From assembly GCA_965541615.1 (NCBI GenBank), contig CBEUCJ010000003.1:32186-96185 (forward strand): 64,000 nucleotides of DNA, in the 5' to 3' direction. The position numbers and the translations under genes are program-made. Below the pieces are notes generated by a model. The model searched no databases. It had not been told where the DNA came from and saw nothing but the letters and a program-made list of their open reading frames with translations. Source of the stretch: an uncultured bacterium (GTDB taxonomy: Bacteria > Omnitrophota > Gorgyraeia > Duberdicusellales > CBEUCJ01). Positions 1 to 64,000 of this stretch are shown here, one piece after another. Every line of letters begins with the position of its first letter. The stretch's first letter is position 1.

Positions 1-636
1 TGAAGAGAAAATTAAGGGTAATATAGGATGGTAAAAAGGTGAAGTAGTAATTTCAATTTGACCTGATTCTAAAAACCTTTTATAAGTATCTAAAATTGAA
101 TTCAATATTTTTTGATGAAACTCTAATACATAGATTTTATCTTCTTCAGAAAAGAATCTTGATTTTATAACTATTTCTTTTAATCGAGGATCAGAAAATC
201 TAAAAGTAGGGTCTACCCAACTGAGATTAAATAGCACTTGAAGGTCTAAAATGTCTTGATCTGTAAATTCTTGGTTTTTATTTTTCTTCTGGAATAACTC
301 ATAGTATCTTGGAAAAGGTGTAATCATATTTTCAAGATTACATTTAAAAAAGTTATCTATTATAAAATCACGCTCTTGAGGTGTGAGTTCTGATGGTTTT
401 TTATAACTTAACTCTAAATATCTATCTTTTTTATCTTTCAAATTTATTATCTGTTCTAATAAAGAAGGTGTAAGATTAAAAGTTAATTTTATTTTTGGAA
501 ATTCATTTAAGATAAAGACCATATCCATATAATCTTTTACTGAATGCAACCTTACCCAAGGAGAAAGTACTTTATTTTCTACTAAATCTTCATAAAAAGG
601 CTGGTGCATATGCCAGATAATACAGAGGTTAATCAT
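1..636 (-). CDS. Glycoside hydrolase family 57 (alpha-glucan active enzyme), N-terminal part; gene continues beyond window start
   Basis: Not in the ORF track because there is no stop inside the window. Reverse-strand translation from the ATG at 636..634 gives MINLCIIWHMHQPFYEDLVENKVLSPWVRLHSVKDYMDM... The WHxHQP and PWxRLHxxKDYxxM motifs are those I recall as typical of the GH57 N-terminus. Confidence 0.6.
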   Translation of the reverse strand, partial: MINLCIIWHMHQPFYEDLVENKVLSPWVRLHSVKDYMDMVFILNEFPKIKLTFNLTPSLLEQIINLKDKKDRYLELSYKKPSELTPQERDFIIDNFFKCNLENMITPFPRYYELFQKKNKNQEFTDQDILDLQVLFNLSWVDPTFRFSDPRLKEIVIKSRFFSEEDKIYVLEFHQKILNSILDTYKRFLESGQIEITTSPFYHPILPLIFSS

Positions 637-659
637 GGCAATCTATTATAACATTTTTT

Positions 660-697
660 TTAAAAATAAAAAGCCCCACTCTTTAAAGAGTGGGGCT
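660..697 (-). terminator. Rho-independent terminator downstream of the porin gene (perfect 10-bp GC-rich stem, U-tract on minus strand)
   Basis: agccccactc (672-681) / tttaaa loop / gagtggggct (688-697). The minus-strand transcript continues with UUUUUAUUUUUAAAAAAAA (revcomp of 652-671). It sits 29 nt after the porin stop codon. Confidence 0.55.
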
Positions 698-725
698 ATA
701 AAAATTTAATGAATAATTAAATCTT

Positions 726-2036
726 TTAGAATGTAACCTTTACAGCTCCTCTTACTTGATAACCTACATCATCATTTGAAGATGCAAAGAGATCAGATGG
801 AAAGAATAAAGCTGTGCACAATCCAAACTGAACATCTTCATTATAGTCATAGACTAAACCAAAATCTAACTCATCACCAACATCCTTCTCATTGGTGTTG
901 ACAGCATAGGTGTAGGTATTTGTGCCTCTTATAGTATTCACAGAAATTTGAGATACAGATATCTTTTCAGCTAAAATTAAATGAGAATATAATCCCCATA
1001 AAGTTACATCATCTCTTAACTTTGTTTGACCTGTCAGAGAAATAACATGAGAATTTGTATTAGCAAACAACAAGTTAGCTATTATTCCAGGAGATTGATC
1101 TTCAAACATTGGATCCCAACCTTCATAGGTAGAAGTCCCACGATCATCACCAGAAAGGTAAGTATAAATTAAACCTACACCTGCTTTTTCTAAATTGTAA
1201 TTTACTCCAACTTGAACTCCTACTGCTGATCTGTTATTGTTTTTACTTACATTACTTGCTGACTGATAATCACCAAACTGATAAGCTATTTCACCTGTTA
1301 AACTTAAATTCTCATTCAAATCTCCTTGTCCTCTTACTCCTACACAATAGACAGTATCTTTCTTTTCTGAAGGATTTCCTTTTCCTTGCTGACCTGTCCT
1401 TTTTGCAAAAAAGTAAGCTTCAAGTATAGCATTTTTCTTTCCTACATCATATTTTAAGTTAATTCCATAGAGATCTGTATCATCATCTACATTGATAGTA
1501 TTTCCACTATCTACTTTTGCATAAATTAAATCTACTGTTAAAGGAGCTAAATCCAAGACTGCTTTTACAGCATCAAAAGATTTTCTTAAAGAAAGATCTG
1601 TTAAAAAGAAACTATTTTGGACTTCAGAAATGTCTCTGTTAGTATCTGGATCACCAACTATTAACCCACTGCCATACTTTAAAGGTTGGCGACCAATAAC
1701 TAAAGTTAAATTTTCATTTACAAACTCTTTTAAAGTTACATAGCATTGATCTAAATCTACATCTGTAGATGCGACTGTAGAAATTCCCCAGTTTTTCTCA
1801 GTAAGCATTCTAATTGCAGCAAATATATTTTCTGTTAAATCTGCATTAATCTGTAGATAACCCTGTAAAGTTAAGAAATTGCTCTCATCAGGTGTACCTA
1901 ATTTGGAGCCTAATGAGATATCTTCAACTACTCCATTTGTAATAATTCCTCCAGAAACTTTTACATTTTCAAGTGCTGCAAAACTTAAAGGAGCTGTTAT
2001 AAGTAAAACTCCTAAAATTAATAATAATTTTTTCAT
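726..2036 (-). CDS. Outer-membrane beta-barrel protein (porin-like), signal peptide, C-terminal Phe
   Basis: 436 aa. N-terminal signal peptide MKKLLLILGVLLITAPLSFA. Alternating hydrophobic beta-strand pattern throughout. Terminal ...VKVTF, the aromatic C-terminus typical of OM barrels. SD aaaaggagg 6 nt upstream of the ATG. Confidence 0.5.
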   Translation of the reverse strand: MKKLLLILGVLLITAPLSFAALENVKVSGGIITNGVVEDISLGSKLGTPDESNFLTLQGYLQINADLTENIFAAIRMLTEKNWGISTVASTDVDLDQCYVTLKEFVNENLTLVIGRQPLKYGSGLIVGDPDTNRDISEVQNSFFLTDLSLRKSFDAVKAVLDLAPLTVDLIYAKVDSGNTINVDDDTDLYGINLKYDVGKKNAILEAYFFAKRTGQQGKGNPSEKKDTVYCVGVRGQGDLNENLSLTGEIAYQFGDYQSASNVSKNNNRSAVGVQVGVNYNLEKAGVGLIYTYLSGDDRGTSTYEGWDPMFEDQSPGIIANLLFANTNSHVISLTGQTKLRDDVTLWGLYSHLILAEKISVSQISVNTIRGTNTYTYAVNTNEKDVGDELDFGLVYDYNEDVQFGLCTALFFPSDLFASSNDDVGYQVRGAVKVTF

Positions 2037-2301
2037 TTTTCTTGCCTCCTTTTAGAAATTTAAATTTATATATAACAAGGTCTCTCAAAACCTTGTTATA
2101 ATCTATTTGAGTTATATCACCCCTTCTTAATTTAGCATACTCTGGCTTTTTAAACTTTTCCTCACCTCCTTTCTCGCCCAGATTGAGTATGCTTAGGGGT
2201 GGTATAACCATCTTTTAAAATTTTCAAATAACTTATTATATTTATCGCAAAAATATAAAAAATGTCAAGAAATTTTATTAAAAAATTTCAAAATCAATAT
2301 T

Positions 2302-2943
2302 TCAAAAATAGGACTTTACTCCTCTTATCCACTTACAGAACTCACAATTTGGAGAACTTTCAGGAATATCATCAGATTCTAAAATTTTTATTGCTCTCTC
2401 AAAGACTTCTTTTGCAAATTCAGGATTCGTATCTATGATATGGACATCTATTTCAAAATCAAATCCATACAAAGCTTGAGCTTTTATAGGATAGTAATAC
2501 ACTAAAACTGCTTTTTTCTTTGTCTTATAACCATTCTCTTCTAATAAAAGAGTATACACATCCATTTGAAACTTAAAAGAATCATGTATGCTTTGGGGAG
2601 CTGATCCCCTTGTTTTGTGATCTAAAGCTGCATAGGTATTATCCTGAAATACTATACATTCATCTAACTTCCCCCATAATAAAAAATCAGATTGAGGAGG
2701 TTTATAATACAAAGATTTTGGTAAATATTCTATTAGCTTTGCAGATAGTTTCTTTTCTAAAAAAGGAGGTAAAATCTTCTTTTCTCTAAAAAGATTGAAA
2801 TATTCTTTTATAATAGAATCCATACCTTGAGTAATTGAAGGCAAAGGTCTTTCAGGTCTTTTTATTCCTTTCTTGATACGTAACCAAAAGCATCTTGGGC
2901 ACTCTAAAAATAAGTTAAGGGTTGAAGCTGAAAGTTTAATCAT
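2302..2943 (-). CDS. Cas4-like / RecB-family PD-(D/E)XK nuclease with Fe-S cluster cysteines (stand-alone)
   Basis: N-terminal LSASTLNLFLECPRCFWL (CPR motif as in Cas4/AddB N-termini). GKLDE...ALDHK (D...DxK catalytic spacing). QALY (QxxxY-like). C-terminal CEFC. Four Cys in total, placed for a 4Fe-4S cluster. Confidence 0.4.
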   Translation of the reverse strand: MIKLSASTLNLFLECPRCFWLRIKKGIKRPERPLPSITQGMDSIIKEYFNLFREKKILPPFLEKKLSAKLIEYLPKSLYYKPPQSDFLLWGKLDECIVFQDNTYAALDHKTRGSAPQSIHDSFKFQMDVYTLLLEENGYKTKKKAVLVYYYPIKAQALYGFDFEIDVHIIDTNPEFAKEVFERAIKILESDDIPESSPNCEFCKWIRGVKSYF

Positions 2944-2993
2944 AACCTTAAAATATTAATATAACAGAACATTTTCTAATGTAAAATAATTCT

Positions 2994-3022
2994 TTGCATG
3001 AAAAATTATTTAGGTATAGAAT
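2994..3022 (+). promoter_or_regulatory. Sigma70-like promoter for the plus-strand gene 3048..3521
   Basis: TTGCAT (2994-2999), 17-nt spacer, TAGAAT (3017-3022). SD AAGGAGG at 3035-3041, 6 nt before the ATG. Confidence 0.4.
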
Positions 3023-3047
3023 TAGAATGTAAAAAAGGAGGTGTAAG

Positions 3048-3521
3048 ATGAAAAAGTTTAAAATTATAGGCATTTTGTTATCTGTTCTTTTATTTCCAAC
3101 TTTCTTAAATGCCTCTGAAGAAAAACCCCTTCCCTCACAGACAAAAGAAGCTCCTCTTGTAAAAGAAATCTTTTCTCTTGCAGATAAAGCTAAAGAAAAA
3201 TTGAATGAATTAGAAATAGCTATTAAAGAAAAAAAATCTGATAAAAAAATTAAAAAATTAATTAAAGAGTATACATCAGCTGTAAATGAGCTTACACAAA
3301 AAATTCAGAATGTTCAAAATAAAAAAGAAATAAATAAAGCTTTAGAGACTGTAAGAGAAGTTACCAAAAAACACACTCAAAGATTAAAGCAACTTTTAAA
3401 CAAAGCTCCATATGAAGCTAAAAACGCTATAAAACATGCCATCAGAGTATCAAAAAGAGGCAGAATAATTGCTTCAGAAAGATTAAGTAAAAAGCTTTTT
3501 AAGAGAATTAAATCAAAATGA
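3048..3521 (+). CDS. Secreted lysine-rich coiled-coil protein (possibly Skp/OmpH-like periplasmic chaperone)
   Basis: Signal peptide MKKFKIIGILLSVLLFPTFLNA. The rest is K/E-rich predicted helix, about 157 aa, which is Skp-like size and composition. It is the only convincing plus-strand gene in the window. Confidence 0.45.
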   Translation: MKKFKIIGILLSVLLFPTFLNASEEKPLPSQTKEAPLVKEIFSLADKAKEKLNELEIAIKEKKSDKKIKKLIKEYTSAVNELTQKIQNVQNKKEINKALETVREVTKKHTQRLKQLLNKAPYEAKNAIKHAIRVSKRGRIIASERLSKKLFKRIKSK

Positions 3522-3677
3522 AAAAATCAAAATGAAAAATAGAAGATTTCTTTAAAAGAGCTTTAGGATATAAATTTTTATTACCCTATGAAATGCAAAA
3601 GAAGAGAAAGTAAGCTTAGCTCTAATAGTTATTTTGTCGATAGAAAAAATCTTAGAATGTTCTCTATCAAAAGAGAC

Positions 3678-4232
3678 TCAATTAAAAAGATTTTTACGCC
3701 ACCTGTTTTCTTTATAATATTGGCGATCTTTTATTTGATGTAAGTAATCTTTTAATACACCTCTGTAAGGCCAAAAACCAAATTTTAACATCTCTTTGTA
3801 GGCTTCTTTGATAGATTTTCCTTCTACTATAATTCTATAAATAGCTACCATCAATCCTGTCCTGTCCCTTCCACTCTTGCAATATATAAATACAGGAAGA
3901 TTTTTTTGAGAAGTTACTGTATCTAAAAATTTTATTATTTTTTCATCCTCAGGAAACTTATAGACACTCAAAGGGATATTCACACATTTTAAACCTATCT
4001 CATCTAAAAATTTTTGGCAAGGTGAATTAGTAAGATTTATTACTGTCTTTATTCCCAAATTTTTTAAGTAAAGCCAAACTTTTTGATCTTTGGGTTCTGC
4101 TCCTCTATAGATATTCTCATTTACTTTATGAAAATTGGGTATTTTTAAGAAAGGGTCTTCTAAATAGCTTAGATAACTACAACTAGATAAAAAAAATAAT
4201 AAAATAAAAAAAATTTTAAGATTTTTACTCAT
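3678..4232 (-). CDS. Protein-tyrosine / dual-specificity phosphatase, lipoprotein-type signal
   Basis: CX5R P-loop IYCKSGRDRTG. N-terminal signal with LSSC lipobox-like cysteine. Confidence 0.6.
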   Translation of the reverse strand: MSKNLKIFFILLFFLSSCSYLSYLEDPFLKIPNFHKVNENIYRGAEPKDQKVWLYLKNLGIKTVINLTNSPCQKFLDEIGLKCVNIPLSVYKFPEDEKIIKFLDTVTSQKNLPVFIYCKSGRDRTGLMVAIYRIIVEGKSIKEAYKEMLKFGFWPYRGVLKDYLHQIKDRQYYKENRWRKNLFN

Positions 4233-4237
4233 CTTAT

Positions 4238-4825
4238 TTAAGAAATAGAATTAGAATTAAGAATTATATCTATCCTTAAAAAAACCTCAGGATTTTGAAG
4301 AGACTTAGGTTGAGTGGGTTTTTCTCTTAATGTGAAACGTATCCTAACACCATTATTTACACCATTAGAGCTAATTGGTACTAATTGAGAATTAGCTGTG
4401 ACTATTTTTGAATCTATAAGTTGAGTATATCCTACAACAGAGCCTGAAAAAGTTGAAGAATAAGGAATTCTGCTCTTCATCCATAAAGAGTTATTCCAAA
4501 TAATAAAATTTGTTCCTGAATTATCATCAGGTTGATAGTTATTGTTAGCATCTTCTCTTACCCACACACCTATTATCTGTCCGCCTGAGTAGATTGGTTT
4601 TATACCTGTATCTAACTTACTGCCACCCACACTTTCTTTAATTTTCTTTGCGATGTTCTCAACGCCATACATACCTTCATTTATTAAAGCTATTCTTTTT
4701 TCTATAATTTTTAATTGAGTCCTCGCAAACAAATCAAAAGCTACAGGGATAGCTATTACTACTCCTAACAACATAGCTGAAATCATTAACTCTACCAATG
4801 TAAGACTTTTTTTTGTCGTCACCAT
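4238..4825 (-). CDS. Minor pilin / pseudopilin (prepilin-type N-terminus)
   Basis: MVTTKKSLTLVELMISAMLLGVVIA. Class III signal with Leu-Thr-Leu-Val-Glu and a hydrophobic helix. 195 aa. Confidence 0.55.
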   Translation of the reverse strand: MVTTKKSLTLVELMISAMLLGVVIAIPVAFDLFARTQLKIIEKRIALINEGMYGVENIAKKIKESVGGSKLDTGIKPIYSGGQIIGVWVREDANNNYQPDDNSGTNFIIWNNSLWMKSRIPYSSTFSGSVVGYTQLIDSKIVTANSQLVPISSNGVNNGVRIRFTLREKPTQPKSLQNPEVFLRIDIILNSNSIS

Positions 4826-5181
4826 GTCACATTAATAGTTACTTTTCTACAGGTAGTGTTTGTAGAAGAGACTGTATAATTGCGTGAATAATTAATATTA
4901 TCTATAACTACATTACCTGCTGTATGCAAACCCAAAGACAAATCTCCTTTACCTGTACTCCACCAATCTTCTCTTACATCATCATATAAACTTTCCAAAA
5001 CTTCTCTTGCCAACTGAGTAGCCTGTAATCTATGTAAAGACCTTAAATTTAATTTTTTTACACTCAATATTGCACTTACCAAACCCACAAATACACTAGC
5101 TGTTATTAAACTCCCCATAAGGACTTCAGTTAAAGTCAATGATTTTTTATTTTTATTAGGGAAGAGGTTCATTTTTTTCAC
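4819..5181 (-). CDS. Minor pilin / pseudopilin
   Basis: NKKSLTLTEVLMGSLITASVFVGL after a 13-aa leader. 4-nt overlap with the neighbouring genes. Confidence 0.5.
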   Translation of the reverse strand: MKKMNLFPNKNKKSLTLTEVLMGSLITASVFVGLVSAILSVKKLNLRSLHRLQATQLAREVLESLYDDVREDWWSTGKGDLSLGLHTAGNVVIDNINYSRNYTVSSTNTTCRKVTINVTW

Positions 5182-5506
5182 TTAGAATATCTTTTGCTGT
5201 TCCTATATATTTAGCTTTAACTTGCCAAGGGTTCTTTACTACTTGAAAATCCCAATTTTCAGAAGAGATATCCAATTTTAATTTTGCATTACAATCTGAA
5301 GTATTACTACATGTTACATAACTCCCTGTCTCCAACTTGCATATTTTCTCAGCTTGCTTAATCAACTCCATTAGGGTATCAGCTTCTCTTTCAATGGAAT
5401 TTACCACAGCTTTTCTGTAAAGAGGAATAGAAATACTTGCTAAGATAATTATGATGAGTATTACTATCATTAATTCTAGTAAAGTAAATGAAACTTTCCT
5501 CTTCAT
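5156..5506 (-). CDS. Type IV prepilin-like protein
   Basis: MKRKVSFTLLELMIVILIIIILASISIPLY. Canonical N-methylation-site motif with Ser at -1 and Glu at +5. Confidence 0.65.
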   Translation of the reverse strand: MKRKVSFTLLELMIVILIIIILASISIPLYRKAVVNSIEREADTLMELIKQAEKICKLETGSYVTCSNTSDCNAKLKLDISSENWDFQVVKNPWQVKAKYIGTAKDILSEKNEPLP

Positions 5507-5508
5507 TT

Positions 5509-5859
5509 TTAATACACTGTAATTAAACCTTCTTTATTTATTTGAACATGCAAATTCTGATAAGGTGATCTTTGTTTGATAGCAGTTACTGTAAAACTAT
5601 TCACATTTCCACTGAAAGTGTAATTCCAATCTTGGTTAGAGGGATTAGAAATATCTAAATCTTGCCATCCTGTTGGAAATGTTTCCTTATCTTCTATGCA
5701 TCTTAAAATAGAGGCTCTGATTTGATGAAGTACTGCTTTGGCAGAAGCTATTAAGGCTTTCTTTAACTGAGTTCTATATATAGAAAAACCTATTCCCACC
5801 AATATAAGAATTATAATTATGGTTACTATAATTTCTATTAAAGTAAAACTCCTCCTCAA
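5509..5859 (-). CDS. Type IV prepilin-like protein
   Basis: MRRSFTLIEIIVTIIIILILVGI. Confidence 0.7.
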   Translation of the reverse strand: MRRSFTLIEIIVTIIIILILVGIGFSIYRTQLKKALIASAKAVLHQIRASILRCIEDKETFPTGWQDLDISNPSNQDWNYTFSGNVNSFTVTAIKQRSPYQNLHVQINKEGLITVY

Positions 5860-6239
5860 AAGCTCTCTACCTTACTTGGCTTTATTTTCATTTTATAGTT
5901 TCTACCACCAGTCTTAGAAGTAGCTATTATCTCGGCAGCGTCAGGATTGGAGGGGTTATTTACCTTATAAGTAAAATGTTTACTTTCAGAAGGGAGTCTT
6001 ATACCTGTGTTCTTTTCTAAAGCATTAAAGTCTGAAGTAAAAAATCCATTCTCAGCATGATAGATAATTTCAGCTTTTCTTATCAGCTCCATCATAGAAG
6101 TCGCCTCTGCTTTTCGAGCTTTTTCTACAGCCTTTTTATACTGAGTTACTCCAAAACTTGCCAATATAGAAATAGTTACTATTACTGTAATTAATTCTAT
6201 AAGAGTAAAGCTATCTCTCTTACAAATTATTTTCATCAA
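5856..6239 (-). CDS. Type IV prepilin-like protein
   Basis: KRDSFTLIELITVIVTISILAS. Confidence 0.7.
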   Translation of the reverse strand: MMKIICKRDSFTLIELITVIVTISILASFGVTQYKKAVEKARKAEATSMMELIRKAEIIYHAENGFFTSDFNALEKNTGIRLPSESKHFTYKVNNPSNPDAAEIIATSKTGGRNYKMKIKPSKVESF

Positions 6240-6657
6240 TGTCCCAAGTATTATTTATATAATTGTAATCTATGACTCGAGCTCCACCTTTTGCTTTGTT
6301 ATTTACATACAGGTGGGAAGAATTAGAGGTATAATTTGCATAATAGTATCTATTTCCATCGCCATATTTTGCTCTAAGACTAACTTTAATATCGGTCTCA
6401 CCATCACTATCTACATCTAAACTTAAAAGTTGAGTAGAAGAGCCATTAAAGCTTTCATTATAATAATTTCCATTTATTTGATAATAAAGTTGCAAAGCTT
6501 TCCCAATCTCTTTTGCTAAATCCATAGCCATAGATTTTCTTGCTCTTAAAACTACTTTGTAATAAGTAGCTACTCCTATTGAAGCTAATATGGCTATGAT
6601 TAAAATAACTGTGATTACTTCTGCTAACGTAAATCCTTTTTTTCTACAAAAAATCAT
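6220..6657 (-). CDS. Type IV prepilin-like protein
   Basis: RKKGFTLAEVITVILIIAILASIG (Gly at -1). Confidence 0.7.
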   Translation of the reverse strand: MIFCRKKGFTLAEVITVILIIAILASIGVATYYKVVLRARKSMAMDLAKEIGKALQLYYQINGNYYNESFNGSSTQLLSLDVDSDGETDIKVSLRAKYGDGNRYYYANYTSNSSHLYVNNKAKGGARVIDYNYINNTWDIDENNL

Positions 6658-7049
6658 TACTTAGGTATTAAAGGATGTGTTCCTCCTATTTGTCCAGTTT
6701 CATTTATTGTCACAGTTTTATTTTCATATCTTCCTCTTCGTCTCGTAGCAGTTGCAATAAAATTACTCGTACTATTCGTAGTAGTAATATTAAAACTCCA
6801 ATCAGTATCATTAACTTTTGCTACTTCGGGCACTTCTTCACTAAGATCAGACAAACTGGTTGTATAATTATCATAAAGAGAATGATAAATGGCTTCTGCC
6901 TTTCTTATCATATCTAATTTAGAAATAGCTGCTGAAACTTTCGCTCTTTCTTGAACTTTTATAAATTGAGGAATAGCTATAGCTGCTAAAATAGCTATGA
7001 TTATAATTACTATTGTCAATTCTGCTAAAGTAAAACTTTTCTTTATCAT
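6657..7049 (-). CDS. Type IV pilin (candidate major subunit)
   Basis: MIKKSFTLAELTIVIIIIAILAAIAIPQF. C-terminus GQIGGTHPLIPK is paralogous to the next gene. Confidence 0.7.
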   Translation of the reverse strand: MIKKSFTLAELTIVIIIIAILAAIAIPQFIKVQERAKVSAAISKLDMIRKAEAIYHSLYDNYTTSLSDLSEEVPEVAKVNDTDWSFNITTTNSTSNFIATATRRRGRYENKTVTINETGQIGGTHPLIPK

Positions 7050-7116
7050 TCTCTAACCTCCTCTTTTAAAACTATGATATTTTTATTATTCCATTTAAAT
7101 ATACCACAAAAAAACA

Positions 7117-7524
7117 TCATCTTAAAGGATGAGTGCCTCCAAATTTTCCAGTCTCATTTATGCTAATAACATAACCTGCATATTCACTTTCACCTATTCT
7201 TTCAGCCTCTGCTAAAAAACTTTTGTCATCAGCATAAACTATAGTATATTTCCAGTCTTCATCGCCCAAAATTTTTTCATTTAATTCAGGAACCTCTTGT
7301 GCCAATTCTTCAAAATCATCTGTATAGGTATCATATATTGAAAAGTACATACTTTCAGCTTTTTTAATAAGATTTAACTTAACTTTTGCAGAGGTAACTT
7401 TTGTTCTCTCTAAGAATTTCTTATATTGAGGTAAAGCTATACTTATTAATATTACAATAGCTACAATTACAATTACTAATTCAATAAGAGTGAAACTTCT
7501 TTTTTTAAAAGAAAATAAATTCAT
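7117..7524 (-). CDS. Type IV pilin (candidate major subunit, paralog of 6657..7049)
   Basis: KKRSFTLIELVIVIVAIVILISIALPQY. C-terminus GKFGGTHPLR. It is the first pilin gene after the platform gene. Confidence 0.7.
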   Translation of the reverse strand: MNLFSFKKRSFTLIELVIVIVAIVILISIALPQYKKFLERTKVTSAKVKLNLIKKAESMYFSIYDTYTDDFEELAQEVPELNEKILGDEDWKYTIVYADDKSFLAEAERIGESEYAGYVISINETGKFGGTHPLR

Positions 7525-8735
7525 TTACCTCCCAAAGTAGCTAACCTAAATATTGGTAAATACATTGCAATTACTAATGTACCTACAAAACCACCAATAA
7601 TTACTATCATTGCAGGCTCAAATAAAGCAATAAACCTTGCAATCTTTGCTTCTATAATTTTGTAATAATACTCTTGTATCTTTTTAAACATACCTGTAAG
7701 ATTCCCAACTTCCTCTCCTATCCTTATCATTTGAACTACCAGAGGTGGAAAATAATCAAACTTTCCTAAAGGTGCGTTTAAAGACTTCCCCTTCCTTACG
7801 CTTTCTTTTACTTCTTTTATTATTCCCTTCAAAACAGTATTTGTAGCTGACCTTTCGCTAATCTCTAGAGAATATACAATTGGAACTCCAGCCTCTAAAA
7901 GTGTAGCTATCTCTGAAGAAAACCTCTCTAAAGAAACTTCTTTTAAAAACGTCCCCAATAAAGGAATTCTTAATGTAATTCTATCAAAGATTTCTTTCCC
8001 TGTAGGTGTCCGAATAAATTTATAAAAGAAAAATAATATCATAGGGATTAATATCAATAATACAAGCCATGCCTTTCCTACAAAACTACTTACTTTAAAA
8101 AGCAACTTAGTCAAGAAAGGTATCTTTATATTGAATTCTGAAAATATTGTTTTAAATTTAGGTGTAATTATTAAGATAAAAAAAGCTACAGCTCCTATTG
8201 CTATAAAAAAGAGTATTGTAGGATATAAGAGTGCTGTTATTATCTTTCTCCTAAATTCTAATTTTTGTTCTAAATAATAAGCTAATCTTTCTAAAACTAA
8301 AGCTAAATTTCCTGAAGCTTCTCCTATTTCTACTAAACCTACCCATAAATCTGAAAATACTTTTGGAAACTTTCTAAGAGCATCTGAAAAACTGCTACCT
8401 TTCTCTACTTCTATCTTTATCCTTTCTACAATCTGTTGCAATTTAAAACTACCTATCTGAAACTTACAAATCTCTAAAGCTTTTACTAAAGTAACTCCTG
8501 CACTTATCATAGTAGCTAACTGATAAGCAAACATTAATAGATCTGTAGCTCTTACAGTTCGATGAGTAAATCTTTTCTTCTCTTTTTTAAAAGAAAGTGC
8601 AAGGGGTGTTATTTTTATAACTATCAATCCTTCCTCTCCAAGTCTTTTTACTAATTCCTCATAAGAATCTGCTTCTTCTATATTAACTACTTTTCTTCCT
8701 TGCTTATCTCTTGCAAAGTATTTGAAAAGTGGCAT
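7521..8735 (-). CDS. Type II secretion / type IV pilus inner-membrane platform protein (GspF/PilC/MshG family)
   Basis: 404 aa. Two T2SSF-like repeats with 3 TM segments. C-terminal ...IFRLATLGGK region is conserved in GspF/PilC. Confidence 0.85.
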   Translation of the reverse strand: MPLFKYFARDKQGRKVVNIEEADSYEELVKRLGEEGLIVIKITPLALSFKKEKKRFTHRTVRATDLLMFAYQLATMISAGVTLVKALEICKFQIGSFKLQQIVERIKIEVEKGSSFSDALRKFPKVFSDLWVGLVEIGEASGNLALVLERLAYYLEQKLEFRRKIITALLYPTILFFIAIGAVAFFILIITPKFKTIFSEFNIKIPFLTKLLFKVSSFVGKAWLVLLILIPMILFFFYKFIRTPTGKEIFDRITLRIPLLGTFLKEVSLERFSSEIATLLEAGVPIVYSLEISERSATNTVLKGIIKEVKESVRKGKSLNAPLGKFDYFPPLVVQMIRIGEEVGNLTGMFKKIQEYYYKIIEAKIARFIALFEPAMIVIIGGFVGTLVIAMYLPIFRLATLGGK

Positions 8736-8746
8736 AATTTAAAATT

Positions 8747-10450
8747 TTACAAAGCTACTCTTAATACCTCTTCTAAGCTTGTTACTCCCTCTTCTACTTT
8801 TTTTATGCCACTTTCTAATAAAGTTCGCATTCCTGCTTTTTTAGCTTCTTCCCTTATAAGATGGATACTTTCATTCTTAGAAATCAACTCTTTCAATGGC
8901 TCATCTACAAATAAAATCTCTGCAATTAAAGTTCTATCTTTATATCCTATATTTTTACATTCTTTGCATCCTTTAGCTTTATAAATTATATCTTTATTTA
9001 TGCTCACTTTCAATTCTTTAAGAATATCTTTCTCAACTTCATAAGGCTGCTTACAGTTAGGACATAGTTTTCTAATTAATCTTTGAGCGACTATACATGT
9101 TAAAGAAGCACTCACCAAATAAGGAGGTAAACCTATATCTATCAATCTAGTTATAGCTGAAGGTGCATCGTTTGTATGCAAAGTAGAAAGAACCAAATGT
9201 CCTGTTAACGATGCTCTAACACAAATTTCTGCTGTCTCTAAATCTCTAATCTCACCTACCATTATGATATCTGGGTCTTGTCTTAAAAAATGTCTTAAAA
9301 CTCTCGCAAAAGTCAATCCTATTTCAGGTTTTACTTGAACTTGATTTATTCCCTCTAATTTATACTCCACTGGATCTTCTACAGTTAAAATATTTTTTTT
9401 AGGAGATTTTATCTCATTTAAAATTGCATATAAAGTAGTGCTTTTCCCAGAACCAGTAGGACCTGTTAATAAAACTAATCCCCATGGAGAAGTAATCACT
9501 TTTCTCAATATTTTCAACTCTTCACTAGTAAACCCTAAGTAAGCTAAATCCAAAGGTACTCTGGACTTATCTAAGATTCTTATAACTACTTTTTCTCCAT
9601 AAATAGTAGGCACTGTTGAAACTCTCAAATCTATTATCTTATCTCCTTTCTTAACACTAAATCCACCATCTTGAGGTAATCTCTTTTCTGCTATATCCAT
9701 CTTAGAGAGAATCTTAATACGAGAAACTATAGGCAAATGCATGTGTTTAGCAGGTGAAGGAATCTCATACAAAACACCATCTATTCTATATCTTATTCTC
9801 AATCTATCAAAAAAGGGTTCAATATGAATGTCTGATGCCCTCTCTTCTATAGCTTCATTTAAGATTAAATCTACTAATCTTACTACCAAAGCCTCTTCTG
9901 CTTTCTCTACTAACTTATCTACACTTAATTCCTCCTGAGGAGGTGTTTCGGTTTTTGTCACCTCTTCTAAATCTACATCATAAGTAGATTCCACTGCTTT
10001 CTTTAAAAAATCTATTTTTCCATAAAATTCCTCAATAGATTTCAATATGTCTGACTTTGTAGAGACTACCAGATTTATTTGGCAACCAGTTAATTTCTTT
10101 AAATTATCTATTAAATCAAGATCTAAAGGATCTGAAATAGCACATGTAAGAGTATCTCCTTCTTTATTTAATGGTAAAACTAAATTTTTAACCGCTTCTT
10201 CTTTTGGAATTAACTCTTCCAATTTTTGATGAGGGTTGGGTTTTAAAAGGCCTGAAGAATAGGAAAGAAAAGGAAGATGTAGCTGTTCACTTAAAGCTCT
10301 CGCTAAATCCTCTTCTTTAATTATACCTTTTTTTATTAAAATTTCTCCTAATCTACCTCCCTCTTTCTTTTGAATCTCCAAAGCTTCTTTTAAGTTCTTT
10401 TCTGAAATTAACCCTTTTCTAATTAAAATTTCTCCTATTTTATCTTTCAT
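8747..10450 (-). CDS. GspE/PilB/MshE-family assembly ATPase with tandem MshEN c-di-GMP-binding motifs and C-terminal tetracysteine
   Basis: Walker A GPTGSGKST. Asp box and His box (LSTLHTND). CPNC...CKEC zinc motif. N-terminus KIGEILIRKGLISEKNLKEALEIQ-KKEGG-RLGEILIKKGIIKEEDLARALSEQ. Confidence 0.9.
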   Translation of the reverse strand: MKDKIGEILIRKGLISEKNLKEALEIQKKEGGRLGEILIKKGIIKEEDLARALSEQLHLPFLSYSSGLLKPNPHQKLEELIPKEEAVKNLVLPLNKEGDTLTCAISDPLDLDLIDNLKKLTGCQINLVVSTKSDILKSIEEFYGKIDFLKKAVESTYDVDLEEVTKTETPPQEELSVDKLVEKAEEALVVRLVDLILNEAIEERASDIHIEPFFDRLRIRYRIDGVLYEIPSPAKHMHLPIVSRIKILSKMDIAEKRLPQDGGFSVKKGDKIIDLRVSTVPTIYGEKVVIRILDKSRVPLDLAYLGFTSEELKILRKVITSPWGLVLLTGPTGSGKSTTLYAILNEIKSPKKNILTVEDPVEYKLEGINQVQVKPEIGLTFARVLRHFLRQDPDIIMVGEIRDLETAEICVRASLTGHLVLSTLHTNDAPSAITRLIDIGLPPYLVSASLTCIVAQRLIRKLCPNCKQPYEVEKDILKELKVSINKDIIYKAKGCKECKNIGYKDRTLIAEILFVDEPLKELISKNESIHLIREEAKKAGMRTLLESGIKKVEEGVTSLEEVLRVAL

Positions 10451-11928
10451 CTTTCAAATCTTTTTAAAGCTTCTTTTATAGCTCTCTCTTTCTCTCCTAA
10501 AGATTGTTCTCTCTGAAGAGCGAAAGTAAATTTTCTTTGAAATAATTTTGGCCACATTATCTTAGGAGTAATGAAAACTAACAACTCTCTCTCCTTTTTT
10601 TCTTTCTCTTTATGTCTAAATAAACTTCCTATCAGAGGTAAGTCTCCTAATAATGGTAAATGAGTTACTTTTTCCTCTACTTTATTTCTAATCAATCCAC
10701 TTAACACAACTGTCTCACCATCTTTTACTGTTAAAACAGACTTAAAGATCCTTTTTTCTGGATCTTTAAGTGTCTGAACACTTTCTTGAGTAGTTAAAGT
10801 AATAGGGGAAACTACTGCTTCAGAGACTGTGGGTACAATTATCATAGTAATCTCACCTGTCTCCAAATTCACTTGAGGAGTAACTCTTAAAGTAACTCCT
10901 GTCTCTGTTCTCTCAGGCTCTTCACTAACAGCCTCTTCAGTAATAGTAACTTTCTTTCCAATTGCTTCATTTCGAATAATCTTAATTTCTGCTGTCTCAT
11001 TACTTAAAGTTAAAATTCTAGGTCTAGCTAAAAATTTAGTGCTCGCATCTTTCCTAATAAAATCCAACATCATAGAAAAATTTGCAAATGAAACTTCTCC
11101 TAATGTAGGTTTTCCTGCTTCTACTCCTTTCATTAATCTTGAAGGAAAGGGGAAATGGGTGTATCTGGCCGGTCCTTTAAATGTAAAAATAGTCTCTCCA
11201 TAATTAAATCCTAATTTATCTAAAAGTTCTTTAGAAACATCTAAAATTTCAGCCTCTATCATCACCTGAGGAACAGGTGTATCTAACTCTTTTATTAACT
11301 TCTCTATCGCTGGAAATCTGGCTGGTCTATCAGTAATAATCAAACTATTTGTCCGAGGATCTTCTACCAATTTACCTACATCAGATAAAAGACCTGTAAT
11401 TGCTTCCTTTAAAGCTACATATCTACTCTCTTCACCACCTTCACTACTTTCTCCTCCCTCACTTTCTTCGCTTTCGCCTTCTTCCTCTTCACCTAACTGA
11501 GAGTTTATCTCTGCATCTAATTTGGAATTTGAAACTCTAGTATACTTTAATCTGTAAACTTTAGTAATAGTCTCTACTTCTGGTTTTCCTAATTCTTTTA
11601 CAATGAAAATATTGCTTTCAGGAAGAAACTCATAAGTAAGGTTATTAGCTTTCAATAAAGAATCAAAAGCTTCTTTTAAAGTGACATTTTCAAAATAGCA
11701 AGTAATTTTTCTTTTTCTAATATTCTCTGGACATATAAAGTTAAGTCCCACCTGTTGAGATAATGCTTTTAGAACATCTATTAAATCAGCACCCTCAAAA
11801 TCCATTGAAACTCTCTTTGAAGGATCTGTTAATAAATACTCTGCATAATATTTGTTGTTAATACCTGCATAACCAAAGTTAAAGTTTAAGAATAAGCTTC
11901 CTATAATAATTATTAAAAAACATCTCAT
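10447..11928 (-). CDS. Secretin (PilQ/GspD/MshL family)
   Basis: N-terminal STN-like DFEGADLIDVLKALSQQVGLNFI. C-terminal secretin core ...LLVFITPKI. Signal peptide present. Acidic low-complexity insert EEEEGESEESEGGESSEGGEE. Confidence 0.85.
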   Translation of the reverse strand: MRCFLIIIIGSLFLNFNFGYAGINNKYYAEYLLTDPSKRVSMDFEGADLIDVLKALSQQVGLNFICPENIRKRKITCYFENVTLKEAFDSLLKANNLTYEFLPESNIFIVKELGKPEVETITKVYRLKYTRVSNSKLDAEINSQLGEEEEGESEESEGGESSEGGEESRYVALKEAITGLLSDVGKLVEDPRTNSLIITDRPARFPAIEKLIKELDTPVPQVMIEAEILDVSKELLDKLGFNYGETIFTFKGPARYTHFPFPSRLMKGVEAGKPTLGEVSFANFSMMLDFIRKDASTKFLARPRILTLSNETAEIKIIRNEAIGKKVTITEEAVSEEPERTETGVTLRVTPQVNLETGEITMIIVPTVSEAVVSPITLTTQESVQTLKDPEKRIFKSVLTVKDGETVVLSGLIRNKVEEKVTHLPLLGDLPLIGSLFRHKEKEKKERELLVFITPKIMWPKLFQRKFTFALQREQSLGEKERAIKEALKRFER

Positions 11929-12287
11929 TTTTCAGCCTCCTTCTTAACAGGAAATATATAGATTCTTCTCTTATACATAATACTTACACCTTCTTTATTT
12001 ATATCTATTATTTTACCTCCTTGTATTTCATCTCCAATCTTATACAGTTGACCATCTATAATTGCACAAGGGAGCGTAGTATTCCAAACTACACCTTCCA
12101 CTTCTATTTCAAAATCTACTTTTTCTGCTCCATATTCTTCCTCCCCTTTGCTTTCTTCTTCATTTAAACTCGGCTCTATCTTTTTAGGAATACAATCTAC
12201 AAAAGGATCTATAACCTTTTTATCTTGTTTAGCATACCCTGTCAAAACAAACATTACTATAAAACTACCTAACCAAAAACATTTCAT
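11925..12287 (-). CDS. PilP/MshK-like small periplasmic pilus-assembly protein
   Basis: Signal peptide. C-terminal beta-domain pattern AIIDGQLYKIGDEIQGGKIIDINKEGVSIMY resembles the PilP C-domain. Sits between the PilO-like gene and the secretin. Confidence 0.4.
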   Translation of the reverse strand: MKCFWLGSFIVMFVLTGYAKQDKKVIDPFVDCIPKKIEPSLNEEESKGEEEYGAEKVDFEIEVEGVVWNTTLPCAIIDGQLYKIGDEIQGGKIIDINKEGVSIMYKRRIYIFPVKKEAEK

Positions 12288-12805
12288 CTTTTGAGTAGTT
12301 CCTTTTTAAATCTAATGGTGGACAATTTTAAATTCACATCTAAAAATGGTCCTTCTGTCTTACTAAGTAATAATTGATCTACATTTATATAAAAATTATA
12401 ATTTTCCAACGTTTCTAAAAATTTAATTAACTCAAAAAAACTAGCTTTTAAATTTACAATCAAACCAATCTTCTCAAAAAATTCATCTTTAGGAAAAGTA
12501 CCCCCTGGAGTAATAAAGGAAGTTCTAATTTGAGGATATTTTTTTAGAATTGAAATGATCATCTCAAGCATATTCTGTGCATCTTGAATAGAAAAATAAG
12601 AGCCTTGAAGATTTAATTCTCTTCTAATTTTCTTTAGCTCTTTTAACAAAAATTTTTTTTCTTCATTTTTTTCTATTTCATCCTCAATCTCGCTTATTCT
12701 CTTTTCAAAAAATACATTTATAAATTTTGTTATAGGATAAACACATCCCAAAATAAAAATTGAAATGATTATATCCTTTCTTTTAAAAATATACTTCATC
12801 TGCAT
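12284..12805 (-). CDS. PilO/MshJ-like bitopic membrane protein
   Basis: Single N-terminal TM, coiled-coil, then a small domain. Lies between the PilM-N fusion and the PilP-like gene, as in T4P operons. Confidence 0.4.
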   Translation of the reverse strand: MQMKYIFKRKDIIISIFILGCVYPITKFINVFFEKRISEIEDEIEKNEEKKFLLKELKKIRRELNLQGSYFSIQDAQNMLEMIISILKKYPQIRTSFITPGGTFPKDEFFEKIGLIVNLKASFFELIKFLETLENYNFYINVDQLLLSKTEGPFLDVNLKLSTIRFKKELLKR

Positions 12806-14250
12806 TCTATTTTAAAGCTAGTAACTCTATAACCTTTATATACTCCTTCTGAAATCTCTTTAAGAATTATCTTATCAAAATAATTAAAAAAATTTTTTCT
12901 TATATTACTTACAAATTTTTTTATTGAATCCATCCGCTCAGATTCCTCTTTAGCATAAGAAAATCCTTCCAAAAAAAGAACACTTCCTTTTTCTTCCTGC
13001 CATACTAAAGATAACCTCTCAATCCAAACACCTTGAGGAAGATTTTTAGAAAGTGCTTTTAAAATCGTGGAAAAAAATTTTTTAGAAGACTTAAAGTATT
13101 CAAATTGAGCTAATATCTTTTTAAACTTTACTTTATCTGACCTTAATTCCTCTATGCTCTTCAAAGCTCTTATTCCCTCTCTTAAAAGACGTCTCTTTAC
13201 TATCTTTAGCTGATTCTTTTTTTCTTTAAATTTGTTAAACTTACCTATAAAGTTAAAACCTGCAATTAAGAAAAAAATAAATGAAGATAAAATAATATAC
13301 TCTTTTCTAAAAGGAATTTCTTTGGATACTTCTACTTTCTTTTCTTCTTTTATCGAAACATTAAAGGAAATTAAAGTTCTAAGAGGGGAAGGTAAAGTAA
13401 CACTATAAGATTTTAATTCTTCTATACTAAATCTCTCACTAAAAATTTTTTCTTCACCTATAAAGTATAAAGGTAAATCAAATTCTTTATTCAACTCTTC
13501 AAAGTAATTTTTATACTTTTCTTTACCAATAAATAATAAACTTTGAACTACTTCTCCTTTATAACGTCTTTGATAGTACTCTAAAGACAATCTTAATTCC
13601 TCAGTAAATCTTTTTAGATCTTCTTTTCTTGAAATCTTAACATCTCTAAAGATACAAGGAAAATGATTACTCAACATTAAAAAACTTGCCTCTTCATCAT
13701 CTATAACTATTACTCCATAAGTCTTTAATCTCTGCATCATCTTTTCTTTCCTAAGATAAAGCAGTCTCCAAAAAGAAACAATAGCTGGTTCTATCTTCAT
13801 CAAATTTAAGTCGAACTGTTTAATCCCTTCTTTAATCTTAGAAAAATCTTTTTTATTCACTCCTACAAAGCACACTTCTGATGTTTTTTCTTTTTTAAAG
13901 ACTCTAAATTTAAAATCCCATAGTAAATCTTCCAATTTGAAAGGTAATCTTCTCTCAGCTTCAAAAGGGAGTGCTTGGATTACTTCCTTTTTAGAAAGAA
14001 AAGGGAATTCAAAGAATCTTATAAGTATAAATTGAGAAGAGAGAGAAAGATATAGTAAAACCTTCTCTCTAACTCTAAATTCTTCTAAAGCTCTCTGAAT
14101 GCAAATATTAAGAAAAGCTGAAAAATCAAGATATTCTTTTGGATTATATTTAAAATTTAATGTATCTTCGATAACATCATTTCTTACTTTACATAAATAG
14201 ACATTGTTATTTGCACTTATATACAAACCTATTTTAATACCTTTTTTCAT
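12796..14250 (-). CDS. PilM-PilN fusion (MshI-like) pilus assembly protein
   Basis: 484 aa. Actin-like N-domain (KIGLYISANNNVYLCKV start). Internal TM (YIILSSFIFFLIAGFNFI) followed by a PilN-like C-part. First gene of the cluster. Confidence 0.55.
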   Translation of the reverse strand: MKKGIKIGLYISANNNVYLCKVRNDVIEDTLNFKYNPKEYLDFSAFLNICIQRALEEFRVREKVLLYLSLSSQFILIRFFEFPFLSKKEVIQALPFEAERRLPFKLEDLLWDFKFRVFKKEKTSEVCFVGVNKKDFSKIKEGIKQFDLNLMKIEPAIVSFWRLLYLRKEKMMQRLKTYGVIVIDDEEASFLMLSNHFPCIFRDVKISRKEDLKRFTEELRLSLEYYQRRYKGEVVQSLLFIGKEKYKNYFEELNKEFDLPLYFIGEEKIFSERFSIEELKSYSVTLPSPLRTLISFNVSIKEEKKVEVSKEIPFRKEYIILSSFIFFLIAGFNFIGKFNKFKEKKNQLKIVKRRLLREGIRALKSIEELRSDKVKFKKILAQFEYFKSSKKFFSTILKALSKNLPQGVWIERLSLVWQEEKGSVLFLEGFSYAKEESERMDSIKKFVSNIRKNFFNYFDKIILKEISEGVYKGYRVTSFKIECR

Positions 14251-14280
14251 TGCAAAATCTATTTTTTCTACATTAGTTAA

Positions 14281-14309
14281 GTTTAATCTCTATTTTTTTA
14301 GTTGTCAAT
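14281..14309 (-). promoter_or_regulatory. Candidate sigma70 promoter for the pilM-N fusion operon
   Basis: Minus strand reads TTGACA (revcomp of 14304-14309), 17/18-nt spacer, TTAAAC/TAAACT, about 30 nt upstream of the start at 14250. Confidence 0.3.
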
Positions 14310-14399
14310 AAAATGATTTAAGATAAAAGTAGATAATGAAAGTAAAAATAGTTAAAAAAGATTCAAAAGAGATTTTTTTTAAAAAAATAGTTTAAAACT

Positions 14400-14711
14400 T
14401 TAAGGAGAATAATCGACTGTAGCATCAACAGTACATAGACCTGTGGAGGGATTAAGAGCACTTACACTTATATTAACATCATAATCTCCAACAGTAAGTT
14501 TAGCTGAACTCCCTGGTGAAAGAGAACCCTCTCTTAATCTATCTATAGCCCACCAGATTCCTCCCAAAGCTGCATAGTAAGCTTTAATTCTCCTTATATA
14601 ATGCTCATTTAACCTAGCCTGTGAAGTATAGAGGGTAAGTATTATTCCACACAAAATAGTGATTAAAAGAAAAATTATTAAAACAACAGTTAAAACTACT
14701 GCTCTCCTCAT
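14400..14711 (-). CDS. PilX-N-terminal-domain-like small membrane protein
   Basis: MRRAVVLTVVLIIFLLITIL...QARLNEHYIRRIKAYYAALGGIWWAIDRL resembles the PilX_N pattern (basic N-terminus, TM, then E..LA.N...A..AAEAGL). Confidence 0.35.
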   Translation of the reverse strand: MRRAVVLTVVLIIFLLITILCGIILTLYTSQARLNEHYIRRIKAYYAALGGIWWAIDRLREGSLSPGSSAKLTVGDYDVNISVSALNPSTGLCTVDATVDYSP

Positions 14712-14908
14712 TTTCTGAGAGTGATCTTAAAATCTTTATTCTCCTCTTTTAAAGATACGTGTCCTTCACGAGCTAACCATCCAACACTCATTAAAATCAA
14801 TTCCTTAGGTCTTTTTAAATCCTGAACTATTTGGCTTAAAAAACTCTCTCCTTTCTTATCTAAGTAATGCCAAATTTCTCCTGCAACTATGCCTATTTCT
14901 ATAATCAT
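14708..14908 (-). CDS. Small winged-helix-like protein (hypothetical)
   Basis: 66 aa, IGEIAGEIWHYLDKKGE...ILMSVGWLAREGHV. 4-nt overlap with the downstream gene. Confidence 0.3.
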   Translation of the reverse strand: MIIEIGIVAGEIWHYLDKKGESFLSQIVQDLKRPKELILMSVGWLAREGHVSLKEENKDFKITLRK

Positions 14909-14962
14909 TTCATTTCAATTATATCACCCTTAATTTGCATTTTCAATTTTTTAAATTAAATC

Positions 14963-15193
14963 TTAGTTTTGATCTCTAACATTTATACTTTTGCATAAAG
15001 GGCATATAGAAAACCTACCTATAGATTTAGAAAAATAAGTGTATCCACAGATTTGACATCTATAAATTTTTTTCTCATCTATATTGATAGTGTTATTTGA
15101 TGGTGGTCTTTCTAACAGCCATAAAAGAGAAAAAAATGTGATAGAGACCATTAAAACTGCTGCCGTAAATTCTGAAAAGGTTAAACTTATCAT
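14963..15193 (-). CDS. Small membrane protein with zinc-ribbon (CxxC...CxxC)
   Basis: 76 aa. N-terminal TM, then CQICGYTYFSKSIGRFSICPLC. Confidence 0.3.
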   Translation of the reverse strand: MISLTFSEFTAAVLMVSITFFSLLWLLERPPSNNTINIDEKKIYRCQICGYTYFSKSIGRFSICPLCKSINVRDQN

Positions 15194-15714
15194 TTTAATT
15201 TTAATTTAACTTGTCTCCAATAATCTTCTTTTTTCTTCTCAAAAATTTGTTTTCTTAGAAAACTCTCTGCAATCCTATCTATATGAGGACACAAAGTATA
15301 ATTAAATTTCTTTATCATTTTTACTATCCCAAAGTTAGAAATCAGCAAAGAAAACTCCAGTTCAGAAGGAAAATTATAAGTAAGACTTTCATTGGAAGGT
15401 AATTTTAATGTGAATAGTAAATTCTTTTTAGATGAAGGGAGTTTTACTTTAACTAAAGGTTCTTTTTTTTCAAATTTTAATTGAGGGAGGTAGATTTTTT
15501 TTATAAAAACATATTCTAAAAATTGAGAAGGAATAAAAAGATTATCGGTTATCTTTTTTAATTCTTTTTTATTCTCAATAATTTCACCTTTTGAAAATGC
15601 ACCCCAGAAATAGAGATGAGTTGGAGTCTGCTCAATTTTATCTATTTTTATATCAAATAATATAAAGCATATTGAGAATAAAAATACACTACATCCAATG
15701 TATTTTAATTTCAC
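15190..15714 (-). CDS. Membrane-anchored hypothetical protein following ExbD (TonB/TolA position, not recognisably TonB)
   Basis: N-terminal TM. No Pro-rich spacer and no TonB C-terminal motif that I could see. Confidence 0.3.
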   Translation of the reverse strand: MKLKYIGCSVFLFSICFILFDIKIDKIEQTPTHLYFWGAFSKGEIIENKKELKKITDNLFIPSQFLEYVFIKKIYLPQLKFEKKEPLVKVKLPSSKKNLLFTLKLPSNESLTYNFPSELEFSLLISNFGIVKMIKKFNYTLCPHIDRIAESFLRKQIFEKKKEDYWRQVKLKLK

Positions 15715-16109
15715 TTTTTTTGAGTAGCTATGTGAATTTTTCTAACTCCTATCTTTCTACATAAATCCCAAATTTTTACCACATCCTCAAATTTTGAATA
15801 TCTATCAGCCTTTATGAATACAGAATGTTCTTTATTCTTCTTTAACAAATCTTCTAACTCTTTTAAACTTACAGGTTTACCTTTGTAATAGACAACACCT
15901 TCTTTAGTGAGAGTTAAAATGATTTGGATTTCTTTTAAAAGTTGAGAGCTGGCAGCTTTTGGAAGATTTACTGGAAAACCTAACTGGACTACAAACTGAG
16001 AAGTTAACATAAAAAAGATTAACAACTGAAGAACAATGTCTACTAAGGGAGCTATGTCTATTTGTTTTAAACCTTCTTCAAATTTTATTTTTCTTTTTAA
16101 AATTATCAT
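15711..16109 (-). CDS. ExbD/TolR family biopolymer transport protein
   Basis: QIDIAPLVDIVLQLLIFFM TM with conserved Asp. 132 aa. Confidence 0.8.
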   Translation of the reverse strand: MIILKRKIKFEEGLKQIDIAPLVDIVLQLLIFFMLTSQFVVQLGFPVNLPKAASSQLLKEIQIILTLTKEGVVYYKGKPVSLKELEDLLKKNKEHSVFIKADRYSKFEDVVKIWDLCRKIGVRKIHIATQKK

Positions 16110-16726
16110 CTTATCTCTTCTGTTAAGAAAGCTACAAAGTCATTAGCTAATCTTTCTATCTCTGAAGTTAAAAAATTAACTTTATATACAAAGTAATTGT
16201 AAGCTACGTAACTAGGTATTGCTACTATTAAACCTGCAGCTGTAGTAAGTAAAGCTTCCCAAATACCACCTGCTAACTCCTGAGGATTAATAAAACCTAC
16301 ATTCAAAAGTTTTAATTCTATAGTATGAAAACATCTAACTAAACCCAAAACTGTGCCCAACAATCCTAATAAAGGTGAAATATGAGCGATTGTAGCTAAA
16401 AAAGATAAATGCCTCTCTAAACGAGGTACTTCATATAAAGCAGATTCCTTCATGTTTTCTTCTATTATCTCTCTTGTTTGGTCATATTTTAAGATGCCTG
16501 CTTTTAAAACTTTAGCTAAAGGGGTATTTTCCTTATCACACCTGTCTAAAGCTTCTTTTACTTTTCCTTTACTTACAAGTTCCTTTAACTCTTCTATTAA
16601 TTTTTTAGGGTCTTTTCTTGCACTTTGATAAAATATAAGTCTATCTATAATAATAGCTAAACTCAGTATGGAACACAAAATTATTGGATACATTACTAAG
16701 CCGCCTTTTAAAATTATGTTAATCAT
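16106..16726 (-). CDS. MotA/TolQ/ExbB family proton channel
   Basis: Three TM segments. Conserved C-terminal region ...GLLGTVLGL... Confidence 0.8.
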   Translation of the reverse strand: MINIILKGGLVMYPIILCSILSLAIIIDRLIFYQSARKDPKKLIEELKELVSKGKVKEALDRCDKENTPLAKVLKAGILKYDQTREIIEENMKESALYEVPRLERHLSFLATIAHISPLLGLLGTVLGLVRCFHTIELKLLNVGFINPQELAGGIWEALLTTAAGLIVAIPSYVAYNYFVYKVNFLTSEIERLANDFVAFLTEEIR

Positions 16727-19137
16727 CTTTTCCTCCTTTTCTTTAAAATATCTTTTATTTCTTGGGCTTTCTCTAAAGCTATTTTTTTATAATCATTGCC
16801 TAACATCTCAATTTTATTATAAATATTTAAAGCATTTTTTAAATCGTTTTTCATTTTGTAGATTTCAGCTATATTAAGATATGCTTTAAATACTGCTTCT
16901 TTTTCTTGAGGCCATAAATATACGACTTTAAAATAATTTTTTAAAGCTTGGTCTAAATCTTTTTTTTCTAAATAACAATCTGCCAAAGATAAGTAAATTT
17001 TAAAATCTTGCTCTTTAGTTAAGTAAATCTTATAAAACTGAATAGCTTTATCTAAGTAACCTGCCTCTTTTAAAGTATCTGCTATTCTTTGGATAATTAA
17101 AGGATCTTTCTTTGTTTCTTTTAAAAGCTGCTCAGCTAACTCACTGAGTTTTTTTTCATCTTGAAGAAGAGCGTATATTTCTAATAGACCTAACTCTGCT
17201 TGGATTCTTTTTTGTAAATCTCCTTTAATCTCTAAGACTTTATTAAAAAACTCTCTGCTCTCTTTAAGATTGCCTCTTTCCAATTCCAAGTAACCAATGT
17301 TAAGTAAAGCTTGGAGCCTGTATTCTTTTGTAGGAAGATTTAAAATCTCTTTATAATATTTTTTACTTAAATTAAATTTCTCTTCTTTGAAGTAATAATC
17401 TCCTAACCATAAAAGAATTCTGGCTTTCTGAATATTAGGAAGCTCATCTTTTATCTTTTTAAAATAATCTACAGCTTTTAGAACCTCTCCTCTCAAAAAT
17501 TTACACAATCCTTTATTAAAGTATGCTTCTTGGACCAATTCTTCTTCAATGGAAAATTCCTTTATTATCTTGTCTAAAATCTCTTCACATCTTTTGTAAT
17601 CTTTCTCTTGAAAATAGATTTGGCTTAAAAGATACAGAACTTCTAATCTAAGTGGAGTCTTAGGGTATTTTTCTATGAATTTTTTGATAAGATCTTTTGC
17701 TTTTGAAAAATCTGAAACTAAATAATAACAAAGAGCCTGATTATAAATAGCTTCATCTGAAAAAATAGAATTTGGAAATCTTTCTTCTAAAATCTTAAAA
17801 GCTAATATTGCTTTATTAAACTCTTTCATTTTTAAAAATACATTTCCTATCTGAAACTGGATATAGTCTGAATAGATATTATTAGGATAGGTCTTTAAAA
17901 TATTATCATAAATTTCTAAAGCTTTATCGAAATCTCCTACTTGTTGATAGGCATCTGCAATCTGACAATCAGCACTTATCTTTATAATAGGATCTGAAGA
18001 ATATAAACCTACTTTTTTAAACTCCTGAATAGCTCTCTTAAAATTTGAAATTTTTAAATACATCCATCCTAATCTATAATGAGCTTCTTGAGTAATATCT
18101 TTTAAATCTTGAAATTCATTTATAATCTTTTCAAATATCATAATAGCATCTTTGTACCTACCCAAAGCCTCCAGATTCTGAGCTTTTCCTAAAAAAGCAG
18201 AAGCCAAAATTCTTTTATCTTTGGCTTTTTTTATAAGCTCTTCATAAAATTTTAGAGATTCATTGTATCTTTTTTGATTAAAATAAAGTTCTGCTCTTTT
18301 AAGTATCTTTAACTCTGGATCAAAAATCTTTTCAATTAAATTTTGGGCTTCTTTAAATCGTGATTCTTTACAAAAGATATCTATCAATCTACTCAAACTC
18401 AGATCTTTAATATCCTGGTTCTCAGTAATCTTAATTACATCTAAAAATAATCTTTCTGCTTTCTTATAGTCTTTATCATAACAGAAAGAGAGCTCAGCTT
18501 TATAAAACATAAAATAATCCTTAAAGACTTTATCTGAAAGTCTTTTTTCATATTCTTTGAGTATCTTTTTCAACTTTGGGAAATCTTTTTTTTCATATAG
18601 AATAGAAAATATTTTTATATATATAGTTTCAACAAGCTCTTTGTCTTTTGAGAGCTGCAAAGCTTTTCTATAAAATTTAAGAGCATCTTCAAAACTCTTA
18701 TATAGAGCTTTTATCTCTCCCAAAGAATAATAGCTTAAAGCATCAAAATCTGTTTGGAATTTAGAATTAATAGCTTTTAAAAAATAATTCTGAGCTTCTG
18801 TAAAGTTCTTCCCTTCAAAGTTTATCCTTCCAAGAAGATAATATACTTCATCCAATAAAGGGTTTGATAAACTCTCTTTTATCATATTTTCCAAAAATTC
18901 TTTAGCTGAAAAATAATCTTTGAGTTTTATTAAGCATTTTGCCTTGTAGATTTTAGCTTTTAAGATTAGTTCTGAATCAGGGTATTTAGAAATGAAATCT
19001 TCAAAATATCTTAAAGAGACTTTATAGAAACCATCCTCAAAAGCTTTTTGAGCAACATAAAAGTCTTGCATTTCATCTCCAAAAGTTTGAACTAATGTTA
19101 TCATTAAAAATAAAAATAAAAAAAATATCTTTCTCAT
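16723..19137 (-). CDS. Secreted TPR-repeat protein (804 aa)
   Basis: Signal peptide. More than 15 TPR-like units (repeated ...A..YY..G..Y...K.Y..A...F). Confidence 0.75.
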   Translation of the reverse strand: MRKIFFLFLFLMITLVQTFGDEMQDFYVAQKAFEDGFYKVSLRYFEDFISKYPDSELILKAKIYKAKCLIKLKDYFSAKEFLENMIKESLSNPLLDEVYYLLGRINFEGKNFTEAQNYFLKAINSKFQTDFDALSYYSLGEIKALYKSFEDALKFYRKALQLSKDKELVETIYIKIFSILYEKKDFPKLKKILKEYEKRLSDKVFKDYFMFYKAELSFCYDKDYKKAERLFLDVIKITENQDIKDLSLSRLIDIFCKESRFKEAQNLIEKIFDPELKILKRAELYFNQKRYNESLKFYEELIKKAKDKRILASAFLGKAQNLEALGRYKDAIMIFEKIINEFQDLKDITQEAHYRLGWMYLKISNFKRAIQEFKKVGLYSSDPIIKISADCQIADAYQQVGDFDKALEIYDNILKTYPNNIYSDYIQFQIGNVFLKMKEFNKAILAFKILEERFPNSIFSDEAIYNQALCYYLVSDFSKAKDLIKKFIEKYPKTPLRLEVLYLLSQIYFQEKDYKRCEEILDKIIKEFSIEEELVQEAYFNKGLCKFLRGEVLKAVDYFKKIKDELPNIQKARILLWLGDYYFKEEKFNLSKKYYKEILNLPTKEYRLQALLNIGYLELERGNLKESREFFNKVLEIKGDLQKRIQAELGLLEIYALLQDEKKLSELAEQLLKETKKDPLIIQRIADTLKEAGYLDKAIQFYKIYLTKEQDFKIYLSLADCYLEKKDLDQALKNYFKVVYLWPQEKEAVFKAYLNIAEIYKMKNDLKNALNIYNKIEMLGNDYKKIALEKAQEIKDILKKRRKR

Positions 19138-21941
19138 AAGCTTACTTTTTCTTCAGATAACTTTTCTTTTAAGAATCTGCCTGTATAAGAAGAAGGCACT
19201 TTTATAATCTCTTCTGGAGAACCTGTTGCTACCAAATAACCTCCTTCATCTCCTCCTTCAGGACCTAAATCTATTATGTAATCTGCACATTTTACAACAT
19301 CTAAATTATGTTCAATGACAATAACTGTATTTCCTTTATCTACAAGTTTTTGTAAAACATTTATAAGTTTTTCAACATCTGCAAAATGTAAACCTGTGGT
19401 AGGTTCATCTAATATATACAAAGTTTTGCCTGTAGCTTTCTTCCTCAATTGAGAAGCTAACTTTAACCTTTGAGCTTCACCTCCTGATAAGGTGGTAGCT
19501 GGCTGTCCTAACTGTATGTAACCTAAACCTACATCTATTAAAGTCTTTAATATGTTTCTTATCTGAGGAATATTTTCAAATAATTCATAGGCTTCTGATA
19601 CACTCATTTCTAAAACATCAGCTATTGAATATCCTTTATATTTTACTTTTAATGTAGCTTCATTAAATCTTTTTCCTTTGCACTCTTGACATACTACATA
19701 CACATCAGGCAAAAAATGCATCTCAATTTTTTTAACTCCTTCTCCCTGACAAGCTTCACACCTTCCTCCTCTTACATTAAAACTAAATCTTGAAGGTTTA
19801 AAACCTCTGATTCTGGCTTCAGGTAACTTAGAAAATAACTCTCTTATGTAAGTGAATACTCCAGAGTAAGTAGCTGGATTTGAGCGAGGAGTCCTTCCAA
19901 TAGGTGATTGATCTACTAAAAGAACTTTATCTATTAAATTTGCATTTTTTAAACTTTTAAATTTACCTGGTTTTTCTTTAGAATTGTATAATTTTTTAGC
20001 CAAAGCCCTGTAAAGAGTCTCAGTTATTAATGAAGATTTACCAGACCCTGAAACTCCTGTCACGCATATAAAGACTCCCAATGGAAATTTTACAGTTATG
20101 TTCTTTAAATTATTGTGTTGACATCCTTCCAAAATTAAACAGGGTTTATTTTTGTAATCTCTTCTTTTTAGAGGAGTCTTTATTTTTAATTCTCCTTTTA
20201 AATACTTAGCTGTAAGAGTATTTGATTTCATAAATTCATCTTTTGTGCCTGCAAATACTACATACCCTCCTTCTTTTCCAGCTCCAGGTCCTAAATCTAC
20301 TATAAAATCTGCATTTCTGATTGTATCTTCATCGTGTTCGACTACTATAACAGTATTGGGCATGTCTCTTAGTTTTTTTAGAGTATTTAAGAGTTTTATA
20401 TTATCTCTTTTGTGTAGACCGATTGTGGGTTCATCTAAGATATAAATCACATTCACTAAACCTGAACCTAATTGAGTAGCTAATCTTATACGTTGAGCTT
20501 CTCCTCCAGAAAGAGTCTGAGATTTTCTATCTAAAGTAATATAATCTAAACCTACCTCCTCACAAAATTTTAATCTTTTTATTATCTCTTTTATTATGTC
20601 TTTAGCGATTTCATGCTTTTCTCCTTCTAATTTTAAATTATTAAAAAATTCTAAGGCTTCAGATACACTCATCTTTATAATATCTGCAATATTTTTTCCT
20701 TCTATATATACAGACAAACTTTCTTTTCTCAATCTTTGACCTTTACATTCTGGGCAAGGTAAATCTGACATAAATTTAGTTAATTCTTGTTTTAAATAAT
20801 CAGAATCTGTCTCATTAAATATTCTTTCTAAATGAGGAATTAATCCTTCAAAAGGTTTACCCCATATCCAGACATCACATCCATATAAGATTGCTTGCTG
20901 AATTTTTTTGGGGAGCTTTTTAAAAGGAGTATATAAACTGAACCCTAATTCTCTTGATAACTCTCTTAAAAGAGCTCTGTAATACATTATGTAACCTCTT
21001 CCACCTCTTCTCCAAGGTTCAATAGCTCCTTCAGCTATAGATTTAGATTTATCTGGAATACATAAATCTGGGTCGAATTCACATTTTGTGCCCAAACCCT
21101 TACATACAGGACAAGCTCCATACGGAGAATTAAAAGAAAAACTCCTGGGTTCTAATTCTGGGAAACTAAAATCACATACAGGGCATCCTAACTTTTGACT
21201 AAAAATATGCTCTTTAAATTCAGAATCTGTTTGTTCTAAGACTAAAACTAAACCTGAAGCTAATTTTAAAGCTGTCTCTACAGAATCTGTTAATCTGGAT
21301 TTTATATCTTTCCTTAATATTAATCTATCTACAACTACCTCTATATTGTGTGTCTTATATTTTTCTAACTTTATTTTGGCAGGAAGTTCATAAAAAATGC
21401 CATCTACTCTTACTCTTAAAAAACCTTCTTTTTGAATCTTTTTAAATAAAGTTTGGTATTCACCTTTTCTTCCTCTAACCAAAGGAGCCAAAATATAAAT
21501 CTTTTTATTTTCACCTAAATCCATTATCCTTTTTACTATTTGATCTGTAGTCTGAGCAGTAATAGGAATATTGCAGTTTGGACAAAAAGGTGTGCCAACT
21601 CTTGCAAAAAGGACTCTTAAATAATCATAAATTTCGGTTTGAGTAGCTACAATCGATCTGGGATTCCCTCCTGAAGTTCTTTGTTCAATGGAGATTGTAG
21701 GAGATAACCCTTGAATAAAATCTACATCTGGTTTTTGAAGTTGCTCTAAAAACTGACGAGCATAACTAGATAAACTCTCAACGTATCTACGTTGTCCTTC
21801 AGCATAGATAGTATCAAAAGCCAATGAAGATTTTCCTGAACCTGATAAACCTGTTATTACTATAAGTTTGTTTCTGGGAATCTTTAAATCTATATTCTTT
21901 AGATTATGGACTCTTGCTCCTTTTATAAGAATATCTCCCAT
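19134..21941 (-). CDS. uvrA: Excinuclease ABC subunit A
   Basis: 935 aa. Two ABC modules ([10 protein letters not shown] / [10 protein letters not shown]; LSGGEAQR x2). Zn-finger cysteines. Confidence 0.95.
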
Positions 21942-21978
21942 AGCTTCCTTATTTTAGCATAAAAATTTTGAATTAAAA

Positions 21979-23502
21979 TTAATCAGCAAGCATTAATACG
22001 GTATAATCTTTTGATAATTCAAGAGGTAACTCTACTTTTCTATAGGTTCTTAAGAAAGGTAAATAAAAATCTTGATAACTCTTCTTAAGCCAAATAATCT
22101 TAGGGTGATAAATCTCTAAAAATCTTTGGATATTTTCTTCGTTTAACACTTTTCCTTCAGGTAAAGATACTAAACTGCATTTTAAAGGAAAGGCATATTG
22201 ATATTCTAAAGTAGCTATCTTATCTTTTGGTTGAACACAAAAATTTAAGTATTCAACCATCTTTTTTCTATGAATAATTTCCTGTCTGATTTTTTTAGCA
22301 TTTTTTAAATAAAATAAATTTGTTTTTAAGATTTCTGGTCCATTGATCAAAAACAGAATTAAAAAAGTAAAATTTAGAAAGAACTTTTTGTGGTTCTCCT
22401 CTAACAAAAGAACTTTTTCAAAAAGAAAAATGCTTGAAATAATAAAGGTAATATAAGGAATTAGAATATATCTATAAATCTCTAACCGAGGTTCCCACCA
22501 CACTGAAATAGAATAAAAAATAAAGTTAATTACACCTATTAAAAACACCAACGAAATCAAGAGATTTTGAGAGTCTCTATTTTTCGATTTTATTTGTGCA
22601 TAGATACCCAAGGGTAATATCCACAGAAAGAAACCTAAATATCTATTAAAAAACCTCATAAATTCTCTCACTTTCAAAAGAGTTGTCTGTATTAGAAGAT
22701 AACTAACCCCCCAAATTGAAAATTTAACGCTTGGACGCAAAATTGGAGTCTGATAAAAATACTCTCCCCCAAATAATCTTGCTTGACCAAAGTATTTAGC
22801 AGCTAATAAATATTCTGGAAAAAATTTATGGCATTTTATAAAACACAGAACTTCATAAGGAAAAAGAATTAAAAACGTTCCTGCACAAAACCAAATAATA
22901 TTTTTAAACCGTTCTTTAGAAAAGAGTTGAAAGAAAATTAAATATCCAAATATATTATAAACATTAGCTACCCTAACTAATGTGACTATGCCCATTATTA
23001 TCCCTATAATAAAAACTTTTTTGAAAGAAAATTTCTTGAATATATAAAAAGAAAGCAATAAAAAAAATAAATGAAGCTGTTCTGTCCATGGAAAAAGAGA
23101 AGTAACAAACATAGTATAATTAAAACTTATAAGCGCACATATAATTAACCGAATTTTTTCAGAAAGAAAATCAAAGATATAATAAATTAAAAGAATATTA
23201 AGATAAGTTATAAACATATTAAAAATCGAAACTGCTTTTATAGTGTTAAAGAGTTTGTATAAAAAACCTGCAATAATGCAAAATATAGGATGCATAAAAC
23301 TGAAAGCTGGATAAGAAGAATCTTTCCAAAATTGATAAAAATTATAGGTAGTTATAAACCCTTTACCCTCAAATAAATTTCTTCCAATATCTAAGTAAAG
23401 GCACGCATCCGGAGAAAGAAATTCTCCTACGAAAATAGGAATTATTCTTACTGAAACTACCAAAAAGAAGATAAAAAAAATCTCTTTAACTTTTTTCTTC
23501 AT
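21979..23502 (-). CDS. ArnT/PMT-like (GT83/GT39) polytopic membrane glycosyltransferase
   Basis: More than 10 TM segments. First periplasmic loop SPDACLYLDIGRNLFEGKG resembles the DE/D-x-Y-x-x-x-A-R motif of polyprenyl-phosphate-sugar-dependent transferases. Confidence 0.5.
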   Translation of the reverse strand: MKKKVKEIFFIFFLVVSVRIIPIFVGEFLSPDACLYLDIGRNLFEGKGFITTYNFYQFWKDSSYPAFSFMHPIFCIIAGFLYKLFNTIKAVSIFNMFITYLNILLIYYIFDFLSEKIRLIICALISFNYTMFVTSLFPWTEQLHLFFLLLSFYIFKKFSFKKVFIIGIIMGIVTLVRVANVYNIFGYLIFFQLFSKERFKNIIWFCAGTFLILFPYEVLCFIKCHKFFPEYLLAAKYFGQARLFGGEYFYQTPILRPSVKFSIWGVSYLLIQTTLLKVREFMRFFNRYLGFFLWILPLGIYAQIKSKNRDSQNLLISLVFLIGVINFIFYSISVWWEPRLEIYRYILIPYITFIISSIFLFEKVLLLEENHKKFFLNFTFLILFLINGPEILKTNLFYLKNAKKIRQEIIHRKKMVEYLNFCVQPKDKIATLEYQYAFPLKCSLVSLPEGKVLNEENIQRFLEIYHPKIIWLKKSYQDFYLPFLRTYRKVELPLELSKDYTVLMLAD

Positions 23503-24682
23503 TCATCAAAATTTTAAAAGCTGTTTCAATTACCTCTTTAGGTTTTATATTTTTTAAACAAGGAATTTCTCCTCTACAGAATAAAGCAGGCTCGGTTCTG
23601 TACATATAAATACAAGGACTACAATCATAATCTAAATAGAATATTTTATGCAAAGGGTCTTTGACTCCATATAATTGAGGTGTTCCCGGACCCCAAATAG
23701 ATATAGAAGGGACTTTTTGCATATAAGCTAAGTGGAAAGGTCCAGAATCATTTGTAATTACCAATTTAGATAAGCTTATAAGTAAAACCAATTCTCTAAT
23801 GTTAAGCTGACCTGCGAGCACCAAAATTTTTTCTTTTGCTTTTGTAGATAGTCCTTTTACTATCTCTTCAACATACAAAGATTCAGCTTTTGTTCCTATA
23901 AAAACTATTCTTATTTTTTCCATTTTAACTAAATTTTCTATCAATTCTACAAAATATTCTTTAGGCCATCTCCTACAACCAGCCAATTCTCCTGCATTAG
24001 GATTTATAACTACCAGGATCTCTTTTTCTTCAACTCCCTTTTCTTTTAATTTTTCCATAAATTTCAATCTTTCTGATAAAGAAAATTCTATCTTTTCTAA
24101 TTCTAAAAGAGTAGTTTTTACATCTATCCCCAGAACTCTACATATCATCTTATAAGATCTCGTAATGTGTTTGGTAGGATTAAAATAAACTGGAAAGTTT
24201 ATAATAGAATTTCTCCACCAAAAAGGAAGATAAAATCCTATTCGCATTTTAGCTCCACTCAAAAAACACATTAAGGTAGAGAATTTAGAAAAAAACTCTA
24301 AATCAATACAGATATCTACACCTTTTACACCGAATTTCATAAGTTGAGAAAAAACGTCTTTTATAAATCTAAATATATTTTTTACAGAAATAGTCCTTAT
24401 TTCATCGCAAATTTTAAGTAGTTCTAAAATCTCTCTACGAGATTCAAAAGTTAAAAAAATAATTTTGCTCTCTGGAAAATGTTCTTTTATCCTTTTCAAA
24501 AAAGGAGAAAACAATACTATACTTCCTATACCAAACCATTTTAAGATTAAAATCTGTTTAGGCTTTTGAGAAACTTTCTCCTTAAATTTAAAAAATTGAG
24601 TTAATTTACACCACACCCCACACATACTACAAAGAGGCAAACCTAACCAGTGATCCAATTCTCTCATTAATTTTATCTTCAT
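23486..24682 (-). CDS. Glycosyltransferase family 9 (heptosyltransferase-like)
   Basis: VITNDSGPFHLAYMQKVPSISIWGPGTP matches the GT9 signature (TxDxGxxHLA). Confidence 0.6.
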   Translation of the reverse strand: MKIKLMRELDHWLGLPLCSMCGVWCKLTQFFKFKEKVSQKPKQILILKWFGIGSIVLFSPFLKRIKEHFPESKIIFLTFESRREILELLKICDEIRTISVKNIFRFIKDVFSQLMKFGVKGVDICIDLEFFSKFSTLMCFLSGAKMRIGFYLPFWWRNSIINFPVYFNPTKHITRSYKMICRVLGIDVKTTLLELEKIEFSLSERLKFMEKLKEKGVEEKEILVVINPNAGELAGCRRWPKEYFVELIENLVKMEKIRIVFIGTKAESLYVEEIVKGLSTKAKEKILVLAGQLNIRELVLLISLSKLVITNDSGPFHLAYMQKVPSISIWGPGTPQLYGVKDPLHKIFYLDYDCSPCIYMYRTEPALFCRGEIPCLKNIKPKEVIETAFKILMNEEKS

Positions 24683-24685
24683 AGC

Positions 24686-25756
24686 TTAAAAATACTTTAA
24701 AAGATGTTTTCTAAAATAATAAGGTTCTTCAATAATTTTGCCCTCAATGGGCTTTAGCTCTTTTAAACCAAAATACTGAGCATATTTCTTTTCTACTCCA
24801 TCACATAGGTAGTAATATTTGCACTTCTTACACTCTTTAGATTTAGTATATCCATACCTTCTAATGGCTTCTATAATACATTCATTTATTAATCTTCTTT
24901 TATTTAAAGAAACTAATCTTTTAAAATCGAGATTTATCATTCCATAAATTATCATTGGAATCCATATCAAAGGAGGATAGTGTTTTTCTAATCTCACCCT
25001 TACATAAGGATCCCATTCAAAAGGATCAAACATTACTTGAAGATGTCCACATATATAATTTTCATAATCTTTGAAAAAACAAAAGGGAACATATCTTATA
25101 TTTATATTCTCTAAGTATCCTCTAAGATAATCACATGCTTCTTTTAAATAGGGAGCAAGCTCTGAATAAGAAAGCACATATTTAGAAAAACTCTTTTTTG
25201 CATGCTTCCAATCATTGACGCTTATAAAGTTGAATTGCTCAGGAGAAAATTGTGTTCCAATTTTAGCTATGGTAAGTGCTTTTTTGTAATTCAGTTTATG
25301 GATTACAGAATTTATTCTTATTTTTATTCCTAATTTTACAGCATTCTCTAAAGCCTTCATCAATCTTGAGAAAGCATTTTTTACCCCTACTATGAAATCA
25401 TGAGAGTGTTCATCATAGCCTTGAAGAGAAAAAAGAGTCTCATTTAACCCTGCATCTTTCAATCTTTTATAATATTCCAAATTTGCTAAAGCTATACCGT
25501 TAGTTATTATACAAATGCTTTTTGCTCCTTTCTTCTTAGCAAAATAAATCAAATCAGGTAAATTTTTATGAAGAGTAGGCTCTCCTCCTGAGAAATCTAT
25601 ATTTTCTATTCCATTTTTCAAAGCAAAAAGAATATCTCTTTTTATTCTCTCTTGAGGAAAATTCGGTTGAGATAAAAATTCTTTATAATAACAAAATTTA
25701 CATAAAGCATTACATTTAAAACCTGTCATGATTTTTACTCTTTTTGTAATCTTCAT
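24686..25756 (-). CDS. Radical SAM protein with C-terminal SPASM/twitch-like Cys cluster
   Basis: CNALCKFCYY (CxxxCxxC). GGEPTL. C-terminal ECKKCKYYYLCDG (Cx2Cx5C). Confidence 0.7.
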   Translation of the reverse strand: MKITKRVKIMTGFKCNALCKFCYYKEFLSQPNFPQERIKRDILFALKNGIENIDFSGGEPTLHKNLPDLIYFAKKKGAKSICIITNGIALANLEYYKRLKDAGLNETLFSLQGYDEHSHDFIVGVKNAFSRLMKALENAVKLGIKIRINSVIHKLNYKKALTIAKIGTQFSPEQFNFISVNDWKHAKKSFSKYVLSYSELAPYLKEACDYLRGYLENINIRYVPFCFFKDYENYICGHLQVMFDPFEWDPYVRVRLEKHYPPLIWIPMIIYGMINLDFKRLVSLNKRRLINECIIEAIRRYGYTKSKECKKCKYYYLCDGVEKKYAQYFGLKELKPIEGKIIEEPYYFRKHLLKYF

Positions 25757-26598
25757 TTTCTAAACCATTCTTTAATAAAACCTTTTAAAGAATACCAAGA
25801 CCATAAAAATTTAAGATAAAAAATTTTTTTCAAGTATCCTTTAAAAAGAAATGTAAAATTGACCCAAAATATACCTTTAAAAGTCAAAAACAAAAAGAAT
25901 ACAACTAAGTGAGGATACTTAAATAAATATTTTTTTGTAAATACACATAGGCCTCTACCATTTCTTATACATTTTTCTTTAAATTCTTGTAAATTTTCTT
26001 CGTGGGAATGAAAGACGATAGCTTTCTTATTATACACATGCTTAAACCCTTTAAGCCTTGCTCTTACTCCTAAATCATTATCTTCCCAACTCGCTAATTT
26101 AAAGCGTGTATCGAATAAACCAACTTTCTTAAATACTTCTCTTTTATAAGCAATATTGCAGGTAGCAAATCTTTTCTGCGGAACATAAACAGACTTCTCC
26201 AGAAGATAAGGAAGAGAGTTTGTGTCTCTTATTAAAGAAAGAATCTTTCCACTCACTATATCTGCAGATTCTGTTTCAAAAGAGTTTATAATCTGAAACA
26301 ACCATTCTGTCGAAGGGACAGCATCATCATCTAAAAAACAAATTATTTGACCTCTACTTTTTTTGATACCCAAATTCCTTGCTTGAGCAGGTCCTTGATG
26401 GGGCTGAGAAAAGATATAAATTTCTAAATTATTTGAGGATTCTTTAATCTTCTCTAACTCCTCAAACCTTTCTAAAGTATCCTTTACTATTATAAGTTCT
26501 ACTTTAGTTTTTATTTTTTTGGTTTGAAAATCTAACTTCTCTACAATTTGAGGCAACAAAGATCTTGGTTTGTAAGTGGGGATAATAATAGAAACCAT
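25753..26598 (-). CDS. GT2 polyprenyl-phosphate sugar synthase-like glycosyltransferase (ArnC/DPM1-like)
   Basis: MVSIIIPTYKP. DDD/DxD region (FLDDDAV). C-terminal hydrophobic anchor VVFFLFLTFKGIFWVNFTFLF. Confidence 0.65.
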   Translation of the reverse strand: MVSIIIPTYKPRSLLPQIVEKLDFQTKKIKTKVELIIVKDTLERFEELEKIKESSNNLEIYIFSQPHQGPAQARNLGIKKSRGQIICFLDDDAVPSTEWLFQIINSFETESADIVSGKILSLIRDTNSLPYLLEKSVYVPQKRFATCNIAYKREVFKKVGLFDTRFKLASWEDNDLGVRARLKGFKHVYNKKAIVFHSHEENLQEFKEKCIRNGRGLCVFTKKYLFKYPHLVVFFLFLTFKGIFWVNFTFLFKGYLKKIFYLKFLWSWYSLKGFIKEWFRK

Positions 26599-26603
26599 TT
26601 AAT

Positions 26604-27398
26604 TTATAAATATTCCTTTATAGCATTCAGAGTAGTAGTCAAACAAGAAAACAAAGCTAAAGCACTAGTCTTAGGGTTGTATTTTGAAGGTAGATTTTGA
26701 GAAATACTTTCAAATCTTCCAATATCTGAGTCTATTAAGATATGGTGGATATTTTTATCTATAAAAGGTGAACATATAACTTTTACTCTTATCTTTTCAA
26801 ATTCTCCTGAAACTATCCCTAAAGTAGCTGCTACATTTATATTTTGAGGAAATTTTTTAATGCTTTCGATCAAACTCCCTTCAAAAAGCAGGGTCTCTTC
26901 TTTTAAAGAATAAACATCTATATTTTTTTCTTTTAAGAAAGGGGCGCCTTCTAAACTCTTTGGAGATTTATAAGTTCTCAATTCTATAGAGTTAACTTTG
27001 GAATACTTTAAAGCTTTAAAAATATCTAAACCAAAGATCGCTCCTTCAGGGATATAAATTTTGATCTGTTTTTGTAAAGTCTTAAATAGTTCATAATTAA
27101 GAATCAAACCTCCAACGCTCATAATAACTACATTCTTTTTATACTCTTTGCAAAATTTTAAGACTTCTTCTACAACATTTACATTAGCACATTCTATAAT
27201 TAATTGTGAAGATTTGATTAAATCTTCTAAATTCGCAGTCAAATCTGAATCTTTATCCCATATTTTTTTAAGATTTTGTGCTTTCTCAAAATTAATATCA
27301 TAAAAATAAACCTTATTAACAATATCTTTATCTAAATTTTCTATTAAGAACCTACCGATATTCCCGCATCCAATGATTCCTAACTTAATTTTTCTCAT
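26604..27398 (-). CDS. nadX: L-aspartate dehydrogenase
   Basis: IGCGNIGRFL Rossmann. PEGAIFGLD, FPQNINVAATLGI, KNIHHIL and NPKTSALALFS closely mirror the Thermotoga NadX motifs as I recall them. Confidence 0.7.
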   Translation of the reverse strand: MRKIKLGIIGCGNIGRFLIENLDKDIVNKVYFYDINFEKAQNLKKIWDKDSDLTANLEDLIKSSQLIIECANVNVVEEVLKFCKEYKKNVVIMSVGGLILNYELFKTLQKQIKIYIPEGAIFGLDIFKALKYSKVNSIELRTYKSPKSLEGAPFLKEKNIDVYSLKEETLLFEGSLIESIKKFPQNINVAATLGIVSGEFEKIRVKVICSPFIDKNIHHILIDSDIGRFESISQNLPSKYNPKTSALALFSCLTTTLNAIKEYL

Positions 27399-28270
27399 AA
27401 TTTAAAAATTATTTTATCTTTTCTAACATGAACTAACATGTTATCTATCAATCTTGTAGTCCCTATAAAAACAGCTAAAGCTACTAAAACTTTTCCTTCT
27501 ATTTTTTTTATTTTTTTTAAATTGTTAGCATCTGTTATTTCAATGTACTGAATTTTAGCTAAATCAAAATTTTTTTCTATAAAACTTTTCATCTTTCTCT
27601 TTATTTTAAAAACATCTCTTTCTCCTTTTAAAATGAGTTCTTTAGCTAATAAAAGGCTTTTGTACAAACATACTGCTTGTTTTCTCTCTTCTGAAGATAA
27701 ATAAGTATTTCTTGAACTTAAAGCTAAGCCATCTTTATCTCTTACAATGGGTAAAACTTTTATTTTAGTATTCATATTTAAATCTTTTACCATCTTCTTA
27801 ATGATCACTGCTTGCTGGAAATCCTTTTGACCAAAATAACTTATATCAGGCTCTGTTATATTAAAAAGTTTTGTAACAACAGTACATACACCTCTAAAAT
27901 GCCCTGGTCTAAATCTTCCACATAAAACTTTTGATAATTCTTCTACATCTACAAAAACTAATTGTTTTTCAGGGTACATTTCTTTTATTGAAGGCAAAAA
28001 CACCAGATCCACATTCTCTTTTCTACAAAGTCTCAAATCTTTTTTAACAGGTCTTGGGTATTTATCGAAATCTTCTGAAGGACCAAATTGCAAAGGATTT
28101 ACAAAGATACTCACAACTACATAATCACATTCTTTCCTGCATTTTCTTATTAAAGACAAATGACCTTCATGCAAAGCTCCCATAGTGGGAACAAAACCTA
28201 TTAATTTTCCTCTCCTTTTTTCTTCTCTAATTATCTCTTTTACTCTTTTAATATTTTTTACTACTTTCAT
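27395..28270 (-). CDS. panC: Pantoate--beta-alanine ligase
   Basis: PTMGALHEGHLSLIRK HIGH-type motif. 291 aa. Confidence 0.9.
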   Translation of the reverse strand: MKVVKNIKRVKEIIREEKRRGKLIGFVPTMGALHEGHLSLIRKCRKECDYVVVSIFVNPLQFGPSEDFDKYPRPVKKDLRLCRKENVDLVFLPSIKEMYPEKQLVFVDVEELSKVLCGRFRPGHFRGVCTVVTKLFNITEPDISYFGQKDFQQAVIIKKMVKDLNMNTKIKVLPIVRDKDGLALSSRNTYLSSEERKQAVCLYKSLLLAKELILKGERDVFKIKRKMKSFIEKNFDLAKIQYIEITDANNLKKIKKIEGKVLVALAVFIGTTRLIDNMLVHVRKDKIIFKL

Positions 28271-28689
28271 ACTAAAACTTTATGAGGAGCTATTTCTCTT
28301 AATGGCTTTAGAACGAATTCTCTTTTAAAAACTTGAGGGTGAGGAATCTTTAAATCTTGAGTATCTATTTTTAAATCTCCATAAAACAAAATGTCTATAT
28401 CTATGGTTCTAGGTCCCCATCTTATCTCTTTTTCTCTATTCCTTCCCAAAAGTCTTTCTATTTCTTGGAGTTTTTTTAATAACTCATGAGGGGATAAATC
28501 TGTAGAAATTTCTACCACACAGTTTAAGAAATAGTCTTGAGGTTTAAAACCTACAGGTTCTGTCTCATATATACTAGAAATTTTTTTAACTTGTGTTAAA
28601 GGGAGTTTTTTTATCATTTCAATCGCTTTTTCTAAATAAGATAATCTATTTCCTAAATTTGAACCCAATCCCAGATAACACACTTTCAT
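28267..28689 (-). CDS. folK: 2-amino-4-hydroxy-6-hydroxymethyldihydropteridine pyrophosphokinase
   Basis: GLGSNLGNR...ETEPVG...RWGPRTIDIDIL. Confidence 0.85.
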   Translation of the reverse strand: MKVCYLGLGSNLGNRLSYLEKAIEMIKKLPLTQVKKISSIYETEPVGFKPQDYFLNCVVEISTDLSPHELLKKLQEIERLLGRNREKEIRWGPRTIDIDILFYGDLKIDTQDLKIPHPQVFKREFVLKPLREIAPHKVLV

Positions 28690-28690
28690 T

Positions 28691-29851
28691 TTAAAGTTTT
28701 TTTCTCAATCTTTCTATAGCTTCTTCTAATATTTCTTCTTTTTTGGTTAAAGAAAATCTTATATAGCCTTCTCCATACATCCCAAATCCTATCCCAGGGG
28801 TTGCTAAAATGTTACATTCTTCTATTAAAAATTCTGCAAATTTAAAAGAATCCATATTTTTAGGGGTCTTTGCCCATACATAAAAGGTAGCTTTTGGCCA
28901 GAAAAATTCTAAACCTATTTCTTTTAAACCTTTACAAAATAAATCTCTTCTCTTTCTGTAGATTTCTCTTATTCTTTCAATAAATCTGAGTTCATTTTCT
29001 AAAAGATAAGCTCCTCCTATCTGAATAGGATTAAAGACTCCTGAATCTATATGAGACTTTACTTTTAAAAGAGCAGAGATCAAGTCTCTATTCCCACAAG
29101 CCCAACCTAATCTGAAACCTGTCATACAAAAAGTCTTTGAAAAAGAATGAAATTCTATACAAACTTGTTTTGCTCCTTCTATTTGCAAAAGGCTTAAAGG
29201 CTTTTCTTCAAAATAAAGTTCTGAATAAGCACAATCATTCACAATCACAAATCCAAAGGCTTTAGCTACTTCTATAACTTTTTTTAAGAAACTCTCAGAA
29301 GCTAAAGCTGTTGTGGGATTATTTGGATAATTTAAGAATAAAAGTTTTGCTTTTTCTAAAATATCTTTTGGAACTCTATCTAACTGGGGTAAAAATTCAT
29401 TCTCTATAGTTAAAGGTAAGTCTATGTAATCAGCTTCACAAAAGATAACACTGCTCCTATAAGGAGGATAACAAGGATTAGGGATTAAAGTTAGATCTCC
29501 TCTGTTTAAAATACTTAAAGGAAAATGCACTATTCCTTCTTTTGAACCTATTAATACCAAAATCTCAGATTCTGGATCTAAATCTACATTGAACCTCTTT
29601 TTCATATAAATAGCTATCTTTTCTCTTAAAATTCTTAATCCTCTTTCTAAAGAGTAAGTTTGATTCTCTTTTTTTTGAGATTCAGTGCAAATTATTTTTA
29701 TTAAACTATCTGGACATTTGATATCAGGATCACCTACCCCTAAGTCTATGAGATCTTTGCCCTCTTCTAAAATCCTTTTCTTCTTTTTATCTAATTCTAC
29801 AAATAAATATTTAGGTAATTTTTTAAATCTATCTGCAAACTCGAAGTTCAT
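28691..29851 (-). CDS. dapL: Class I/II aminotransferase, likely LL-diaminopimelate aminotransferase
   Basis: N-terminal LPKYLFVEL...IDLGVGDPDIKCP resembles the DapL N-terminus. NNPT. SFSKTFCMTGFRLGW PLP-Lys region. Sits in a dapB/A/F-lysA cluster with no dapD/dapE. Confidence 0.55.
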   Translation of the reverse strand: MNFEFADRFKKLPKYLFVELDKKKKRILEEGKDLIDLGVGDPDIKCPDSLIKIICTESQKKENQTYSLERGLRILREKIAIYMKKRFNVDLDPESEILVLIGSKEGIVHFPLSILNRGDLTLIPNPCYPPYRSSVIFCEADYIDLPLTIENEFLPQLDRVPKDILEKAKLLFLNYPNNPTTALASESFLKKVIEVAKAFGFVIVNDCAYSELYFEEKPLSLLQIEGAKQVCIEFHSFSKTFCMTGFRLGWACGNRDLISALLKVKSHIDSGVFNPIQIGGAYLLENELRFIERIREIYRKRRDLFCKGLKEIGLEFFWPKATFYVWAKTPKNMDSFKFAEFLIEECNILATPGIGFGMYGEGYIRFSLTKKEEILEEAIERLRKKL

Positions 29852-29881
29852 AGGTTTCTTAAGCTCCCTTTTTAGAAGATT

Positions 29882-30619
29882 TTAAAATTCATATAAATCT
29901 TCCATTGAATATAATCCTTTCTCTTTATTAGCTATAAATTTACAAGCTAATATTGCGCCTTTTGCAAAAGTCTTTCTACTGATAGCCCTATGAACGAACT
30001 CTATTCTCTCTTCATTACCACAAAAGATTATATAGTGATCACCTACAACTTCACCTATCCTTAAAGAATGGACTCTTAAAGGTTTTTTATAATTTTCTTC
30101 TAAAATATTTATGAACTTTTTTGCTGTTCCAGAAGGTGCATCTTTTTTAAATCTATGATGAATATCTATTACCTCTACATCATAAACATCTTTCAAAATA
30201 GAAGAAACTCTTCTTAAAAGTTTAAATAAAAAATTCACTCCAAAACTCATATTAGGTGAAAGTAAAATAGCAGTCTCTTTTGAAGCTTCTTTAATTTTTT
30301 CTATTTCAGAATCTGTAAATCCAGTTGTACCTATTACCATCTTTTTTTTGAATTTTTTACAAAACTCTAACTTTTCTAAACAAGCCTTTCTTTCAGAAAA
30401 ATCTATTAAAACATCACAAGTTAAAATCTTTTGTGGATCAGATTCTAAACGTAAACCGATTTCCTTTCCAACCAAAATCTTTCCAACATCTTCTCCTAAA
30501 AGAGGGTGGTCTTTTTTTTCTAAAGCTAAGACCAATTCTAAATCTTTATCTTCTAAAACTAACTGTGAAATTAATCTTCCCATTCTGCCCAAAGCTCCAC
30601 TCACAGCTGTTTTTATCAT
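29882..30619 (-). CDS. dapB: 4-hydroxy-tetrahydrodipicolinate reductase
   Basis: VSGALGRMGR. EVIDIHHRFKKDAPSGTA. Confidence 0.9.
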   Translation of the reverse strand: MIKTAVSGALGRMGRLISQLVLEDKDLELVLALEKKDHPLLGEDVGKILVGKEIGLRLESDPQKILTCDVLIDFSERKACLEKLEFCKKFKKKMVIGTTGFTDSEIEKIKEASKETAILLSPNMSFGVNFLFKLLRRVSSILKDVYDVEVIDIHHRFKKDAPSGTAKKFINILEENYKKPLRVHSLRIGEVVGDHYIIFCGNEERIEFVHRAISRKTFAKGAILACKFIANKEKGLYSMEDLYEF

Positions 30620-30642
30620 AAATTTACCTCCTTTTTAACTTT

Positions 30643-31524
30643 TTAAGAAATCAAATCGTATTTTTTAAGAATCTTTTTAAGCTTTTCCAAATTTTCTTTT
30701 TTCATACTACATAGAGGTAATCTCAATTCAGGACTGATCATACCCATTAATCCTAAGGCTGTTTTTACAGGTATAGGATTTGTTTCTATAAAGAGTGCTT
30801 TTATTAATGGGTATAAATAAAAATGCAGGTCTTGAGCTTTTTTAACATCACCTGCTAAAAAACTTTCAACTAAATCATGAGTGATTTTAGGCAAAATATT
30901 TGCCACTACACTTATTACCCCTTTTCCACCAATAGAAAGAATCGGTAAAGTTAAAGCATCATCACCTGATAAGAGAGTAATTTTTTTATTTGTTAAACTC
31001 AAAATCTTTGTCATTTGGTCTAAATTTCCAGAAGCTTCTTTAATAGCTATTATATTTTTACATTTAGATACTAACTTTGCTACGGTTTCAGGTAAAAGAT
31101 TTATACCTGTCCTTGAAGGTATGTTATAAAGAACAAGAGGGATATCTACAGATTCTGCTATCTTTAAAAAATGCTCATACAAACCTTCTTGAGTAGGTTT
31201 ATTATAATAAGGACAGATTAACAAACAAGCTGTTGCTCCTGCTTTTTTAGCAAACTTTGTCAATCTTAAAGCTTCTTCTGTAGAATTTGAACCCGTCCCT
31301 GCTATCACAGGAATTCTTCCTCTTACTTCTTGTACACAAATATCTATTATTTTTTCATGCTCTTGGTAATTTAAAGTAGCTGACTCTCCTGTAGTTCCAC
31401 AAGGGACTATCGCATCTGTATTATTTTTTAAATGGAATTTAATTAATTTTTTAAAACTTTTAATATCTAACTTCCCATTTTTGAAAGGAGTAACTATTGC
31501 TACCATTGAACCTTTCAATTCCAT
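30643..31524 (-). CDS. dapA: 4-hydroxy-tetrahydrodipicolinate synthase
   Basis: GTTGESATL. Active-site Lys region IAIKEASG. Confidence 0.9.
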   Translation of the reverse strand: MELKGSMVAIVTPFKNGKLDIKSFKKLIKFHLKNNTDAIVPCGTTGESATLNYQEHEKIIDICVQEVRGRIPVIAGTGSNSTEEALRLTKFAKKAGATACLLICPYYNKPTQEGLYEHFLKIAESVDIPLVLYNIPSRTGINLLPETVAKLVSKCKNIIAIKEASGNLDQMTKILSLTNKKITLLSGDDALTLPILSIGGKGVISVVANILPKITHDLVESFLAGDVKKAQDLHFYLYPLIKALFIETNPIPVKTALGLMGMISPELRLPLCSMKKENLEKLKKILKKYDLIS

Positions 31525-31551
31525 AGATTTTTCACCTCCTTTTAAAAATCT

Positions 31552-32376
31552 TTATAAATAAAACTTTCCTTCACATATAAGATTTACTTTTCCTTCTAAC
31601 CATATATCAAAAAAATTCCTTCCTTTATTTTTAAAATATACAGTCTGAGAATCTTTATATTTATTTACCACTTTTATTTGATGAGCTGAATCTTTCTTTA
31701 TAAATTTAAGTACATAAAGTAAACTAACTGCAACATTTCCTGTTCCACAAGAATAAGTCTCATCTTCTACTCCTCTTTCATAAGTTCTTACTAAAATTTT
31801 ATTTTTTCCTAAAACCTGAGCAAAATCTACGTTTGTACCTTCGTTACCAAACATTTTGTTGTACCTTATAACAGGAGCTATATCTAAAATGTTCAGATTT
31901 TGGAGATTCTGAGTAAATATTACTGTATGAGGCACACCTGTATTTATAAAATCTGCATTAAATACTTTTGACTTAATTTTAAATTTTAAATTTAATCTTA
32001 TATCTTGAGGGTCTGGCATTTTTATTCTTATTAAGTCCTCTGAAACTTTCTGAGCAAATATAGGTGAACTCTGAGTCTTGATAACTAACCTTTCTTTTTT
32101 AAGCTGATCTGTAAGCCAGAAAGCAAAGCATCTTGCTCCATTTCCACACATTTTGGGTTCTGTGCCATCAGGATTAAATATTCTCATAAAACCATCAAAA
32201 CCTTTGTATTTCTCCCAAACAAGTAAACCATCAGCTCCTATTCCTTTATTTCGGTGACACATTTTCTTGGCTAAATCTTTTAATTTTTTAGTATCAAAAG
32301 TCTTATCCAAATTTTTTATTAATATAAAATCATTTCCAGAAGCTGACATTTTAATGAACTCTAAAGCTTTTTTCAT
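31552..32376 (-). CDS. dapF: Diaminopimelate epimerase
   Basis: SASGNDFILI. Catalytic Cys MCGNGARC and SCGTGNVA. Confidence 0.85.
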   Translation of the reverse strand: MKKALEFIKMSASGNDFILIKNLDKTFDTKKLKDLAKKMCHRNKGIGADGLLVWEKYKGFDGFMRIFNPDGTEPKMCGNGARCFAFWLTDQLKKERLVIKTQSSPIFAQKVSEDLIRIKMPDPQDIRLNLKFKIKSKVFNADFINTGVPHTVIFTQNLQNLNILDIAPVIRYNKMFGNEGTNVDFAQVLGKNKILVRTYERGVEDETYSCGTGNVAVSLLYVLKFIKKDSAHQIKVVNKYKDSQTVYFKNKGRNFFDIWLEGKVNLICEGKFYL

Positions 32377-33620
32377 ACTATCATCTCCTTTCTTATTAAA
32401 TCTTTATAGGTCTCCCTCTTTCTTATTAAATAAAATCTATCTTTATCTACTAAAACTTCTGCAGGTTTTTTCCTTGAATTATAATTTGAACTCATACTCA
32501 TCCCGTAAGCTCCACAACTAAATACACACAGAAAATCACCTTCTTTTAAAGAAGCAGGCAACTTTATTGACTTTGCCAAAAAATCTGTAGTTTCACAAAT
32601 TGGACCTACAACATCATATTCTTGATACTCGTCTTTTATAGAAATTAATTCTAAAGGAGAAATAAAATGATAAGCTGAATATAAAGCAGGTCTAATTAAT
32701 TCAGTAAATCCTGCATCTACTATACAGAATCTTTTTTTAAAACTCTTTTTTATATACAAAACTTTGGTGATTAGAACACCTGCATTTGCAACTATGAATC
32801 TACCTGGTTCTAAAATTATCTTAAGTTTCATATCTTTTAATAAAGGTTTAATGTATCTTGCAAAATCTTGAGCTAAAGTAGGAGGTTCATTAAAATCATA
32901 TTGAGCAGCAAACCCTCCTCCAATATTAAAATATTTCAAAGGCATATTTATTTTTTTTATCAACTCTTTTGCTTTCTTAATAGCTGAAACGAAATTCTGA
33001 GGCTCAGAAATTTGAGAACCTATATGAATGTGAATGCCTTCTATTTTTATATTTTTATATCTTTCTCTTTGTTTCAAAATCTGTAAAATAGTTTTTTTAT
33101 CCATACCAAATTTGGTCTCAGATTCTCCAGTCCTAATAAACTTATGAGTAGAAACTTTTATATCAGGGTTATATCTTAAACAGACTTTTGCTATTGTATT
33201 TTTCTTTCTGCAAATTTTATCTATTTTCTCCAGTTCTGATAAAGACTCTACATTAAATAAAAGTATCTTATAATCTAAAGCTGATCTTATTTCTTCTTCA
33301 GTCTTTCCTACACCTGCGAATACTATTTTATTTGGAGGTGCTTTTATAGTCTTTAATCTGTATAATTCTCCTCCTGAGACTATGTCAAAACCTGCACCTA
33401 AATTTTTTAATATTTTTAAGATGCTAAGATTTGAATTTGCTTTCACTGAATAACATATTAAAGGATTCAATTCTTTAAAAGCTCTTTTTAGTTTCTGATA
33501 ATGCTCAACTAAAGTTTTTTTACTGTATACATACAAAGGAGTCTTAAATTTTAAAGCTAACTCTTTTAAAGGAATTCTTTCACAAAATAATTGATTGTTT
33601 TTGTATTCAAAATAATGCAT
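32373..33620 (-). CDS. lysA: Diaminopimelate decarboxylase
   Basis: CYSVKANSNLSIL (PLP-Lys). GGG...EPGR. CESGD-like C-terminal motif. Confidence 0.9.
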   Translation of the reverse strand: MHYFEYKNNQLFCERIPLKELALKFKTPLYVYSKKTLVEHYQKLKRAFKELNPLICYSVKANSNLSILKILKNLGAGFDIVSGGELYRLKTIKAPPNKIVFAGVGKTEEEIRSALDYKILLFNVESLSELEKIDKICRKKNTIAKVCLRYNPDIKVSTHKFIRTGESETKFGMDKKTILQILKQRERYKNIKIEGIHIHIGSQISEPQNFVSAIKKAKELIKKINMPLKYFNIGGGFAAQYDFNEPPTLAQDFARYIKPLLKDMKLKIILEPGRFIVANAGVLITKVLYIKKSFKKRFCIVDAGFTELIRPALYSAYHFISPLELISIKDEYQEYDVVGPICETTDFLAKSIKLPASLKEGDFLCVFSCGAYGMSMSSNYNSRKKPAEVLVDKDRFYLIRKRETYKDLIRKEMIV

Positions 33621-34990
33621 TACTTTAGTATCTTTTTAAAATAATTTATTTGATTGGTTACTGACTCAAAAGAAGAACTAGGCTTTGTTTTTTTAAATTT
33701 AAATAACTTTTTGTAATCTAAGACTTCTTTTATATCTTCTTCAAATTTTCTATTGAATCTTTTAAAATCTTTTAAATCTAAATCTGAAATCTTAATTTTA
33801 TTTTCTTCACAATAACTCAAAATCTTTGTAGTTATTTTATAAGAACTCTCATAATCACACCCTTTTCTCATCAAATATTCTGAGAGTTCTGGTGCAAAAA
33901 CAAAATCATTCTCTTTTATAGCTTTTAAAACATTTTTTTCATTTAACTTTATACTTTTAAAGATGCTTTTTAAAAGGACTAATACATCTTCTACAACTTT
34001 TATACTTCTAATCAAATAAGATTTATCTAACTGATAATCTCTGTTGTATCCTGTAATTAGACCTTTAAGTAAATAAGAAAACCCTGTAAAATCTGCAAAT
34101 AAAAAACTTATCTTTGCTCTTATTAATTCTAAAGCATCTGGATTTTTTTTGTGAGGCATAGCAGATGACCCTGTCAAAAATCTTTCATCTAAATCTATAA
34201 ATCTCAAGTTATCCTGAAAATAAAAGATTAAATCCTGACTGATTTTTTGAAGAGTAATTCCTATACACAAATTAGAAAATAAAAATTCTAAAACAAATTT
34301 TCTGTTATCAGTTCCATAGATACTATTAAAAACTGCTTTTTTAAATCCTAATTCTTTTCTTAAAAACTCTGTATCTAAAGGAATTTGTGTTCCACCTATA
34401 CTTTGAGAACCCAAAATTAAAACATCCATCCTATCTAAAAGTTCTTTAAACAAAGATTTATCATCTTCTAAATACCAAATATAATTTAGAAGAAAATGTG
34501 AGAATAGAACGAGCTGAGAGAATTTGGTGTGAGTGAAAGCTAAAAATGGTTTATCTTTGTATTTTTGAGCTTTCTTTAATATTTCTTTCTGTAAAGATGA
34601 AATCTTTTCTATAATTTGAAGTATCTTATCCTTACAAAATAACCTTAATTCTGTTACCACTAAATCATTTCTGGACCTTCCTGCATGCAAAAACTTTGAA
34701 AGAGCTTTTACTTTCTTCTTTAATAAATGGAAAAAGAAAGTATGGATATCTTCATAATGAGGAGAGTAATCTATCTTTTTATTTTTAAATTCTTCATAAA
34801 TCTCATCTATTGCTTTTAAAAGCTTTTTTTCACTAGTTTTGTCTAAAATTTTTGCACGTCTTAAAGCTTTTATGTAAGCAGAATTTACTTTTACTTCATA
34901 AGGAAATAAAAATTCATCTTCAGTTTTTGAGAATTCTAAAAAGAATTTATCCTGCTCAGATTTTATTCTGCTCTTCCAAAAAGTCTTCAT
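33620..34990 (-). CDS. argH: Argininosuccinate lyase
   Basis: GRSRNDLV. GSSAMPHKKNPD fumarate-lyase signature. Confidence 0.9.
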   Translation of the reverse strand: MKTFWKSRIKSEQDKFFLEFSKTEDEFLFPYEVKVNSAYIKALRRAKILDKTSEKKLLKAIDEIYEEFKNKKIDYSPHYEDIHTFFFHLLKKKVKALSKFLHAGRSRNDLVVTELRLFCKDKILQIIEKISSLQKEILKKAQKYKDKPFLAFTHTKFSQLVLFSHFLLNYIWYLEDDKSLFKELLDRMDVLILGSQSIGGTQIPLDTEFLRKELGFKKAVFNSIYGTDNRKFVLEFLFSNLCIGITLQKISQDLIFYFQDNLRFIDLDERFLTGSSAMPHKKNPDALELIRAKISFLFADFTGFSYLLKGLITGYNRDYQLDKSYLIRSIKVVEDVLVLLKSIFKSIKLNEKNVLKAIKENDFVFAPELSEYLMRKGCDYESSYKITTKILSYCEENKIKISDLDLKDFKRFNRKFEEDIKEVLDYKKLFKFKKTKPSSSFESVTNQINYFKKILK

Positions 34991-36159
34991 TTTCTTATAA
35001 AAGGAAGTCTGAAGATTTCAATGAAACCTTCTGCCCACTTTTGATTAAAAACAGATTCTTTTGAATAGGTGGCTAACTCTTTTTTGTAAAGAGAGTGCTT
35101 AGCATATCTTTCTAAGATTTGAATGTTTCCTTTATATAACCTTAACTTTATTTTTCCTGTTAAAAATCTTCTTAAATAATCAAAGAATTTATCCAAAGCT
35201 ATTTTTAAATCTGTAAAAAACAATCCATAGTAAATTAACTCTGAATACTTTGAAGACAAAATATCAAAAAAATGTAAAGTTTCTCTATCTAAAACTAAAC
35301 TGTATAACTCTTCATACACTTTATGCAAAATTACACTTTGAGGAGTTTCATAAATCTCTCTACTTTTAATACCTACCAACCTATTCTCTATCATATCTAT
35401 CCTTCCAACACCTGTCTTTGCACCTGCTTCTCTTAAGATCTCAATCATCTTTTTAAAAGAGACTTTTTTACCATTTAATTTAAAAGGGATACCTTCTTTG
35501 AGTTCGATCTCTAAATCTATAGGTTTATTAATAGCAAATTCTGGAGCTCTTACTAAAAAATAGGAATCTTTTGGAGGAGGATTTTTTAAATCTTCTAAGG
35601 GACCTGCTTCTATACTTAAACCCCAAATATTTTCATCTAAACTGTAAGGATGTGATTTTTTAACTTTTAACTTTAAGCCTTTTTTTAACAAAAATTCAGC
35701 TTGTTCTTCTCTGGATTTAAAATGCCATTCTCTAACTGGAGCTAAAATCTTTATTTTAGGATTTAAGATTTTAGCACTAACTTCTATTCTTACTTGGTCG
35801 TTACCTTTGCCTGTGCAACCATGAGCTACAAAATCTGTCTTTTCAGCTTTTGCGATCTCTACTAAGTATTTAGCTATTAAGGGTCTGGATAAAGACGTAA
35901 ATAAAGGATATTTAGACTCATAAAGAGATTTAGCCCAAAGAGAAGGCAATATAAAATCTTTTAAAAATTCATCTAATAAATCCTTAATATAAATTTTTTC
36001 AGCTCCTAATCTTAAAGCTCTTTTTTTAATCTCATTAAAGTTTTCTTTTTGACCGATCTTTGCTGAAAAACATATCACTCTAAAGCCTTTTTCTCTCAAA
36101 TAAGGAATACAACAACTGGTATCTAAACCTCCTGAATAAGCTAAAATTACCTTCTTCAT
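34987..36159 (-). CDS. argG: Argininosuccinate synthase
   Basis: AYSGGLDTS PP-loop. Confidence 0.9.
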   Translation of the reverse strand: MKKVILAYSGGLDTSCCIPYLREKGFRVICFSAKIGQKENFNEIKKRALRLGAEKIYIKDLLDEFLKDFILPSLWAKSLYESKYPLFTSLSRPLIAKYLVEIAKAEKTDFVAHGCTGKGNDQVRIEVSAKILNPKIKILAPVREWHFKSREEQAEFLLKKGLKLKVKKSHPYSLDENIWGLSIEAGPLEDLKNPPPKDSYFLVRAPEFAINKPIDLEIELKEGIPFKLNGKKVSFKKMIEILREAGAKTGVGRIDMIENRLVGIKSREIYETPQSVILHKVYEELYSLVLDRETLHFFDILSSKYSELIYYGLFFTDLKIALDKFFDYLRRFLTGKIKLRLYKGNIQILERYAKHSLYKKELATYSKESVFNQKWAEGFIEIFRLPFIRK

Positions 36160-37049
36160 TTCTTATAAATCTTTGTTAAAATTGCCATTTGAGCATAAAG
36201 TCTATTTTCAGCTTGCAGAAAAATTAGACTATTTTCTGATTCTAAAATATCATCTGTAACTTCTGCTCCTCTCTTAGCAGGTAAACAATGCATTATAAAA
36301 GGTGTCTTATTACAATATTTTAAAAGTTTTTTATTCAGTTGAAAACCTTTAAAGGCTTTTATTTTGGTTTTGGCTTCCTTTTCCTGCCCCATAGAGACCC
36401 AAACATCTGTGTAGATAATATCTGAATCTTTTATTGCTTTCTTTGGCTCAGTAAATATCTTCAACTTTTTGTGACCAGAATTTTTTATTATCTCCTCTTT
36501 AGGTTTGTATTTTTCAGGAGTAGCTATATTTAAAGGAATATTTAATTTAGCTGTTCCATATATTAAAGAATGACACACATTGTTACCATCTCCTATAAAA
36601 GCTATTTTTACTTTTTTAAAACTTTTAAAGATCTCCTTTATAGTAATTAAATCTCCTAAAATTTGGCAAGGGTGTAATAAATCTGTAAGAGCATTTATTA
36701 CAGGGATTTCTGAGTACTTTTTAAATTCTAATAGATCTGAATGAGAAAATAATCTTAAAATAACTCCATCTAAATATTTAGAAAGAGTTCTGGCTATATC
36801 TTTTATAGGCTCTCTTTTGCCTAACCCTATATCCTGATTAGAAAGATATACAGCTTTTCCTCCTAATTTTGAGATTCCCACTTCAAAACTTACTCTTGTT
36901 CTTAAAGAAGGTTTTTGAAAAATTAAACCTAAAATTTTTTCTTTTAAAATTTGAGGATAATGTTTTCTTTTCTTTAAAGCTAAACCCAATTCAATTAGTT
37001 CTAAAAGTTCTGAAGATTTAAGATTTTTAAGAGTAATAAAATCTTTCAT
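36156..37049 (-). CDS. argF: Ornithine carbamoyltransferase
   Basis: KPSLRTRVSFE. HCLPA. DVWVSMGQE (the OTCase-specific motif). Confidence 0.85.
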   Translation of the reverse strand: MKDFITLKNLKSSELLELIELGLALKKRKHYPQILKEKILGLIFQKPSLRTRVSFEVGISKLGGKAVYLSNQDIGLGKREPIKDIARTLSKYLDGVILRLFSHSDLLEFKKYSEIPVINALTDLLHPCQILGDLITIKEIFKSFKKVKIAFIGDGNNVCHSLIYGTAKLNIPLNIATPEKYKPKEEIIKNSGHKKLKIFTEPKKAIKDSDIIYTDVWVSMGQEKEAKTKIKAFKGFQLNKKLLKYCNKTPFIMHCLPAKRGAEVTDDILESENSLIFLQAENRLYAQMAILTKIYKK

Positions 37050-38224
37050 TTGAATTCTTTTTTAAAACAGAATTCTAAAATATCTAATCCTTTATGTAAA
37101 AGTTCTTCAGGTGTATTTAAAGCAGGTAATAACCTTAAGATTTTTTGATGAGTGCAATTTATCAACAATTTATTCTTAAAAGCTCTCTCTGCTATCTTTT
37201 GAGCTGATGTCTTTAATTCTATCCCTATCATAAACCCTTTTCCTCTTACTTCTTTTATCACCTTAAATTTATTTTTTAATTTATAAAGCCTTTCAAATAT
37301 TTTTTTACTTAAAAATCTTACTCTTTTTATCAAATCCTCTTCTTCTATAATTTTAAAGACTTCTAAAGCTACTCTACAAGCTAAAGGATTTCCTCCAAAA
37401 GTAGAAGCATGCATTCCAGGTTTAAAGACATCAGCTTTATCTATATGAGCTACAAAAGCTCCTATAGGAAAACCTGCTCCTAAACCTTTTGACAAACACA
37501 TACCATCAGGAATAATTCCATAGTCTTTAAACAAAAACCACTTCCCGCACCTTCCCATACCAGTCTGTACTTCATCTACAATAAAAAGAATATTTTTTTC
37601 TTTACAGATTTGATAAACTTTTTTAATAAAATCTATATCTGCTACATTTATGCCACCTTCTCCTTGAATCAACTCTAAAAATACAGCACAGGTTTTTGGA
37701 CTCAGTTTTTTTTCAAAATCTTTGATATCATTGAATTTACAGAATTTGGCTCCTTTCAATAAAGGTTTAAAAGGCATTTGATATTTTTTTTGAGCAGTTA
37801 AACTCAAAGCACCCATAGTTCTTCCATGAAAAGAATTTTTCATCGATATTATCTCATATTTATTCCAAGATTTGCCCCAAGCTCTACAAAATTTAATAGC
37901 AGTCTCTACAGATTCTGCTCCTGAATTACAAAAAAACACTTTACCTTTAAAAGCTCTCTTTACAATCTCTTTGGCTAACTCTCCTTGAAATTCATTATAA
38001 AAATTGTTAGGTAGATGTATTAATTTTTTTGCTTGCTGTGAGATTACTTTTGAAATTCTGGGATGAACATGTCCTAAGATCGATGTTCCCCAACCAGGAA
38101 ATAAATCTATATATCTTTCTCCTTCTGTTGAATATAAATAAACACCTTTTCCTTTTACAAATACAACTTTAGCTCTTTGATAGGTATTTAAGACGTATTT
38201 TTGGGTAACTTCAATTAAATTCAT
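37046..38224 (-). CDS. argD: Acetylornithine aminotransferase (class III)
   Basis: DEVQTGMGRCG. PLP-Lys region. Confidence 0.85.
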   Translation of the reverse strand: MNLIEVTQKYVLNTYQRAKVVFVKGKGVYLYSTEGERYIDLFPGWGTSILGHVHPRISKVISQQAKKLIHLPNNFYNEFQGELAKEIVKRAFKGKVFFCNSGAESVETAIKFCRAWGKSWNKYEIISMKNSFHGRTMGALSLTAQKKYQMPFKPLLKGAKFCKFNDIKDFEKKLSPKTCAVFLELIQGEGGINVADIDFIKKVYQICKEKNILFIVDEVQTGMGRCGKWFLFKDYGIIPDGMCLSKGLGAGFPIGAFVAHIDKADVFKPGMHASTFGGNPLACRVALEVFKIIEEEDLIKRVRFLSKKIFERLYKLKNKFKVIKEVRGKGFMIGIELKTSAQKIAERAFKNKLLINCTHQKILRLLPALNTPEELLHKGLDILEFCFKKEFK

Positions 38225-39075
38225 CTCAAAATCTCTGTACCTATTCCTTCATCTGTAAATATCTCTAACAACAAAGAATGAGGAATTAATGCTGAAATTA
38301 TATGCACTTTTTTCACACCTTCTTTTAAAGCTGATATTGCATTTTGAACTTTAGGAACCATACCTTGATTTATCACTCCTTCTTTTATTAATCTCTGAGC
38401 TTCGGGTTCAGTAAGGGTAGGGATAAAGCTATCTTCTGTATCTCCTCTCATTATCCCTCTTACATCAGTTAAAAAAATGAGTTTTTCTGCTTTTAATTTA
38501 GCTGCCAATTTTGAAGCTGATTCATCTGCATTTAGATTAAATTTTTCTCTGGTCTTTGAAATTCCCATTGGAGTAATAACAGGTATAAAATGCTCTTGAC
38601 AAGCTTTTAAGATTTTTTCAGGATTAACTTCTATAACTCTTCCCACATACCCTAAATCTATTTCTGAAACTTTCTTCTCAGCTATAAACACACAATCTTC
38701 TGTCTTGAAACCTCTAACATTTGCTTTATGAGAGCTTATCTCTTTTACTAAAAGATCATTTATTTTGTTTAACTCTTCTTCTACTATCTCTAAAGTCCTT
38801 AAATCTGTCTTTCTCATTCCTTCATAAAATTCTGTTTTTATACCCTCCTTTTTTAATCTTTCTGAAATTTGAGGACCTCCTCCATGAACTAATACTGGTC
38901 TAATCCCACTGAAAGCTAAAAACACTATATCTTCTAAAACTTCTTTTCTCACACGCTCTTCTCCTAAAATAGAACCTCCATACTTTATAACAAAAATTTT
39001 CTTATGAAATCTCTTTAGATAGGGTAAAGCTTCAATTAAAACTTGAGCTTTTTTGATGGCAGTTTCTAATTTCAT
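38221..39075 (-). CDS. argB: Acetylglutamate kinase
   Basis: VIKYGGS amino-acid-kinase start. Confidence 0.85.
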   Translation of the reverse strand: MKLETAIKKAQVLIEALPYLKRFHKKIFVIKYGGSILGEERVRKEVLEDIVFLAFSGIRPVLVHGGGPQISERLKKEGIKTEFYEGMRKTDLRTLEIVEEELNKINDLLVKEISSHKANVRGFKTEDCVFIAEKKVSEIDLGYVGRVIEVNPEKILKACQEHFIPVITPMGISKTREKFNLNADESASKLAAKLKAEKLIFLTDVRGIMRGDTEDSFIPTLTEPEAQRLIKEGVINQGMVPKVQNAISALKEGVKKVHIISALIPHSLLLEIFTDEGIGTEILR

Positions 39076-40265
39076 TTTAAATTTATCTTTACGTATTCAG
39101 AGCTCAAATCTGAAGTATAAAATTCAAAAGAAAAAGGTTTTTTAAAAAAATCAATCTCTATAGTAAATCTTTTATTATTTACAAGCCCAGTTACTTTATT
39201 TAAATTTTTGTAATTAGGTTCTCCTTTTTTGAAAATCTGATATTTTTTGTTTTCTGATGATAAAGAAATTGAAAAATCTGTTTCTCTTATTTTTAAAGAA
39301 GGAACAGCCCCTAAACTTTGAATTAATCTCCCTAAGTTAAATCCTGTGCAGAAAGATATCCTTAAAAGTATATTTTGACAGATAGCATCAAAAACTTTTT
39401 TTGCTTTGTTGAATTCTAAACCTTTTATTCTCACAGTTATAAATTTATTTGCTCCTTCAGCATCTTCTATTATTTTCTTTGAAAGTTCTTTAAAAACTAT
39501 GCTCAACTCTTTTTTAAATGCTTTTAAATATCTCTTGTTTTTGGTCAAATCTATTTCTGATAGTCCATTGCATAACAAAAAGACTGAATCATTTGTGCTT
39601 AAAGCTGAATCTACGTTTATTCTGTGAAAGGAATCCTGCAGGCAATCATTAACGATCTTATCTAAATTATTTCTGTCGATTTTAGCATCTGTTAATAAAA
39701 AGCAGAGCATAGTAGCAAAGTCAGGATGGATCATTCCAGCTCCTTTTACTATCCCTAAAATGTTTATATTTCTATCTTTAATTCTTAAAGAACTGCTAAC
39801 TATTTTAGGAAAAGTATCTGTAGTCATTATACTCTCAGCAAATTCTAATACTTTATAAGGAGAGAGATTTTTCAAAAGCCTATCAAAAGCTTTTTTTATC
39901 TTATCTGAAGGAAAGGGAATTGAGATCTTTCCTGTAGAAGCAATGAACACTTCTTCTTTTTTTAAAGATAATTTTTTAGAAATCTCTTTTACTAAATTTT
40001 GGGTCTCTGAAAAGTATTTCTTACCATTAGCACAGTTAGCATTTCCACTGTTTACCAAAATAGCTCTTTGAAAAGAGGTTTTTTTCATATTTTCCAAACA
40101 TACCTTTATAGAATTAGACTTTATATTGTTTTTTGTAAATTTTGCTAATGCTAAAGTTTTAGTAGCTGAATAAATGAGTCCTAAATCTCTCTTTCTTTTC
40201 TTTATCCCACAGTTTATGCCTGAAAATAAAAATCCTACAGGTATATTAATTTTTGAACCCTTCAT
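39072..40265 (-). CDS. argJ: Bifunctional glutamate N-acetyltransferase / ornithine acetyltransferase
   Basis: ATMLCFLLTDA autoproteolytic Thr site. Confidence 0.85.
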   Translation of the reverse strand: MKGSKINIPVGFLFSGINCGIKKRKRDLGLIYSATKTLALAKFTKNNIKSNSIKVCLENMKKTSFQRAILVNSGNANCANGKKYFSETQNLVKEISKKLSLKKEEVFIASTGKISIPFPSDKIKKAFDRLLKNLSPYKVLEFAESIMTTDTFPKIVSSSLRIKDRNINILGIVKGAGMIHPDFATMLCFLLTDAKIDRNNLDKIVNDCLQDSFHRINVDSALSTNDSVFLLCNGLSEIDLTKNKRYLKAFKKELSIVFKELSKKIIEDAEGANKFITVRIKGLEFNKAKKVFDAICQNILLRISFCTGFNLGRLIQSLGAVPSLKIRETDFSISLSSENKKYQIFKKGEPNYKNLNKVTGLVNNKRFTIEIDFFKKPFSFEFYTSDLSSEYVKINLK

Positions 40266-41259
40266 CTTCTTTAAAACCTAACATTATATTCATATTTTGA
40301 ACTGCTTGACCTGAAGCTCCTTTCATTAAATTATCTATGCAAGTCACCAAAATCAACAATCTTTCTTTCTTAAAAAATCTAAATCCTATATCGCAAAAAT
40401 TTGTATCATACACATCTCTTATTTGAGGCAAATATCCATCAAAATACACTCTTACAAACTTTTCATTTTTATAAATCTCAAAAGCTTTAGAAATATCTTT
40501 TTCAGCTACTTTGGGTTTGGTTTTTATATAAATAGTAGTAAGGATACCTCTGTTAATAGGAACCAAATGAGGTGAAAAATGAATCTTAATCTTAGATTTT
40601 GTGATTTGAGTCGCAATTGATTCTATTTCTGGAGCATGTTGATGGATTAGAGGTTTATAACATTTCAGATTTTCATTTACCTCACAAAAACTTAATTCTA
40701 AATTTGGCTTTCTGCCTGCTCCTGTTACTCCTGACTTTGCATCTACTATTATATCAGAATCTGTGAGTTTAAATTTTAGAACAGGCAAAACTCCTAACAA
40801 AACAGCTGTAGGATAGCATCCAGGATTTGCTACTAACATAGCTTTTTTGATTTTATCTCTAAAAAATTCAGGTAGACCATAAACTGCTTTTTTTAGGTTT
40901 TTGGTATCTGTGTGTTTAGTGTAATACTTCTCATATAACTTGGGATCTTTTAATCTATAATCAGCACTTAAATCTATTACAGGCTTTTTCTTTCTTAAAA
41001 TCTCTGGAACATACTTTAAAGAAACTTTATGCGGTAAACACAAAAAGATAAAATCTTTTTCTAAGATCTCTTTTAAATCTGGTTTTTTACATAAAATATC
41101 TAATCTTCCTTTAAATTCTTTAAATATCTCTGAATAAGGTGTATTTTTATCTAAGAGAGCCCATAGACCAGAAATCTTTACTCTGTGATGGTTGAGTAAA
41201 ATTGAAATTAATTTTTTACCTGTGTAACCTGTAGCTCCTACAATTCCTACCTGAATCAT
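40246..41259 (-). CDS. argC: N-acetyl-gamma-glutamyl-phosphate reductase
   Basis: GATGYTG. ANPGCYPT catalytic Cys. Confidence 0.9.
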   Translation of the reverse strand: MIQVGIVGATGYTGKKLISILLNHHRVKISGLWALLDKNTPYSEIFKEFKGRLDILCKKPDLKEILEKDFIFLCLPHKVSLKYVPEILRKKKPVIDLSADYRLKDPKLYEKYYTKHTDTKNLKKAVYGLPEFFRDKIKKAMLVANPGCYPTAVLLGVLPVLKFKLTDSDIIVDAKSGVTGAGRKPNLELSFCEVNENLKCYKPLIHQHAPEIESIATQITKSKIKIHFSPHLVPINRGILTTIYIKTKPKVAEKDISKAFEIYKNEKFVRVYFDGYLPQIRDVYDTNFCDIGFRFFKKERLLILVTCIDNLMKGASGQAVQNMNIMLGFKEDEGFKN

Positions 41260-41377
41260 TTTTGCCCAGAATTAATTCATTTTATCACAATTTTTACTCT
41301 TCTTGAATTTTTAAACTTTTATTTTTGTGGAAAAAGAGTAAAAAGAAGAACGTTAATAAGACTTTCTCTCAGAAAAA

Positions 41378-42199
41378 TCAACAAGAGAGTGTATTTATTA
41401 CTTCTTTTATAAAATCTTTATCTACTTCTAAAAACTTTATTCCTAAAAAATATTCTCCTTTATCGAGCATATTGCATCTTACAACTTGAGCTTTAGCTAT
41501 ATATTCAGAATTTTTAAAAAAGAACTTCACAGAAAGTTCTATTCCTGGAGGGAGGAATACAAAAGTTTTAACTCCCATTCCTTTCCCACTTTGGGATATG
41601 TCACATACAGTAGCTGAAATAGGAGCAGAAGAAATTAGTCTTATCCTGCTATCAGTAACCTTTATTTCTACAGGAAGATTTGCCTGTAACCTCTCTGACT
41701 CTCTACAAAAAATAAAATTAGATTTAGAAGAATAAGAATGAGTTAAGTACTCTTCCAAATTATACAACTCATCTTCTGGTCCAAAAAAATTATCTATTGC
41801 TTTTAAGATAGTTGTTGGTAAAGAAAATAGAGGAAAAACTTCTAATTCTGTTTTTACCTTTAGTTCTTTTATAAGATCAGCTTTTAAAGGATTAGCCATA
41901 GCTATAAAAAGAGTATTATCTACTTTAAAAAGTGGCACTAATAGATTTTCTCTATAAAATTCTTCAGAGAACAAACTCATTAATTCAGGATTAAGTTTGT
42001 AATCTGAAAGTCTTACTAAAGGAATCTGTGTCTGTTGGGCAAAGAAAGTATAGATATCTTCTTCAGTTAAATACCCTAACTTTATAAGTGTAGAAAATAA
42101 TGATTTTTTTATTTTTTTTTGTTCTTCTTTAGCTCTTAAAAGCTGTTCTAAAGTAAGATGAGTTTGTCTTAACAACCTTTCCTCTAAATCTTTTCTCAT
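41378..42199 (-). CDS. MshEN-like (T2SSE_N) domain fused to C-terminal PilZ domain; putative dual c-di-GMP receptor
   Basis: N-terminus DLEERLLRQTHLTLEQLLRAKEEQ-KKIKK-SLFSTLIKLGYLTEEDIYTFFAQQ (24+5+24 architecture). C-terminus RESER...DISQSGKGMG plus GIKF (PilZ RxxxR, DxSxxG). 4-nt overlap with the receiver gene. Confidence 0.55.
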   Translation of the reverse strand: MRKDLEERLLRQTHLTLEQLLRAKEEQKKIKKSLFSTLIKLGYLTEEDIYTFFAQQTQIPLVRLSDYKLNPELMSLFSEEFYRENLLVPLFKVDNTLFIAMANPLKADLIKELKVKTELEVFPLFSLPTTILKAIDNFFGPEDELYNLEEYLTHSYSSKSNFIFCRESERLQANLPVEIKVTDSRIRLISSAPISATVCDISQSGKGMGVKTFVFLPPGIELSVKFFFKNSEYIAKAQVVRCNMLDKGEYFLGIKFLEVDKDFIKEVINTLSC

Positions 42200-42753
42200 T
42201 TTTCTCCTTTTGGAGAAGAATATTTTCTCACAAATTGTGTAATTATCTCACAAATTTTTTTCTCATCTAACTTCACAGAAGTATTAGAAACAATATCAGG
42301 ATACTTTTCTTTAAGATCTCTTATCCACTCAGCTTGCTGACGAGCTATTTGTAATAAGAGTCTATTTTCTTTTAAAACTCTGTAGTAATCGAAAGCATGT
42401 TTTAAAAGAATCTTTAATTCTTCTGGATCTATAGGTTTTGTTATGTAACGCCAAATGTGAGCTTTGTTTATTGCCTCCATTGCACTGTTCAAATCTGGAT
42501 ACCCAGTAACGAGTATTCTAATGGTATCTGGATAGCGCATCTTTACTTTTAAAAGAAAATCTATTCCAGAGATTCCTGGTAAACGTTGATCACATAATAC
42601 TACCTCTACTTCTCCCTTTTCTTGTAATATCTGCCATGCTTTCTCAGCATTTTCTGCAGTAAAAATCTCTCTTTCTTCAGAAGCTAAAAGCCTTTTTAGA
42701 GAAGTGAGAATATGGGGTTCATCATCTACAATTAAAATAGTGTGTTTAGACAT
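42196..42753 (-). CDS. Response regulator receiver protein with ~60-aa C-terminal extension, no recognisable output domain
   Basis: ILIVDDEPH. LCDQRLPG phospho-Asp. LVTGY. ITKP. Confidence 0.8.
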   Translation of the reverse strand: MSKHTILIVDDEPHILTSLKRLLASEEREIFTAENAEKAWQILQEKGEVEVVLCDQRLPGISGIDFLLKVKMRYPDTIRILVTGYPDLNSAMEAINKAHIWRYITKPIDPEELKILLKHAFDYYRVLKENRLLLQIARQQAEWIRDLKEKYPDIVSNTSVKLDEKKICEIITQFVRKYSSPKGEK

Positions 42754-42771
42754 AATCTTCCTCCTCTAATA

Positions 42772-42972
42772 CTACTTTTTATGACTTAAATCTAAAAGAC
42801 TTAACGCAATACTAAAAAGCAAACACATTACTGAAAATCTCAAAATTCCAGTTGTAGTAATCCCCCAAAAGATTTTCTTTATCTCCAAAAGTCTTAATAC
42901 TACTCCTACCATAAAACTTACAAAAGCTATAGCTATAAACAAATCATCTCCTAATCTGTACATATTCTTCAT
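42772..42972 (-). CDS. Small two-TM membrane protein (paralog B)
   Basis: 66 aa. Ends ...LLFSIALSLLDLSHKK, about 45% identical to 43371..43574. SD-like ggaggtg 6 nt upstream. Confidence 0.4.
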   Translation of the reverse strand: MKNMYRLGDDLFIAIAFVSFMVGVVLRLLEIKKIFWGITTTGILRFSVMCLLFSIALSLLDLSHKK

Positions 42973-43003
42973 CTTTTACACCTCCTTTTTATTACAACAA
43001 ATC

Positions 43004-43366
43004 TCATATTTTAATAACTTTTCTTTCTTTATTTTTACTAATAAGTTCTTTAAAAAGAGAAGGGTAAACTTTAATAAATCTTATACCCATTCCTGAAGGT
43101 AAATGCTCTCCTTCATTATAATTTAATTGAGTTTCCAGTCTTCTCCAAACGACTACTCCTTGAATGTACACTTCCATTTCAGGTTCGTTTAATTTAAAAA
43201 GTAACTCCACTGGTGTGTTAGGAGGATCTGTTTTATTTGTAACCACAAAAGCACCTTGAGATGAAATATCTTTTACCTTTGCAAGTTGCCATATTCTTTT
43301 ACTTCTATATTCTACAGGAATTTTTAAAGGTATCCTTTCAAATTTTCTTTTATCTTTCATATTCAT
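43004..43366 (-). CDS. PilZ domain protein
   Basis: RKFERIP. DISSQGAFV. GMGIRF. Confidence 0.7.
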   Translation of the reverse strand: MNMKDKRKFERIPLKIPVEYRSKRIWQLAKVKDISSQGAFVVTNKTDPPNTPVELLFKLNEPEMEVYIQGVVVWRRLETQLNYNEGEHLPSGMGIRFIKVYPSLFKELISKNKERKVIKI

Positions 43367-43370
43367 TCAT

Positions 43371-43574
43371 TCATTCTTTTTTACTTAAATCCAATAAACT
43401 TAAAGAGATGCTAAAAAGTAAACATATCAAAGATAATCCTAAAAGTTCATCAGGGGTGATTTTCATAGAAGTCATTGCTTTTATTCCCCATAGTTTTGTT
43501 ATCCCCCCTATTACAAAGCTTATGAAAGCAAATATTACAAACAAATCTCCTCCTAAATTATAATTCTCTTTCAT
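43371..43574 (-). CDS. Small two-TM membrane protein (paralog A)
   Basis: 67 aa. ...LLFSISLSLLDLSKKE. SD ggaggtg upstream. Overlaps the HK stop. Confidence 0.4.
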   Translation of the reverse strand: MKENYNLGGDLFVIFAFISFVIGGITKLWGIKAMTSMKITPDELLGLSLICLLFSISLSLLDLSKKE

Positions 43575-44364
43575 AACTCACCTCCTTTTTAGGTAACACT
43601 ACTGTAAATGTAGCTCCCTTTCTATCTCTGTTTTCTACATCTATTCTTCCTTTATATTTTTTTATAATATCTCTACTTACATACAATCCTAAGCCTGTCT
43701 TTCCTTTCGTAGTAAAGAAGGGATCAAATATCTTTGGTATGATCTTTGGGTCTACTCCTCTTCCTGTATCTGAAATCTTTATATATAAATTTTCATCATC
43801 TTCAAAAGTAGAGATTTCTATTAATCCTCTACCATTCTCTATTGCCTCTGAAGCATTAAGAATTATGTTTAAAAACACTTGACCTAACTCAGTAGAATCT
43901 ACCCATATTTTGTCCTTAGCTTTATAATCTTTTATAATGTCTGCTTTATGCTTAATCTCATTCCACACTGCTCTTATTACACTATCTAAAAGCGTATTAA
44001 CATCTACTAAGGTCTTTTTTCCTCTTGCGCAGTGAGAGAAAAGGAGAAAATCTTGAACTACTCTCCTAATCCTGTAAGCTCCATTTAAACATTCTTCTAA
44101 GATTAAAGGTGCTTCTTCTAATCTTTGTCTTTGCTCAAGATAGCTTAAGAGGAGTTTCAAATTAACGATTAGATAACTTAAAGGATTATTTATCTCATGA
44201 GCTACACCTGCACATAAAGTCTTTAAAGAATTCATTTTTTCTTTATGAATATCATAAGCCTTTCTTTCTCTTTCACTTTTACTCTTTTTTTTATAGAGAA
44301 AGTAAAAGATGACAGCTATTAATGAGAAAGAAATAAAGAATATTAACACCATCTCATTTTGCAT
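43558..44364 (-). CDS. Sensor histidine kinase, minimal (one TM, no periplasmic/cytoplasmic sensor domain)
   Basis: H-box LCAGVAHEINNPL. N, G1, G2 boxes (DTGRGV, GLGL). Confidence 0.8.
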   Translation of the reverse strand: MQNEMVLIFFISFSLIAVIFYFLYKKKSKSERERKAYDIHKEKMNSLKTLCAGVAHEINNPLSYLIVNLKLLLSYLEQRQRLEEAPLILEECLNGAYRIRRVVQDFLLFSHCARGKKTLVDVNTLLDSVIRAVWNEIKHKADIIKDYKAKDKIWVDSTELGQVFLNIILNASEAIENGRGLIEISTFEDDENLYIKISDTGRGVDPKIIPKIFDPFFTTKGKTGLGLYVSRDIIKKYKGRIDVENRDRKGATFTVVLPKKEVSYEREL

Positions 44365-45619
44365 GCTTTACTACAGATATTAAATTCCATAAAGGTAAAA
44401 ATATCGCCAAAGCCATACCCATAACTACAACTCCCAAGACTGCTGTCATAATTGGCTCAATTAAAGAAGTTAAATTTCTTATCGTAGCTCTTACCTCTAA
44501 AGAATAATATTCACATAAAGAATCTAACATAGTAGGTAAAGCTCCTGTCTTTTCTCCAATTGAGATCATGTATCCTACTAATCTAGGAAATAACCTGCTA
44601 CCTAAAACACCTCCAGCTATTCCTTTTCCATCAGCTACATCTTTTTTAATATTCTCTATATCTTTAGATAAAATTACATTTCCAATCGTAGTCTTTACAA
44701 TGTTAAGAATAGTTAAAATAGGTAAACCTGCCTGATACAGGACATTTAACATAGATGCAAATCTTAACATTACTATTTTATTATAGATCTTACCAAATAT
44801 TGGCATCTTAAATTTTAAATTATCCCAGTACCATCTTCCTTTAGATGTATTTATTAAAAATCTAAATCCACTATAAAAAATAAATCCCATTACAAAAAGT
44901 ATTAAGTACCACGAAAATTTTAAAAAAACATTTCTACTCTCTCTCCATGGTCCTAATAAAAAGTTACTCACAGCTATCATTATTCTGGTAGGTAGAGGTA
45001 AACTCACTTTAAAACCTTGATAGATTCTAACAAAAGGAGGAACCACAAATACACTGAGCACAAATAAAGCTACAAAAAGAGCTATTATTACCATAATAGG
45101 ATACCTTAAAGCTGATTTTATTCCCATTTTAGTCTCTCTTTCTTCTTCTAAAACTTGAGCTAATCTTAACAAAACTTTATCTAAGACACCACCTGCTTCA
45201 CCTGCAACGACACTATTTACATACAATTCACTAAACACATGAGGATGCTTTGACATAGCTTCTGATAGTTTGTGTCCTTCTTCTATATCATGAATAATTT
45301 GATTAAGAGCTTCTTTTAAAACTTCATCTTCTGCTTGTTCAGTTAAAACTTTTAAACCTTCTATTATAGGAACAGCAGCTTTGACTATCGTAGCAAATTG
45401 GCGAGTAAAGACTATGAGAGCTTGGGAAGAGACTTTACGCATCCTTTTTTTAAAAAACCTCTCCCAGATAGAAGCAATATCTCTTTTGAATCCTATACTT
45501 ATTGGTGAATATCCTAACTTAGCAAGGTGGGTTGAGACTTCCAATTCATTTGCTGCTTCTAATTCTCCTTTAACGATCTTGCCTTGAGAGTCTATAGCTC
45601 TATAAATATACTTTCCCAT
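44354..45619 (-). CDS. GspF/PilC/MshG-family platform protein (second copy)
   Basis: 421 aa. Duplicated T2SSF domains, 3 TM segments. Confidence 0.85.
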   Translation of the reverse strand: MGKYIYRAIDSQGKIVKGELEAANELEVSTHLAKLGYSPISIGFKRDIASIWERFFKKRMRKVSSQALIVFTRQFATIVKAAVPIIEGLKVLTEQAEDEVLKEALNQIIHDIEEGHKLSEAMSKHPHVFSELYVNSVVAGEAGGVLDKVLLRLAQVLEEERETKMGIKSALRYPIMVIIALFVALFVLSVFVVPPFVRIYQGFKVSLPLPTRIMIAVSNFLLGPWRESRNVFLKFSWYLILFVMGFIFYSGFRFLINTSKGRWYWDNLKFKMPIFGKIYNKIVMLRFASMLNVLYQAGLPILTILNIVKTTIGNVILSKDIENIKKDVADGKGIAGGVLGSRLFPRLVGYMISIGEKTGALPTMLDSLCEYYSLEVRATIRNLTSLIEPIMTAVLGVVVMGMALAIFLPLWNLISVVKHAK

Positions 45620-45620
45620 A

Positions 45621-46463
45621 TTAACTGAGATTGAATTCTTTTATTACTGAATTTATAAATTGAGCATCTATTTTTGAGATCTTTTTAGCAAATCCTGAAA
45701 GCAGAACTAAATCACAAAGAGTGTTTATTTTTCTAGGGATGCCTCCTGTATGGTTAAATATTACTTTAATAGCTTCAGAATCAAAAACTGGTTCTAAAGA
45801 ACCTTGAGCTGGATTCTCAAGTCTGGCTACATTTATTCTATGTTCAATGTATTTGGCTACATCTTCTTCTGTCAAAGGTCCTAAGTGGCATCTTATAGGT
45901 ATCCTTTGAACAAAAGGTTTTATCATTTCTACTTTATCTTTGAGTTCGGGTTGACCTAATATAAGGAGGGTTAAGAGGAATCTATTTTCATTTTGAAAAT
46001 TCAAGATTAATCTCAAAGTTTCAAATATTCTCATATTCTCTATAGTATGAGCTTCATCTATAATTACCACGTTCTCCTTTCCTTCACGAATATTATCTAT
46101 GAGGATATTATATAGTTTTTCTAATAGAGGGTCAATTAAGAGCTCTGTTTTCTTTTCTGGTAAAGGTTGAGGACTTAAAAGTCTTACTATTGATCTTATA
46201 AGTTCAGAGGGCTCAGAAAACAAAGGATGGTTTATGTAAGCAGTACAGAATTTTTGAGGACCTAACTCTTTCAAAATTACTCTTGCTAAAAGTGTTTTTC
46301 CACACCCAAAAACTCCAGTAAGCATACCGCATCCCAAATTTTGAGCTATAACATAAGTAAGTTTCATTAAAGCATCTTCGTGTTGGGGAGAAAGATATAA
46401 AAATCTGGGATCTGGTGTATTTTGAAATGGCTTTTCTTTCAAACCCCAGTAACTTTCATACAT
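45621..46463 (-). CDS. ExeA/GspA/MshM-like AAA ATPase
   Basis: N-terminus MYESYWGLKEKPFQNTPDPRFLYLSPQHEDAL...GVFGCGKTLL parallels the ExeA/MshM N-terminus (FGL...PF...PDPRFLY...GxGKT). Confidence 0.65.
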   Translation of the reverse strand: MYESYWGLKEKPFQNTPDPRFLYLSPQHEDALMKLTYVIAQNLGCGMLTGVFGCGKTLLARVILKELGPQKFCTAYINHPLFSEPSELIRSIVRLLSPQPLPEKKTELLIDPLLEKLYNILIDNIREGKENVVIIDEAHTIENMRIFETLRLILNFQNENRFLLTLLILGQPELKDKVEMIKPFVQRIPIRCHLGPLTEEDVAKYIEHRINVARLENPAQGSLEPVFDSEAIKVIFNHTGGIPRKINTLCDLVLLSGFAKKISKIDAQFINSVIKEFNLS

Positions 46464-48266
46464 CTATTTTTTACTTAACCAGCGCGTGATACGAGTTTTA
46501 TACTCTTCTAACGCCTGTGTATCTATTTTGATCTCTGTAGGTTTGGTGACTTTTGTCGTTTCTTTTTGAACAGCTATGTAAGGTTTTACTTCTGTTTCTA
46601 CAGGTTTTATCTCTACCTGCTCTTCACAGACTCTGGCTACCTCTTCAAAAGTAGTCAATCCTTTTAAAACTTTTTCTCTTCCATCTTCCCACAATAACCT
46701 CATACCTTTTTCCTGAGCTTTCTTTCTCAAAACCACAGTGGAAGCTCCTTGGTTAATTAGTTCTCTGATCTCATCATCCACTACCATCAATTCAAAAATA
46801 CCTGTTCTCCCTTTGTAACCTGTTCCTTTACATTCAGCACATCCTTTACCTCTATATACAGTTATGTTACCTCTATCTTCTAACTTCCATTTTTTAAGGA
46901 CTGCTTTTGAGGGTGTGTAAGGTTCTTTACATTTAGGACAGATTAATCTCACTAATCTCTGAGCCATTACCCCTATCAAAGAAGCTGCAACTAAAAATTG
47001 TTCTACTCCCATGTCCACTAATCTGGCTACAGCTGATGGTGCGTCATTAGTATGCAAAGTAGAAAAGACCAAGTGTCCAGTTAAAGCTGCCTGCACTGCC
47101 ATACGAGCAGTTTCTAAATCTCTTATTTCACCTACCATTATTACATCTGGGTCTTGACGCAGAATAGCTCTTAAACCTGTAGCAAAAGTTATACCTGCTT
47201 TGGGATTTACTTGAACTTGTCTAATTAAACCTAATCTGTATTCTACAGGATCTTCCAATGTAATTATATTTCTTTCAGGAGTATTTATTCTCATTAAAGC
47301 TGAATATAAAGTAGTGGTCTTTCCACTTCCTGTAGGACCTGTTGAAAGTATTATTCCGTATGGCTTTTTTATCAACTCTTCAAATCTCTTCAAATCCTCA
47401 TAAGTAGTAAACCCTAATCTTTCTAAACCTATCGTCACAGAAGCAGTATCTAACAGTCTTAAGACAACATTTTCTCCATGGATTGTAGGAAGGGTTGAGA
47501 CACGAAAATCTATTAATTTATCATCTACTATTGCCTGAAAATGTCCATCTTGGGGAATTCTGGATTCAGCTATATCCATACCTGCTAAAACTTTTATTCT
47601 GGAAATAATAGCTGCCTCCCACTCTTTTGGAGGAGAAGGAATCTCATGCAAAATTCCATCTATACGAAACCTGATCCTTGTAGTTTTCTCTTCTGGTTCA
47701 ATATGAATATCTGAAGCTCTATCTCTTACTGCCTGGGCTATAATTAAATCTACAATCCTTACAATAGATGTCGTCTCACTTAAAGGTTTTCCTTCCTCTT
47801 TTGCTACTTCTAATTCTGCAAACAGATTTTCTTTCTTTTTTTGATAAATTCTATTCAAAGCATCTTCAATTTCTTGTGCAGAAGAGAAATAAACTTCGAT
47901 TGGATAGTTAGTAAAAAGTTGTATCTGATCTATTAATGAAATATCTTGAGGATCTTGCATTGCTACATGTAAAATGCCATCCTTTATAAAAAGAGGAACT
48001 GACTTTGTAGACCGAGCTAATTCTTCTGGATATATTTTTAATAGATCTTCTTCTACTTCTAAATTATCTAAATTTTTGTATTCTACTCCTAACTTTTCAG
48101 CTACAGCTTTATAGAGAACTTCTTTTTTTAATAAATGCATATCTATAATTACTCTTTCTAAAGGGCGTTTTAATTTTTTTGTTTCATCTATTGCTTTTTC
48201 TAACTCCTCAGGTGTTAATAAATTTTTATTTAAAAGTAATTCTCTTAATTCTTCTTCACTAATCAT
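46464..48266 (-). CDS. GspE/PilB/MshE-family assembly ATPase (second copy; N-domain motifs degenerate)
   Basis: GPTGSGKTT. His box STLHTND. CPKC...CAEC. N-domain LRELLLNKNLLTPEELEKAIDET keeps the hydrophobic pattern but lacks the R/G/Q positions of the MshEN consensus. Confidence 0.9.
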   Translation of the reverse strand: MISEEELRELLLNKNLLTPEELEKAIDETKKLKRPLERVIIDMHLLKKEVLYKAVAEKLGVEYKNLDNLEVEEDLLKIYPEELARSTKSVPLFIKDGILHVAMQDPQDISLIDQIQLFTNYPIEVYFSSAQEIEDALNRIYQKKKENLFAELEVAKEEGKPLSETTSIVRIVDLIIAQAVRDRASDIHIEPEEKTTRIRFRIDGILHEIPSPPKEWEAAIISRIKVLAGMDIAESRIPQDGHFQAIVDDKLIDFRVSTLPTIHGENVVLRLLDTASVTIGLERLGFTTYEDLKRFEELIKKPYGIILSTGPTGSGKTTTLYSALMRINTPERNIITLEDPVEYRLGLIRQVQVNPKAGITFATGLRAILRQDPDVIMVGEIRDLETARMAVQAALTGHLVFSTLHTNDAPSAVARLVDMGVEQFLVAASLIGVMAQRLVRLICPKCKEPYTPSKAVLKKWKLEDRGNITVYRGKGCAECKGTGYKGRTGIFELMVVDDEIRELINQGASTVVLRKKAQEKGMRLLWEDGREKVLKGLTTFEEVARVCEEQVEIKPVETEVKPYIAVQKETTKVTKPTEIKIDTQALEEYKTRITRWLSKK

Positions 48267-48900
48267 TTCTCAACATTTTTTTAATCTCTTTTATCCATTC
48301 TTCAATCTCTTTCTTTTCTTTATGAGAAGCAAATTTCAAATACTTCTGATAATAATTAATAGCCCTCCTCTTATCATTAAGATAACTCTCATAGAGTACT
48401 CCTAAATTATAATATGCATCTTTATCAGAAGGATTTAATTGAATAACTTTTTCAAAGGAATGAGCTGCCTGAATGTAATTTGACTTTTTTAGATAAATTA
48501 CTCCTAAATTATAATAAATATCTGGATTTTGAGGATACTTTTTTAAAATCTTTTTGTAAATGCTTAATGCCTTATCATACTCTTCTTTCTGAAAAGCATG
48601 TTCTGCTTCTTCTAAAATATTCTTATCTTTTTTCTCTTCCTTTTTTTTCTCTATAAAAATTTTAGGACTTTCTTTTCCTATCTTTTGCTCAGCAGAAAAA
48701 GATGTTAATCTGTCTAAAATTTCTTCTGCTTTTTTAAAAAACTCTTCTGCAGACTTATAATCTCCTTTTAACATTAGTTCCTTACCTTTTAAATAGTAGA
48801 TTTGGGCATTATTTATCTGCTCATCACAAAAACTTATGTAAATGGGAAAGAATAAAAATAGTAAACAGATTTTAAAGAGTAATTTACTTTGTTTTTTCAT
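48259..48900 (-). CDS. Secreted TPR protein (MshN-like position)
   Basis: Signal peptide. 4-5 TPR units (YYNLGVIY..., YYNLGVLY...). Confidence 0.55.
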   Translation of the reverse strand: MKKQSKLLFKICLLFLFFPIYISFCDEQINNAQIYYLKGKELMLKGDYKSAEEFFKKAEEILDRLTSFSAEQKIGKESPKIFIEKKKEEKKDKNILEEAEHAFQKEEYDKALSIYKKILKKYPQNPDIYYNLGVIYLKKSNYIQAAHSFEKVIQLNPSDKDAYYNLGVLYESYLNDKRRAINYYQKYLKFASHKEKKEIEEWIKEIKKMLRND

Positions 48901-50458
48901 CTAAAACAACCTCTTCTTTTTTTTGCAAATTTATTGACTCAATCTTAACATCTACTTTTTTTTGAGGAATCTTTTTTAAATACTCTGTCAATTTAGATTG
49001 AGAGTTAGTAATCCTTTCTATTTCATCCCTTAAATTTCTTAACAATTCTTCTCTTTCAGCTAATCTTTTAGATAACTTAGCGTTCGCTAATTTAACTTTT
49101 ACTATATTCTCTCTAAGAAGAGCCAACTCTTTTATTCGATCGTTTAACTCTGTCTTTAAATTTTTGAGTTCAGTTTCTTTTTTTTCTAAATCTTCTTGTA
49201 AAGTTAAAATCTTATCTGCACGTTTAGCTAACTCTAAATGAATATTTTCTATTCTTTCTTGAGCTAAATGGTACTTTTCTTCTAACATTTTATATTTTTC
49301 AGAAAGTTGTAAAATTTCTTCTTTTAAAGACTTTATTTGAAATTCTTTATTTTTCAACTTTATCTTTAACATACCTGAAATTTTTTTAAACTTAGTCTTT
49401 TGTTGAGATAAAATACTATTATCTTCTTTTAACTCCTTTACTAGTTGTGTTAAATCTTCTTTTTCTTTCTTTAAATTTTCTAAATCTTTATAAAGAGAAG
49501 ATATCTTCTCATCTAATAATTTTAACTGCTCATCTTTTTTTGAAAGCTCTTCTTCCAACTTCTCTTTAGTTGCACTTAAACTTTTTTGAGTTTCAAGTAA
49601 AGAAGATATTTTTTCTTCTAACTCTAATTTTTCTTTCTTTGCTCTATCTAATTTTTTTAATAGTTCTTCTTTTTCTTTCAAAACTAAAGACAATTTTTGA
49701 ATATGTTCTTCTAACTGTTTTTCTAAATTTTTCTTAGTTAAAAGCACTTTTTCTTTTTCTCTTCCTAAAACTTCAACTTTATCTTTTAAATCTTTAACTT
49801 TCTTTTCAAGCTTATCAACGCAATAAGTTAACTCTTTATTTTTAGAAGAAAGAGATTTCACTTTTTTAGAGTATTCAGAAAGTGTTCTTTTTTGTTTTTC
49901 ATAAGAAGCTTTTAATCTTTCTAATTCTCTTATTTTTTTCTTCAAATTCTTTATCTCATACTTTAACTTTTTACTCTCTTTTTTCTTCTCTTCATATTTA
50001 TTGCGGTAAAGAGCATCTTTTTTCATCAATTTAGATAAGTTAAAATCTAAAGAACTTAATTCTTTGTATATAGAATTCAAAAGAGAATTTATCTTTCTTT
50101 TATCTGATAAAGCAAAATCTCTTTTATCTATTAAAAAAGCTATCTCTTTTAATCTATCTTCTATTTGAATAAGAAACTGATTTATTTGAGGAGACCGGGG
50201 TCCAAACTGTCTTTTTAACTTCTTTTTTTTAAGTTCTTCTATCTTCTTTTTTAATTCTGTATTTTCAGCCTTTAGTTTTTTAAAGCTTGCTAAAAATTTA
50301 TTAAAAACTCTTTCTTTAATTTCAGAAGAAAGTCTATATTCTTGTAAAGATAAATTGAGGATTTTTTGTTGATAAAGAAGAACTATTAAAAAGAAACTTA
50401 AAAATAAAATCATAACTATTGCCCTCATTCCTTTACTTTCTAAAAAACCTTTCATCAT
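48884..50458 (-). CDS. Membrane-anchored 524-aa coiled-coil protein (K/E-rich)
   Basis: N-terminal TM IVMILFLSFFLIVLLY, then an almost continuous heptad-like K/E/L repeat (SMC-like). Confidence 0.5.
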   Translation of the reverse strand: MMKGFLESKGMRAIVMILFLSFFLIVLLYQQKILNLSLQEYRLSSEIKERVFNKFLASFKKLKAENTELKKKIEELKKKKLKRQFGPRSPQINQFLIQIEDRLKEIAFLIDKRDFALSDKRKINSLLNSIYKELSSLDFNLSKLMKKDALYRNKYEEKKKESKKLKYEIKNLKKKIRELERLKASYEKQKRTLSEYSKKVKSLSSKNKELTYCVDKLEKKVKDLKDKVEVLGREKEKVLLTKKNLEKQLEEHIQKLSLVLKEKEELLKKLDRAKKEKLELEEKISSLLETQKSLSATKEKLEEELSKKDEQLKLLDEKISSLYKDLENLKKEKEDLTQLVKELKEDNSILSQQKTKFKKISGMLKIKLKNKEFQIKSLKEEILQLSEKYKMLEEKYHLAQERIENIHLELAKRADKILTLQEDLEKKETELKNLKTELNDRIKELALLRENIVKVKLANAKLSKRLAEREELLRNLRDEIERITNSQSKLTEYLKKIPQKKVDVKIESINLQKKEEVVLDEKTK

Positions 50459-50507
50459 AATTATTTTATCTTAATCTTTTTTTAAATTCAATTTTCACAA
50501 AAGCTAT

Positions 50508-51962
50508 TTATTCTAATTTAATCTCTCTCAAATTGAGTTTAAACTTTCTGGGAGGGTAAGTTATAATGTTGCTTTGATAAGCTAAAAGCCTTCCTTCTTT
50601 TTCTTGATTTATTACTCTCGCTGTAACAAAAATTAACAATTCAGATTTCTCATTAGGATCTACACTCTTATGGGTAAAGAAAAATCCCAATAAAGGTAAG
50701 TCTCCTAAAATAGGAACTTTATGAACGGATTTAGTCTTCTTTGTTTCTATTAATCCTCCAATAACAATCGTTTGACCATCTTTTATTACAACTTCTGTTT
50801 CAGCATAGCGTTCACTCATAACAGGATAATCAAAGCCTAACGCTCCAAAAGTTACTTTATCTACATAATTTGTAACTTTGGGTTTTAACTTTAGTTTTAT
50901 ATAATAATCATCGCCTATCTTGCTTATCTGTGGAGTTACAGTTAAACTCACTCCTTCTATTTTCTCCTCGAAACCAATGATTTGATATTGTCCTGTTTCA
51001 GAATTATATTCAAATTGAGGGATTGGTCTTGTTTTGCCTATATAAATTTCTGCTTCTTTATTGTTCATCGTTACTACTCGAGGAGATGAGATTAGTTTAG
51101 AATCTGTTTTAGCCATAAGAAAATTTAGCACACTTCTAAATTCATTGAAACTTAACGTTCCAAACAAAAACTTTCCTCTAACAATTTCATCAACGCTACT
51201 TGTAGTTACTCTTTCCGTATCATCCCCTTTTACATAAGGAAAACTGTAAGGATATCCTGAAGGAAACGCATCTCCTGTAGCTGGAGGAAATATATTCTTC
51301 ATCCACTTTTTTTCTCCCTTAGGTTCAAAGGGTAAAGTCGTTGGTCTAGCTGCTCCACTAACACTCATGGTTACATTCCAATCGATTCCTAATTTCTCTA
51401 TTGTTCCTAAAGAAGTTTCAATGAATCTTGCTTCAATTAAAACTTGAGGGGTAAGGTTATCTAATTTAGGAATTATCTTTCCTATTTTCTCAAGTACTTG
51501 TGGCACATCTGTAACGATTAGCGAATTTGAACGAACATCTGCTTCAATTGAACCTTGAGAAGAAAGCATCTTTTTCAAAACTTCTTTCAATTTAGAAGCA
51601 TCTGCATTATTTAATTTAAACACTCTTGTATAACTTCCTTCTTTTTCAGCCTCTTCAGGGGTAGTAATTTTGTAAATGTTGCCTTTTTTTGTATAAACAT
51701 AACCATTAGTAGTCACTATTGCATCTAAAGCTTGTTCAACAGTCACATTTTGAAGCTGAACAGTAACGAGTCCTTTTACAGATTGAGAAAAGATAATATT
51801 TAAATTGTATTGCTTGGCTATCTGTCTTAAAACATCTTTAATATCTACTTCTCTAAACTCCAAATACTTTATAATTTGAGATGGTTCTTCAGAATACAAA
51901 AAATTAAAACACCAAAATAATAAGATAAAAAGTATACACTTTTTTCCAATTAATTTTTTCAC
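50508..51962 (-). CDS. Secretin (second copy, MshL/PilQ-like)
   Basis: STN-like FREVDIKDVLRQIAKQYNLNIIF. C-terminal ...LLIFVTARVI. Signal peptide. Confidence 0.85.
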   Translation of the reverse strand: MKKLIGKKCILFILLFWCFNFLYSEEPSQIIKYLEFREVDIKDVLRQIAKQYNLNIIFSQSVKGLVTVQLQNVTVEQALDAIVTTNGYVYTKKGNIYKITTPEEAEKEGSYTRVFKLNNADASKLKEVLKKMLSSQGSIEADVRSNSLIVTDVPQVLEKIGKIIPKLDNLTPQVLIEARFIETSLGTIEKLGIDWNVTMSVSGAARPTTLPFEPKGEKKWMKNIFPPATGDAFPSGYPYSFPYVKGDDTERVTTSSVDEIVRGKFLFGTLSFNEFRSVLNFLMAKTDSKLISSPRVVTMNNKEAEIYIGKTRPIPQFEYNSETGQYQIIGFEEKIEGVSLTVTPQISKIGDDYYIKLKLKPKVTNYVDKVTFGALGFDYPVMSERYAETEVVIKDGQTIVIGGLIETKKTKSVHKVPILGDLPLLGFFFTHKSVDPNEKSELLIFVTARVINQEKEGRLLAYQSNIITYPPRKFKLNLREIKLE

Positions 51963-51997
51963 ATTACTTATTATACTAAAAATCTGTTTTTTTAAAA

Positions 51998-52471
51998 CTA
52001 TTTTAACTCCTCTTCTGGTAAGACCAAATAAAACTTTTCACTTCCCTTTTCTAAAAGTACTTTCTTTTTTGTTATCTCTATTACTCTAAATCCTTCTATG
52101 ACATCACCTACAGTAACTATTGAATCATTAATAAAAGCATATCCTTTTTTATCTTTTCCTATAGAGATTCCTTTCAAGACTAAATTTACAGCTCTATGGA
52201 TTTCTCTATCAGAGACAGGATAAAAAGGATCTCTTCCCCAATCTAACTCTGCTCTTTTTTTCTGAAGAGAAAGCATTTTTGAAGAAATCTCTCTTTCAGA
52301 AATCGATCTTCTTTTTATAGACAAAGAAATTTTAGGTCTTACTTTAACTGCTGCAGGTTTGGGAGGGATAGTTTTCCTTCTCCTTTTGGGTTTTAAATTA
52401 TTTATTAATAAAACTACAAAGACTACAACCAAAATAGCTGTAATTATATATTCAGCAGTCTTTTTATTCAT
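51998..52471 (-). CDS. PilP/MshK-like protein
   Basis: N-terminal TM, basic linker, C-terminal GISIGKDKKGYAFINDSIVTVGDVIEGFRVIEI beta-domain. Confidence 0.45.
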   Translation of the reverse strand: MNKKTAEYIITAILVVVFVVLLINNLKPKRRRKTIPPKPAAVKVRPKISLSIKRRSISEREISSKMLSLQKKRAELDWGRDPFYPVSDREIHRAVNLVLKGISIGKDKKGYAFINDSIVTVGDVIEGFRVIEITKKKVLLEKGSEKFYLVLPEEELK

Positions 52472-53092
52472 TTATATCTTCCATACTTTATAACTACTAA
52501 TCAGTAAAGTAGCTATTATCTTGTTTTCTGGAGTCTGTTTACTCTTAGATCTTTTTGTTTTTCTCTCTCCTGTAGAGAATTCTTCTACTTCAGGCTTTTC
52601 TATAGAAAGAGTCTCTATCGTTAAAAGGATTGGTAATTCTTCTAAAGCTTTAAGATATTCTCCTAAAACTTTATAAGGAGCTTTAAGTACTACTTCTATA
52701 TAAAATTTACTTACACCTTGAGGTAATTCTTTTTCTTCAAAAGGAACTTCTGAAACAGGTTTTATAGAAATAATCTCTATGTTAAGTTCACTACTTTTTT
52801 TTGTTAGTTCTCTGATTATCTTGGGGAGTTCCCTGTCAGAAGCTGATTTACTTTTAAAATCCTTCATTTTTTTGTGAAGCTCTTCTATCTTTTTCTTAGG
52901 GTTGGGGACTTCTTTTACCAAGGATTCCATTTGTTCCAACTCTTTTTGAAGTTTTCCTAATTCTTCCTTTTCTTTATTCAACTTTTTAATAGCTGGTCTT
53001 CCTAAGAAAAGATGTGCAAGAATAAGTATAAAAAGGTAGATACAAATATCTATAAATACTCTTACTATTCTGTTTTCTATCCTTCTTATCAT
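52472..53092 (-). CDS. PilO/MshJ-like protein
   Basis: N-terminal TM, then coiled-coil (EKEELGKLQKELEQMESL), then a small domain. Confidence 0.4.
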   Translation of the reverse strand: MIRRIENRIVRVFIDICIYLFILILAHLFLGRPAIKKLNKEKEELGKLQKELEQMESLVKEVPNPKKKIEELHKKMKDFKSKSASDRELPKIIRELTKKSSELNIEIISIKPVSEVPFEEKELPQGVSKFYIEVVLKAPYKVLGEYLKALEELPILLTIETLSIEKPEVEEFSTGERKTKRSKSKQTPENKIIATLLISSYKVWKI

Positions 53093-53093
53093 T

Positions 53094-54851
53094 TCAATAC
53101 ACTATTTCACAGATTATTTCAAAATTTGCTTTAGGAATAGGAGAATACATATCTCTTTCACTCGAGATAAGACGCACATTTGTAAAAAAAGGAGATTCAT
53201 CAAGATTTAAAGTATACTGAGAGATAGCTAAATCCAAATTAGTATATTGAGTGGCGACTTCTCCAATTATAGTTAACTCTTTTAAACCTTTACGAGAGAC
53301 TATCTCTAATCTATGCAGAGTTATCTCTTTAGGAGTAATATTACTCAATTCTTTTAGAATTGCCCACCATAGAGGTTGTCTTCCAACAGCTCTTTTTAAT
53401 AAACTCTCTCTTTCTGCAAGAGTTTTTTTAAGTAAAAGATATTCTTTTATTTCTTTTACTAAAGGTGTCAAAGACCTTATTTGATTTTCCATTCTTTTAG
53501 CTACACCTTTATAAAGTAAAGCTCTACCATAAGAAAATGCATAAAATCCTAAAAGGATAGTAAAGATTAAAGGAAATGTTATCCTTGCTAAAAACATTAA
53601 AAATAAAGCTTTCTGTTCTAATTTTTCTTTAGGAGGAACCAGATTCAATCTACCGCCTTTATCTATACAAACTCCAAAAACAGAGGCTAAGTGAGGAGCT
53701 GCTTCTTCCATTATAAGTTCTTGTCTAAATACACCTACATCAAACCATCCTTTAGCTATTTTTAAAGGATTCAATTTTTCTATTTTCTTTATGGGTAGGT
53801 TACTTAAATTAGCAGAAAAAAATTCTTTTATATTTTTCATGCGAGAACCTCCACCTGTGAGATAAAAAACATCTAAGCTTTCGACTTTGTAGGTTCTAAA
53901 ATAAAAAGCCATAGTACGTGAAACTTCAGTAATCATCCTTTCTAATAAAGGCCTTAAAACACCTGCTATCTGACTTCCTTTTATTACTCCAAAATCTGTA
54001 TAGAAATCTGTCCCTGCTTCTTCCAAAGGAATCCCACATTCTCTTTTAAAGACCTCTGCATCTTCAATAGTAACATCTTTATTTAAATCTGATAAAACTC
54101 TCATTATCGCATGAGTAAATTGATCAGCTCCAATAGGTATCTGATGATTAAATTGCAAAAGTCTGCCTTTATAAAAATTCAGAGAACTTTCTTTAGCTCC
54201 TATATCTAAAACTGCTATGTATTGAGTTTCTTTTTCAAAACTACCTACCAGATTTCCCAAAGCATCAGGAATAACGTTTATTACTACTGGCCTTAAATTA
54301 AATTTTTTTAAAAAATTTAAATATTCTTCCAAAACAAGATTATCTACTGCAATACAGGTAACCTGAGCAAAATTTCCTTTTTCAGTTTCAAACTTGTGCG
54401 TTATAAAATAGTCAAAAGTTATATTTTTAAAATTTACTTGAAAAGGTAACCTTTTTTTAAGCTCTATACTTACAGCTCCTCTCAAGTCCTTTTCTGAGAC
54501 AAAAGGTAAAATAAATGAAAAGATAAAAATTCCCCTTCCTTGAACAACTAACCTTCCTAGATGAGATTTTATTCTTGTCTGAAAAAGGAATTCTTTAATA
54601 AATCTTTCTATAAATTCTCTTCTTTTATTAAAATCATCTTTTATATTAAAAGGAATGCCTCTTACTCTATAATCACTTATTAAATATCCTTTTTGAACTT
54701 TTTGAAATTGAGCTATCTTTACATAACTATATCCAATATCTATTCCTACAGATGTACGTGTAGATAAGAAGAAATTTTTAAATGAGACTAATAATTGCTT
54801 TAAGTTAACTCTTGTCTTTGCCTCTAAAGAAGGTTTTGAAGAAGGTTTCAT
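53094..54851 (-). CDS. PilM-PilN fusion (MshI-like), 585 aa
   Basis: VGIDIGYSYVKIAQF actin-like start. Internal TM ALFLMFLARITFPLIFTILLGFYAF, then a PilN-like tail. Confidence 0.6.
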   Translation of the reverse strand: MKPSSKPSLEAKTRVNLKQLLVSFKNFFLSTRTSVGIDIGYSYVKIAQFQKVQKGYLISDYRVRGIPFNIKDDFNKRREFIERFIKEFLFQTRIKSHLGRLVVQGRGIFIFSFILPFVSEKDLRGAVSIELKKRLPFQVNFKNITFDYFITHKFETEKGNFAQVTCIAVDNLVLEEYLNFLKKFNLRPVVINVIPDALGNLVGSFEKETQYIAVLDIGAKESSLNFYKGRLLQFNHQIPIGADQFTHAIMRVLSDLNKDVTIEDAEVFKRECGIPLEEAGTDFYTDFGVIKGSQIAGVLRPLLERMITEVSRTMAFYFRTYKVESLDVFYLTGGGSRMKNIKEFFSANLSNLPIKKIEKLNPLKIAKGWFDVGVFRQELIMEEAAPHLASVFGVCIDKGGRLNLVPPKEKLEQKALFLMFLARITFPLIFTILLGFYAFSYGRALLYKGVAKRMENQIRSLTPLVKEIKEYLLLKKTLAERESLLKRAVGRQPLWWAILKELSNITPKEITLHRLEIVSRKGLKELTIIGEVATQYTNLDLAISQYTLNLDESPFFTNVRLISSERDMYSPIPKANFEIICEIVY

Positions 54852-54861
54852 CTAAATTAAT

Positions 54862-55209
54862 TCAATATTCTTCTATTTCTTTTAAATATTGTAATATAAA
54901 TAATAATATTTTTAACTCTTTTTCAACATCTAAATCCCTGAATTCTACCCCTGTAAAATAACCTGTGTTATCTGCTTTCTTTTGCCAAATGACCCTTCCT
55001 ACACATTCTATTTGAGTCTTCTCTTTATCTGGCAAATAAAATTTTAAAAGTAACAAAGTGCCTACTTTTAATTCATCTTTAGTTAAAAAGCACAATCCAT
55101 TTCTACTTATATTTTTAGTTCTACTTTTGAATACAGAATTTAAAGGAAGAATTTGATATTCTACTTCAGTACAAATATCTACTCTTAAAAACTTTCTATG
55201 GTCTTGCAT
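54862..55209 (-). CDS. PilZ domain protein
   Basis: RKFLRVDI. NISRNGLCF. GVEF. Confidence 0.65.
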   Translation of the reverse strand: MQDHRKFLRVDICTEVEYQILPLNSVFKSRTKNISRNGLCFLTKDELKVGTLLLLKFYLPDKEKTQIECVGRVIWQKKADNTGYFTGVEFRDLDVEKELKILLFILQYLKEIEEY

Positions 55210-55291
55210 TCTAAAAGTATTATATTATACTACCTTAACATTGTAAATTTAATTAATATCCGGAGAGGAAATTAGAAGAACTTACAAAGTG

Positions 55292-56233
55292 TTATTTTTT
55301 CCGTTCTTTATATTCCTCCCATTCAAGGGGAACTACTTCTTTTATTTTCTCTTCATTCTCAATAATTCTTTTACAAATTAAGTCTTTGATTACCTTTTCA
55401 GAATAAAAAATATCTGCCAATTTCATTCTAATATAGACTATTTTGCTCTCAAAAAGTAAAGCTCCAAAAATTTGAACTCTATGAATTGTAGGTTTAGGAG
55501 GCTCGGATGGAGGAATTGGTTTTTTAAATTTTTTAATTTTCTCAAACTCTTTTTTAACTTTAAGTGGTTGGATAGGAACTAATGATTTTTTCCCTCTCAA
55601 ATCTATTCTTATATACTTCACATCTGAAATTATAATCCCATACCATTTAGCATTATCTTCCATTAGGAGTCTTTGAGAACCTACTTTTTTAGTCTTAGTA
55701 GGTTCACCTGTTAATATCAAAACTCCATACCCTTTAAAGTCACCTTTTAAAGTTAACTTTGCCTTATCTACTACTACTATCTTTGGATCATCAAAACTCC
55801 CAATACTACCACCATTATAGGTAGTGTCTTTTGTAATCGTAATATCTGCATATTTTTGTAAGACTTCTAATACATCTCTTTTAAGAGAAATGTAAGGAGA
55901 CTTTTGCTTTGGAGGGTTACCTTCTACTTTTACTCTGCGAATTCTAATCTTTGCTTCATTAAAGACTACTCCTGCTGTACCTTTACCAATTACTTTTCCC
56001 TCTAAATCATGGTTCTTTCCACTGATTACACTTAAAGGAAGGTCTAATCCTTTAACTTTTAAGTAACCTATTTTTACATCCTCAGGTAACATATAGGTTA
56101 AAGCTCCTATCTCTTCTTTTAGGATTTTGCTAGATTTTGGCTCACCTCTCATAGAGACTATCTTTTCTTGGGCATTTAAGACGATAGGAAAAAATAAAAC
56201 GATTATTATAATTCCTATTATTATTTTTCTCAT
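55292..56233 (-). CDS. Secreted hypothetical protein (313 aa)
   Basis: Signal peptide MRKIIIGIIIIVLFFPIVLNA. No recognisable motif. Confidence 0.4.
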   Translation of the reverse strand: MRKIIIGIIIIVLFFPIVLNAQEKIVSMRGEPKSSKILKEEIGALTYMLPEDVKIGYLKVKGLDLPLSVISGKNHDLEGKVIGKGTAGVVFNEAKIRIRRVKVEGNPPKQKSPYISLKRDVLEVLQKYADITITKDTTYNGGSIGSFDDPKIVVVDKAKLTLKGDFKGYGVLILTGEPTKTKKVGSQRLLMEDNAKWYGIIISDVKYIRIDLRGKKSLVPIQPLKVKKEFEKIKKFKKPIPPSEPPKPTIHRVQIFGALLFESKIVYIRMKLADIFYSEKVIKDLICKRIIENEEKIKEVVPLEWEEYKERKK

Positions 56234-56296
56234 AATTCACCTCCTTATTTAAGCTCCCATTTACAACTATAACATATATTTTCAAAGAAAACAAGA

Positions 56297-56749
56297 TTAG
56301 TCTTGAGTAAGTTTTATCATTTCCTCTAAATAAGCTTCTACTTTAAGAGTAGGGTTGTTTTTTGTTCCAGAGACGTAAATTCTGTAATATGCTCTTTTCC
56401 CGCCAGGAGGGATCGTAATATTTTCTTCTAAATAACATTTATCACAGTTGGGGTCTGTATAACTACAACTGCAACCAGCAGGACATGTGCATTTATCACA
56501 TACAGGTGCACAATATAAAGGACAATTTGCCCAAGGCCTCCAAGGATGAGAACTACCTTCTTTATCTCTCATTAATTCTTTTCCTCTCTCTATTCCTGAA
56601 TCACTTATAAATTCTACTAAACTTTTATAATAATATAAAGGTGAAGTCTCAAGATAAATTGAGTTAAGGTTTGTAAGATAAACACCTATCAATGCTAAGA
56701 TTAATATTATTAAGATTACAATTATAAGAGTTATTCCCTTCTTATTCAT
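56297..56749 (-). CDS. PilX/GspK-like minor pseudopilin with cysteine-rich insert
   Basis: MNKKGITLIIVILIILILALIGVYL. CPLYCAPVCDKCTCPAGCSCSYTDPNCDKCY (10 Cys). Confidence 0.5.
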   Translation of the reverse strand: MNKKGITLIIVILIILILALIGVYLTNLNSIYLETSPLYYYKSLVEFISDSGIERGKELMRDKEGSSHPWRPWANCPLYCAPVCDKCTCPAGCSCSYTDPNCDKCYLEENITIPPGGKRAYYRIYVSGTKNNPTLKVEAYLEEMIKLTQD

Positions 56750-57230
56750 ACAAATTTCTTGGACAAACTACTGTAAAAAAGTTTATTCGTTGGCCTGCTC
56801 TTTCCAAAGTTAAATTTACTCTTATCTTTCTAATTTGTCTCCTCTTAGCAGAATTAAGAGGTAAAGGACCTAAAACCTGATTTCTTTCATCAAAATATGT
56901 AAATTCCAAAGTCTCAACATCTTCACATAAAGGATAACCATTTCTATTAATAACATCTCCTACTAAAGCAAATTCTATTGTATTATCATCAGAATCTGTG
57001 AAAGTTAATTGATCTGAATCTGCTACAGATATACTAAATTCATCTTTAATTTTTTTAATGTCTGATGCCATCCAATCCAAAGTTTTTTTAGCTTGATATG
57101 CTATATCATTACGAATATCTATAAATCTATATGTATCTAAAAGCTGATTCATAAAACTACTCAATCCAATAATAGTTATTCCTACTAATACGATAACTGT
57201 GATTATCTCTATTAAAGTAAAACCTTTCAT
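56742..57230 (-). CDS. Type IV prepilin-like protein
   Basis: MKGFTLIEIITVIVLVGITIIGLS. Confidence 0.65.
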   Translation of the reverse strand: MKGFTLIEIITVIVLVGITIIGLSSFMNQLLDTYRFIDIRNDIAYQAKKTLDWMASDIKKIKDEFSISVADSDQLTFTDSDDNTIEFALVGDVINRNGYPLCEDVETLEFTYFDERNQVLGPLPLNSAKRRQIRKIRVNLTLERAGQRINFFTVVCPRNLYE

Positions 57231-57739
57231 TTAGGAGTATGTCCTTTAGAAACTACACAAGAAAAGTATATTTCTCCAATTACTCTATGAGAAACAGTTA
57301 TATCTACTCTCTTATAATCTAAAGTGTTCTGTGTATCAGATTTGTAGCAATCTAAAGAATTTAATTGAGGACCATTTAAACAACCTGATGGTGATGAATC
57401 AGGATCTATGTAATGGACCTGAACACTCCTTTGATAACCTTTTATAGTATCTGTATAACCATCAAAATCATCTATATCATCATAATCTGAAACAGAGCTC
57501 TCACCTGGATCTGGCCCTAACACATCACTCCAAGGAGGCGTCTTTCTTTCATCAAATCTTTTACATAAAATCTCTTCCATCAAATCTCTTCCTACTACGA
57601 TTGCCTGATAATAACTCTCACCTTCAATTGCTTTATGAGTAACATCTGAGATCATTATTATAAGAGGTGGAACTCCTATAGCAAAAGTAACTATCACAGC
57701 TATTACTTCTATTAAGGTAAGTCCTTTTTTGAATCTCAT
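57227..57739 (-). CDS. Type IV prepilin-like protein
   Basis: KKGLTLIEVIAVIVTFAIGV. Confidence 0.6.
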   Translation of the reverse strand: MRFKKGLTLIEVIAVIVTFAIGVPPLIIMISDVTHKAIEGESYYQAIVVGRDLMEEILCKRFDERKTPPWSDVLGPDPGESSVSDYDDIDDFDGYTDTIKGYQRSVQVHYIDPDSSPSGCLNGPQLNSLDCYKSDTQNTLDYKRVDITVSHRVIGEIYFSCVVSKGHTPK

Positions 57740-58239
57740 TCTACATTTATTTTACCAGTGTAAGGAGTAATTTTTATTGTAACCTGATTTCCTTGATACT
57801 CTAAAGTTATATTCCCTTCATTAGTTAAATTTTGACCTGTAGCTGTTTGAGGAGTACCTTTCCAGTTAAATCTTAAAATCTGAGTACCACCTATATCTAC
57901 ATTTTGAATCTCTATCCCTCTGTATTGATTATGGGTATCAAAATCTATTTCTAAAGGAAGTTTGGTAAAAGGGTCTAAAAGACTACTATTATCTGAAACT
58001 CTATATACTCTGTAAGTATTTTGAGTAGTATTAAACTCAATAGCGTAATCTGTTTTGGTGGTAATAGCTACTGTTTGAGTGTATCTTATATCTGAAATTA
58101 ATTTTTTTGCTGCAGATTGCAATTTCATATCATAGAATACATTGAACTTTGGTATAGATAAAAGAGCTAAAATCCCTATTATAGAGATTGTCATTATGAA
58201 TTCTATTAAAGTATAACTTTTAATTGTTATTCTCACCAC
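57736..58239 (-). CDS. Prepilin-like protein (FimT/GspH-like position)
   Basis: IKSYTLIEFIMTISIIGILALLSIP. Confidence 0.5.
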   Translation of the reverse strand: MVRITIKSYTLIEFIMTISIIGILALLSIPKFNVFYDMKLQSAAKKLISDIRYTQTVAITTKTDYAIEFNTTQNTYRVYRVSDNSSLLDPFTKLPLEIDFDTHNQYRGIEIQNVDIGGTQILRFNWKGTPQTATGQNLTNEGNITLEYQGNQVTIKITPYTGKINVE

Positions 58240-58250
58240 TTAAAAATTTA

Positions 58251-58664
58251 TCAGAAAATTTTTAAAAAATCTATGTCTTTTAAATACTTTAAAATCTCTT
58301 TTTTATCTACTTTAAAAAAATGTGTCTTACATTTGCAATCTGAAGAACCAAATTTTTCTTTTACTACCTTTAATCTTAAATCTTTTAGAAATTTTCTAGA
58401 GATCTCACATTCAGTATTTTTGCTTACCCAAACGTTCTCTATCTCAAATTCTTTTAAAGAAGTTATAAAATCTATATGCCAAAATTTTCTTTTATTTTTT
58501 AAAAAATGCCTTTGTACTCTCTTAAATAATTTATTTAAAGGTGCAGAACCTACATACACATAGTATCCTTTTTTAAAATTTATTTTACCTAATTTTCCCA
58601 CACTGAGTTTTATATCTCTTTTGCATCTTATTAATAGTAAATAAGAATTCTTTTTATCTTTCAT
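58251..58664 (-). CDS. GIY-YIG-like nuclease superfamily protein (DUF123-like)
   Basis: YLLLIR...GYYVYVGSA...RVQRH matches the DUF123/GIY-YIG pattern as I recall it. Confidence 0.45.
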   Translation of the reverse strand: MKDKKNSYLLLIRCKRDIKLSVGKLGKINFKKGYYVYVGSAPLNKLFKRVQRHFLKNKRKFWHIDFITSLKEFEIENVWVSKNTECEISRKFLKDLRLKVVKEKFGSSDCKCKTHFFKVDKKEILKYLKDIDFLKIF

Positions 58665-58671
58665 TTCAATC

Positions 58672-58743
58672 TGGAGCTGGGGGGACTTGAACCCCCGACC
58701 TCTTCTTTGCGAAAGAAGCGCTCTCCCCCTGAGCTACAGCCCC
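58672..58743 (-). tRNA. tRNA-Ala (anticodon CGC)
   Basis: Revcomp: GGGGCTGTAGCTCAGGGGGAGAGCGCTTCTTTCGCAAAGAAGAGGTCGGGGGTTCAAGTCCCCCCAGCTCCA. Cloverleaf with 7-bp acceptor including the G3:U70 Ala identity pair, anticodon loop TTCGCAA, TTCAAGT T-loop, discriminator A. CCA is not encoded. Confidence 0.85.
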
Positions 58744-58750
58744 TTCTAAT

Positions 58751-59971
58751 TTAAAGATAAATAGTATCTGAAGAGTTAAACAAAGATAAAAATAAGAGCA
58801 TGTAGTCTTGTATGTGTCTTGTTATAAGAAAATTATTTTTTACATGTCTTTTCCCATTTTTACCTAACCTCTTTGCATATTCAGGTTCATGGATTAATTG
58901 TTTTATCCAGTAAGCAGTCCCTTCTATAGTGTAAGTTAGTATTCCTGAGTATTTGTGAGCGATCTGTAAAGGAATACCTCCTACAGCTGAAGCTATTACG
59001 GGTTTTTCTTTCCATAAAGCTTCTGTAACTGTCAAACCAAAGCCTTCCTTTAAAGATTTCTGCAAAATTATAGTTGAGGCTCTTTGTAAAGCATTTATCT
59101 CTAAATGACTGTTAGGAGGTAAAAATAATACAAAAATATCTTTATCAGAAGCTGCTTCTGACATTACATCCTCTAAAACTTTCTTTCCTTCTGGATCGTC
59201 AGCTGCTCCTCCACCAGCTAAAACTAATTGACAATCTATATATTTTTTAACTAATCTATAAGCTTTTATTACTCCTATTGGGTCTTTTAAATAATCGAAC
59301 CTTGAAATCTGAGTGATTATTGGTTTTTCTTTATCTATACCAAATCTTCTTAAAACAGAGTCTATAAAATCTGGACTTAACTCTTTATTCTTATCACTGA
59401 GAGGATCTATTGAAGGAGAAATTAATACTTGTCTGATAGAAAGCTTTCTTGCAAAGCGTGGAGCTGAAAACACAGATGCATCATATTTTTCTATAAAATT
59501 TTTTAAAAATAACCATATATCTTTTTTAGGAGTAGAAAAATCTACATGGCACCTCCATATCCATTTATTTTTAAACTTCCTTTTCTTTCTCACCAAAGCT
59601 ATGGGTTGAGGATCATGGATAAAAACGATATCCTGAGTTTTGCTAAGGAGCTTTTCATTCTTTTCATTTATCTCTATAAAGTATTCTAATTCTTCTTTGG
59701 TCAAAACTACATCTACTCCATGTAGACCATTATGGATTTTTTTAGTAATCTCAAAGAACTTTTTATCACCCCAAATTACATCCCATCTTACTTTTAAACC
59801 CAAATCTTGCATTAAGGGGACTATAGCTGAAAGCATTTCAGCTACTCCCCCACCATAACTCGTAGAGTTAATGTTTTGGATGCTAACATGTTTTAATTTC
59901 TCAGCTAACATATATAATTCATCTATAACTTCATCTCCTACTATTTTACGATACTCATCTATTTTTCTCAT
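58751..59971 (-). CDS. treT: GT4 trehalose glycosyltransferring synthase-like protein
   Basis: NSTSYGGGVAEMLSAIVPLMQDLGLKVRWDVI parallels the archaeal/Thermotogae TreT N-terminus (NSTSFGGGVAEIL...). 406 aa. Confidence 0.6.
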   Translation of the reverse strand: MRKIDEYRKIVGDEVIDELYMLAEKLKHVSIQNINSTSYGGGVAEMLSAIVPLMQDLGLKVRWDVIWGDKKFFEITKKIHNGLHGVDVVLTKEELEYFIEINEKNEKLLSKTQDIVFIHDPQPIALVRKKRKFKNKWIWRCHVDFSTPKKDIWLFLKNFIEKYDASVFSAPRFARKLSIRQVLISPSIDPLSDKNKELSPDFIDSVLRRFGIDKEKPIITQISRFDYLKDPIGVIKAYRLVKKYIDCQLVLAGGGAADDPEGKKVLEDVMSEAASDKDIFVLFLPPNSHLEINALQRASTIILQKSLKEGFGLTVTEALWKEKPVIASAVGGIPLQIAHKYSGILTYTIEGTAYWIKQLIHEPEYAKRLGKNGKRHVKNNFLITRHIQDYMLLFLSLFNSSDTIYL

Positions 59972-60612
59972 TTTCTATTAATCTCCTCTTCTATTAGACT
60001 GATTATCTTTTTCCTTAAACCTTCTAAAGTGTATGTATAAGGGTCTAATCTAGAGATTTTATTTGCCAACTCAGCATAACCTGAATCTCTTAACCAACAA
60101 GAAAAATCATTATCTGGTTTTTTTAATCTTAATCTAGCTTCAAACATATGAAAATAAACTGAATGTATGGTCACTTTTTTTAAACACTCACAGAACTCTT
60201 TTAAATTTTTGGCTACAAAAGGAGTTGGAAGTATGAATATTCTAGAAGATAGAAATCTGAATTCTTCTCCTGGAATACAGTTTCTTAAAACAGTTGCAGA
60301 ACTAACATACTCTTCTAAAATTTCAATAAATCTTTTTCTCAAATCTTCTATATCATGAAATTGAATAATATCTACACTAGCTATTCTTTCTCCTAAAGCT
60401 TTTAATCCTAAGTTATTTGTGATCCAATATGAAAAATCATTTGGGTATTCTGGAGAAAAGTACCTATGTTGCTCTAGATACCTGTGAGTATGATGATAGA
60501 TGCTTGAAGAAGGAATTTTTTTTATTCCTTCTAATAACTCTTTAACGTTCTTGGCGCTGATACCTAAAAGTTCTACTTGAGTTATTCTGGTATAAAAATA
60601 AAATGGTTCCAT
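59968..60612 (-). CDS. Hypothetical protein made of two ~105-aa internal repeats
   Basis: NDFSYWITNNLGLKALGERIASVD...EDLRKRFIEILEE versus NDFSCWLRDSGYAELANKISRLD...EGLRKKIISLIEE. Confidence 0.4.
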   Translation of the reverse strand: MEPFYFYTRITQVELLGISAKNVKELLEGIKKIPSSSIYHHTHRYLEQHRYFSPEYPNDFSYWITNNLGLKALGERIASVDIIQFHDIEDLRKRFIEILEEYVSSATVLRNCIPGEEFRFLSSRIFILPTPFVAKNLKEFCECLKKVTIHSVYFHMFEARLRLKKPDNDFSCWLRDSGYAELANKISRLDPYTYTLEGLRKKIISLIEEEINRK

Positions 60613-60618
60613 CTTTCT

Positions 60619-61404
60619 CTAAGACTTTAATTCTAATAAAAATGATAAAAATTTTTTCAACTCTGTAGGACTTTTTAAAAAGTAATCTGCACTAGAATCT
60701 TTCTTTTTTCTACCTATCCTGATTCCTATATCTCTTTTTTTTAATTTAGAAAAAACTTCTTCATCTGTCAAATCATCTCCTGCATAGATAGTTATATCTT
60801 TTTTATTTTTTTTAAAAAGACCTTCAAAAAATCTCAAAGCCAGAAACTTATTGAAAACTACATCTGGTCTAATCTCAATCACTTTCTTTCCTCTACCTAA
60901 TTTTAAATGTACATTTTTATTAACGTATTCAGAAAGGATTTGTTTAACTATCCTTTTTAAATAAGAAACTTTATTTTGTGCAACATTTCTATAGTGAATA
61001 GCTAAAATTACTCTTTTATTTTCTAAAATTACTCCTTTAATATTTTTTAATTTTTTTTCTATTCTTTTTTCTATATCTTTCAATATTTTTTGATAAAATT
61101 TGAAAGATAACCCTTTTAAAAGAGAGAGCTTTTTCTTATCATAGATTTCTAAACCATGATTTCCTGCGTATAAAATATTATCAAGTCCTACTCTTTTTTT
61201 TAAATCTTTAATAGTCCTTCCACTGATTATTCCTAAAATAAAATTTTTATTTTTTGAAATTTTTTTTAAGAGTTTTTTTGTAGAATTATCTAAATAAACT
61301 TTATAAGGAGTTTTAATAATAGGAGTTAACGTTCCATCAAAATCTAAGAATAAAAAAATTCTATTTGCTTTTTTTAGTTTACTTTTAAGCGTCTCAAAAT
61401 TCAC
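60619..61404 (-). CDS. otsB: Trehalose-6-phosphate phosphatase (HAD family)
   Basis: FLFLDFDGTLTPI. YAGDDLTDEEVF. Confidence 0.75.
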   Translation of the reverse strand: MNFETLKSKLKKANRIFLFLDFDGTLTPIIKTPYKVYLDNSTKKLLKKISKNKNFILGIISGRTIKDLKKRVGLDNILYAGNHGLEIYDKKKLSLLKGLSFKFYQKILKDIEKRIEKKLKNIKGVILENKRVILAIHYRNVAQNKVSYLKRIVKQILSEYVNKNVHLKLGRGKKVIEIRPDVVFNKFLALRFFEGLFKKNKKDITIYAGDDLTDEEVFSKLKKRDIGIRIGRKKKDSSADYFLKSPTELKKFLSFLLELKS

Positions 61405-61411
61405 TTATTTT

Positions 61412-62881
61412 TTAGATTTTAGGAATATCCGTAATTATCTTTCCTATCCATTTCCAAATATTATTCCTGTGGACTACCTGTCTTAACTTACGCATCTTTT
61501 CTTTTATCTGCTCTTCTTGCATAAATAAGGCTTTATAAATACTTTGAGCTGTCTCTTCTTCAGAATAAGGGTTTATAAGCAAAGCATCTTTTAATTCTCT
61601 TGAAGCACCTGTAAACTTACTTAAGATCAAAACTCCTAAGTTATCGAATCTTGCAGAAACAAATTCTTTTGCTACCAGATTCATACCATCGTGAAGAGAA
61701 GTAACCAAACAAACATCAGCTAACCTATAAAAGGCTAATAACTCTTTAAAAGAGAGGTGTCTCCTCACAAAAATTATAGGTCTCCATGAACCTTGAGAAT
61801 GTTTGAAATTTACTTCTTCTACTAAAAGATTTATCTCATCATTTAACCTTTTATATTGAGGAATATGTATCCTTGAAATTTCACCCATCTGAACAAAGAC
61901 TACTTTTTCTTTAAGCTCTGGATGCAAATCTAAAAGTCTATCTATAGCTGAAATCCTTTCTAATATTCCTTTTGTATAGTCTATCCTATCTAAACCTATT
62001 ATTACCTTATAATTTGAAAGATTATACTCAGATTTTAGACTTTGTATCTTCTCACAAATCTCAGGGCTCTTTGCTTGCTTTTCTATACCCTCAAAATCTA
62101 CGCTTATAGGATAAGCTCTTACAAAAGTTGTATGATCTTTAAAAGTCACTGAAAAATTCTCCTTATTTATTTTGGCTTCCAATTCATTGGCCACAGCTTC
62201 TAAAAAATTATTACAAAAATATCTTATCTGAAAACCTAACAGATCGTAAGAAAGTAGAGCTTCTAAAATCTGCTGCTTTTGAGGCAGGATCCTAAAGATA
62301 TCATAAGTAGGCCAAGGTATATGCCAAAATAAGAGAGTAATAGCTTGTGGATATAATTCTTTTAAATATTTACTCACCAAAATCAAATGATAATCTTGCA
62401 CAAATACCACAGCTTTTTTTCCTTTTATCTCTTCAAAAATAGCTTGAGCAAATTTTCTATTCACATCTTTATAGACTCTCCAATACTCTTCCTTAAAAAC
62501 AGGTCTCACAAAAGCTAAATGAAACAACGGCCATAAACTTTGATTAGAAAATCCAAAATAATATCCTAAATTCTCTTCTTTGGTAAGCCAGACATACTTT
62601 AAAGTATAAGTAGGGTTTTCTGGAGGGACCTTTACTTTAGAATCTTTGGCAACTATTCTATCAGCATCTCCTACTCCACATGAAATCCATAAACCACCTA
62701 ACTCTTGCATAACAGGATCTAAAGCTGATACTACACCTCCTGGTCCTCTTACACACTCAATCTTTCCTTTTATTAACTTATGGATATAAGGTTGGCGATT
62801 AGAGACTACTACGAATTGACAGTTTGATAGTTTTTCCTTTACTATCTCTAAAACTGTCTTTTTGCTCCAAACTTTAAACAC
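61412..62881 (-). CDS. otsA: Alpha,alpha-trehalose-phosphate synthase (GT20)
   Basis: VVVSNRQPY. SLWPLFH. VQDYHL. Confidence 0.85.
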   Translation of the reverse strand: MFKVWSKKTVLEIVKEKLSNCQFVVVSNRQPYIHKLIKGKIECVRGPGGVVSALDPVMQELGGLWISCGVGDADRIVAKDSKVKVPPENPTYTLKYVWLTKEENLGYYFGFSNQSLWPLFHLAFVRPVFKEEYWRVYKDVNRKFAQAIFEEIKGKKAVVFVQDYHLILVSKYLKELYPQAITLLFWHIPWPTYDIFRILPQKQQILEALLSYDLLGFQIRYFCNNFLEAVANELEAKINKENFSVTFKDHTTFVRAYPISVDFEGIEKQAKSPEICEKIQSLKSEYNLSNYKVIIGLDRIDYTKGILERISAIDRLLDLHPELKEKVVFVQMGEISRIHIPQYKRLNDEINLLVEEVNFKHSQGSWRPIIFVRRHLSFKELLAFYRLADVCLVTSLHDGMNLVAKEFVSARFDNLGVLILSKFTGASRELKDALLINPYSEEETAQSIYKALFMQEEQIKEKMRKLRQVVHRNNIWKWIGKIITDIPKI

Positions 62882-62887
62882 AATTTT

Positions 62888-64000
62888 TTAAAGAAATTTA
62901 AAGTACACAGAGAGTGTATCTTTTGTTAATCTCTCTTTTGTGTATTGAGATTCAACTATTTGCCTACCTGTGTAACCTAATCTTTCTCTCAAAACATTAT
63001 CCTCTAAAAGAAGATTGATCTTTTCTGCCAAAGCTTCAAAATCTCTCGCAGGAATAACGAATCCATTGATCCCATCTTTTATCACCTCTGGCATACCTCC
63101 TACATTGGTAACTATCACAGGTTTTTTCATAGCCATCGATTCTAACATAACTAAACCAAATGGTTCACTTAAAGTAGAAGGATAAATGCAGACTTTAGCT
63201 ACTTCATAAAGTTGTCTTACCTCTTCTATGGTATAAACATCTATTAAAATATTTTTTTCTAATTTGAAATGCTTTACTAAATTTACTAAGTAAGCAATAT
63301 CTTTTTGTTGGGTTTCTCCCCAATCTATTATATTTTTAGAACCTGCCAGAACCAACAACACATCTGGATACTTTTTTCTCACCAAATTTATTGCTTTAAT
63401 ACTTACATCGCATCCTTTAGCCAAACCAATCCTTGCTGGATGAAAAACTACTGGTCTATTTTTGAGCTGAGGATATTTTTTAAATATGTGAGTAGTATCT
63501 ACTCCGGGTTTAAATTGCTCTTGATCTACTCCGTGATGGATTACAGTGATTCTTTTATCATCTATTCCTGCTCCTATTAACTCCTTTTTTATAAAATGAC
63601 TAACAGCTATTATATGAGTCCATTTTATTTTATGGGTAAGTTCTAAAAACAAAAGATCATCCCATACATTATGTGCAGTAAGAATTAAAGGAACCCCTCT
63701 TTTTTTAGCTAAATTCTCTATAGCTTTTGCATGGATTTCACTGAAATAATGCATATTATGGACATGGAGTATATGAGGTTGGGTCTTCTTTATAAATTCA
63801 GAAAAAATTTTCAATACTTCATCCTCTAAACCTTCTAATCCTCTCCTGTAAAGCCAATTCAAATCCATCAAAGGTGTTCTATAAATTTGGACTCCTTTGT
63901 AGTTGTATCTATCCTCTACTCCTTCTGCAGAACATGTCAATAAACTCACTCTATGCCCAAATTTTACAAGTTGAGGTAAAAGTATGGTTAAATGGGTCTC
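62888..64000 (-). CDS. GT4 glycosyltransferase, N-terminus beyond window end
   Basis: EPFGLVMLESMA (EX7E). The tool start at 63949 is GTG. The frame stays open through 64000 (...ETHLTILLPQLVKFGHRVSLLT), which looks like a GT4 N-terminus, so the true start lies outside the window. Confidence 0.7.
   Translation of the reverse strand, partial: ETHLTILLPQLVKFGHRVSLLTCSAEGVEDRYNYKGVQIYRTPLMDLNWLYRRGLEGLEDEVLKIFSEFIKKTQPHILHVHNMHYFSEIHAKAIENLAKKRGVPLILTAHNVWDDLLFLELTHKIKWTHIIAVSHFIKKELIGAGIDDKRITVIHHGVDQEQFKPGVDTTHIFKKYPQLKNRPVVFHPARIGLAKGCDVSIKAINLVRKKYPDVLLVLAGSKNIIDWGETQQKDIAYLVNLVKHFKLEKNILIDVYTIEEVRQLYEVAKVCIYPSTLSEPFGLVMLESMAMKKPVIVTNVGGMPEVIKDGINGFVIPARDFEALAEKINLLLEDNVLRERLGYTGRQIVESQYTKERLTKDTLSVYFKFL

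Follow-up and report, generated by a model that had tools for sequence, protein, structure and literature searches.

A regulatory cassette that ends an MSHA-like type IV pilus operon and encodes a predicted c-di-GMP-sensing N1-PilZ fusion protein

The N1 domain of Xanthomonas citri PilB lacks the c-di-GMP-binding motif, binds PilZ via its ND1 subdomain and has been suggested to contact PilM through a different face (PMC8389850; PMC11656802). The motif in question, the MshEN motif, comprises two tandem 24-residue units of the form RLGxx(L/V/I)(L/V/I)xxG(L/V/I)(L/V/I)xxxxLxxxLxxQ (Wang et al. 2016). In the PilF GSPII-A domain, Ser at motif position 1 and a non-Gly residue at position 3 abolish binding (PMC12002112). 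The field has yet to settle how the flexible N1 domains of pilus assembly ATPases contact the stator and cofactors (PMC11656802). In Pseudomonas aeruginosa, HapZ, a single-domain PilZ adaptor, acts on the histidine kinase SagS.

Here we describe a regulatory cassette from an uncultured bacterium, in which it follows the genes of an MSHA-like type IV pilus operon on their 3' side. The window (the whole stretch of DNA analysed) is 64,000 nucleotides long. All six genes of the cassette were recovered on the minus strand (41378-44364) where the sequence-only reading had placed them, and Pfam backs each of its domain calls. Reading from 44364, they encode a histidine kinase (HK), a small TM protein, a PilZ protein, a second small TM protein, a response regulator (RR) and a fusion protein. 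From the head of the operon to the cassette, followed by one gene outside it, the features are:

54862..55209, minus strand: operon-head PilZ protein, 115 aa, canonical, lineage-specific (Pfam PilZ, 7.5e-15)
48259..54851, minus strand: rest of the MSHA-like cluster, encoding TPR, coiled-coil, secretin, small PilP/GspB-like, PilO and PilM-PilN fusion proteins (Pfam)
46464..48266, minus strand: PilB/MshE-type assembly ATPase of the MSHA-like cluster (T2SSE, 1e-142; MshEN, 4e-18)
45621..46463, minus strand: AAA_22 (ExeA/MshM-like) ATPase (Pfam AAA_22, 2.6e-19)
44354..45619, minus strand: platform protein of the GspF/PilC type, last gene of the MSHA-like cluster before the cassette, which it adjoins (T2SSF, 6e-55; NCBIfam GspF, 1e-96)
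43558..44364, minus strand: HK, 268 aa, membrane-anchored and sensor-less (Pfam HisKA, HATPase_c)
43371..43574, minus strand: small two-TM protein, copy a, 67 aa (two hydrophobic segments)
43004..43366, minus strand: stand-alone canonical PilZ protein, 120 aa (Pfam PilZ, 1.6e-12)
42772..42972, minus strand: small two-TM protein, copy b, 66 aa (51% identity to copy a)
42196..42753, minus strand: RR, 185 aa, a receiver (REC) whose alpha5 extends as a long coiled coil, followed by a conserved C-terminal tail (Pfam Response_reg, 5e-24)
41378..42199, minus strand: fusion protein, 273 aa, with an N1 domain (MshEN/GSPII fold, ND0 and ND1), a flexible RxxxR linker and a PilZ barrel (Pfam MshEN, PilZ)
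8747..10450, minus strand: second pilus/T2SS-type ATPase, outside the cassette (Pfam T2SSE, 1.5e-139)

The genes are closely packed. The gspF and HK genes overlap by 11 nt, HK and small-TM copy a by 17 nt, and RR and fusion by 4 nt; the remaining gaps in the cassette are 4, 31 and 18 nt, and no minus-strand terminator of note was found within it. Based on this packing and the lack of an internal terminator, we predict that the cassette is very likely co-transcribed with gspF, as had been suggested from three stop/start overlaps. Two of those are present (44364/44354 and 42199/42196), and the third (45619/45621) proved to be a 1-nt spacer. A promoter-like site with 11 of 12 positions matched is associated with the operon-head PilZ gene (55247-55219).

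The arrangement is conserved in relatives. Of 19 loci, each found with the fusion or the RR as an independent seed, 17 have the order gspF-HK-(small TM)-PilZ-RR-fusion beside pilus genes. The gspF gene precedes HK in all complete loci, the AAA_22 gene is found in most syntenic loci, and relatives keep the genes of 48259..54851 on the upstream side of the cassette. Wherever a record names a phylum, the locus is from the Omnitrophota, and among such records the cassette is seen only there. Several relatives have a further secretin/ATPase cluster directly downstream of the fusion gene.

No GGDEF, EAL or HD-GYP domain was identified in the window, either by a six-frame regular-expression search or by Pfam scans of all ORFs of at least about 130 aa except the pilin-like ORFs, as the sequence-only reading had claimed. 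Its description of the cassette as a read-out layer dedicated to the pilus genes of the MSHA-like cluster, with no cyclase or phosphodiesterase nearby, is supported. Its further proposal of coupling to pilus retraction as well as extension is not supported, no retraction ATPase being linked to the cassette. A gene encoding a REC-GGDEF protein lies near the cassette in four relatives (L002, L003, L018 and L023). These proteins have GGDDF, GADDF, GSDDF and QDDDF at the active site and D or E at the REC acceptor position, and those of L002, L003 and L023 match Pfam at 38-49 bits over profile positions 5-112 of 161. We rejected them as active diguanylate cyclases for want of a GG(D/E)EF motif together with a full-length domain, and by sequence they look catalytically dead.

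The two assembly-type ATPases differ in their MshEN motifs. In the second ATPase (8747..10450), KIGEILIRKGLISEKNLKEALEIQ and RLGEILIKKGIIKEEDLARALSEQ both satisfy the strict pattern, giving the two canonical tandem motifs expected there, and this type of ATPase keeps the motif in 5/5 relatives. The ATPase of the MSHA-like cluster (46464..48266) does not pass even the relaxed motif, and neither do its orthologs in 13/13 loci tested; all 13 have KRPL[ED] at the motif II position. The pilus operon's own ATPase has thus lost the c-di-GMP motif of MshEN.

All three PilZ domains score above the Pfam gathering cutoff (PF07238, 22.5 bits), have both ligand-binding motifs (RxxxR and (D/N)xSxxG) and are predicted to bind c-di-GMP. 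The stand-alone protein (48.1 bits) has RKFER and DISSQG, which are conserved in 14 homologs at other loci; no sequence relative was found in the PDB. The operon-head protein (55.6 bits; RKFLR, NISRNG), already recognized as a PilZ protein from the sequence and placed in that family by Pfam, has only three homologous clusters. The fusion PilZ domain (4e-9, 37.1 bits) has RESER and DISQSG. Within the fusion family, in which identity goes down to 34%, R166, R170 and D/N200 are conserved in 44/44 members, S202 in 43/44 and G205 in 40/44.

The AlphaFold2 model of the fusion protein (pLDDT 90.9) places ND0, ND1, a flexible RxxxR linker (low confidence, residues 145-170) and the PilZ barrel in this order. 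The N-terminal part combines the four-helix N subdomain and alpha/beta C subdomain of the MshEN/GSPII fold, and Foldseek matches it to MshE (5HTL), PilF GSPII-A (9G1W), X. citri PilB-N (7LKM) and also 2D27; 7LKM/7LKO are matched by sequence as well as by fold. The C-terminal part matches the PilZ domains of BcsA and Alg44, with further fold matches to 5Y6F and 3KYF. Compared with ATPase N domains, the N domain of the fusion scores 85 bits against the canonical type and 54 bits against the adjacent ATPase and, on this sequence comparison, is not a recent copy of the latter. The fusion may accordingly address either the motor of this operon or another machine.

The HK has a single N-terminal TM at about residues 4-24 (hydropathy scan), followed by DHp (HisKA, 8e-9) and CA (HATPase_c, 3e-24) regions. 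The H-box (AHEINNPL) and the N, G1, F and G2 boxes (NIILNASEA, DTGRGV, FDPFFTTK and GTGLGL) can all be read from the sequence, and the family alignment shows them to be conserved. In NCBIfam, T2SS_HK matches best, its 183 bits lying far under the 450-bit cutoff. Pfam and hydropathy revealed no extracytoplasmic or cytoplasmic sensor domain, with one TM and about 25 linker residues before DHp. The same architecture occurs in 15/15 family members, in agreement with the original description of a kinase without a sensing domain.

Across 42 homologs of the RR, no variation occurs at D10, D11, D55, T83 and K106 or at N130, L133, P152, F174 and Y178 of the tail, and from the conserved phospho-chemistry residues we predict that the protein is phosphorylatable. 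The AlphaFold2 model (pLDDT 85) has helices at 110-150 and 164-179. The RR family comprises 77 clusters with members of 185-206 aa, beyond which scores fall sharply; members with a named source are all from Omnitrophota/Omnitrophica.

We consider the cassette to be a system for post-translational control of the pilus motor that integrates c-di-GMP and phosphorylation, a reading based on analogy with known systems to which we assign a probability slightly above one half (about 0.55). The best reading of the fusion protein, again by analogy, is that it amounts to the Xanthomonas PilB-N-domain:PilZ pair in covalent, c-di-GMP-sensing form. The PilZ domains would bind c-di-GMP produced by enzymes encoded elsewhere in the genome. 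Ligand at the linker and barrel of the fusion could re-orient PilZ against ND1, as in YcgR/PlzD-type proteins; in the structures of VCA0042 and YcgR, ligand binding closes the two domains. The N1 mimic might then engage N1 partners (a PilM-type stator or the ATPase ring) differently, so that motor docking would be either promoted or blocked. The stand-alone PilZ protein could serve as a c-di-GMP-dependent adaptor on the HK-RR pair, comparable to HapZ on SagS, and so provide an input for the sensor-less kinase. Phosphorylated RR may dimerise via its long alpha5 helix, with the tail binding a pilus or cassette component.

A more specific form of this reading can be offered only tentatively. The fusion would be a free-standing, c-di-GMP-gated mimic of the N1 docking domain that competes with or recruits the motor at the PilM stator (a second-messenger clutch), and the stand-alone PilZ protein would turn the c-di-GMP level into phosphorylation of the tail-bearing receiver via the sensor-less kinase.

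It is unlikely that the fusion is instead a chaperone or assembly factor of the ATPase N1 domain, forming mixed rings or stabilising it rather than acting as a competitive mimic, with c-di-GMP tuning affinity only. X. citri PilZ does fold and solubilise the PilB N1 domain (PMC8389850; PMC11656802), and the fusion gene is the sole member of the cassette that is never lost: locus L016 has gspF and the fusion alone, without HK, PilZ and RR. However, the fusion carries its own N1 in cis, so its PilZ domain is likely occupied intramolecularly.

Two-component control of pilin expression is common (PilS-PilR), and HK and RR could be an ordinary system controlling pilus gene expression, with the PilZ proteins as independent passengers. 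Several RR homologs are labelled 'NtrC family' by JGI, and the structurally closest receivers are HupR and NtrC1. This alternative is nevertheless improbable, as no AAA+ or DNA-binding domain occurs in any of the 77 RR clusters, and no known output domain was found: Foldseek matches receiver domains only and leaves the two-helix tail unmatched. Moreover, HK, stand-alone PilZ and RR are always co-present or co-absent across loci, gained or lost as one unit.

A third alternative, that of the sequence-only reading, is that the MshEN and PilZ halves of the fusion are both c-di-GMP sites and that the tiny membrane proteins feed a signal to the sensor-less kinase; we regard it as unlikely on both counts. 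The first part draws on the Pfam MshEN call (PF05157, 7.5e-17, 61.5 bits) and the confidently predicted N-terminal four-helix bundle, but the Pfam match covers residues 58-144, which is ND1 only. At the motif positions the fusion has DLEERLLRQTHL...Q and SLFSTLIKLGYL...Q, and none of the 44 family members passes the relaxed published motif. The key Arg and Gly are replaced in 44/44, by Asp/Asn/Glu and Glu in motif I and by Ser and Trp/Phe/Tyr in motif II, and equivalent substitutions kill binding in PilF GSPII-A. An aromatic residue (W/F/Y) is present at the degenerate positions in 44/44 fusions, and these conserved aromatics could form a non-canonical ligand site. The NCBIfam c-di-GMP_motif model (NF053729) gives 33.6 bits against a cutoff of 38. 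With the MshEN half of the fusion failing in this way, the count of at least five c-di-GMP-binding domains in the window falls to four intact signatures, namely the predicted sites of the three PilZ domains and that of the MshEN domain in the second ATPase.

It is well established that small membrane proteins can modulate kinases, as MgrB does with PhoQ, and this precedent speaks for the second part, along with the embedding of the small genes in the cassette, the 17-nt overlap with the HK stop and their conserved sequence. Against it, the small-TM gene is present in 8/17 complete cassettes and missing from 9/17, whose HKs are equally sensor-less; its placement varies (HK-sTM-PilZ, PilZ-sTM-RR or RR-sTM-fusion); a distant family member adjoins secretin, AAA_22 and GspB-like genes with no kinase there; and the TM helix of HK is poorly conserved across the family. 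Absent from about half of the loci, shifting in position and occurring beside secretin genes without a kinase, the small proteins are poor candidates for a universal sensor of the kinase and may rather be optional accessories of envelope machinery. A set of 1.84 billion proteins contains only 42 representatives of the family, every one a stand-alone protein of 39-75 aa, and copy a matches no family in Pfam or NCBIfam. Both copies have two hydrophobic segments. Copy b is a recent duplicate; a second copy placed there occurs only in the window and in a 70%-identity relative (L001).

Finally, the RR was rejected as an RpfG/NosR-type REC-HD-GYP phosphodiesterase, as the NCBIfam NosR model is covered at positions 1-156 of 422 only and neither the RR nor any of 89 homologs has an HD domain.

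A natural fusion of N1 to a ligand-competent PilZ domain would provide independent evolutionary evidence that the Xanthomonas N1:PilZ contact is general, and the compact, soluble-looking protein would allow the effect of c-di-GMP on this contact to be measured directly. The locus also suggests that where a pilus ATPase has lost direct binding of c-di-GMP, the lineage can pass the signal on by way of accessory proteins instead. The cassette may serve as a marker of an Omnitrophota pilus system; these bacteria are mostly uncultivated, have very small cells and are thought to depend on surface or host contact.

Like the cassette, the X. citri PilB-PilZ-FimX system (7LKM/7LKN/7LKO; PMC8389850) pairs a motif-less N1 (ND0 and ND1) with a PilZ fold and brings c-di-GMP input to the pilus motor via accessory proteins, not the ATPase. 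Here, N1 and PilZ are in one polypeptide apart from the ATPase, and there is no FimX-like EAL protein in the window. A complex of the X. citri type, which needs a non-binding type II PilZ in trans and the GGDEF-EAL protein FimX, was rejected, as the PilZ domains here are canonical, the N1 and PilZ folds are fused and the window has no EAL or GGDEF domain. Thermus thermophilus PilF GSPII-A (9G1W; PMC12002112) is the second-best fold match to the fusion, but sits within the ATPase polypeptide, and the substitutions in the fusion are more drastic.

The operon itself resembles that of the Vibrio cholerae MSHA pilus (5HTL; PMC5013675) in encoding PilM/N-like, PilO, secretin, TPR, AAA_22 MshM-like, MshE-like ATPase and MshG/GspF-like platform proteins, and the N domain of MshE has the same fold. 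In contrast to MSHA, the operon ATPase and the fusion lack the two RLGxxLLxxGLL...Q motifs, and the AAA_22 gene follows that of the ATPase. A Vibrio-type MSHA system was rejected because the motif is missing from the operon ATPase in the window and in 13/13 relatives.

In a parallel to HapZ-SagS, the gene of a stand-alone canonical PilZ protein is linked to those of a kinase and a receiver, and c-di-GMP could gate phosphotransfer. The target of HapZ is the REC domain of a hybrid kinase, whereas the HK here has no REC, so a HapZ-like target would be the separate RR or the DHp/CA core. With YcgR/PlzD-type proteins, the fusion shares the placement of RxxxR in a flexible linker, which has a partner-binding domain on its N-terminal side and the PilZ barrel on the other; its N-terminal domain has the ATPase N1 (GSPII) fold rather than the PilZN/YcgR-N fold, and its proposed target is the pilus instead of the flagellar motor.

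Six genes on the minus strand form a cassette between the second, MSHA-like pilus cluster of the window and the arg operon, whose first gene, argC, starts 118 nt downstream. All six open reading frames called by the sequence-only reading are present, and their coordinates and position agree exactly. Pfam and NCBIfam scans of the encoded proteins establish the domain content, with Pfam matches for the histidine kinase (HK), the PilZ protein, the response regulator (RR) and a fusion of an ATPase-type N1 domain (MshEN/GSPII fold, ND0 plus ND1) to a PilZ domain.

Genes of the cassette, with E-values of domain matches
43558-44364, minus strand: HK, 268 aa; HisKA 8e-9, HATPase_c 3e-24
43371-43574, minus strand: small two-TM protein (sTM) a, 67 aa; no family in Pfam or NCBIfam
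43004-43366, minus strand: stand-alone PilZ, 120 aa; PilZ 1.6e-12
42772-42972, minus strand: sTM b, 66 aa; no family in Pfam or NCBIfam
42196-42753, minus strand: RR, 185 aa; Response_reg 5e-24
41378-42199, minus strand: fusion, 273 aa; MshEN 7.5e-17 (residues 58-144), PilZ 4e-9 (residues 166-266)

The genes are tightly packed. There are overlaps of 11 nt (gspF/HK), 17 nt (HK/sTM a) and 4 nt (RR/fusion), the other junctions are gaps of 4, 31 and 18 nt, and a consensus scan found no convincing minus-strand terminator within the cassette. Of the three stop/start overlaps initially proposed, those at gspF/HK and RR/fusion stand; the one at 45619/45621 is a 1-nt spacer.

Pfam and NCBIfam identify a complete MSHA-like cluster upstream, in the order PilZ, PilM-N fusion (53094-54851), PilO, small PilP/GspB-like protein, secretin, coiled-coil protein, TPR protein, PilB/MshE-type ATPase, AAA_22 and GspF. 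The PilZ gene at its head (54862-55209) is lineage-specific, with only three clusters, and is preceded by a strong promoter-like site in a consensus scan (55247-55219, TTTACA-17-TATAAT, 11/12 positions). Only 9 nt separate the end of this site from the ATG (window 55209-55250), so a transcript from it would have little or no leader, barring a true start codon further downstream. The coiled-coil gene (48884-50458) always lies between the secretin and TPR genes in the window and in the loci of relatives L001-L019; its product, assigned to no family, ranges in length from ~300 up to 935 aa, and its divergence far outpaces that of the neighbouring genes (E 2e-117 to 5e-6). In the gap between the fusion and argC (41260-41377) there is no terminator-like hairpin, and an extended -10-like element (TTCAAG-17-TGaTAAAAT) is visible by eye; thus, the arg operon may have its own promoter plus read-through from upstream.

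Across the window, all called genes but one (3048-3521) lie on the minus strand. GC content is ~29%, and each 2-kb bin has a negative GC skew; the stretch as a whole appears to belong to a single replichore, its genes co-oriented. A tRNA-Ala(CGC) gene (58672-58743) sits between a DUF123 (GIY-YIG-like) gene and a trehalose cluster encoding a TreT-like synthase, DUF5752, a trehalose-phosphatase and an OtsA-type GT20 (window 58251-62881). A PilM-like protein is encoded at 12796-14250. Beside the first pilus cluster, 14708-19137 encodes a DUF2582 winged-helix protein, a small zinc-ribbon protein, an unassigned 174-aa ORF, an ExbD/ExbB pair and an 804-aa TPR protein.

The linkage of the cassette to pilus genes is established by comparison with 19 loci of relatives, annotated with the window proteins as queries. 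Four came from context look-ups, 12 from genomes (11 titled Omnitrophota/Omnitrophica and one unclassified MAG; the search profile was an 11-sequence subset of a 44-sequence alignment), and three were seeded independently from the RR family. In this synteny comparison, a check that the sequence-only reading had proposed, the genes stay together next to pilus genes: the order ATPase-(AAA_22)-GspF-HK-(sTM)-PilZ-RR-(sTM)-fusion is kept in 17 of the 19. Of the two exceptions, L013 lies on a truncated contig; in L016, the most diverged fusion (34% identity) directly follows GspF, and HK, PilZ and RR are all absent. Thus, HK, PilZ and RR are kept or lost together, and of all members the fusion has the tightest link to the pilus genes. 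The fusion family comprises 48 clusters (264-286 aa, with one 155-aa fragment; 33-98% identity), and its named members are all from Omnitrophota MAGs. The RR family (77 clusters, 185-206 aa) is discrete, with scores falling from E 4e-44 to 5e-21 beyond its members, and its named members are likewise all Omnitrophota/Omnitrophica.

Downstream of the fusion, at a distance of 1-4 kb, six loci (L004, L008, L012, L015, L016, L017) carry a second cluster. Its two secretin-like genes precede a 556-558-aa ATPase that has a canonical MshEN motif in five of these loci; the L017 locus ends before that point. In the window this place is taken by ~27 kb of arg, dap/lys, pan, fol and uvrA genes. Sequence identities do not establish this second cluster as the ortholog of window 3.7-14.2 kb: the L004 ATPase is 45% identical to the window ATPase at 8747-10450, and the downstream ATPases of relatives are 47-50% identical to that at 46464-48266. 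In L019, a set of CheY-like REC, CheC, CheA and CheX/CheC genes (14361-18106) lies ~4 kb downstream of the cassette, a hint that the pilus region of some lineages receives an additional signalling input.

Which of these proteins could bind c-di-GMP? The RxxxR and (D/N)xSxxG motifs are intact in the three PilZ domains of the window, and the ATPase at 8747-10450, of the first pilus cluster, has two textbook MshEN motifs, KIGEILIRKGLISEKNLKEALEIQ and RLGEILIKKGIIKEEDLARALSEQ. The N-terminal helices of the fusion carry DLEERLLRQTHL...Q and SLFSTLIKLGYL...Q, which depart from the consensus as follows.

MshEN motif positions in the fusion family
Motif I: position 1 (consensus Arg) is Asp, Asn or Glu; position 3 (consensus Gly) is Glu
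Motif II: position 1 (consensus Arg) is Ser (42/44); position 3 (consensus Gly) is Trp, Phe or Tyr (44/44)

None of the 44 fusion-family members passes the relaxed MshEN pattern of Wang et al. 2016, and the NCBIfam c-di-GMP_motif model scores the fusion below its cutoff (33.6 bits vs 38). The Pfam MshEN match covers only the ND1 subdomain; the ligand-binding helices lie outside it. For Thermus PilF GSPII-A, a motif II with Ser at position 1 and Ala at position 3 is enough to abolish binding (PMC12002112). The motif of the ATPase at 46464-48266, in the operon upstream of the cassette, is degenerate like that of the fusion, as it is in the orthologs of 13/13 loci checked among L001-L016. There, and in the same 13 loci, the start of motif II (RLG) is replaced by KRPL[ED], mostly as KKLKRPLE, suggesting a different conserved function of this loop instead of simple decay. 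A different type of ATPase in relatives keeps the MshEN motif (5/5). At the level of sequence it is established that the PilZ ligand motifs are conserved and that the MshEN motif is lost from the fusion and its cognate ATPase. The motor adjoining the cassette is accordingly predicted to have lost direct c-di-GMP sensing, and the initial count of at least five c-di-GMP-binding domains drops to four credible sites, as the MshEN part of the fusion fails the motif.

The window encodes no recognizable cyclase or phosphodiesterase, as originally claimed: six-frame regular-expression searches for GG[DE]EF, EAL-type and HD-GYP signatures and Pfam scans for GGDEF, EAL and HD families in all large-enough ORFs other than pilin-like ones were negative. 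Nor did Rfam, at the gathering threshold, identify a c-di-GMP riboswitch or other RNA element, its one match being the tRNA-Ala. Four relatives have a conserved REC-GGDEF-like gene (~318 aa) on the opposite strand, 1-6 kb downstream of the fusion.

REC-GGDEF-like genes in loci of relatives
L002, 14666-15622
L003, 11835-12794
L018, 16044-17003
L023, 11662-12618

Three features led us to reject these as the missing cyclase: a degenerate motif (GGDDF, GADDF, GSDDF or QDDDF across the four), a partial GGDEF match in all three scanned with Pfam (L002, L003, L023) and a receiver acceptor position that varies between D and E. The C-terminus, KERRxSYPF, is conserved. For this protein, a degenerate receptor is a likelier role than a cyclase, and it may serve as a pseudo-enzyme or receptor. 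The true source of c-di-GMP presumably lies elsewhere in the genome.

The HK has one hydrophobic helix at about residues 4-24, then ~25 residues, then the DHp, and no further N-terminal domain. This TM helix is poorly conserved. The kinase was correctly described as lacking a sensor domain, which holds for the window and every locus, with or without an sTM. The suggestion that the tiny membrane proteins are its signal partners fares worse. The two share 51% identity, with two hydrophobic segments each, and searching 1.84 billion representatives exhaustively with a profile recovered only 42 family members, all stand-alone (39-75 aa). An sTM is present in only eight of the 17 cassette loci, and its position shifts (mostly HK-sTM-PilZ; RR-sTM-fusion in L018); the extra PilZ-sTM-RR copy is confined to the window and the relative closest to it. 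A distant member, P0156 (L020:2418-6204, L021), belongs to another cluster without kinase, PilZ or RR, ordered PadR, stand-alone MshEN (145 aa, one relaxed c-di-GMP motif), secretin, AAA_22, GspB-like protein (167 aa), sTM. Since the HK is sensor-less either way and the P0156 site is kinase-free, sTM proteins cannot be the universal kinase input; they track envelope machinery instead of the kinase.

In a confident AF2 model of the fusion (pLDDT 90.9, pTM 0.63), residues 2-57 form the four helices of ND0 and residues 60-140 an alpha/beta ND1. RxxxR (166-170) falls in a linker modelled with low confidence (145-170), and the PilZ barrel that follows carries a C-terminal helix. For the N part, Foldseek finds the N domains of X. 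citri PilB and XpsE together with MshE and the non-binding PilF GSPII-A, and for the C part PilZ domains of BcsA, Alg44 and PA4608 type; no PDB chain among the matches listed covers both halves. A recent duplication of the adjacent ATPase N domain is not supported as the origin of the fusion N domain: its score is 54 bits against that group, compared with 85 against N domains of the canonical type (the two ATPase groups cross-score at 77-82). No PDB sequence relatives of the stand-alone PilZ were found. In the RR model (pLDDT 85), alpha5 of the receiver is prolonged as a 40-residue helix, followed by a weaker C-terminal helix. Fold matches are to receivers only (HupR, NtrC1, DctD and HD-domain RR types). 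The phospho-chemistry residues do not vary in the family, and neither do five positions in the tail. An NCBIfam NosR match raised the possibility of a truncated HD-GYP phosphodiesterase, which we dismiss: none of 89 homologs has an HD domain, and lengths are uniformly 185-206 aa.

That c-di-GMP, PilZ proteins and two-component systems control type IV pili is well known (MshE, PilB-PilZ-FimX, PdeK/PdeR, Pil-Chp), and the general theme is familiar. The observation of the cassette is solid. In open-access literature and preprints, including a 2024 review of PilB cofactors, we found no description of an MshEN/GSPII-PilZ (N1-PilZ) fusion. The same sources yielded none of an HK-PilZ-RR triad attached to a pilus operon, of an Omnitrophota pilus c-di-GMP module, or of a restriction of fusion and triad to Omnitrophota. 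The fusion is a neat, testable object.

By analogy, we infer how the cassette may work. The RxxxR motif lies in the inter-domain linker of the fusion, as in YcgR/PlzD-type proteins; thus, c-di-GMP binding should change the ND1-PilZ arrangement, and hence the contact that this N1 mimic would make with stator or ATPase. The co-inheritance of HK, PilZ and RR suggests that the stand-alone PilZ could supply the input to the sensor-less kinase or gate transfer to the RR, which would act through its conserved tail. Such action on HK or RR would resemble the HapZ-SagS precedent. In X. citri, the motif-less N1 domain of PilB binds PilZ via ND1, with PilM binding proposed on another face (PMC8389850; PMC11656802). 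Compared with that PilB-N1:PilZ complex, the Omnitrophota fusion looks like a covalent version, detached from the ATPase and with a PilZ domain predicted to be ligand-competent.

Follow-up and report, generated by a model that had tools for sequence, protein, structure and literature searches.

Does a small protein that joins an MshEN-type domain to a PilZ domain sense c-di-GMP at two sites, or is only one of its halves a receptor? The question is raised by the gene at positions 41378..42199 of the window, the whole stretch of 64,000 nucleotides of DNA analysed here. A first-pass annotation had placed the gene at exactly these coordinates, with no mention of the strand, and described its 273-aa product as a single polypeptide combining an MshEN-type N-domain and a PilZ domain without any enzymatic domain. 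It had further proposed that the protein could act as a cooperative two-site c-di-GMP sensor or as an adaptor for the pilus ATPase.

Architecture of the fusion protein

The gene is a single ORF on the minus strand, with its stop codon at 41378-41380. It is preceded by a strong AAGGAG Shine-Dalgarno sequence, and its start codon is merged in an ATGA with the stop codon of the upstream gene, which encodes a receiver (REC) protein. The product consists of an MshEN-fold domain (residues 1-144), an interdomain linker predicted to be disordered (residues 145-165; 41705..41767, minus strand) that ends at the RxxxR switch, and a PilZ β-barrel with a C-terminal helix (residues 166-273; 41381..41704, minus strand). 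The same architecture was obtained from Pfam, a PDB sequence search, the AlphaFold model (pLDDT 89) and Foldseek, in agreement with the first description of the polypeptide. Both Pfam domains score above the gathering threshold: PF05157 (MshEN) matches residues 58-144 with 61.5 bits (cut-off 23.1) and PF07238 (PilZ) residues 166-266 with 37.1 bits (cut-off 22.5). A Pfam scan at E <= 1 returned these two families only, with no enzymatic domain and no PilZN/YcgR_N domain. Likewise, the T2SSE ATPase family PF00437 gave no match, TIGR02538 matched at residues 5-153 only, and the matches to a Walker A regular expression were confined to two true ATPases.

The N-terminal subdomain (residues 1-57; 42029..42199, minus strand) is a four-helix bundle in the AF2 model, with helices at residues 2-12, 17-30, 34-40 and 46-57 (pLDDT 82-95). 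It is followed by an α/β unit of the MshEN_C/T2SSE_N1 type (residues 58-144; 41768..42028, minus strand) predicted at pLDDT > 90, as in the MshEN-domain fold. The first-pass annotation had allowed for an ordinary ATPase N1 domain lacking the c-di-GMP-binding helices; the structure prediction contains them. In Foldseek searches the best match of the N-domain was 9G1W, 7LKM was among the top matches, and 5HTL (TMt 0.79) and 2D27 were also retrieved. Residues 2-68 align with residues 7-73 of MshE (PDB 5HTL). Because this alignment is free of gaps, the layout of 24, 5 and 24 residues noticed in the first reading is real: motif 1 covers residues 4-27, the spacer residues 28-32 and motif 2 residues 33-56.

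The N-domain is homologous to ATPase N-domains along its full length. It is somewhat closer to a canonical PilB-type N-domain (34 % identity, 70 bits) than to that of the ATPase encoded in the same operon (29 %, 58 bits), so that it may mimic either machine, which weighs against the function that we favour below. A recent duplication of the N-terminus of the neighbouring ATPase was considered and rejected on the same comparison.

The degenerate c-di-GMP site of the N-domain

The c-di-GMP site of MshEN domains is made of two 24-residue motifs joined by a 5-residue spacer (Wang et al. 2016, PMC5013675). In MshE the first position of each motif is an Arg (R9 and R38; R/K/P/N in the relaxed form) and the third a Gly (G11 and G40) whose backbone amide binds guanine, the G11I change alone abolishing binding; Leu residues form two triangular clusters, L10-L54-L58 and L25-L29-L39 (Wang et al. 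2016, PMC5013675). The fusion protein retains neither RLG triad. Motif 1 (DLEERLLRQTHLTLEQLLRAKEEQ; 42119..42190, minus strand) carries D4-L5-E6 and motif 2 (SLFSTLIKLGYLTEEDIYTFFAQQ; 42032..42103, minus strand) carries S33-L34-F35, the residues R9/G11/L29/R38/G40 of MshE thus corresponding to D4/E6/K24/S33/F35. Neither D4 nor S33 belongs to the relaxed set of first residues. Motif 1 agrees with the consensus at 6 of its 11 constrained positions, the exceptions being D4, E6, T13, H14 and K24. Motif 2 agrees at 6/11 positions under the strict definition and at 9/11 under the relaxed one, and the two failures are precisely the Arg and the Gly of its triad. The second repeat, which had been judged good, has therefore lost these two residues. 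The first Leu cluster remains hydrophobic throughout (L5/I49/F53), and the second (L20/K24/L34) has a Lys in place of L29. Q27 and Q56 are kept. The NCBIfam profile NF053729 (c-di-GMP_motif) scores 33.6 bits on the fusion protein, below its cut-off of 38, compared to 72.9 bits for the second pilus ATPase of the window and 60.8 bits for ATPase2 of locus L003, which served as positive controls.

These replacements are a property of the family. Gly is found at the RLG position of either motif in 0/48 members. Position 6 is E, Q or D in all 48 (E in 42), position 24 is Lys in 41/48, and position 32 is Lys in at least 90 % of members. At position 33, Ser is present in 45/48 sequences and Ser or Thr in all of them, and position 35 is invariably aromatic (W/Y/F, 48/48); the resulting S-h-W signature is still present in the most distant two-domain members. 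Q27 and Q56 are less constant, the former being Ala in 24/48 and the latter Glu in 25/48 sequences. Drift towards AT in a window of 29.3 % GC was considered as a cause of the motif loss and rejected: base composition is not the explanation because another ATPase of the same AT-rich window retains two near-perfect canonical motifs (72.9 bits).

Several of the substituted positions have precedents among non-binding domains. Changes at G11, L29 (L29R), R38 (R38G) and G40 (G40L) are among those blamed for the lost binding of XpsE (PMC5013675), and K24 falls at the L29R site. In Thermus PilF, the GSPII-A domain is MshEN-like and naturally non-binding; its Ser (S39) equivalent to R38 leads to a complete loss of binding, and its Ala (A41) equivalent to G40 to weaker binding (PMC12002112). 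Judged from these residues, the N-domain pocket looks inactive towards c-di-GMP.

The PilZ half, the family and the operon

The PilZ half is predicted as six strands (residues 170-258) followed by a helix (residues 261-272), and its Foldseek matches comprise 4I86, BcsA, 4XRN, Alg44, MotI (5VX6) and 3KYF (PP4397). The two PilZ motifs named in the first-pass annotation are present, RxxxR as RESER (residues 166-170; 41690-41704, minus strand) and D/NxSxxG as DISQSG (residues 200-205; 41585-41602, minus strand); the extent given for the domain, about 175-273, was slightly off, as it begins at residue 166. R166 and R170 are invariant in the 48 family members, as is D/N200, while S202 is found in 47 and G205 in 43. 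The PilZ half alone thus looks binding-competent for c-di-GMP, although the replacement of the Gly in 5/48 members and the lack of a precomputed PilZ Pfam match in 6 members weigh against it. In the linker the pLDDT drops to about 50, and below 50 at residues 156-163. A closed state is without structural support because the relative orientation of the domains is not predicted (whole-model pTM 0.56).

Full-length matches were obtained for 47 homologs of the same length class (264-286 aa). Six further loci (L014-L019) gave N-domain matches only and were not counted as family; of these, only L014 was inspected, and it encodes an ATPase. As far as the names of the records show, the family is restricted to Omnitrophota. 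Its existing annotation is generic, and the fusion is not described in the literature found on MshEN/T2SSE_N with PilZ or on Omnitrophota with PilZ, though it may still have been published.

In each of the 12 independent loci examined, an MSHA-like pilus operon ends with the fusion gene, a synteny that persists down to 36-38 % identity. This strictly conserved position agrees with the idea, raised in the first-pass annotation, that the protein is an adaptor of the pilus ATPase. The REC gene (42196..42753; PF00072, 84.9 bits) lies directly upstream in 11/12 loci and is translationally coupled to the fusion gene; its product stands alone, and the residues D10/D11, D55, T83 and K106 were read directly from its sequence. 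Further upstream on the same minus strand are a conserved 66-aa hydrophobic protein, probably a membrane protein, that matches no Pfam family (42772..42972), a stand-alone PilZ protein of 120 aa with RKFER and DISSQG motifs (43004..43366; PF07238, 48.1 bits) and a histidine kinase with HisKA and HATPase_c domains (43558..44364). A homolog of the 66-aa protein occurs between the T2SSF and REC genes in 9/11 loci spanning that interval, and a paralog is encoded at 43371..43574. The stand-alone PilZ protein is missing in 4/12 loci, and so is the histidine kinase in 4/12. They are preceded by a T2SSF platform protein of the PilC/MshG type (44354..45619; PF00482, 185 bits), an AAA_22 ATPase in the position of MshM/ExeA (45621..46463; PF13401, 70.3 bits) and the extension ATPase of the operon, which is MshE/PilB-like (46464..48266; PF00437, 475 bits). 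The MshEN motif of this ATPase is also degenerate, with E-L-R and P-L-E triads and an NF053729 score of 34.5 bits, below the cut-off of 38.

The upstream part of the operon (48259..55209, minus strand), delineated by Pfam matches, encodes a PilZ protein (54862-55209), a PilM-PilN fusion (53094-54851), PilO (52472-53092), a 157-aa protein (51998-52471), a secretin (50508-51962), a coiled-coil protein (48884-50458) and a TPR protein (48259-48900). This gene order is repeated in L001 and L003-L005. The distribution within the window is complementary: the cluster at 41378-55209 associates a degenerate ATPase with three PilZ proteins, and the cluster at 7521-14250 contains the second ATPase (8747-10450), with a canonical MshEN motif, and no match to the PilZ motifs. 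A terminator scan found no minus-strand terminator between the fusion gene and argC. GGDEF, EAL and HD-GYP motifs were not found in the window by regular expression, which counts against a c-di-GMP receptor but is uninformative at 64 kb.

Proposed role and competing readings

With a probability of about 0.6, we propose that the fusion protein is a single-site c-di-GMP receptor or adaptor of the MSHA-like type IV pilus of Omnitrophota, and that it uses an N-domain borrowed from an ATPase to dock on the motor. The ligand would be bound at the PilZ domain only; we infer this, like the partner of the protein, from sequence. Binding of c-di-GMP at the RxxxR switch would re-orient the PilZ domain relative to the N-domain, as in two-domain receptors of the YcgR/PlzD type; such a movement is expected because the disordered linker ends at RxxxR. 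The N-domain would serve as a docking module, either using the surfaces by which an ATPase N1 domain contacts the PilM-PilN stator or packing with the ATPase N-domains. The outcome would be c-di-GMP control over a motor whose own ATPase can no longer sense c-di-GMP. The coupled REC protein would probably provide a second input by phosphorylation, fed by the histidine kinase where present. By analogy with MshE and with the Xanthomonas PilB-PilZ-FimX system, we slightly favour a positive effect of c-di-GMP on pilus assembly.

YcgR, PlzD (VCA0042) and MotI consist of an N-terminal partner-binding domain, an RxxxR linker and a PilZ barrel. The fusion protein shares this plan, but its N-domain has the MshEN fold rather than that of PilZN/YcgR_N, and its proposed target is a pilus and not the flagellar motor. 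It may therefore work like the YcgR-like family without being a member of it. It resembles MshE of Vibrio cholerae (PDB 5HTL; PMC5013675) in the two-subdomain fold and 24-5-24 spacing of its N-domain and in the location of its gene within an MSHA-like pilus operon; unlike MshE, it has no ATPase domain after the N-domain, five pocket residues are replaced and NF053729 stays below its cut-off. As in GSPII-A of Thermus thermophilus PilF (PDB 9G1W; PMC12002112), the R38 position is occupied by Ser and the G40 position by a residue other than Gly. However, GSPII-A comes from an ATPase with multiple GSPII domains and its motif 1 is nearly intact, whereas both motifs are altered in the fusion protein and a PilZ domain is attached. 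The N-domain of Xanthomonas campestris XpsE (2D27/2D28) also has the MshEN fold with changes that include the same G11, L29, R38 and G40 positions, but it belongs to a type II secretion ATPase and comes without PilZ. Finally, the c-di-GMP motif is missing from the PilB N-domain of X. citri, which associates in trans with a PilZ protein, in a complex with FimX (7LKM/7LKN/7LKO; PMC8389850). The same pairing of a motif-less PilB-type N-domain and a PilZ fold is found in the fusion protein, except that a single chain contains both domains, the PilZ motifs are canonical and the operon contains no FimX-like protein. REC-MshEN fusions are known elsewhere.

A cooperative sensor in which the MshEN_N bundle and the PilZ barrel both bind c-di-GMP appears very unlikely to us. 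The motif spacing, the four-helix bundle, several hydrophobic positions and Q27 and Q56 are retained, and the NF053729 score is just 4.4 bits short of the cut-off. Against this, the ligand-contact residues are replaced throughout the family: Gly is lacking at both RLG positions, where E6 and F35 are bulky (in MshE the single change G11I abolishes binding), S33 is the equivalent of S39 in PilF GSPII-A, with its complete loss of binding, K24 occupies the site of L29R in the non-binder XpsE, and neither Gln is conserved. The canonical motifs kept by another ATPase under the same base composition also speak against two sites. The replaced residues are nevertheless so strongly conserved that simple decay would not account for them and a new ligand or partner site is possible, an argument that also weighs against the single-site receptor. 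A remodelled pocket (E6, K24, K32-S33 and the aromatic residue at position 35) could accept a different small ligand or messenger, an aromatic-stacked c-di-GMP or a protein partner such as the phosphorylated REC protein; in each case the fusion would be a two-input integrator on the pilus motor. The strong purifying selection on these positions, unlike drift, and the reach of the S-h-W signature suggest such a role. However, no known ligand class is tied to this motif, an aromatic residue at the Gly position might just as well block the pocket as bind a base, and a partner interface or the stability of the bundle would explain the conservation equally well. We consider this proposal improbable.

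A decoy is also conceivable, although unlikely. The free N1-like domain would compete with the ATPase N-domain for the PilM-PilN socket, and the c-di-GMP-loaded protein would block extension, much as YcgR is a brake on the flagellar motor. Two-domain PilZ brakes (MotI, YcgR-type) are among the Foldseek matches of the PilZ half, the N-domain is homologous to ATPase N-domains over its full length, and N1 domains are thought to dock on PilM/GspL (PMC11656802). On the other hand, c-di-GMP favours the extension of MSHA and type IV pili in characterised systems, and the identity with the N-domain of the operon ATPase is just 29 %. Moreover, the number of GSPII domains in one protomer of a natural ATPase can reach 3 or more (PilF; multi-repeat matches), which suggests that extra N-domains are accessory and not inhibitory.

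Under the single-site reading, the locus suggests a route by which c-di-GMP control may be moved off a pilus ATPase with a degenerate MshEN site: a paralogous, equally degenerate N-domain with a canonical PilZ domain, encoded by the last gene of that operon, would reproduce the Xanthomonas PilB-N/PilZ pairing in covalent form. It also calls for caution in censuses of c-di-GMP receptors, since the Pfam family named MshEN covers the C-subdomain only and is uninformative on ligand binding. The hosts are uncultured Omnitrophota, and the impact of these proposals hinges on heterologous biochemistry. N1 is poorly resolved in ATPase structures, and the small, soluble fusion protein could be used to probe its contacts in the pilus base.

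Architecture of the fusion protein

The fusion gene (41378..42199, minus strand) is a single ORF encoding 273 aa. It follows an AAGGAG Shine-Dalgarno sequence, and its ATG shares nucleotides, within ATGA, with the stop codon of the gene upstream. Pfam detects MshEN (PF05157) on residues 58-144 (61.5 bits, cut-off 23.1) and PilZ (PF07238) on residues 166-266 (37.1 bits, cut-off 22.5). The Pfam MshEN model spans only the C-terminal subdomain, not the N-terminal stretch named in the first-pass annotation. That stretch is nevertheless homologous to MshEN, judging from alignments: a phmmer search of PDB sequences aligned residues 5-141 with the PilB N-domains of Myxococcus and Geobacter, and also with Thermus PilF, V. 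cholerae MshE (5HTL), X. citri PilB-N (7LKO/7LKM) and XpsE. Since residues 2-68 align with MshE 7-73 at a constant offset of 5, the 24-aa/5-aa/24-aa layout initially proposed (residues 4-27, 28-32 and 33-56) is real.

An AlphaFold2 model was computed from a 48-sequence family alignment (mean pLDDT 89, pTM 0.56). The N-half consists of four helices (2-57) followed by an alpha/beta unit (58-144), and the C-half of a six-stranded barrel with a C-terminal helix (166-272). The linker (about 145-165) is disordered, with a pLDDT of about 50. Given the pTM value, the model does not define how the two halves are oriented to each other. Foldseek searches of the PDB matched the N-half to PilF GSPII-A (9G1W), MshE with c-di-GMP (5HTL, TMt 0.79), X. 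citri PilB-N/PilZ (7LKM), PilF GSPII-B and XpsE-N, and the C-half to the PilZ domains of cellulose synthase, 4XRN, Alg44, MotI and PP4397. The combination of an MshEN-type N-domain and a PilZ domain in one polypeptide is thus established far beyond chance by Pfam, phmmer, AlphaFold2 and Foldseek.

Fate of the two ligand sites

The PilZ ligand residues are retained. The RxxxR and DxSxxG motifs recognized at first reading correspond to RESER (166-170) and DISQSG (200-205). R166 and R170 are invariant in the fusion family (48/48), and the second motif is nearly so (D/N200 48/48, S202 47/48, G205 43/48), its Gly being replaced in a minority of members. Six members have no precomputed PilZ match. 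These residues form the canonical binding signature, from which c-di-GMP binding may be predicted.

The strict MshEN site is RLGxxL(L/V/I)xxG(L/V/I/F)(L/V/I)xxxxLxxxLxxQ, present twice, and its relaxed search form is [RKPN]hGxxhhxx[GAS]hhxxxxhxxxhxx[QNKRYWST] (Wang et al. 2016, PMC5013675). Guanine is contacted by the Gly backbone amides; binding is lost in the G11I mutant and 36-fold weaker in L10A (PMC5013675). Motif 1 of the fusion protein (residues 4-27) matches 6/11 positions of either form, failing at D4, E6, T13, H14 and K24. Motif 2 (residues 33-56) matches 6/11 strict positions, failing at S33, F35, Y43, I49 and F53. It reaches 9/11 in the relaxed form, but the two failing residues, S33 and F35, occupy the Arg and Gly positions of the RLG triad, and the description of this repeat as good is not confirmed. 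Gly occurs at neither RLG-Gly position in any of the 48 family members (33-98 % identity), where residue 6 is E, Q or D and residue 35 is W, Y or F. Position 33 is Ser in 45/48 and position 24 (L29 of MshE) is Lys in 41/48, while the terminal Gln residues of both motifs are variable. The S-h-W signature extends to more distant two-domain representatives.

Published experiments concern exactly these positions. The changes to which loss of binding in XpsE is attributed include G11V, L29R, R38G and G40L. Resurrected PilF GSPII-A loses binding completely when Ser stands at the R38-equivalent position, and Gly to Ala lowers affinity 10-30-fold (PMC12002112). The curated NCBIfam model NF053729 ('c-di-GMP_motif', cut-off 38 bits) scores the fusion protein at 33.6 bits and the operon ATPase (46464-48266) at 34.5 bits, both below the cut-off. 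At the related locus L003, the fusion homolog gives no match and the operon ATPase scores 31.6 bits, also below. The second pilus ATPases of the window (8747..10450) and of L003 pass, with 72.9 and 60.8 bits respectively. The motifs of the former, KIGEILIRKGLISEKNLKEALEIQ and RLGEILIKKGIIKEEDLARALSEQ, rule out base-composition drift (29.3 % GC) as the cause of motif loss.

From these comparisons, backed by the published mutagenesis, we conclude that the N-half retains the MshEN fold and has probably lost the canonical site for c-di-GMP. The observation made in the first-pass annotation therefore largely stands, whereas its interpretation as a dual, cooperative c-di-GMP receptor is not supported, the MshEN ligand residues being lost and the NF053729 score falling short. 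Because the replaced pocket residues are conserved rather than drifting, a remodelled site may still be entertained.

The pilus operon and its ATPase

On the minus strand, an MSHA-like type IV pilus operon ends with the fusion gene. In operon order, it encodes a canonical stand-alone PilZ protein (RKFLR...NISRNG, 54862-55209), a 585-aa PilM-PilN fusion with PilM_2/FtsA-like and PilN domains (53094-54851), PilO (52472-53092), a 157-aa protein (51998-52471), a secretin (50508-51962), a coiled-coil protein (48884-50458), a TPR protein (48259-48900), the ATPase (46464-48266), an AAA_22 protein (45621-46463), T2SSF (44354-45619), a histidine kinase (43558-44364), a 67-aa hydrophobic protein (43371-43574), a second canonical stand-alone PilZ protein (RKFER...DISSQG, 43004-43366), a 66-aa hydrophobic protein (42772-42972) and, directly upstream of the fusion gene and translationally coupled to it, REC (42196-42753). 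Three PilZ domains thus serve one pilus machine. The two hydrophobic proteins are paralogous and match no Pfam family; 9/11 related loci that span the interval from T2SSF to REC carry at least one copy in it.

Across 12 independent loci (36-70 % identity to the fusion protein), the fusion gene always follows the ATPase/T2SSF block, and REC lies directly upstream in 11. The kinase and stand-alone PilZ are absent from four. A pilin gene often lies downstream in related loci; in the window its place is taken by six arginine-biosynthesis-type ORFs on the same strand (34987-41259), 118 nt downstream, with no terminator-like site detected in between. Pfam, run on three of the six, identifies a semialdehyde dehydrogenase (ArgC-like), ArgJ and argininosuccinate synthase.

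In the alignment, the ATPases from operons of this type all have degenerate RLG triads (E-L-R/K and P-L-E/D). The N-domain of the fusion protein resembles canonical PilB-type N-domains slightly more than it does that of its own operon's ATPase. A second type IV pilus/T2SS-like cluster (7521-14250, minus strand) encodes a PilN-domain protein (12796-14250), a secretin (10447-11928), the ATPase with two near-perfect MshEN motifs (8747-10450) and T2SSF (7521-8735); no PilZ motif was matched within it. By motif, the distribution in the window is complementary: the cluster whose ATPase is predicted to sense c-di-GMP has no PilZ accessory, and the one with the degenerate ATPase has three PilZ proteins, including the fusion.

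Proposed mechanism and distribution

The best description of the protein is a variation on the two-domain PilZ receptor in which the N-domain is of a new type; it is specific to a pilus operon of Omnitrophota. C-di-GMP would bind at the RxxxR/DxSxxG site and, because RxxxR ends the flexible interdomain linker, should alter the orientation of the barrel with respect to the N-domain, as is established for YcgR/PlzD-type two-domain PilZ proteins. The N-domain would act as a docking module. A proposed contact of ATPase N1 domains is the PilM/GspL stator (PMC11656802), and the PilM-PilN fusion (53094-54851) is the likely stator partner here. The PilB N-domain of X. citri has no such motif and binds PilZ in trans, which brings PilB under c-di-GMP control (PMC8389850). 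The fusion can be read as a covalent version of this pairing, which would serve an ATPase without a sensor of its own. As D10/D11, D55, T83 and K106 are intact in its sequence, REC is probably phosphorylatable, and the REC-MshEN fusions known elsewhere (PMC5013675) suggest a direct link between REC and the N-domain. As to the sign of regulation, we lean slightly towards c-di-GMP assisting rather than braking. In one relative, a REC-GGDEF gene (L004:11835-12794) adjoins the homologous pilus operon and is a possible local c-di-GMP source.

When 1.84 billion representatives were searched exhaustively with a profile, 97 matches reached E <= 1e-30, about 35 of them full-length two-domain proteins of 265-295 aa and the remainder multi-GSPII ATPases and stand-alone MshEN proteins. 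All named fusion family members come from Omnitrophota MAGs, some in TPA records titled 'uncultured Planctomycetia', under generic names ('PilZ domain-containing protein' or 'hypothetical protein'). PilZ is not among the partners of MshEN fusions listed by Wang et al., which are REC, HD-GYP, CheA, CheX, cyclase, kinase and glycosyltransferase (PMC5013675), and the PilZ-architecture survey of Galperin and Chou mentions MshEN only generically. Literature on MshEN/T2SSE_N or Omnitrophota together with PilZ yielded no description of the fusion.

Protein P0188 (L020:1677-2978, 433 aa) belongs to another MshEN-PilZ lineage, unrelated to the first; its N-terminus is a coiled coil, and it lies outside any pilus operon. 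Its triads are M-I-G and G-I-A and it passes NF053729 (42.5 bits, cut-off 38); compared with the window protein, it is the stronger candidate for a true dual receptor. A 788-aa Planctomycetota protein (L014:7986-10352), read by eye, combines an MshEN-like N-terminus, a Walker A motif of the secretion-ATPase type (GPTGSGKS) and a C-terminal receiver-like region; if so, it would be another wiring of two-component input to a secretion ATPase. Many proteins from the profile search (1,000-1,325 aa; e.g. P0059, P0068, P0071, P0088) carry 4-7 tandem MshEN-like domains, exceeding the three GSPII domains of Thermus PilF.

Follow-up and report, generated by a model that had tools for sequence, protein, structure and literature searches.

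Two short open reading frames (ORFs) flank a stand-alone PilZ gene at the signalling end of a type IV pilus (T4P) operon, raising the question of whether they encode real proteins and, if so, which partner these proteins serve. A preliminary description of the locus proposed that they are membrane anchors or modulators, either for the adjoining histidine kinase or for the PilZ protein. The analysis covered the whole stretch of 64,000 nucleotides (hereafter the window), in which the two ORFs, here named small1 and small2, lie among the following features:

43371 to 43574, minus strand: small1, a 67-aa ORF encoding a two-helix membrane hairpin; the divergent paralog, with a GGD variant of the N-terminal motif
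42772 to 42972, minus strand: small2, a 66-aa ORF encoding a two-helix membrane hairpin; the paralog near the family consensus
43579 to 43585, minus strand: perfect Shine-Dalgarno sequence GGAGGTG, 4 nt 5' of the small1 ATG
42979 to 42985, minus strand: perfect Shine-Dalgarno sequence GGAGGTG, 6 nt 5' of the small2 ATG
43558 to 44364, minus strand: histidine kinase, 268 aa; a single hydrophobic segment at the N-terminus leads into the HisKA and HATPase_c domains (Pfam)
43004 to 43366, minus strand: stand-alone PilZ protein, 120 aa (Pfam PilZ, E=1.6e-12)
42196 to 42753, minus strand: response regulator, 185 aa; a receiver domain and a ~70-aa tail in which no output domain is recognised
41378 to 42199, minus strand: MshEN + PilZ protein, 273 aa (Pfam MshEN, 7.5e-17; PilZ, 4.3e-9); the final gene of the operon

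It is close to certain that small1 and small2 are real, conserved genes linked to the pilus cluster. Each has the Shine-Dalgarno heptamer that the preliminary description had assigned to it, a sequence with 12 occurrences across the 64 kb of the window, where 1.6 would be expected, and these perfect sites suggest high translation of both genes relative to the adjoining ones. The reported 17-nt overlap with the kinase ORF at the kinase stop is also present, and the gene involved is small1. In comparison with the sister species L018, small2 shows a dN/dS of 0.035 (91% amino-acid identity at a dS of 1.4) and small1 a dN/dS of 0.23, indicating clear coding constraint by the very Ka/Ks check that had been proposed. 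small2 is as constrained as the core genes encoding MshE (0.06), AAA_22 (0.05) and T2SSF (0.075), and small1 is similar to the kinase (0.245) and PilZ (0.22) genes. Both small genes are under purifying selection, and these ratios, together with conservation over ~85 loci, exclude non-coding or shadow ORFs. The expectation that such genes are easily missed by annotation was partly right: public gene callers do find both ORFs, and a protein identical to small1 (P0001) is already in public collections, but there they are left unnamed or labelled "hypothetical". An origin as fragments or fission products of the membrane helices of T2SSF or the kinase was rejected, as profile searching of the window at full sensitivity revealed no similarity. 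On the plus strand, a 100-aa ORF (43261 to 43563) is an antisense shadow across the PilZ and small1 genes. A consensus scan for internal promoters and terminators by the small genes on the minus strand gave background only, and the Rfam families detected in the window amounted to one tRNA, located elsewhere.

The two proteins are clear paralogs, as had been proposed from their shared LLFSI(A/S)LSLLDLS block. They are 52% identical over their full length, with 34 invariant columns that include this block, and BLASTP aligns their N-terminal 32 residues at E=6e-10. A family profile searched against the six-frame translation of the window retrieved small2 at E=1e-36 and small1 at E=4e-30; for further family members, everything else in the window scored no better than E=0.1. 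The two copies had been called tandemly duplicated, which holds for the paralogous pair itself but overstates its recency. The identity of small2 to its orthologs elsewhere is 65-71%, versus 52% to small1, and synonymous sites between the paralogs are saturated (dS ~1.5), thereby ruling out a recent tandem duplication. Duplication within the operon has recurred in several lineages and takes at least three arrangements (kinase-small-PilZ-small-response regulator, kinase-small-small-PilZ, and kinase-small-response regulator-small-MshEN/PilZ). In at least two of them, the second and the third, the copies group by lineage; the neighbour-joining family tree has only ~66 positions and is poorly resolved. 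Judged from gene arrangement, such repeated in-operon duplication would fit the pattern of an oligomerising subunit.

By sequence comparison, small1 and small2 belong to an undescribed protein family so far found in Omnitrophota only. The family comprises 121 clusters at 90% identity (52-105 aa), 53 representatives of 39-75 aa were retrieved among 1.84 billion proteins, and every member with an organism name is assigned to Candidatus Omnitrophota. No member is fused to another domain. When both proteins and 47 family members were scanned against Pfam and NCBIfam, no model scored at threshold. Weak matches to DUF2721 occur in 25 of the 47 members (best E=4e-4), and across the family DUF3561 and YiaAB reach E-values of 9e-3 and 1.5e-3 at best, respectively; small2 reaches 16.5 bits against DUF3561, for which the cut-off is 25, and small1 matches none of the three. 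These families have the two-hydrophobic-helix shape in common with the small proteins, and the similarity may be compositional; membership in any of them was rejected given that the matches, which occur in some members, are sub-threshold. With ~120 clusters currently carried as "hypothetical" and no Pfam or NCBIfam model, the family merits a definition of its own.

The AlphaFold2 model of small2 is a helical hairpin with helices at residues 2-28 and 40-64 (mean pLDDT 79), and the hydropathy profile of 47 members shows two charge-free hydrophobic stretches at positions 11-26 and 43-60. Both results bear out the two-transmembrane nature noted earlier and place the proteins in the structural class of two-helix transmembrane hairpins, with two hydrophobic helices of spanning length and a short loop. 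A weak positive-inside bias (~3.2 K+R at the two ends versus 1.85 in the loop) points to an orientation in which both ends may be cytoplasmic. Conservation across the family peaks in the intramembrane helix 2, and the loop is variable. As a defining signature, the family is given a length of ~63-80 aa and, in this order, M-K-x-x-Y-x-x-G-[DG]-D-x-F, A-F-x-[ST]-F and C-L-L-F-S-I-[AS]-L-S-L-x-[DE]. G8 is conserved in 91% of the family, both window proteins carry every invariant family residue, and the conserved residues are retained in every genomic context of the family. A profile search against sequences of solved structures yielded nothing meaningful, with RsbS as the best match (E=1.4).

The surrounding operon is MSHA-like, a type defined here as an operon with an MshEN-bearing T2SSE ATPase, an ExeA/MshM-like ATPase, T2SSF, PilM/N/O and a secretin. 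All of these occur in the window cluster (41378-58239), which includes the following genes in addition to those listed above:

44354 to 45619, minus strand: T2SSF inner-membrane platform protein of PilC/MshG type (Pfam T2SSF, 6e-55)
45621 to 46463, minus strand: AAA_22 ATPase of ExeA/MshM type
46464 to 48266, minus strand: assembly ATPase of MshE/PilB type with an MshEN domain
48259 to 58239, minus strand: the rest of the MSHA-like T4P cluster, made up of the nine entries below
48259 to 48900, minus strand: TPR protein
48884 to 50458, minus strand: coiled-coil protein
50508 to 51962, minus strand: secretin
51998 to 52471, minus strand: 157-aa protein
52472 to 53092, minus strand: PilO
53094 to 54851, minus strand: PilM-PilN fusion
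54862 to 55209, minus strand: second PilZ protein
55292 to 56233, minus strand: 313-aa protein of unknown function
56297 to 58239, minus strand: four pseudopilin-like genes

The same pilus core is present in related loci. The second T2SSF-containing cluster of the window (7521-14250) has no member of the small family, and the small protein is therefore not a general T2SSF partner. Among the signalling genes, the kinase has T2SS_HK as its best NCBIfam match, below the cut-off of that model; calling it sensor-less is fair, as its single hydrophobic segment is followed directly by HisKA and HATPase_c. The Pfam match confirms the identity of the PilZ gene that the small genes were described as bracketing, and its translation harbors RxxxR (RKFER) and DxSxxG (DISSQG), the motifs of c-di-GMP-binding PilZ domains. 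The MshEN-PilZ protein is a predicted soluble c-di-GMP receptor, and its family (48 clusters) has an architecture apparently restricted to Omnitrophota.

Conserved synteny, which the preliminary description had proposed to look for together with homologs, extends over ~85 related loci, where the family nearly always lies within MSHA-like T4P operons, 3' of T2SSF or PilO and 5' of signalling genes. In MshE-type operons, the small gene follows T2SSF, or the kinase that comes after T2SSF, and precedes MshEN-PilZ. The small gene or module thus usually has T2SSF as its upstream and MshEN-PilZ as its downstream partner, and the presence of the kinase, PilZ and response regulator genes varies. The commonest arrangement is kinase-small-PilZ-response regulator (16 distinct sequences). 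The kinase and PilZ are missing from T2SSF-small-response regulator-MshEN/PilZ (4 distinct sequences), and the response regulator as well from T2SSF-small-MshEN/PilZ (at least 3), with all conserved residues intact in both. A second cluster type, T2SSF-PilM/N-PilO-small-CheR-CheY-CheA, is represented by 6 distinct sequences. The residual contexts keep pilus or signalling genes, including a T2SSG pseudopilin with REC-HK and REC-GAF-HD-GYP genes, a ParA-like ATPase with PilM, and CheY with CheA. However, the association with pilus operons is not obligatory, since no family member was found in the MshE-T2SSF-MshEN/PilZ operon of locus L082 (in the retrieved ~10 kb of a 13-kb contig) or in the retrieved part of locus L081, whose operon is noisy. 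Read from gene order, what these contexts have in common is T4P inner-membrane machinery with some cytoplasmic signalling module behind it, rather than the kinase or PilZ as such. The proposal that the small proteins anchor or modulate the kinase or the stand-alone PilZ thus fails as it was formulated: the small gene stays intact in operons without either of them, and the dispensability of the kinase, PilZ and response regulator in turn weakens this idea.

The small proteins are best read as an accessory part of the pilus machine rather than as private partners of the adjoining kinase or PilZ. Taken as a whole, the reading in which these hairpins form a lineage-specific accessory component of the inner membrane in MSHA-like T4P machines has, in our estimate, a chance slightly short of even. 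In mechanistic terms, the hairpin would be inserted with both termini in the cytoplasm, and would pack through the S/G motif of helix 1 and through the nearly invariant helix 2, whose CLLFSIALSL stretch contains the small-residue motif S-x-x-x-S, either against itself or against the membrane helices of the platform (T2SSF, or PilM/N/O). The conserved acidic and aromatic residues, namely N-terminal Y5, G8 and D10 and C-terminal D/E61, would form a cytoplasmic face that is a plausible dock, tethering the signalling proteins of the operon to the machine. The docked proteins could be the sensor-less kinase, PilZ and MshEN-PilZ and, in the second cluster type, the Che system; in genomes with two copies, hetero-oligomers would form. 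The fullest version of this scheme, which we put forward only tentatively, is an unrecognised Omnitrophota-specific T4P platform subunit that would act as a docking hub coupling the machine to c-di-GMP, two-component or chemosensory signalling, with duplication giving hetero-oligomeric hubs of kinase-facing and platform-facing copies (small1 and small2, respectively).

An unlikely alternative is that the small proteins are accessory or co-sensor subunits, which bind the single membrane helix of the kinase and set its activity. The kinase lacks a sensor domain, it takes part in the commonest arrangement, and in the window the 17-nt overlap couples small1 to it translationally; with nearly the same dN/dS as the kinase, small1 could even be a kinase-specialised copy. 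However, at least 13 distinct sequences have no adjacent kinase (those of the two kinase-free MshE-type arrangements and of the PilO-small-CheR type) and still keep all conserved residues, which is at odds with strict kinase dependence. In addition, operons of the form kinase-(PilZ)-response regulator-small-MshEN/PilZ place the small gene away from the kinase and directly 5' of MshEN-PilZ. A further possibility is that the small proteins serve as membrane anchors for soluble c-di-GMP receptors (PilZ and/or MshEN-PilZ) independently of the platform. In every MshE-type operon that carries MshEN-PilZ and has a visible 3' side, this gene lies 3' of the small gene; the minimal arrangement is T2SSF-small-MshEN/PilZ, c-di-GMP receptor domains are numerous in the operon, and both families are so far confined to Omnitrophota. 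We consider such an anchor improbable, as MshEN-PilZ does not lie next to the small gene in the PilO-small-CheR loci and in other contexts, locus L082 has MshEN-PilZ directly after T2SSF without a small gene, and the conservation peak is intramembrane rather than cytoplasmic, which points to a membrane partner.

A function apart from pili and signalling, such as in membrane stress or as a transport accessory, with the gene merely travelling with these operons, is very unlikely. It would suit the divergent subgroup (P0117, loci L020 and L021), which adjoins unrelated housekeeping genes for translation and tRNA modification, as well as the sub-threshold similarity to assorted membrane DUFs, but the linkage to pilus clusters survives many neighbour rearrangements and is found in two cluster types, in tightly packed or overlapping operons. 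Finally, a prepilin-like substrate, with a short basic leader cut after G8 by prepilin peptidase to give a minor pilus or pseudopilus component, can be dismissed almost entirely, as the likeness of the N-terminus (M-K-x-x-Y-x-x-G, then a hydrophobic helix) to a class III signal peptide is superficial despite the conserved G8, the N_methyl motif is not matched, D/G-D-L-F(-I) follows G8 with no Glu at +5 where (pre)pilins and pseudopilins have G|F/M-T-L-x-E, and a second conserved hydrophobic helix with a charged C-terminus makes a hairpin instead of a single helix with a periplasmic globular domain.

Members of the Omnitrophota are uncultivated and for the most part ultra-small, with a presumed life as predators or parasites; nearly all of them encode type IVa pili with a proposed role in host attachment (PMC10066038). 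If confirmed, the role suggested here would provide a new handle on pilus control in this lineage, at the connection between the platform and the c-di-GMP/two-component module, and the protein would join the few small membrane proteins known to form part of large envelope machines. With a narrow lineage, a family of unknown function and a mechanism put together by inference, the immediate reach of the finding is modest.

Comparison with known systems yields partial parallels. The best Foldseek match in the PDB is GldL of the GldLM gliding/type IX secretion motor, a helical hairpin of similar length (TM-score 0.54-0.65), but the match is not significant (E=0.43-1.1, 14-15% identity) and any short helical hairpin would fit. 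Small membrane modulators of sensor kinases include MgrB and SafA, which act with PhoQ, and MzrA, which acts with EnvZ; these are single-pass and kinase-dependent. small1 resembles them as a small membrane protein encoded near a histidine kinase, whereas the family differs in its two-helix hairpin, its unrelated sequence and its persistence in operons without a kinase. The cluster resembles the MSHA pilus system, with which it shares an MshE-type ATPase with MshEN, an MshM-like AAA_22 protein, a TPR protein, a PilM/N fusion, PilO and a secretin. Vibrio MSHA operons encode the small protein MshF immediately 3' of mshG, the platform gene, and the small gene of the simplest Omnitrophota operons likewise comes straight after the MshG-type platform gene, a likeness that is positional only. 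MshF, MshM and MshQ are described as MSHA-specific components of unknown function (PMC9815625). A search of a plasmid collection for an MSHA cluster through the MshM-like ATPase returned an Aeromonas ExeA locus and a Photobacterium exopolysaccharide cluster instead. c-di-GMP regulates MSHA and type IVa pili through the MshEN domain of MshE and through a PilZ-FimX-PilB complex (PMC7096442, PMC8389850, PMC4624772), a mode of control paralleled by the MshEN-bearing ATPase, PilZ and MshEN-PilZ of this operon. In the parts of these papers considered here, no small two-helix membrane protein is named among the components. A further difference from the known c-di-GMP pilus systems is the stand-alone combination of MshEN and PilZ, with its apparent restriction to Omnitrophota.

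The small genes small1 and small2 lie in a nine-gene operon, in a part of the window (29% G+C) where the minus strand carries every gene.

Genes of the operon, in transcription order
46464..48266 (-), MshE/PilB-type ATPase with an MshEN domain
45621..46463 (-), ExeA/MshM-like AAA_22 ATPase
44354..45619 (-), T2SSF platform protein
43558..44364 (-), histidine kinase
43371..43574 (-), small1, 67 aa
43004..43366 (-), PilZ protein, 120 aa
42772..42972 (-), small2, 66 aa
42196..42753 (-), response regulator
41378..42199 (-), MshEN+PilZ two-domain protein, the last gene

Upstream on the same strand, extending to about 58239, are genes for a TPR protein, a coiled-coil protein, a secretin, a 157-aa protein, PilO, a PilM-PilN fusion and another PilZ protein, together with pseudopilin-like genes, and this content indicates a type IV pilus cluster of the MSHA-like kind whose signalling tail carries many c-di-GMP receptor domains. 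The additional PilZ-domain gene, the third (54862..55209, -), has the pseudopilin genes on one side and the PilM-PilN fusion on the other, giving the cluster four PilZ or MshEN receptor proteins besides the MshEN domain of the ATPase. The MshEN+PilZ protein has two putative c-di-GMP-binding modules, with RESER and DISQSG motifs in its PilZ half, and is almost always the closing gene of this pilus operon; its stand-alone family (48 clusters, ~270 aa) has Omnitrophota as its sole named members and appears restricted to them. In the response regulator, a receiver domain is joined to a ~70-aa tail in which no output domain is recognised; among NCBIfam models the protein best matches NosR-type HD-GYP phosphodiesterase regulators, over their N-terminal 156 residues, and it looks like such a regulator minus the catalytic domain. 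Antisense to PilZ and small1, a 100-aa ORF (43261..43563, +) is unsupported and appears to be a shadow ORF in this AT-rich stretch. Arginine biosynthesis genes lie downstream of the operon, and unrelated genes lie upstream of the pilus cluster (58251..63949, -), namely a DUF123 gene, a tRNA (58672..58743) and a trehalose-related block encoding a TreT-like glycosyltransferase, DUF5752, a trehalose-phosphatase, a family-20 glycosyltransferase (trehalose-6-phosphate synthase type) and a further GT4 glycosyltransferase. A second type II secretion/type IV pilus-like cluster occupies 3678..14250 (-), and no small-hairpin family member was found in its T2SSF/T2SSE/secretin part (~7521..14250).

Genes of the second cluster
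7521-8735 (-), T2SSF
8747-10450 (-), T2SSE with MshEN
10447-11928 (-), secretin
12796-14250 (-), PilN-containing 484-aa protein, then a row of small ORFs

The preliminary description presented small1 and small2 as paralogous two-TM proteins with their own ribosome-binding sites, and every element of it holds. The two proteins share 52% identity over a full-length alignment with 34 invariant columns (BLASTP E=6e-10), and each gene has its own GGAGGTG, 4 nt (small1) or 6 nt (small2) before the ATG. This 7-mer occurs just 12 times in 64 kb versus 1.6 expected, which places these ribosome-binding sites among the strongest in the window. The 17-nt overlap between small1 and the kinase ORF is present, and calling the kinase sensor-less is fair, as HisKA and HATPase_c come immediately after its single N-terminal hydrophobic segment. 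With 47 family sequences as input, AlphaFold2 predicts helices at 2-28 and 40-64 (mean pLDDT 79), and in the family hydropathy profile the charge-free hydrophobic stretches likewise number two (11-26 and 43-60). The genes had also been thought easily missed by annotation; public gene callers do call both ORFs, yet leave them unnamed.

Homologs exist, and the order kinase-small1-PilZ-small2-response regulator-MshEN/PilZ recurs unchanged in a sister species (GCA_053996315.1, locus L018). Nei-Gojobori estimates between the window and this locus give dN/dS of 0.035 for small2 (91% amino-acid identity at dS ~1.4) and 0.23 for small1, values at which the non-coding alternative fails; small1 and small2 are real genes. 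The corresponding values are 0.06 (MshE), 0.05 (AAA_22) and 0.075 (T2SSF) for the core machine and 0.245 (kinase) and 0.22 (PilZ) for signalling genes, indicating that small2 is constrained like the core machine, whereas small1 keeps evolutionary pace with the kinase and PilZ. PilZ is just 60% identical between the two species; the sister-species gene (L018 7604-8017) is predicted to encode 137 aa and runs 17 nt into the start of small2, whereas the 120-aa window protein ends 31 nt short of small2, so the C-terminus is variable.

A profile built from the two sequences retrieved, in a word-indexed search of 5.8 billion proteins, 121 clusters of 52-105 aa that all share the same motifs and whose named members are all Candidatus Omnitrophota. 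When 1.84 billion representatives were searched exhaustively with a profile, just 53 reached E<1e-3 (39-75 aa), none fused to another domain. Several genomes (L006, L009, L010, L012, L016, L017) share this operon and small protein with the Omnitrophota genomes and are labelled 'uncultured Planctomycetia/Planctomycetales'; these labels are probably wrong or outdated. The family matched no Pfam or NCBIfam entry at threshold (DUF2721, DUF3561 and YiaAB were sub-threshold), a PDB sequence profile search returned nothing informative, and the best fold match, a GldL hairpin, was uninformative (E=0.43). Invariant or near-invariant residues are Y5, G8, D10, F12, A16, F17, F20, C50, L51-L52-F53-S54-I55, L57-S58-L59 and D/E61; conservation peaks in the second helix (CLLFSIALSL) and variability in the connecting loop. 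Both helices contain small-x-x-x-small spacings (S19...G23; S54...S58), which in membrane proteins favour close helix-helix packing, and the conserved acidic residues D10 and D/E61 border the hydrophobic stretches, both at one end of the hairpin. Basic residues number ~3.2 at the two termini versus 1.85 in the loop of the family profile, weakly favouring a cytoplasmic location of both hairpin ends.

Related loci were gathered by exact-protein look-ups, representative-genome scans, metagenome scans and MshEN-PilZ-anchored look-ups, and were annotated by searching proteins of the window and of locus L001 against six-frame ORFs.

Arrangements around the small gene (s), counted as distinct small-protein sequences unless loci are stated; E, MshE ATPase; M, AAA_22; F, T2SSF; HK, histidine kinase; Z, PilZ; RR, response regulator; ENZ, MshEN-PilZ
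E-(M)-F-HK-s-Z-RR-ENZ, 16 examples
F-s-RR-ENZ, 4 examples
F-s-ENZ, at least 3 examples
HK-(Z)-RR-s-ENZ, 4 examples
F-s-Z-ENZ, 1-2 examples
T2SSF-PilM/N-PilO-s-CheR-CheY-CheA... (a different pilus cluster), 6 examples
HK-s-Z-s-RR, window and sister species
HK-s-s-Z, four distinct loci, including L084
HK-s-RR-s-ENZ, two loci

Two small genes per operon thus occur in at least three arrangements. In a neighbour-joining tree, weak at ~66 columns, the paired copies of HK-s-s-Z and HK-s-RR-s-ENZ group by lineage, indicating independent duplications, and window small1 lies on a long branch away from small2. The genes had been described as tandemly duplicated; the two copies stand, but recurrent duplication means that they are no sign of a recent event in this genome. 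Such recurrence fits a small membrane subunit forming oligomers able to diversify into hetero-oligomers.

The MshE-type operon (L013) and the PilO-s-CheR cluster (L001/L011) occur 32 kb apart on one contig (JAAEQW010000111.1). There, the latter pilus cluster runs into a chemosensory operon (L001 coordinates 8220-15953) encoding CheR, CheY, CheA, CheD, CheB and CheC, with one PilZ gene and one ComFB-domain gene, ComFB being a recently described c-di-NMP receptor family (PMC12448109). The remaining contexts still have pilus or signalling genes (a T2SSG pseudopilin followed by REC-HK and REC-GAF-HD-GYP proteins; TPR-s-ParA-like-PilM; TPR-s...CheY-CheA). A divergent 71-aa subgroup adjoins unrelated housekeeping genes. 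Among six operons reached via MshEN-PilZ rather than the small protein, four contain the small gene, doubled in one; it was not recognisable in two MshE-type operons, L082 (5748-7831), where MshEN-PilZ starts 24 nt after T2SSF, and L081 (2899-7828), where absence is uncertain in a noisy, frameshift-ridden assembly. Downstream of the operon, several other Omnitrophota have a conserved block (L002 10922-15171; L080 8764-12983; L084 7182-9182) that encodes a ~668-aa DUF8575 protein and includes one or two additional secretin-like genes, in some cases with a small MerR-type gene in front.

In nearly all contexts the small gene directly follows an inner-membrane pilus component (T2SSF or PilO) and directly precedes cytoplasmic signalling proteins (kinase/response regulator, PilZ, MshEN-PilZ or a Che system). 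This shared junction position favours, tentatively, an accessory inner-membrane subunit of the MSHA-like pilus platform. The hairpin would be a stoichiometric structural partner packing on conserved membrane helices, its own or those of T2SSF/PilN/PilO, which would fit the extreme conservation of helix 2, the core-level constraint on small2 and the strong ribosome-binding sites. From its position it may plausibly also tether signalling proteins. A docking hub coupling platform to signalling, the most far-reaching reading, is less likely than not. The preliminary description proposed instead that the small proteins could anchor or modulate the kinase or PilZ. Modulation of the kinase is viable for small1 in particular, whose translation is coupled to that of the kinase and whose evolutionary rate tracks the kinase's. 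However, the kinase, the stand-alone PilZ and the response regulator are each absent from some operons in which the small gene keeps every conserved residue, so the core function of the family cannot depend on them; of that proposal, real and conserved genes remain.

The small hairpins thus form a genuine and conserved family of small proteins, so far undescribed, that is linked to a lineage-specific form of a machine already known. Type IVa pili are almost universal in Omnitrophota, with a proposed role in host attachment (PMC10066038; bioRxiv 10.64898/2026.06.07.730766), and these two papers mention neither PilZ, c-di-GMP nor a small-hairpin protein. MSHA components of unknown function include MshF, MshM and MshQ (PMC9815625); the mshI-mshF assembly operon ends with the gene for MshF (PMC4624765), and the Omnitrophota small gene is an analog of MshF by position. 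Control by c-di-GMP of MshE via MshEN and of PilB via PilZ-FimX is established elsewhere (PMC7096442, PMC4624772, PMC8389850) and frames the probable logic of the window operon.
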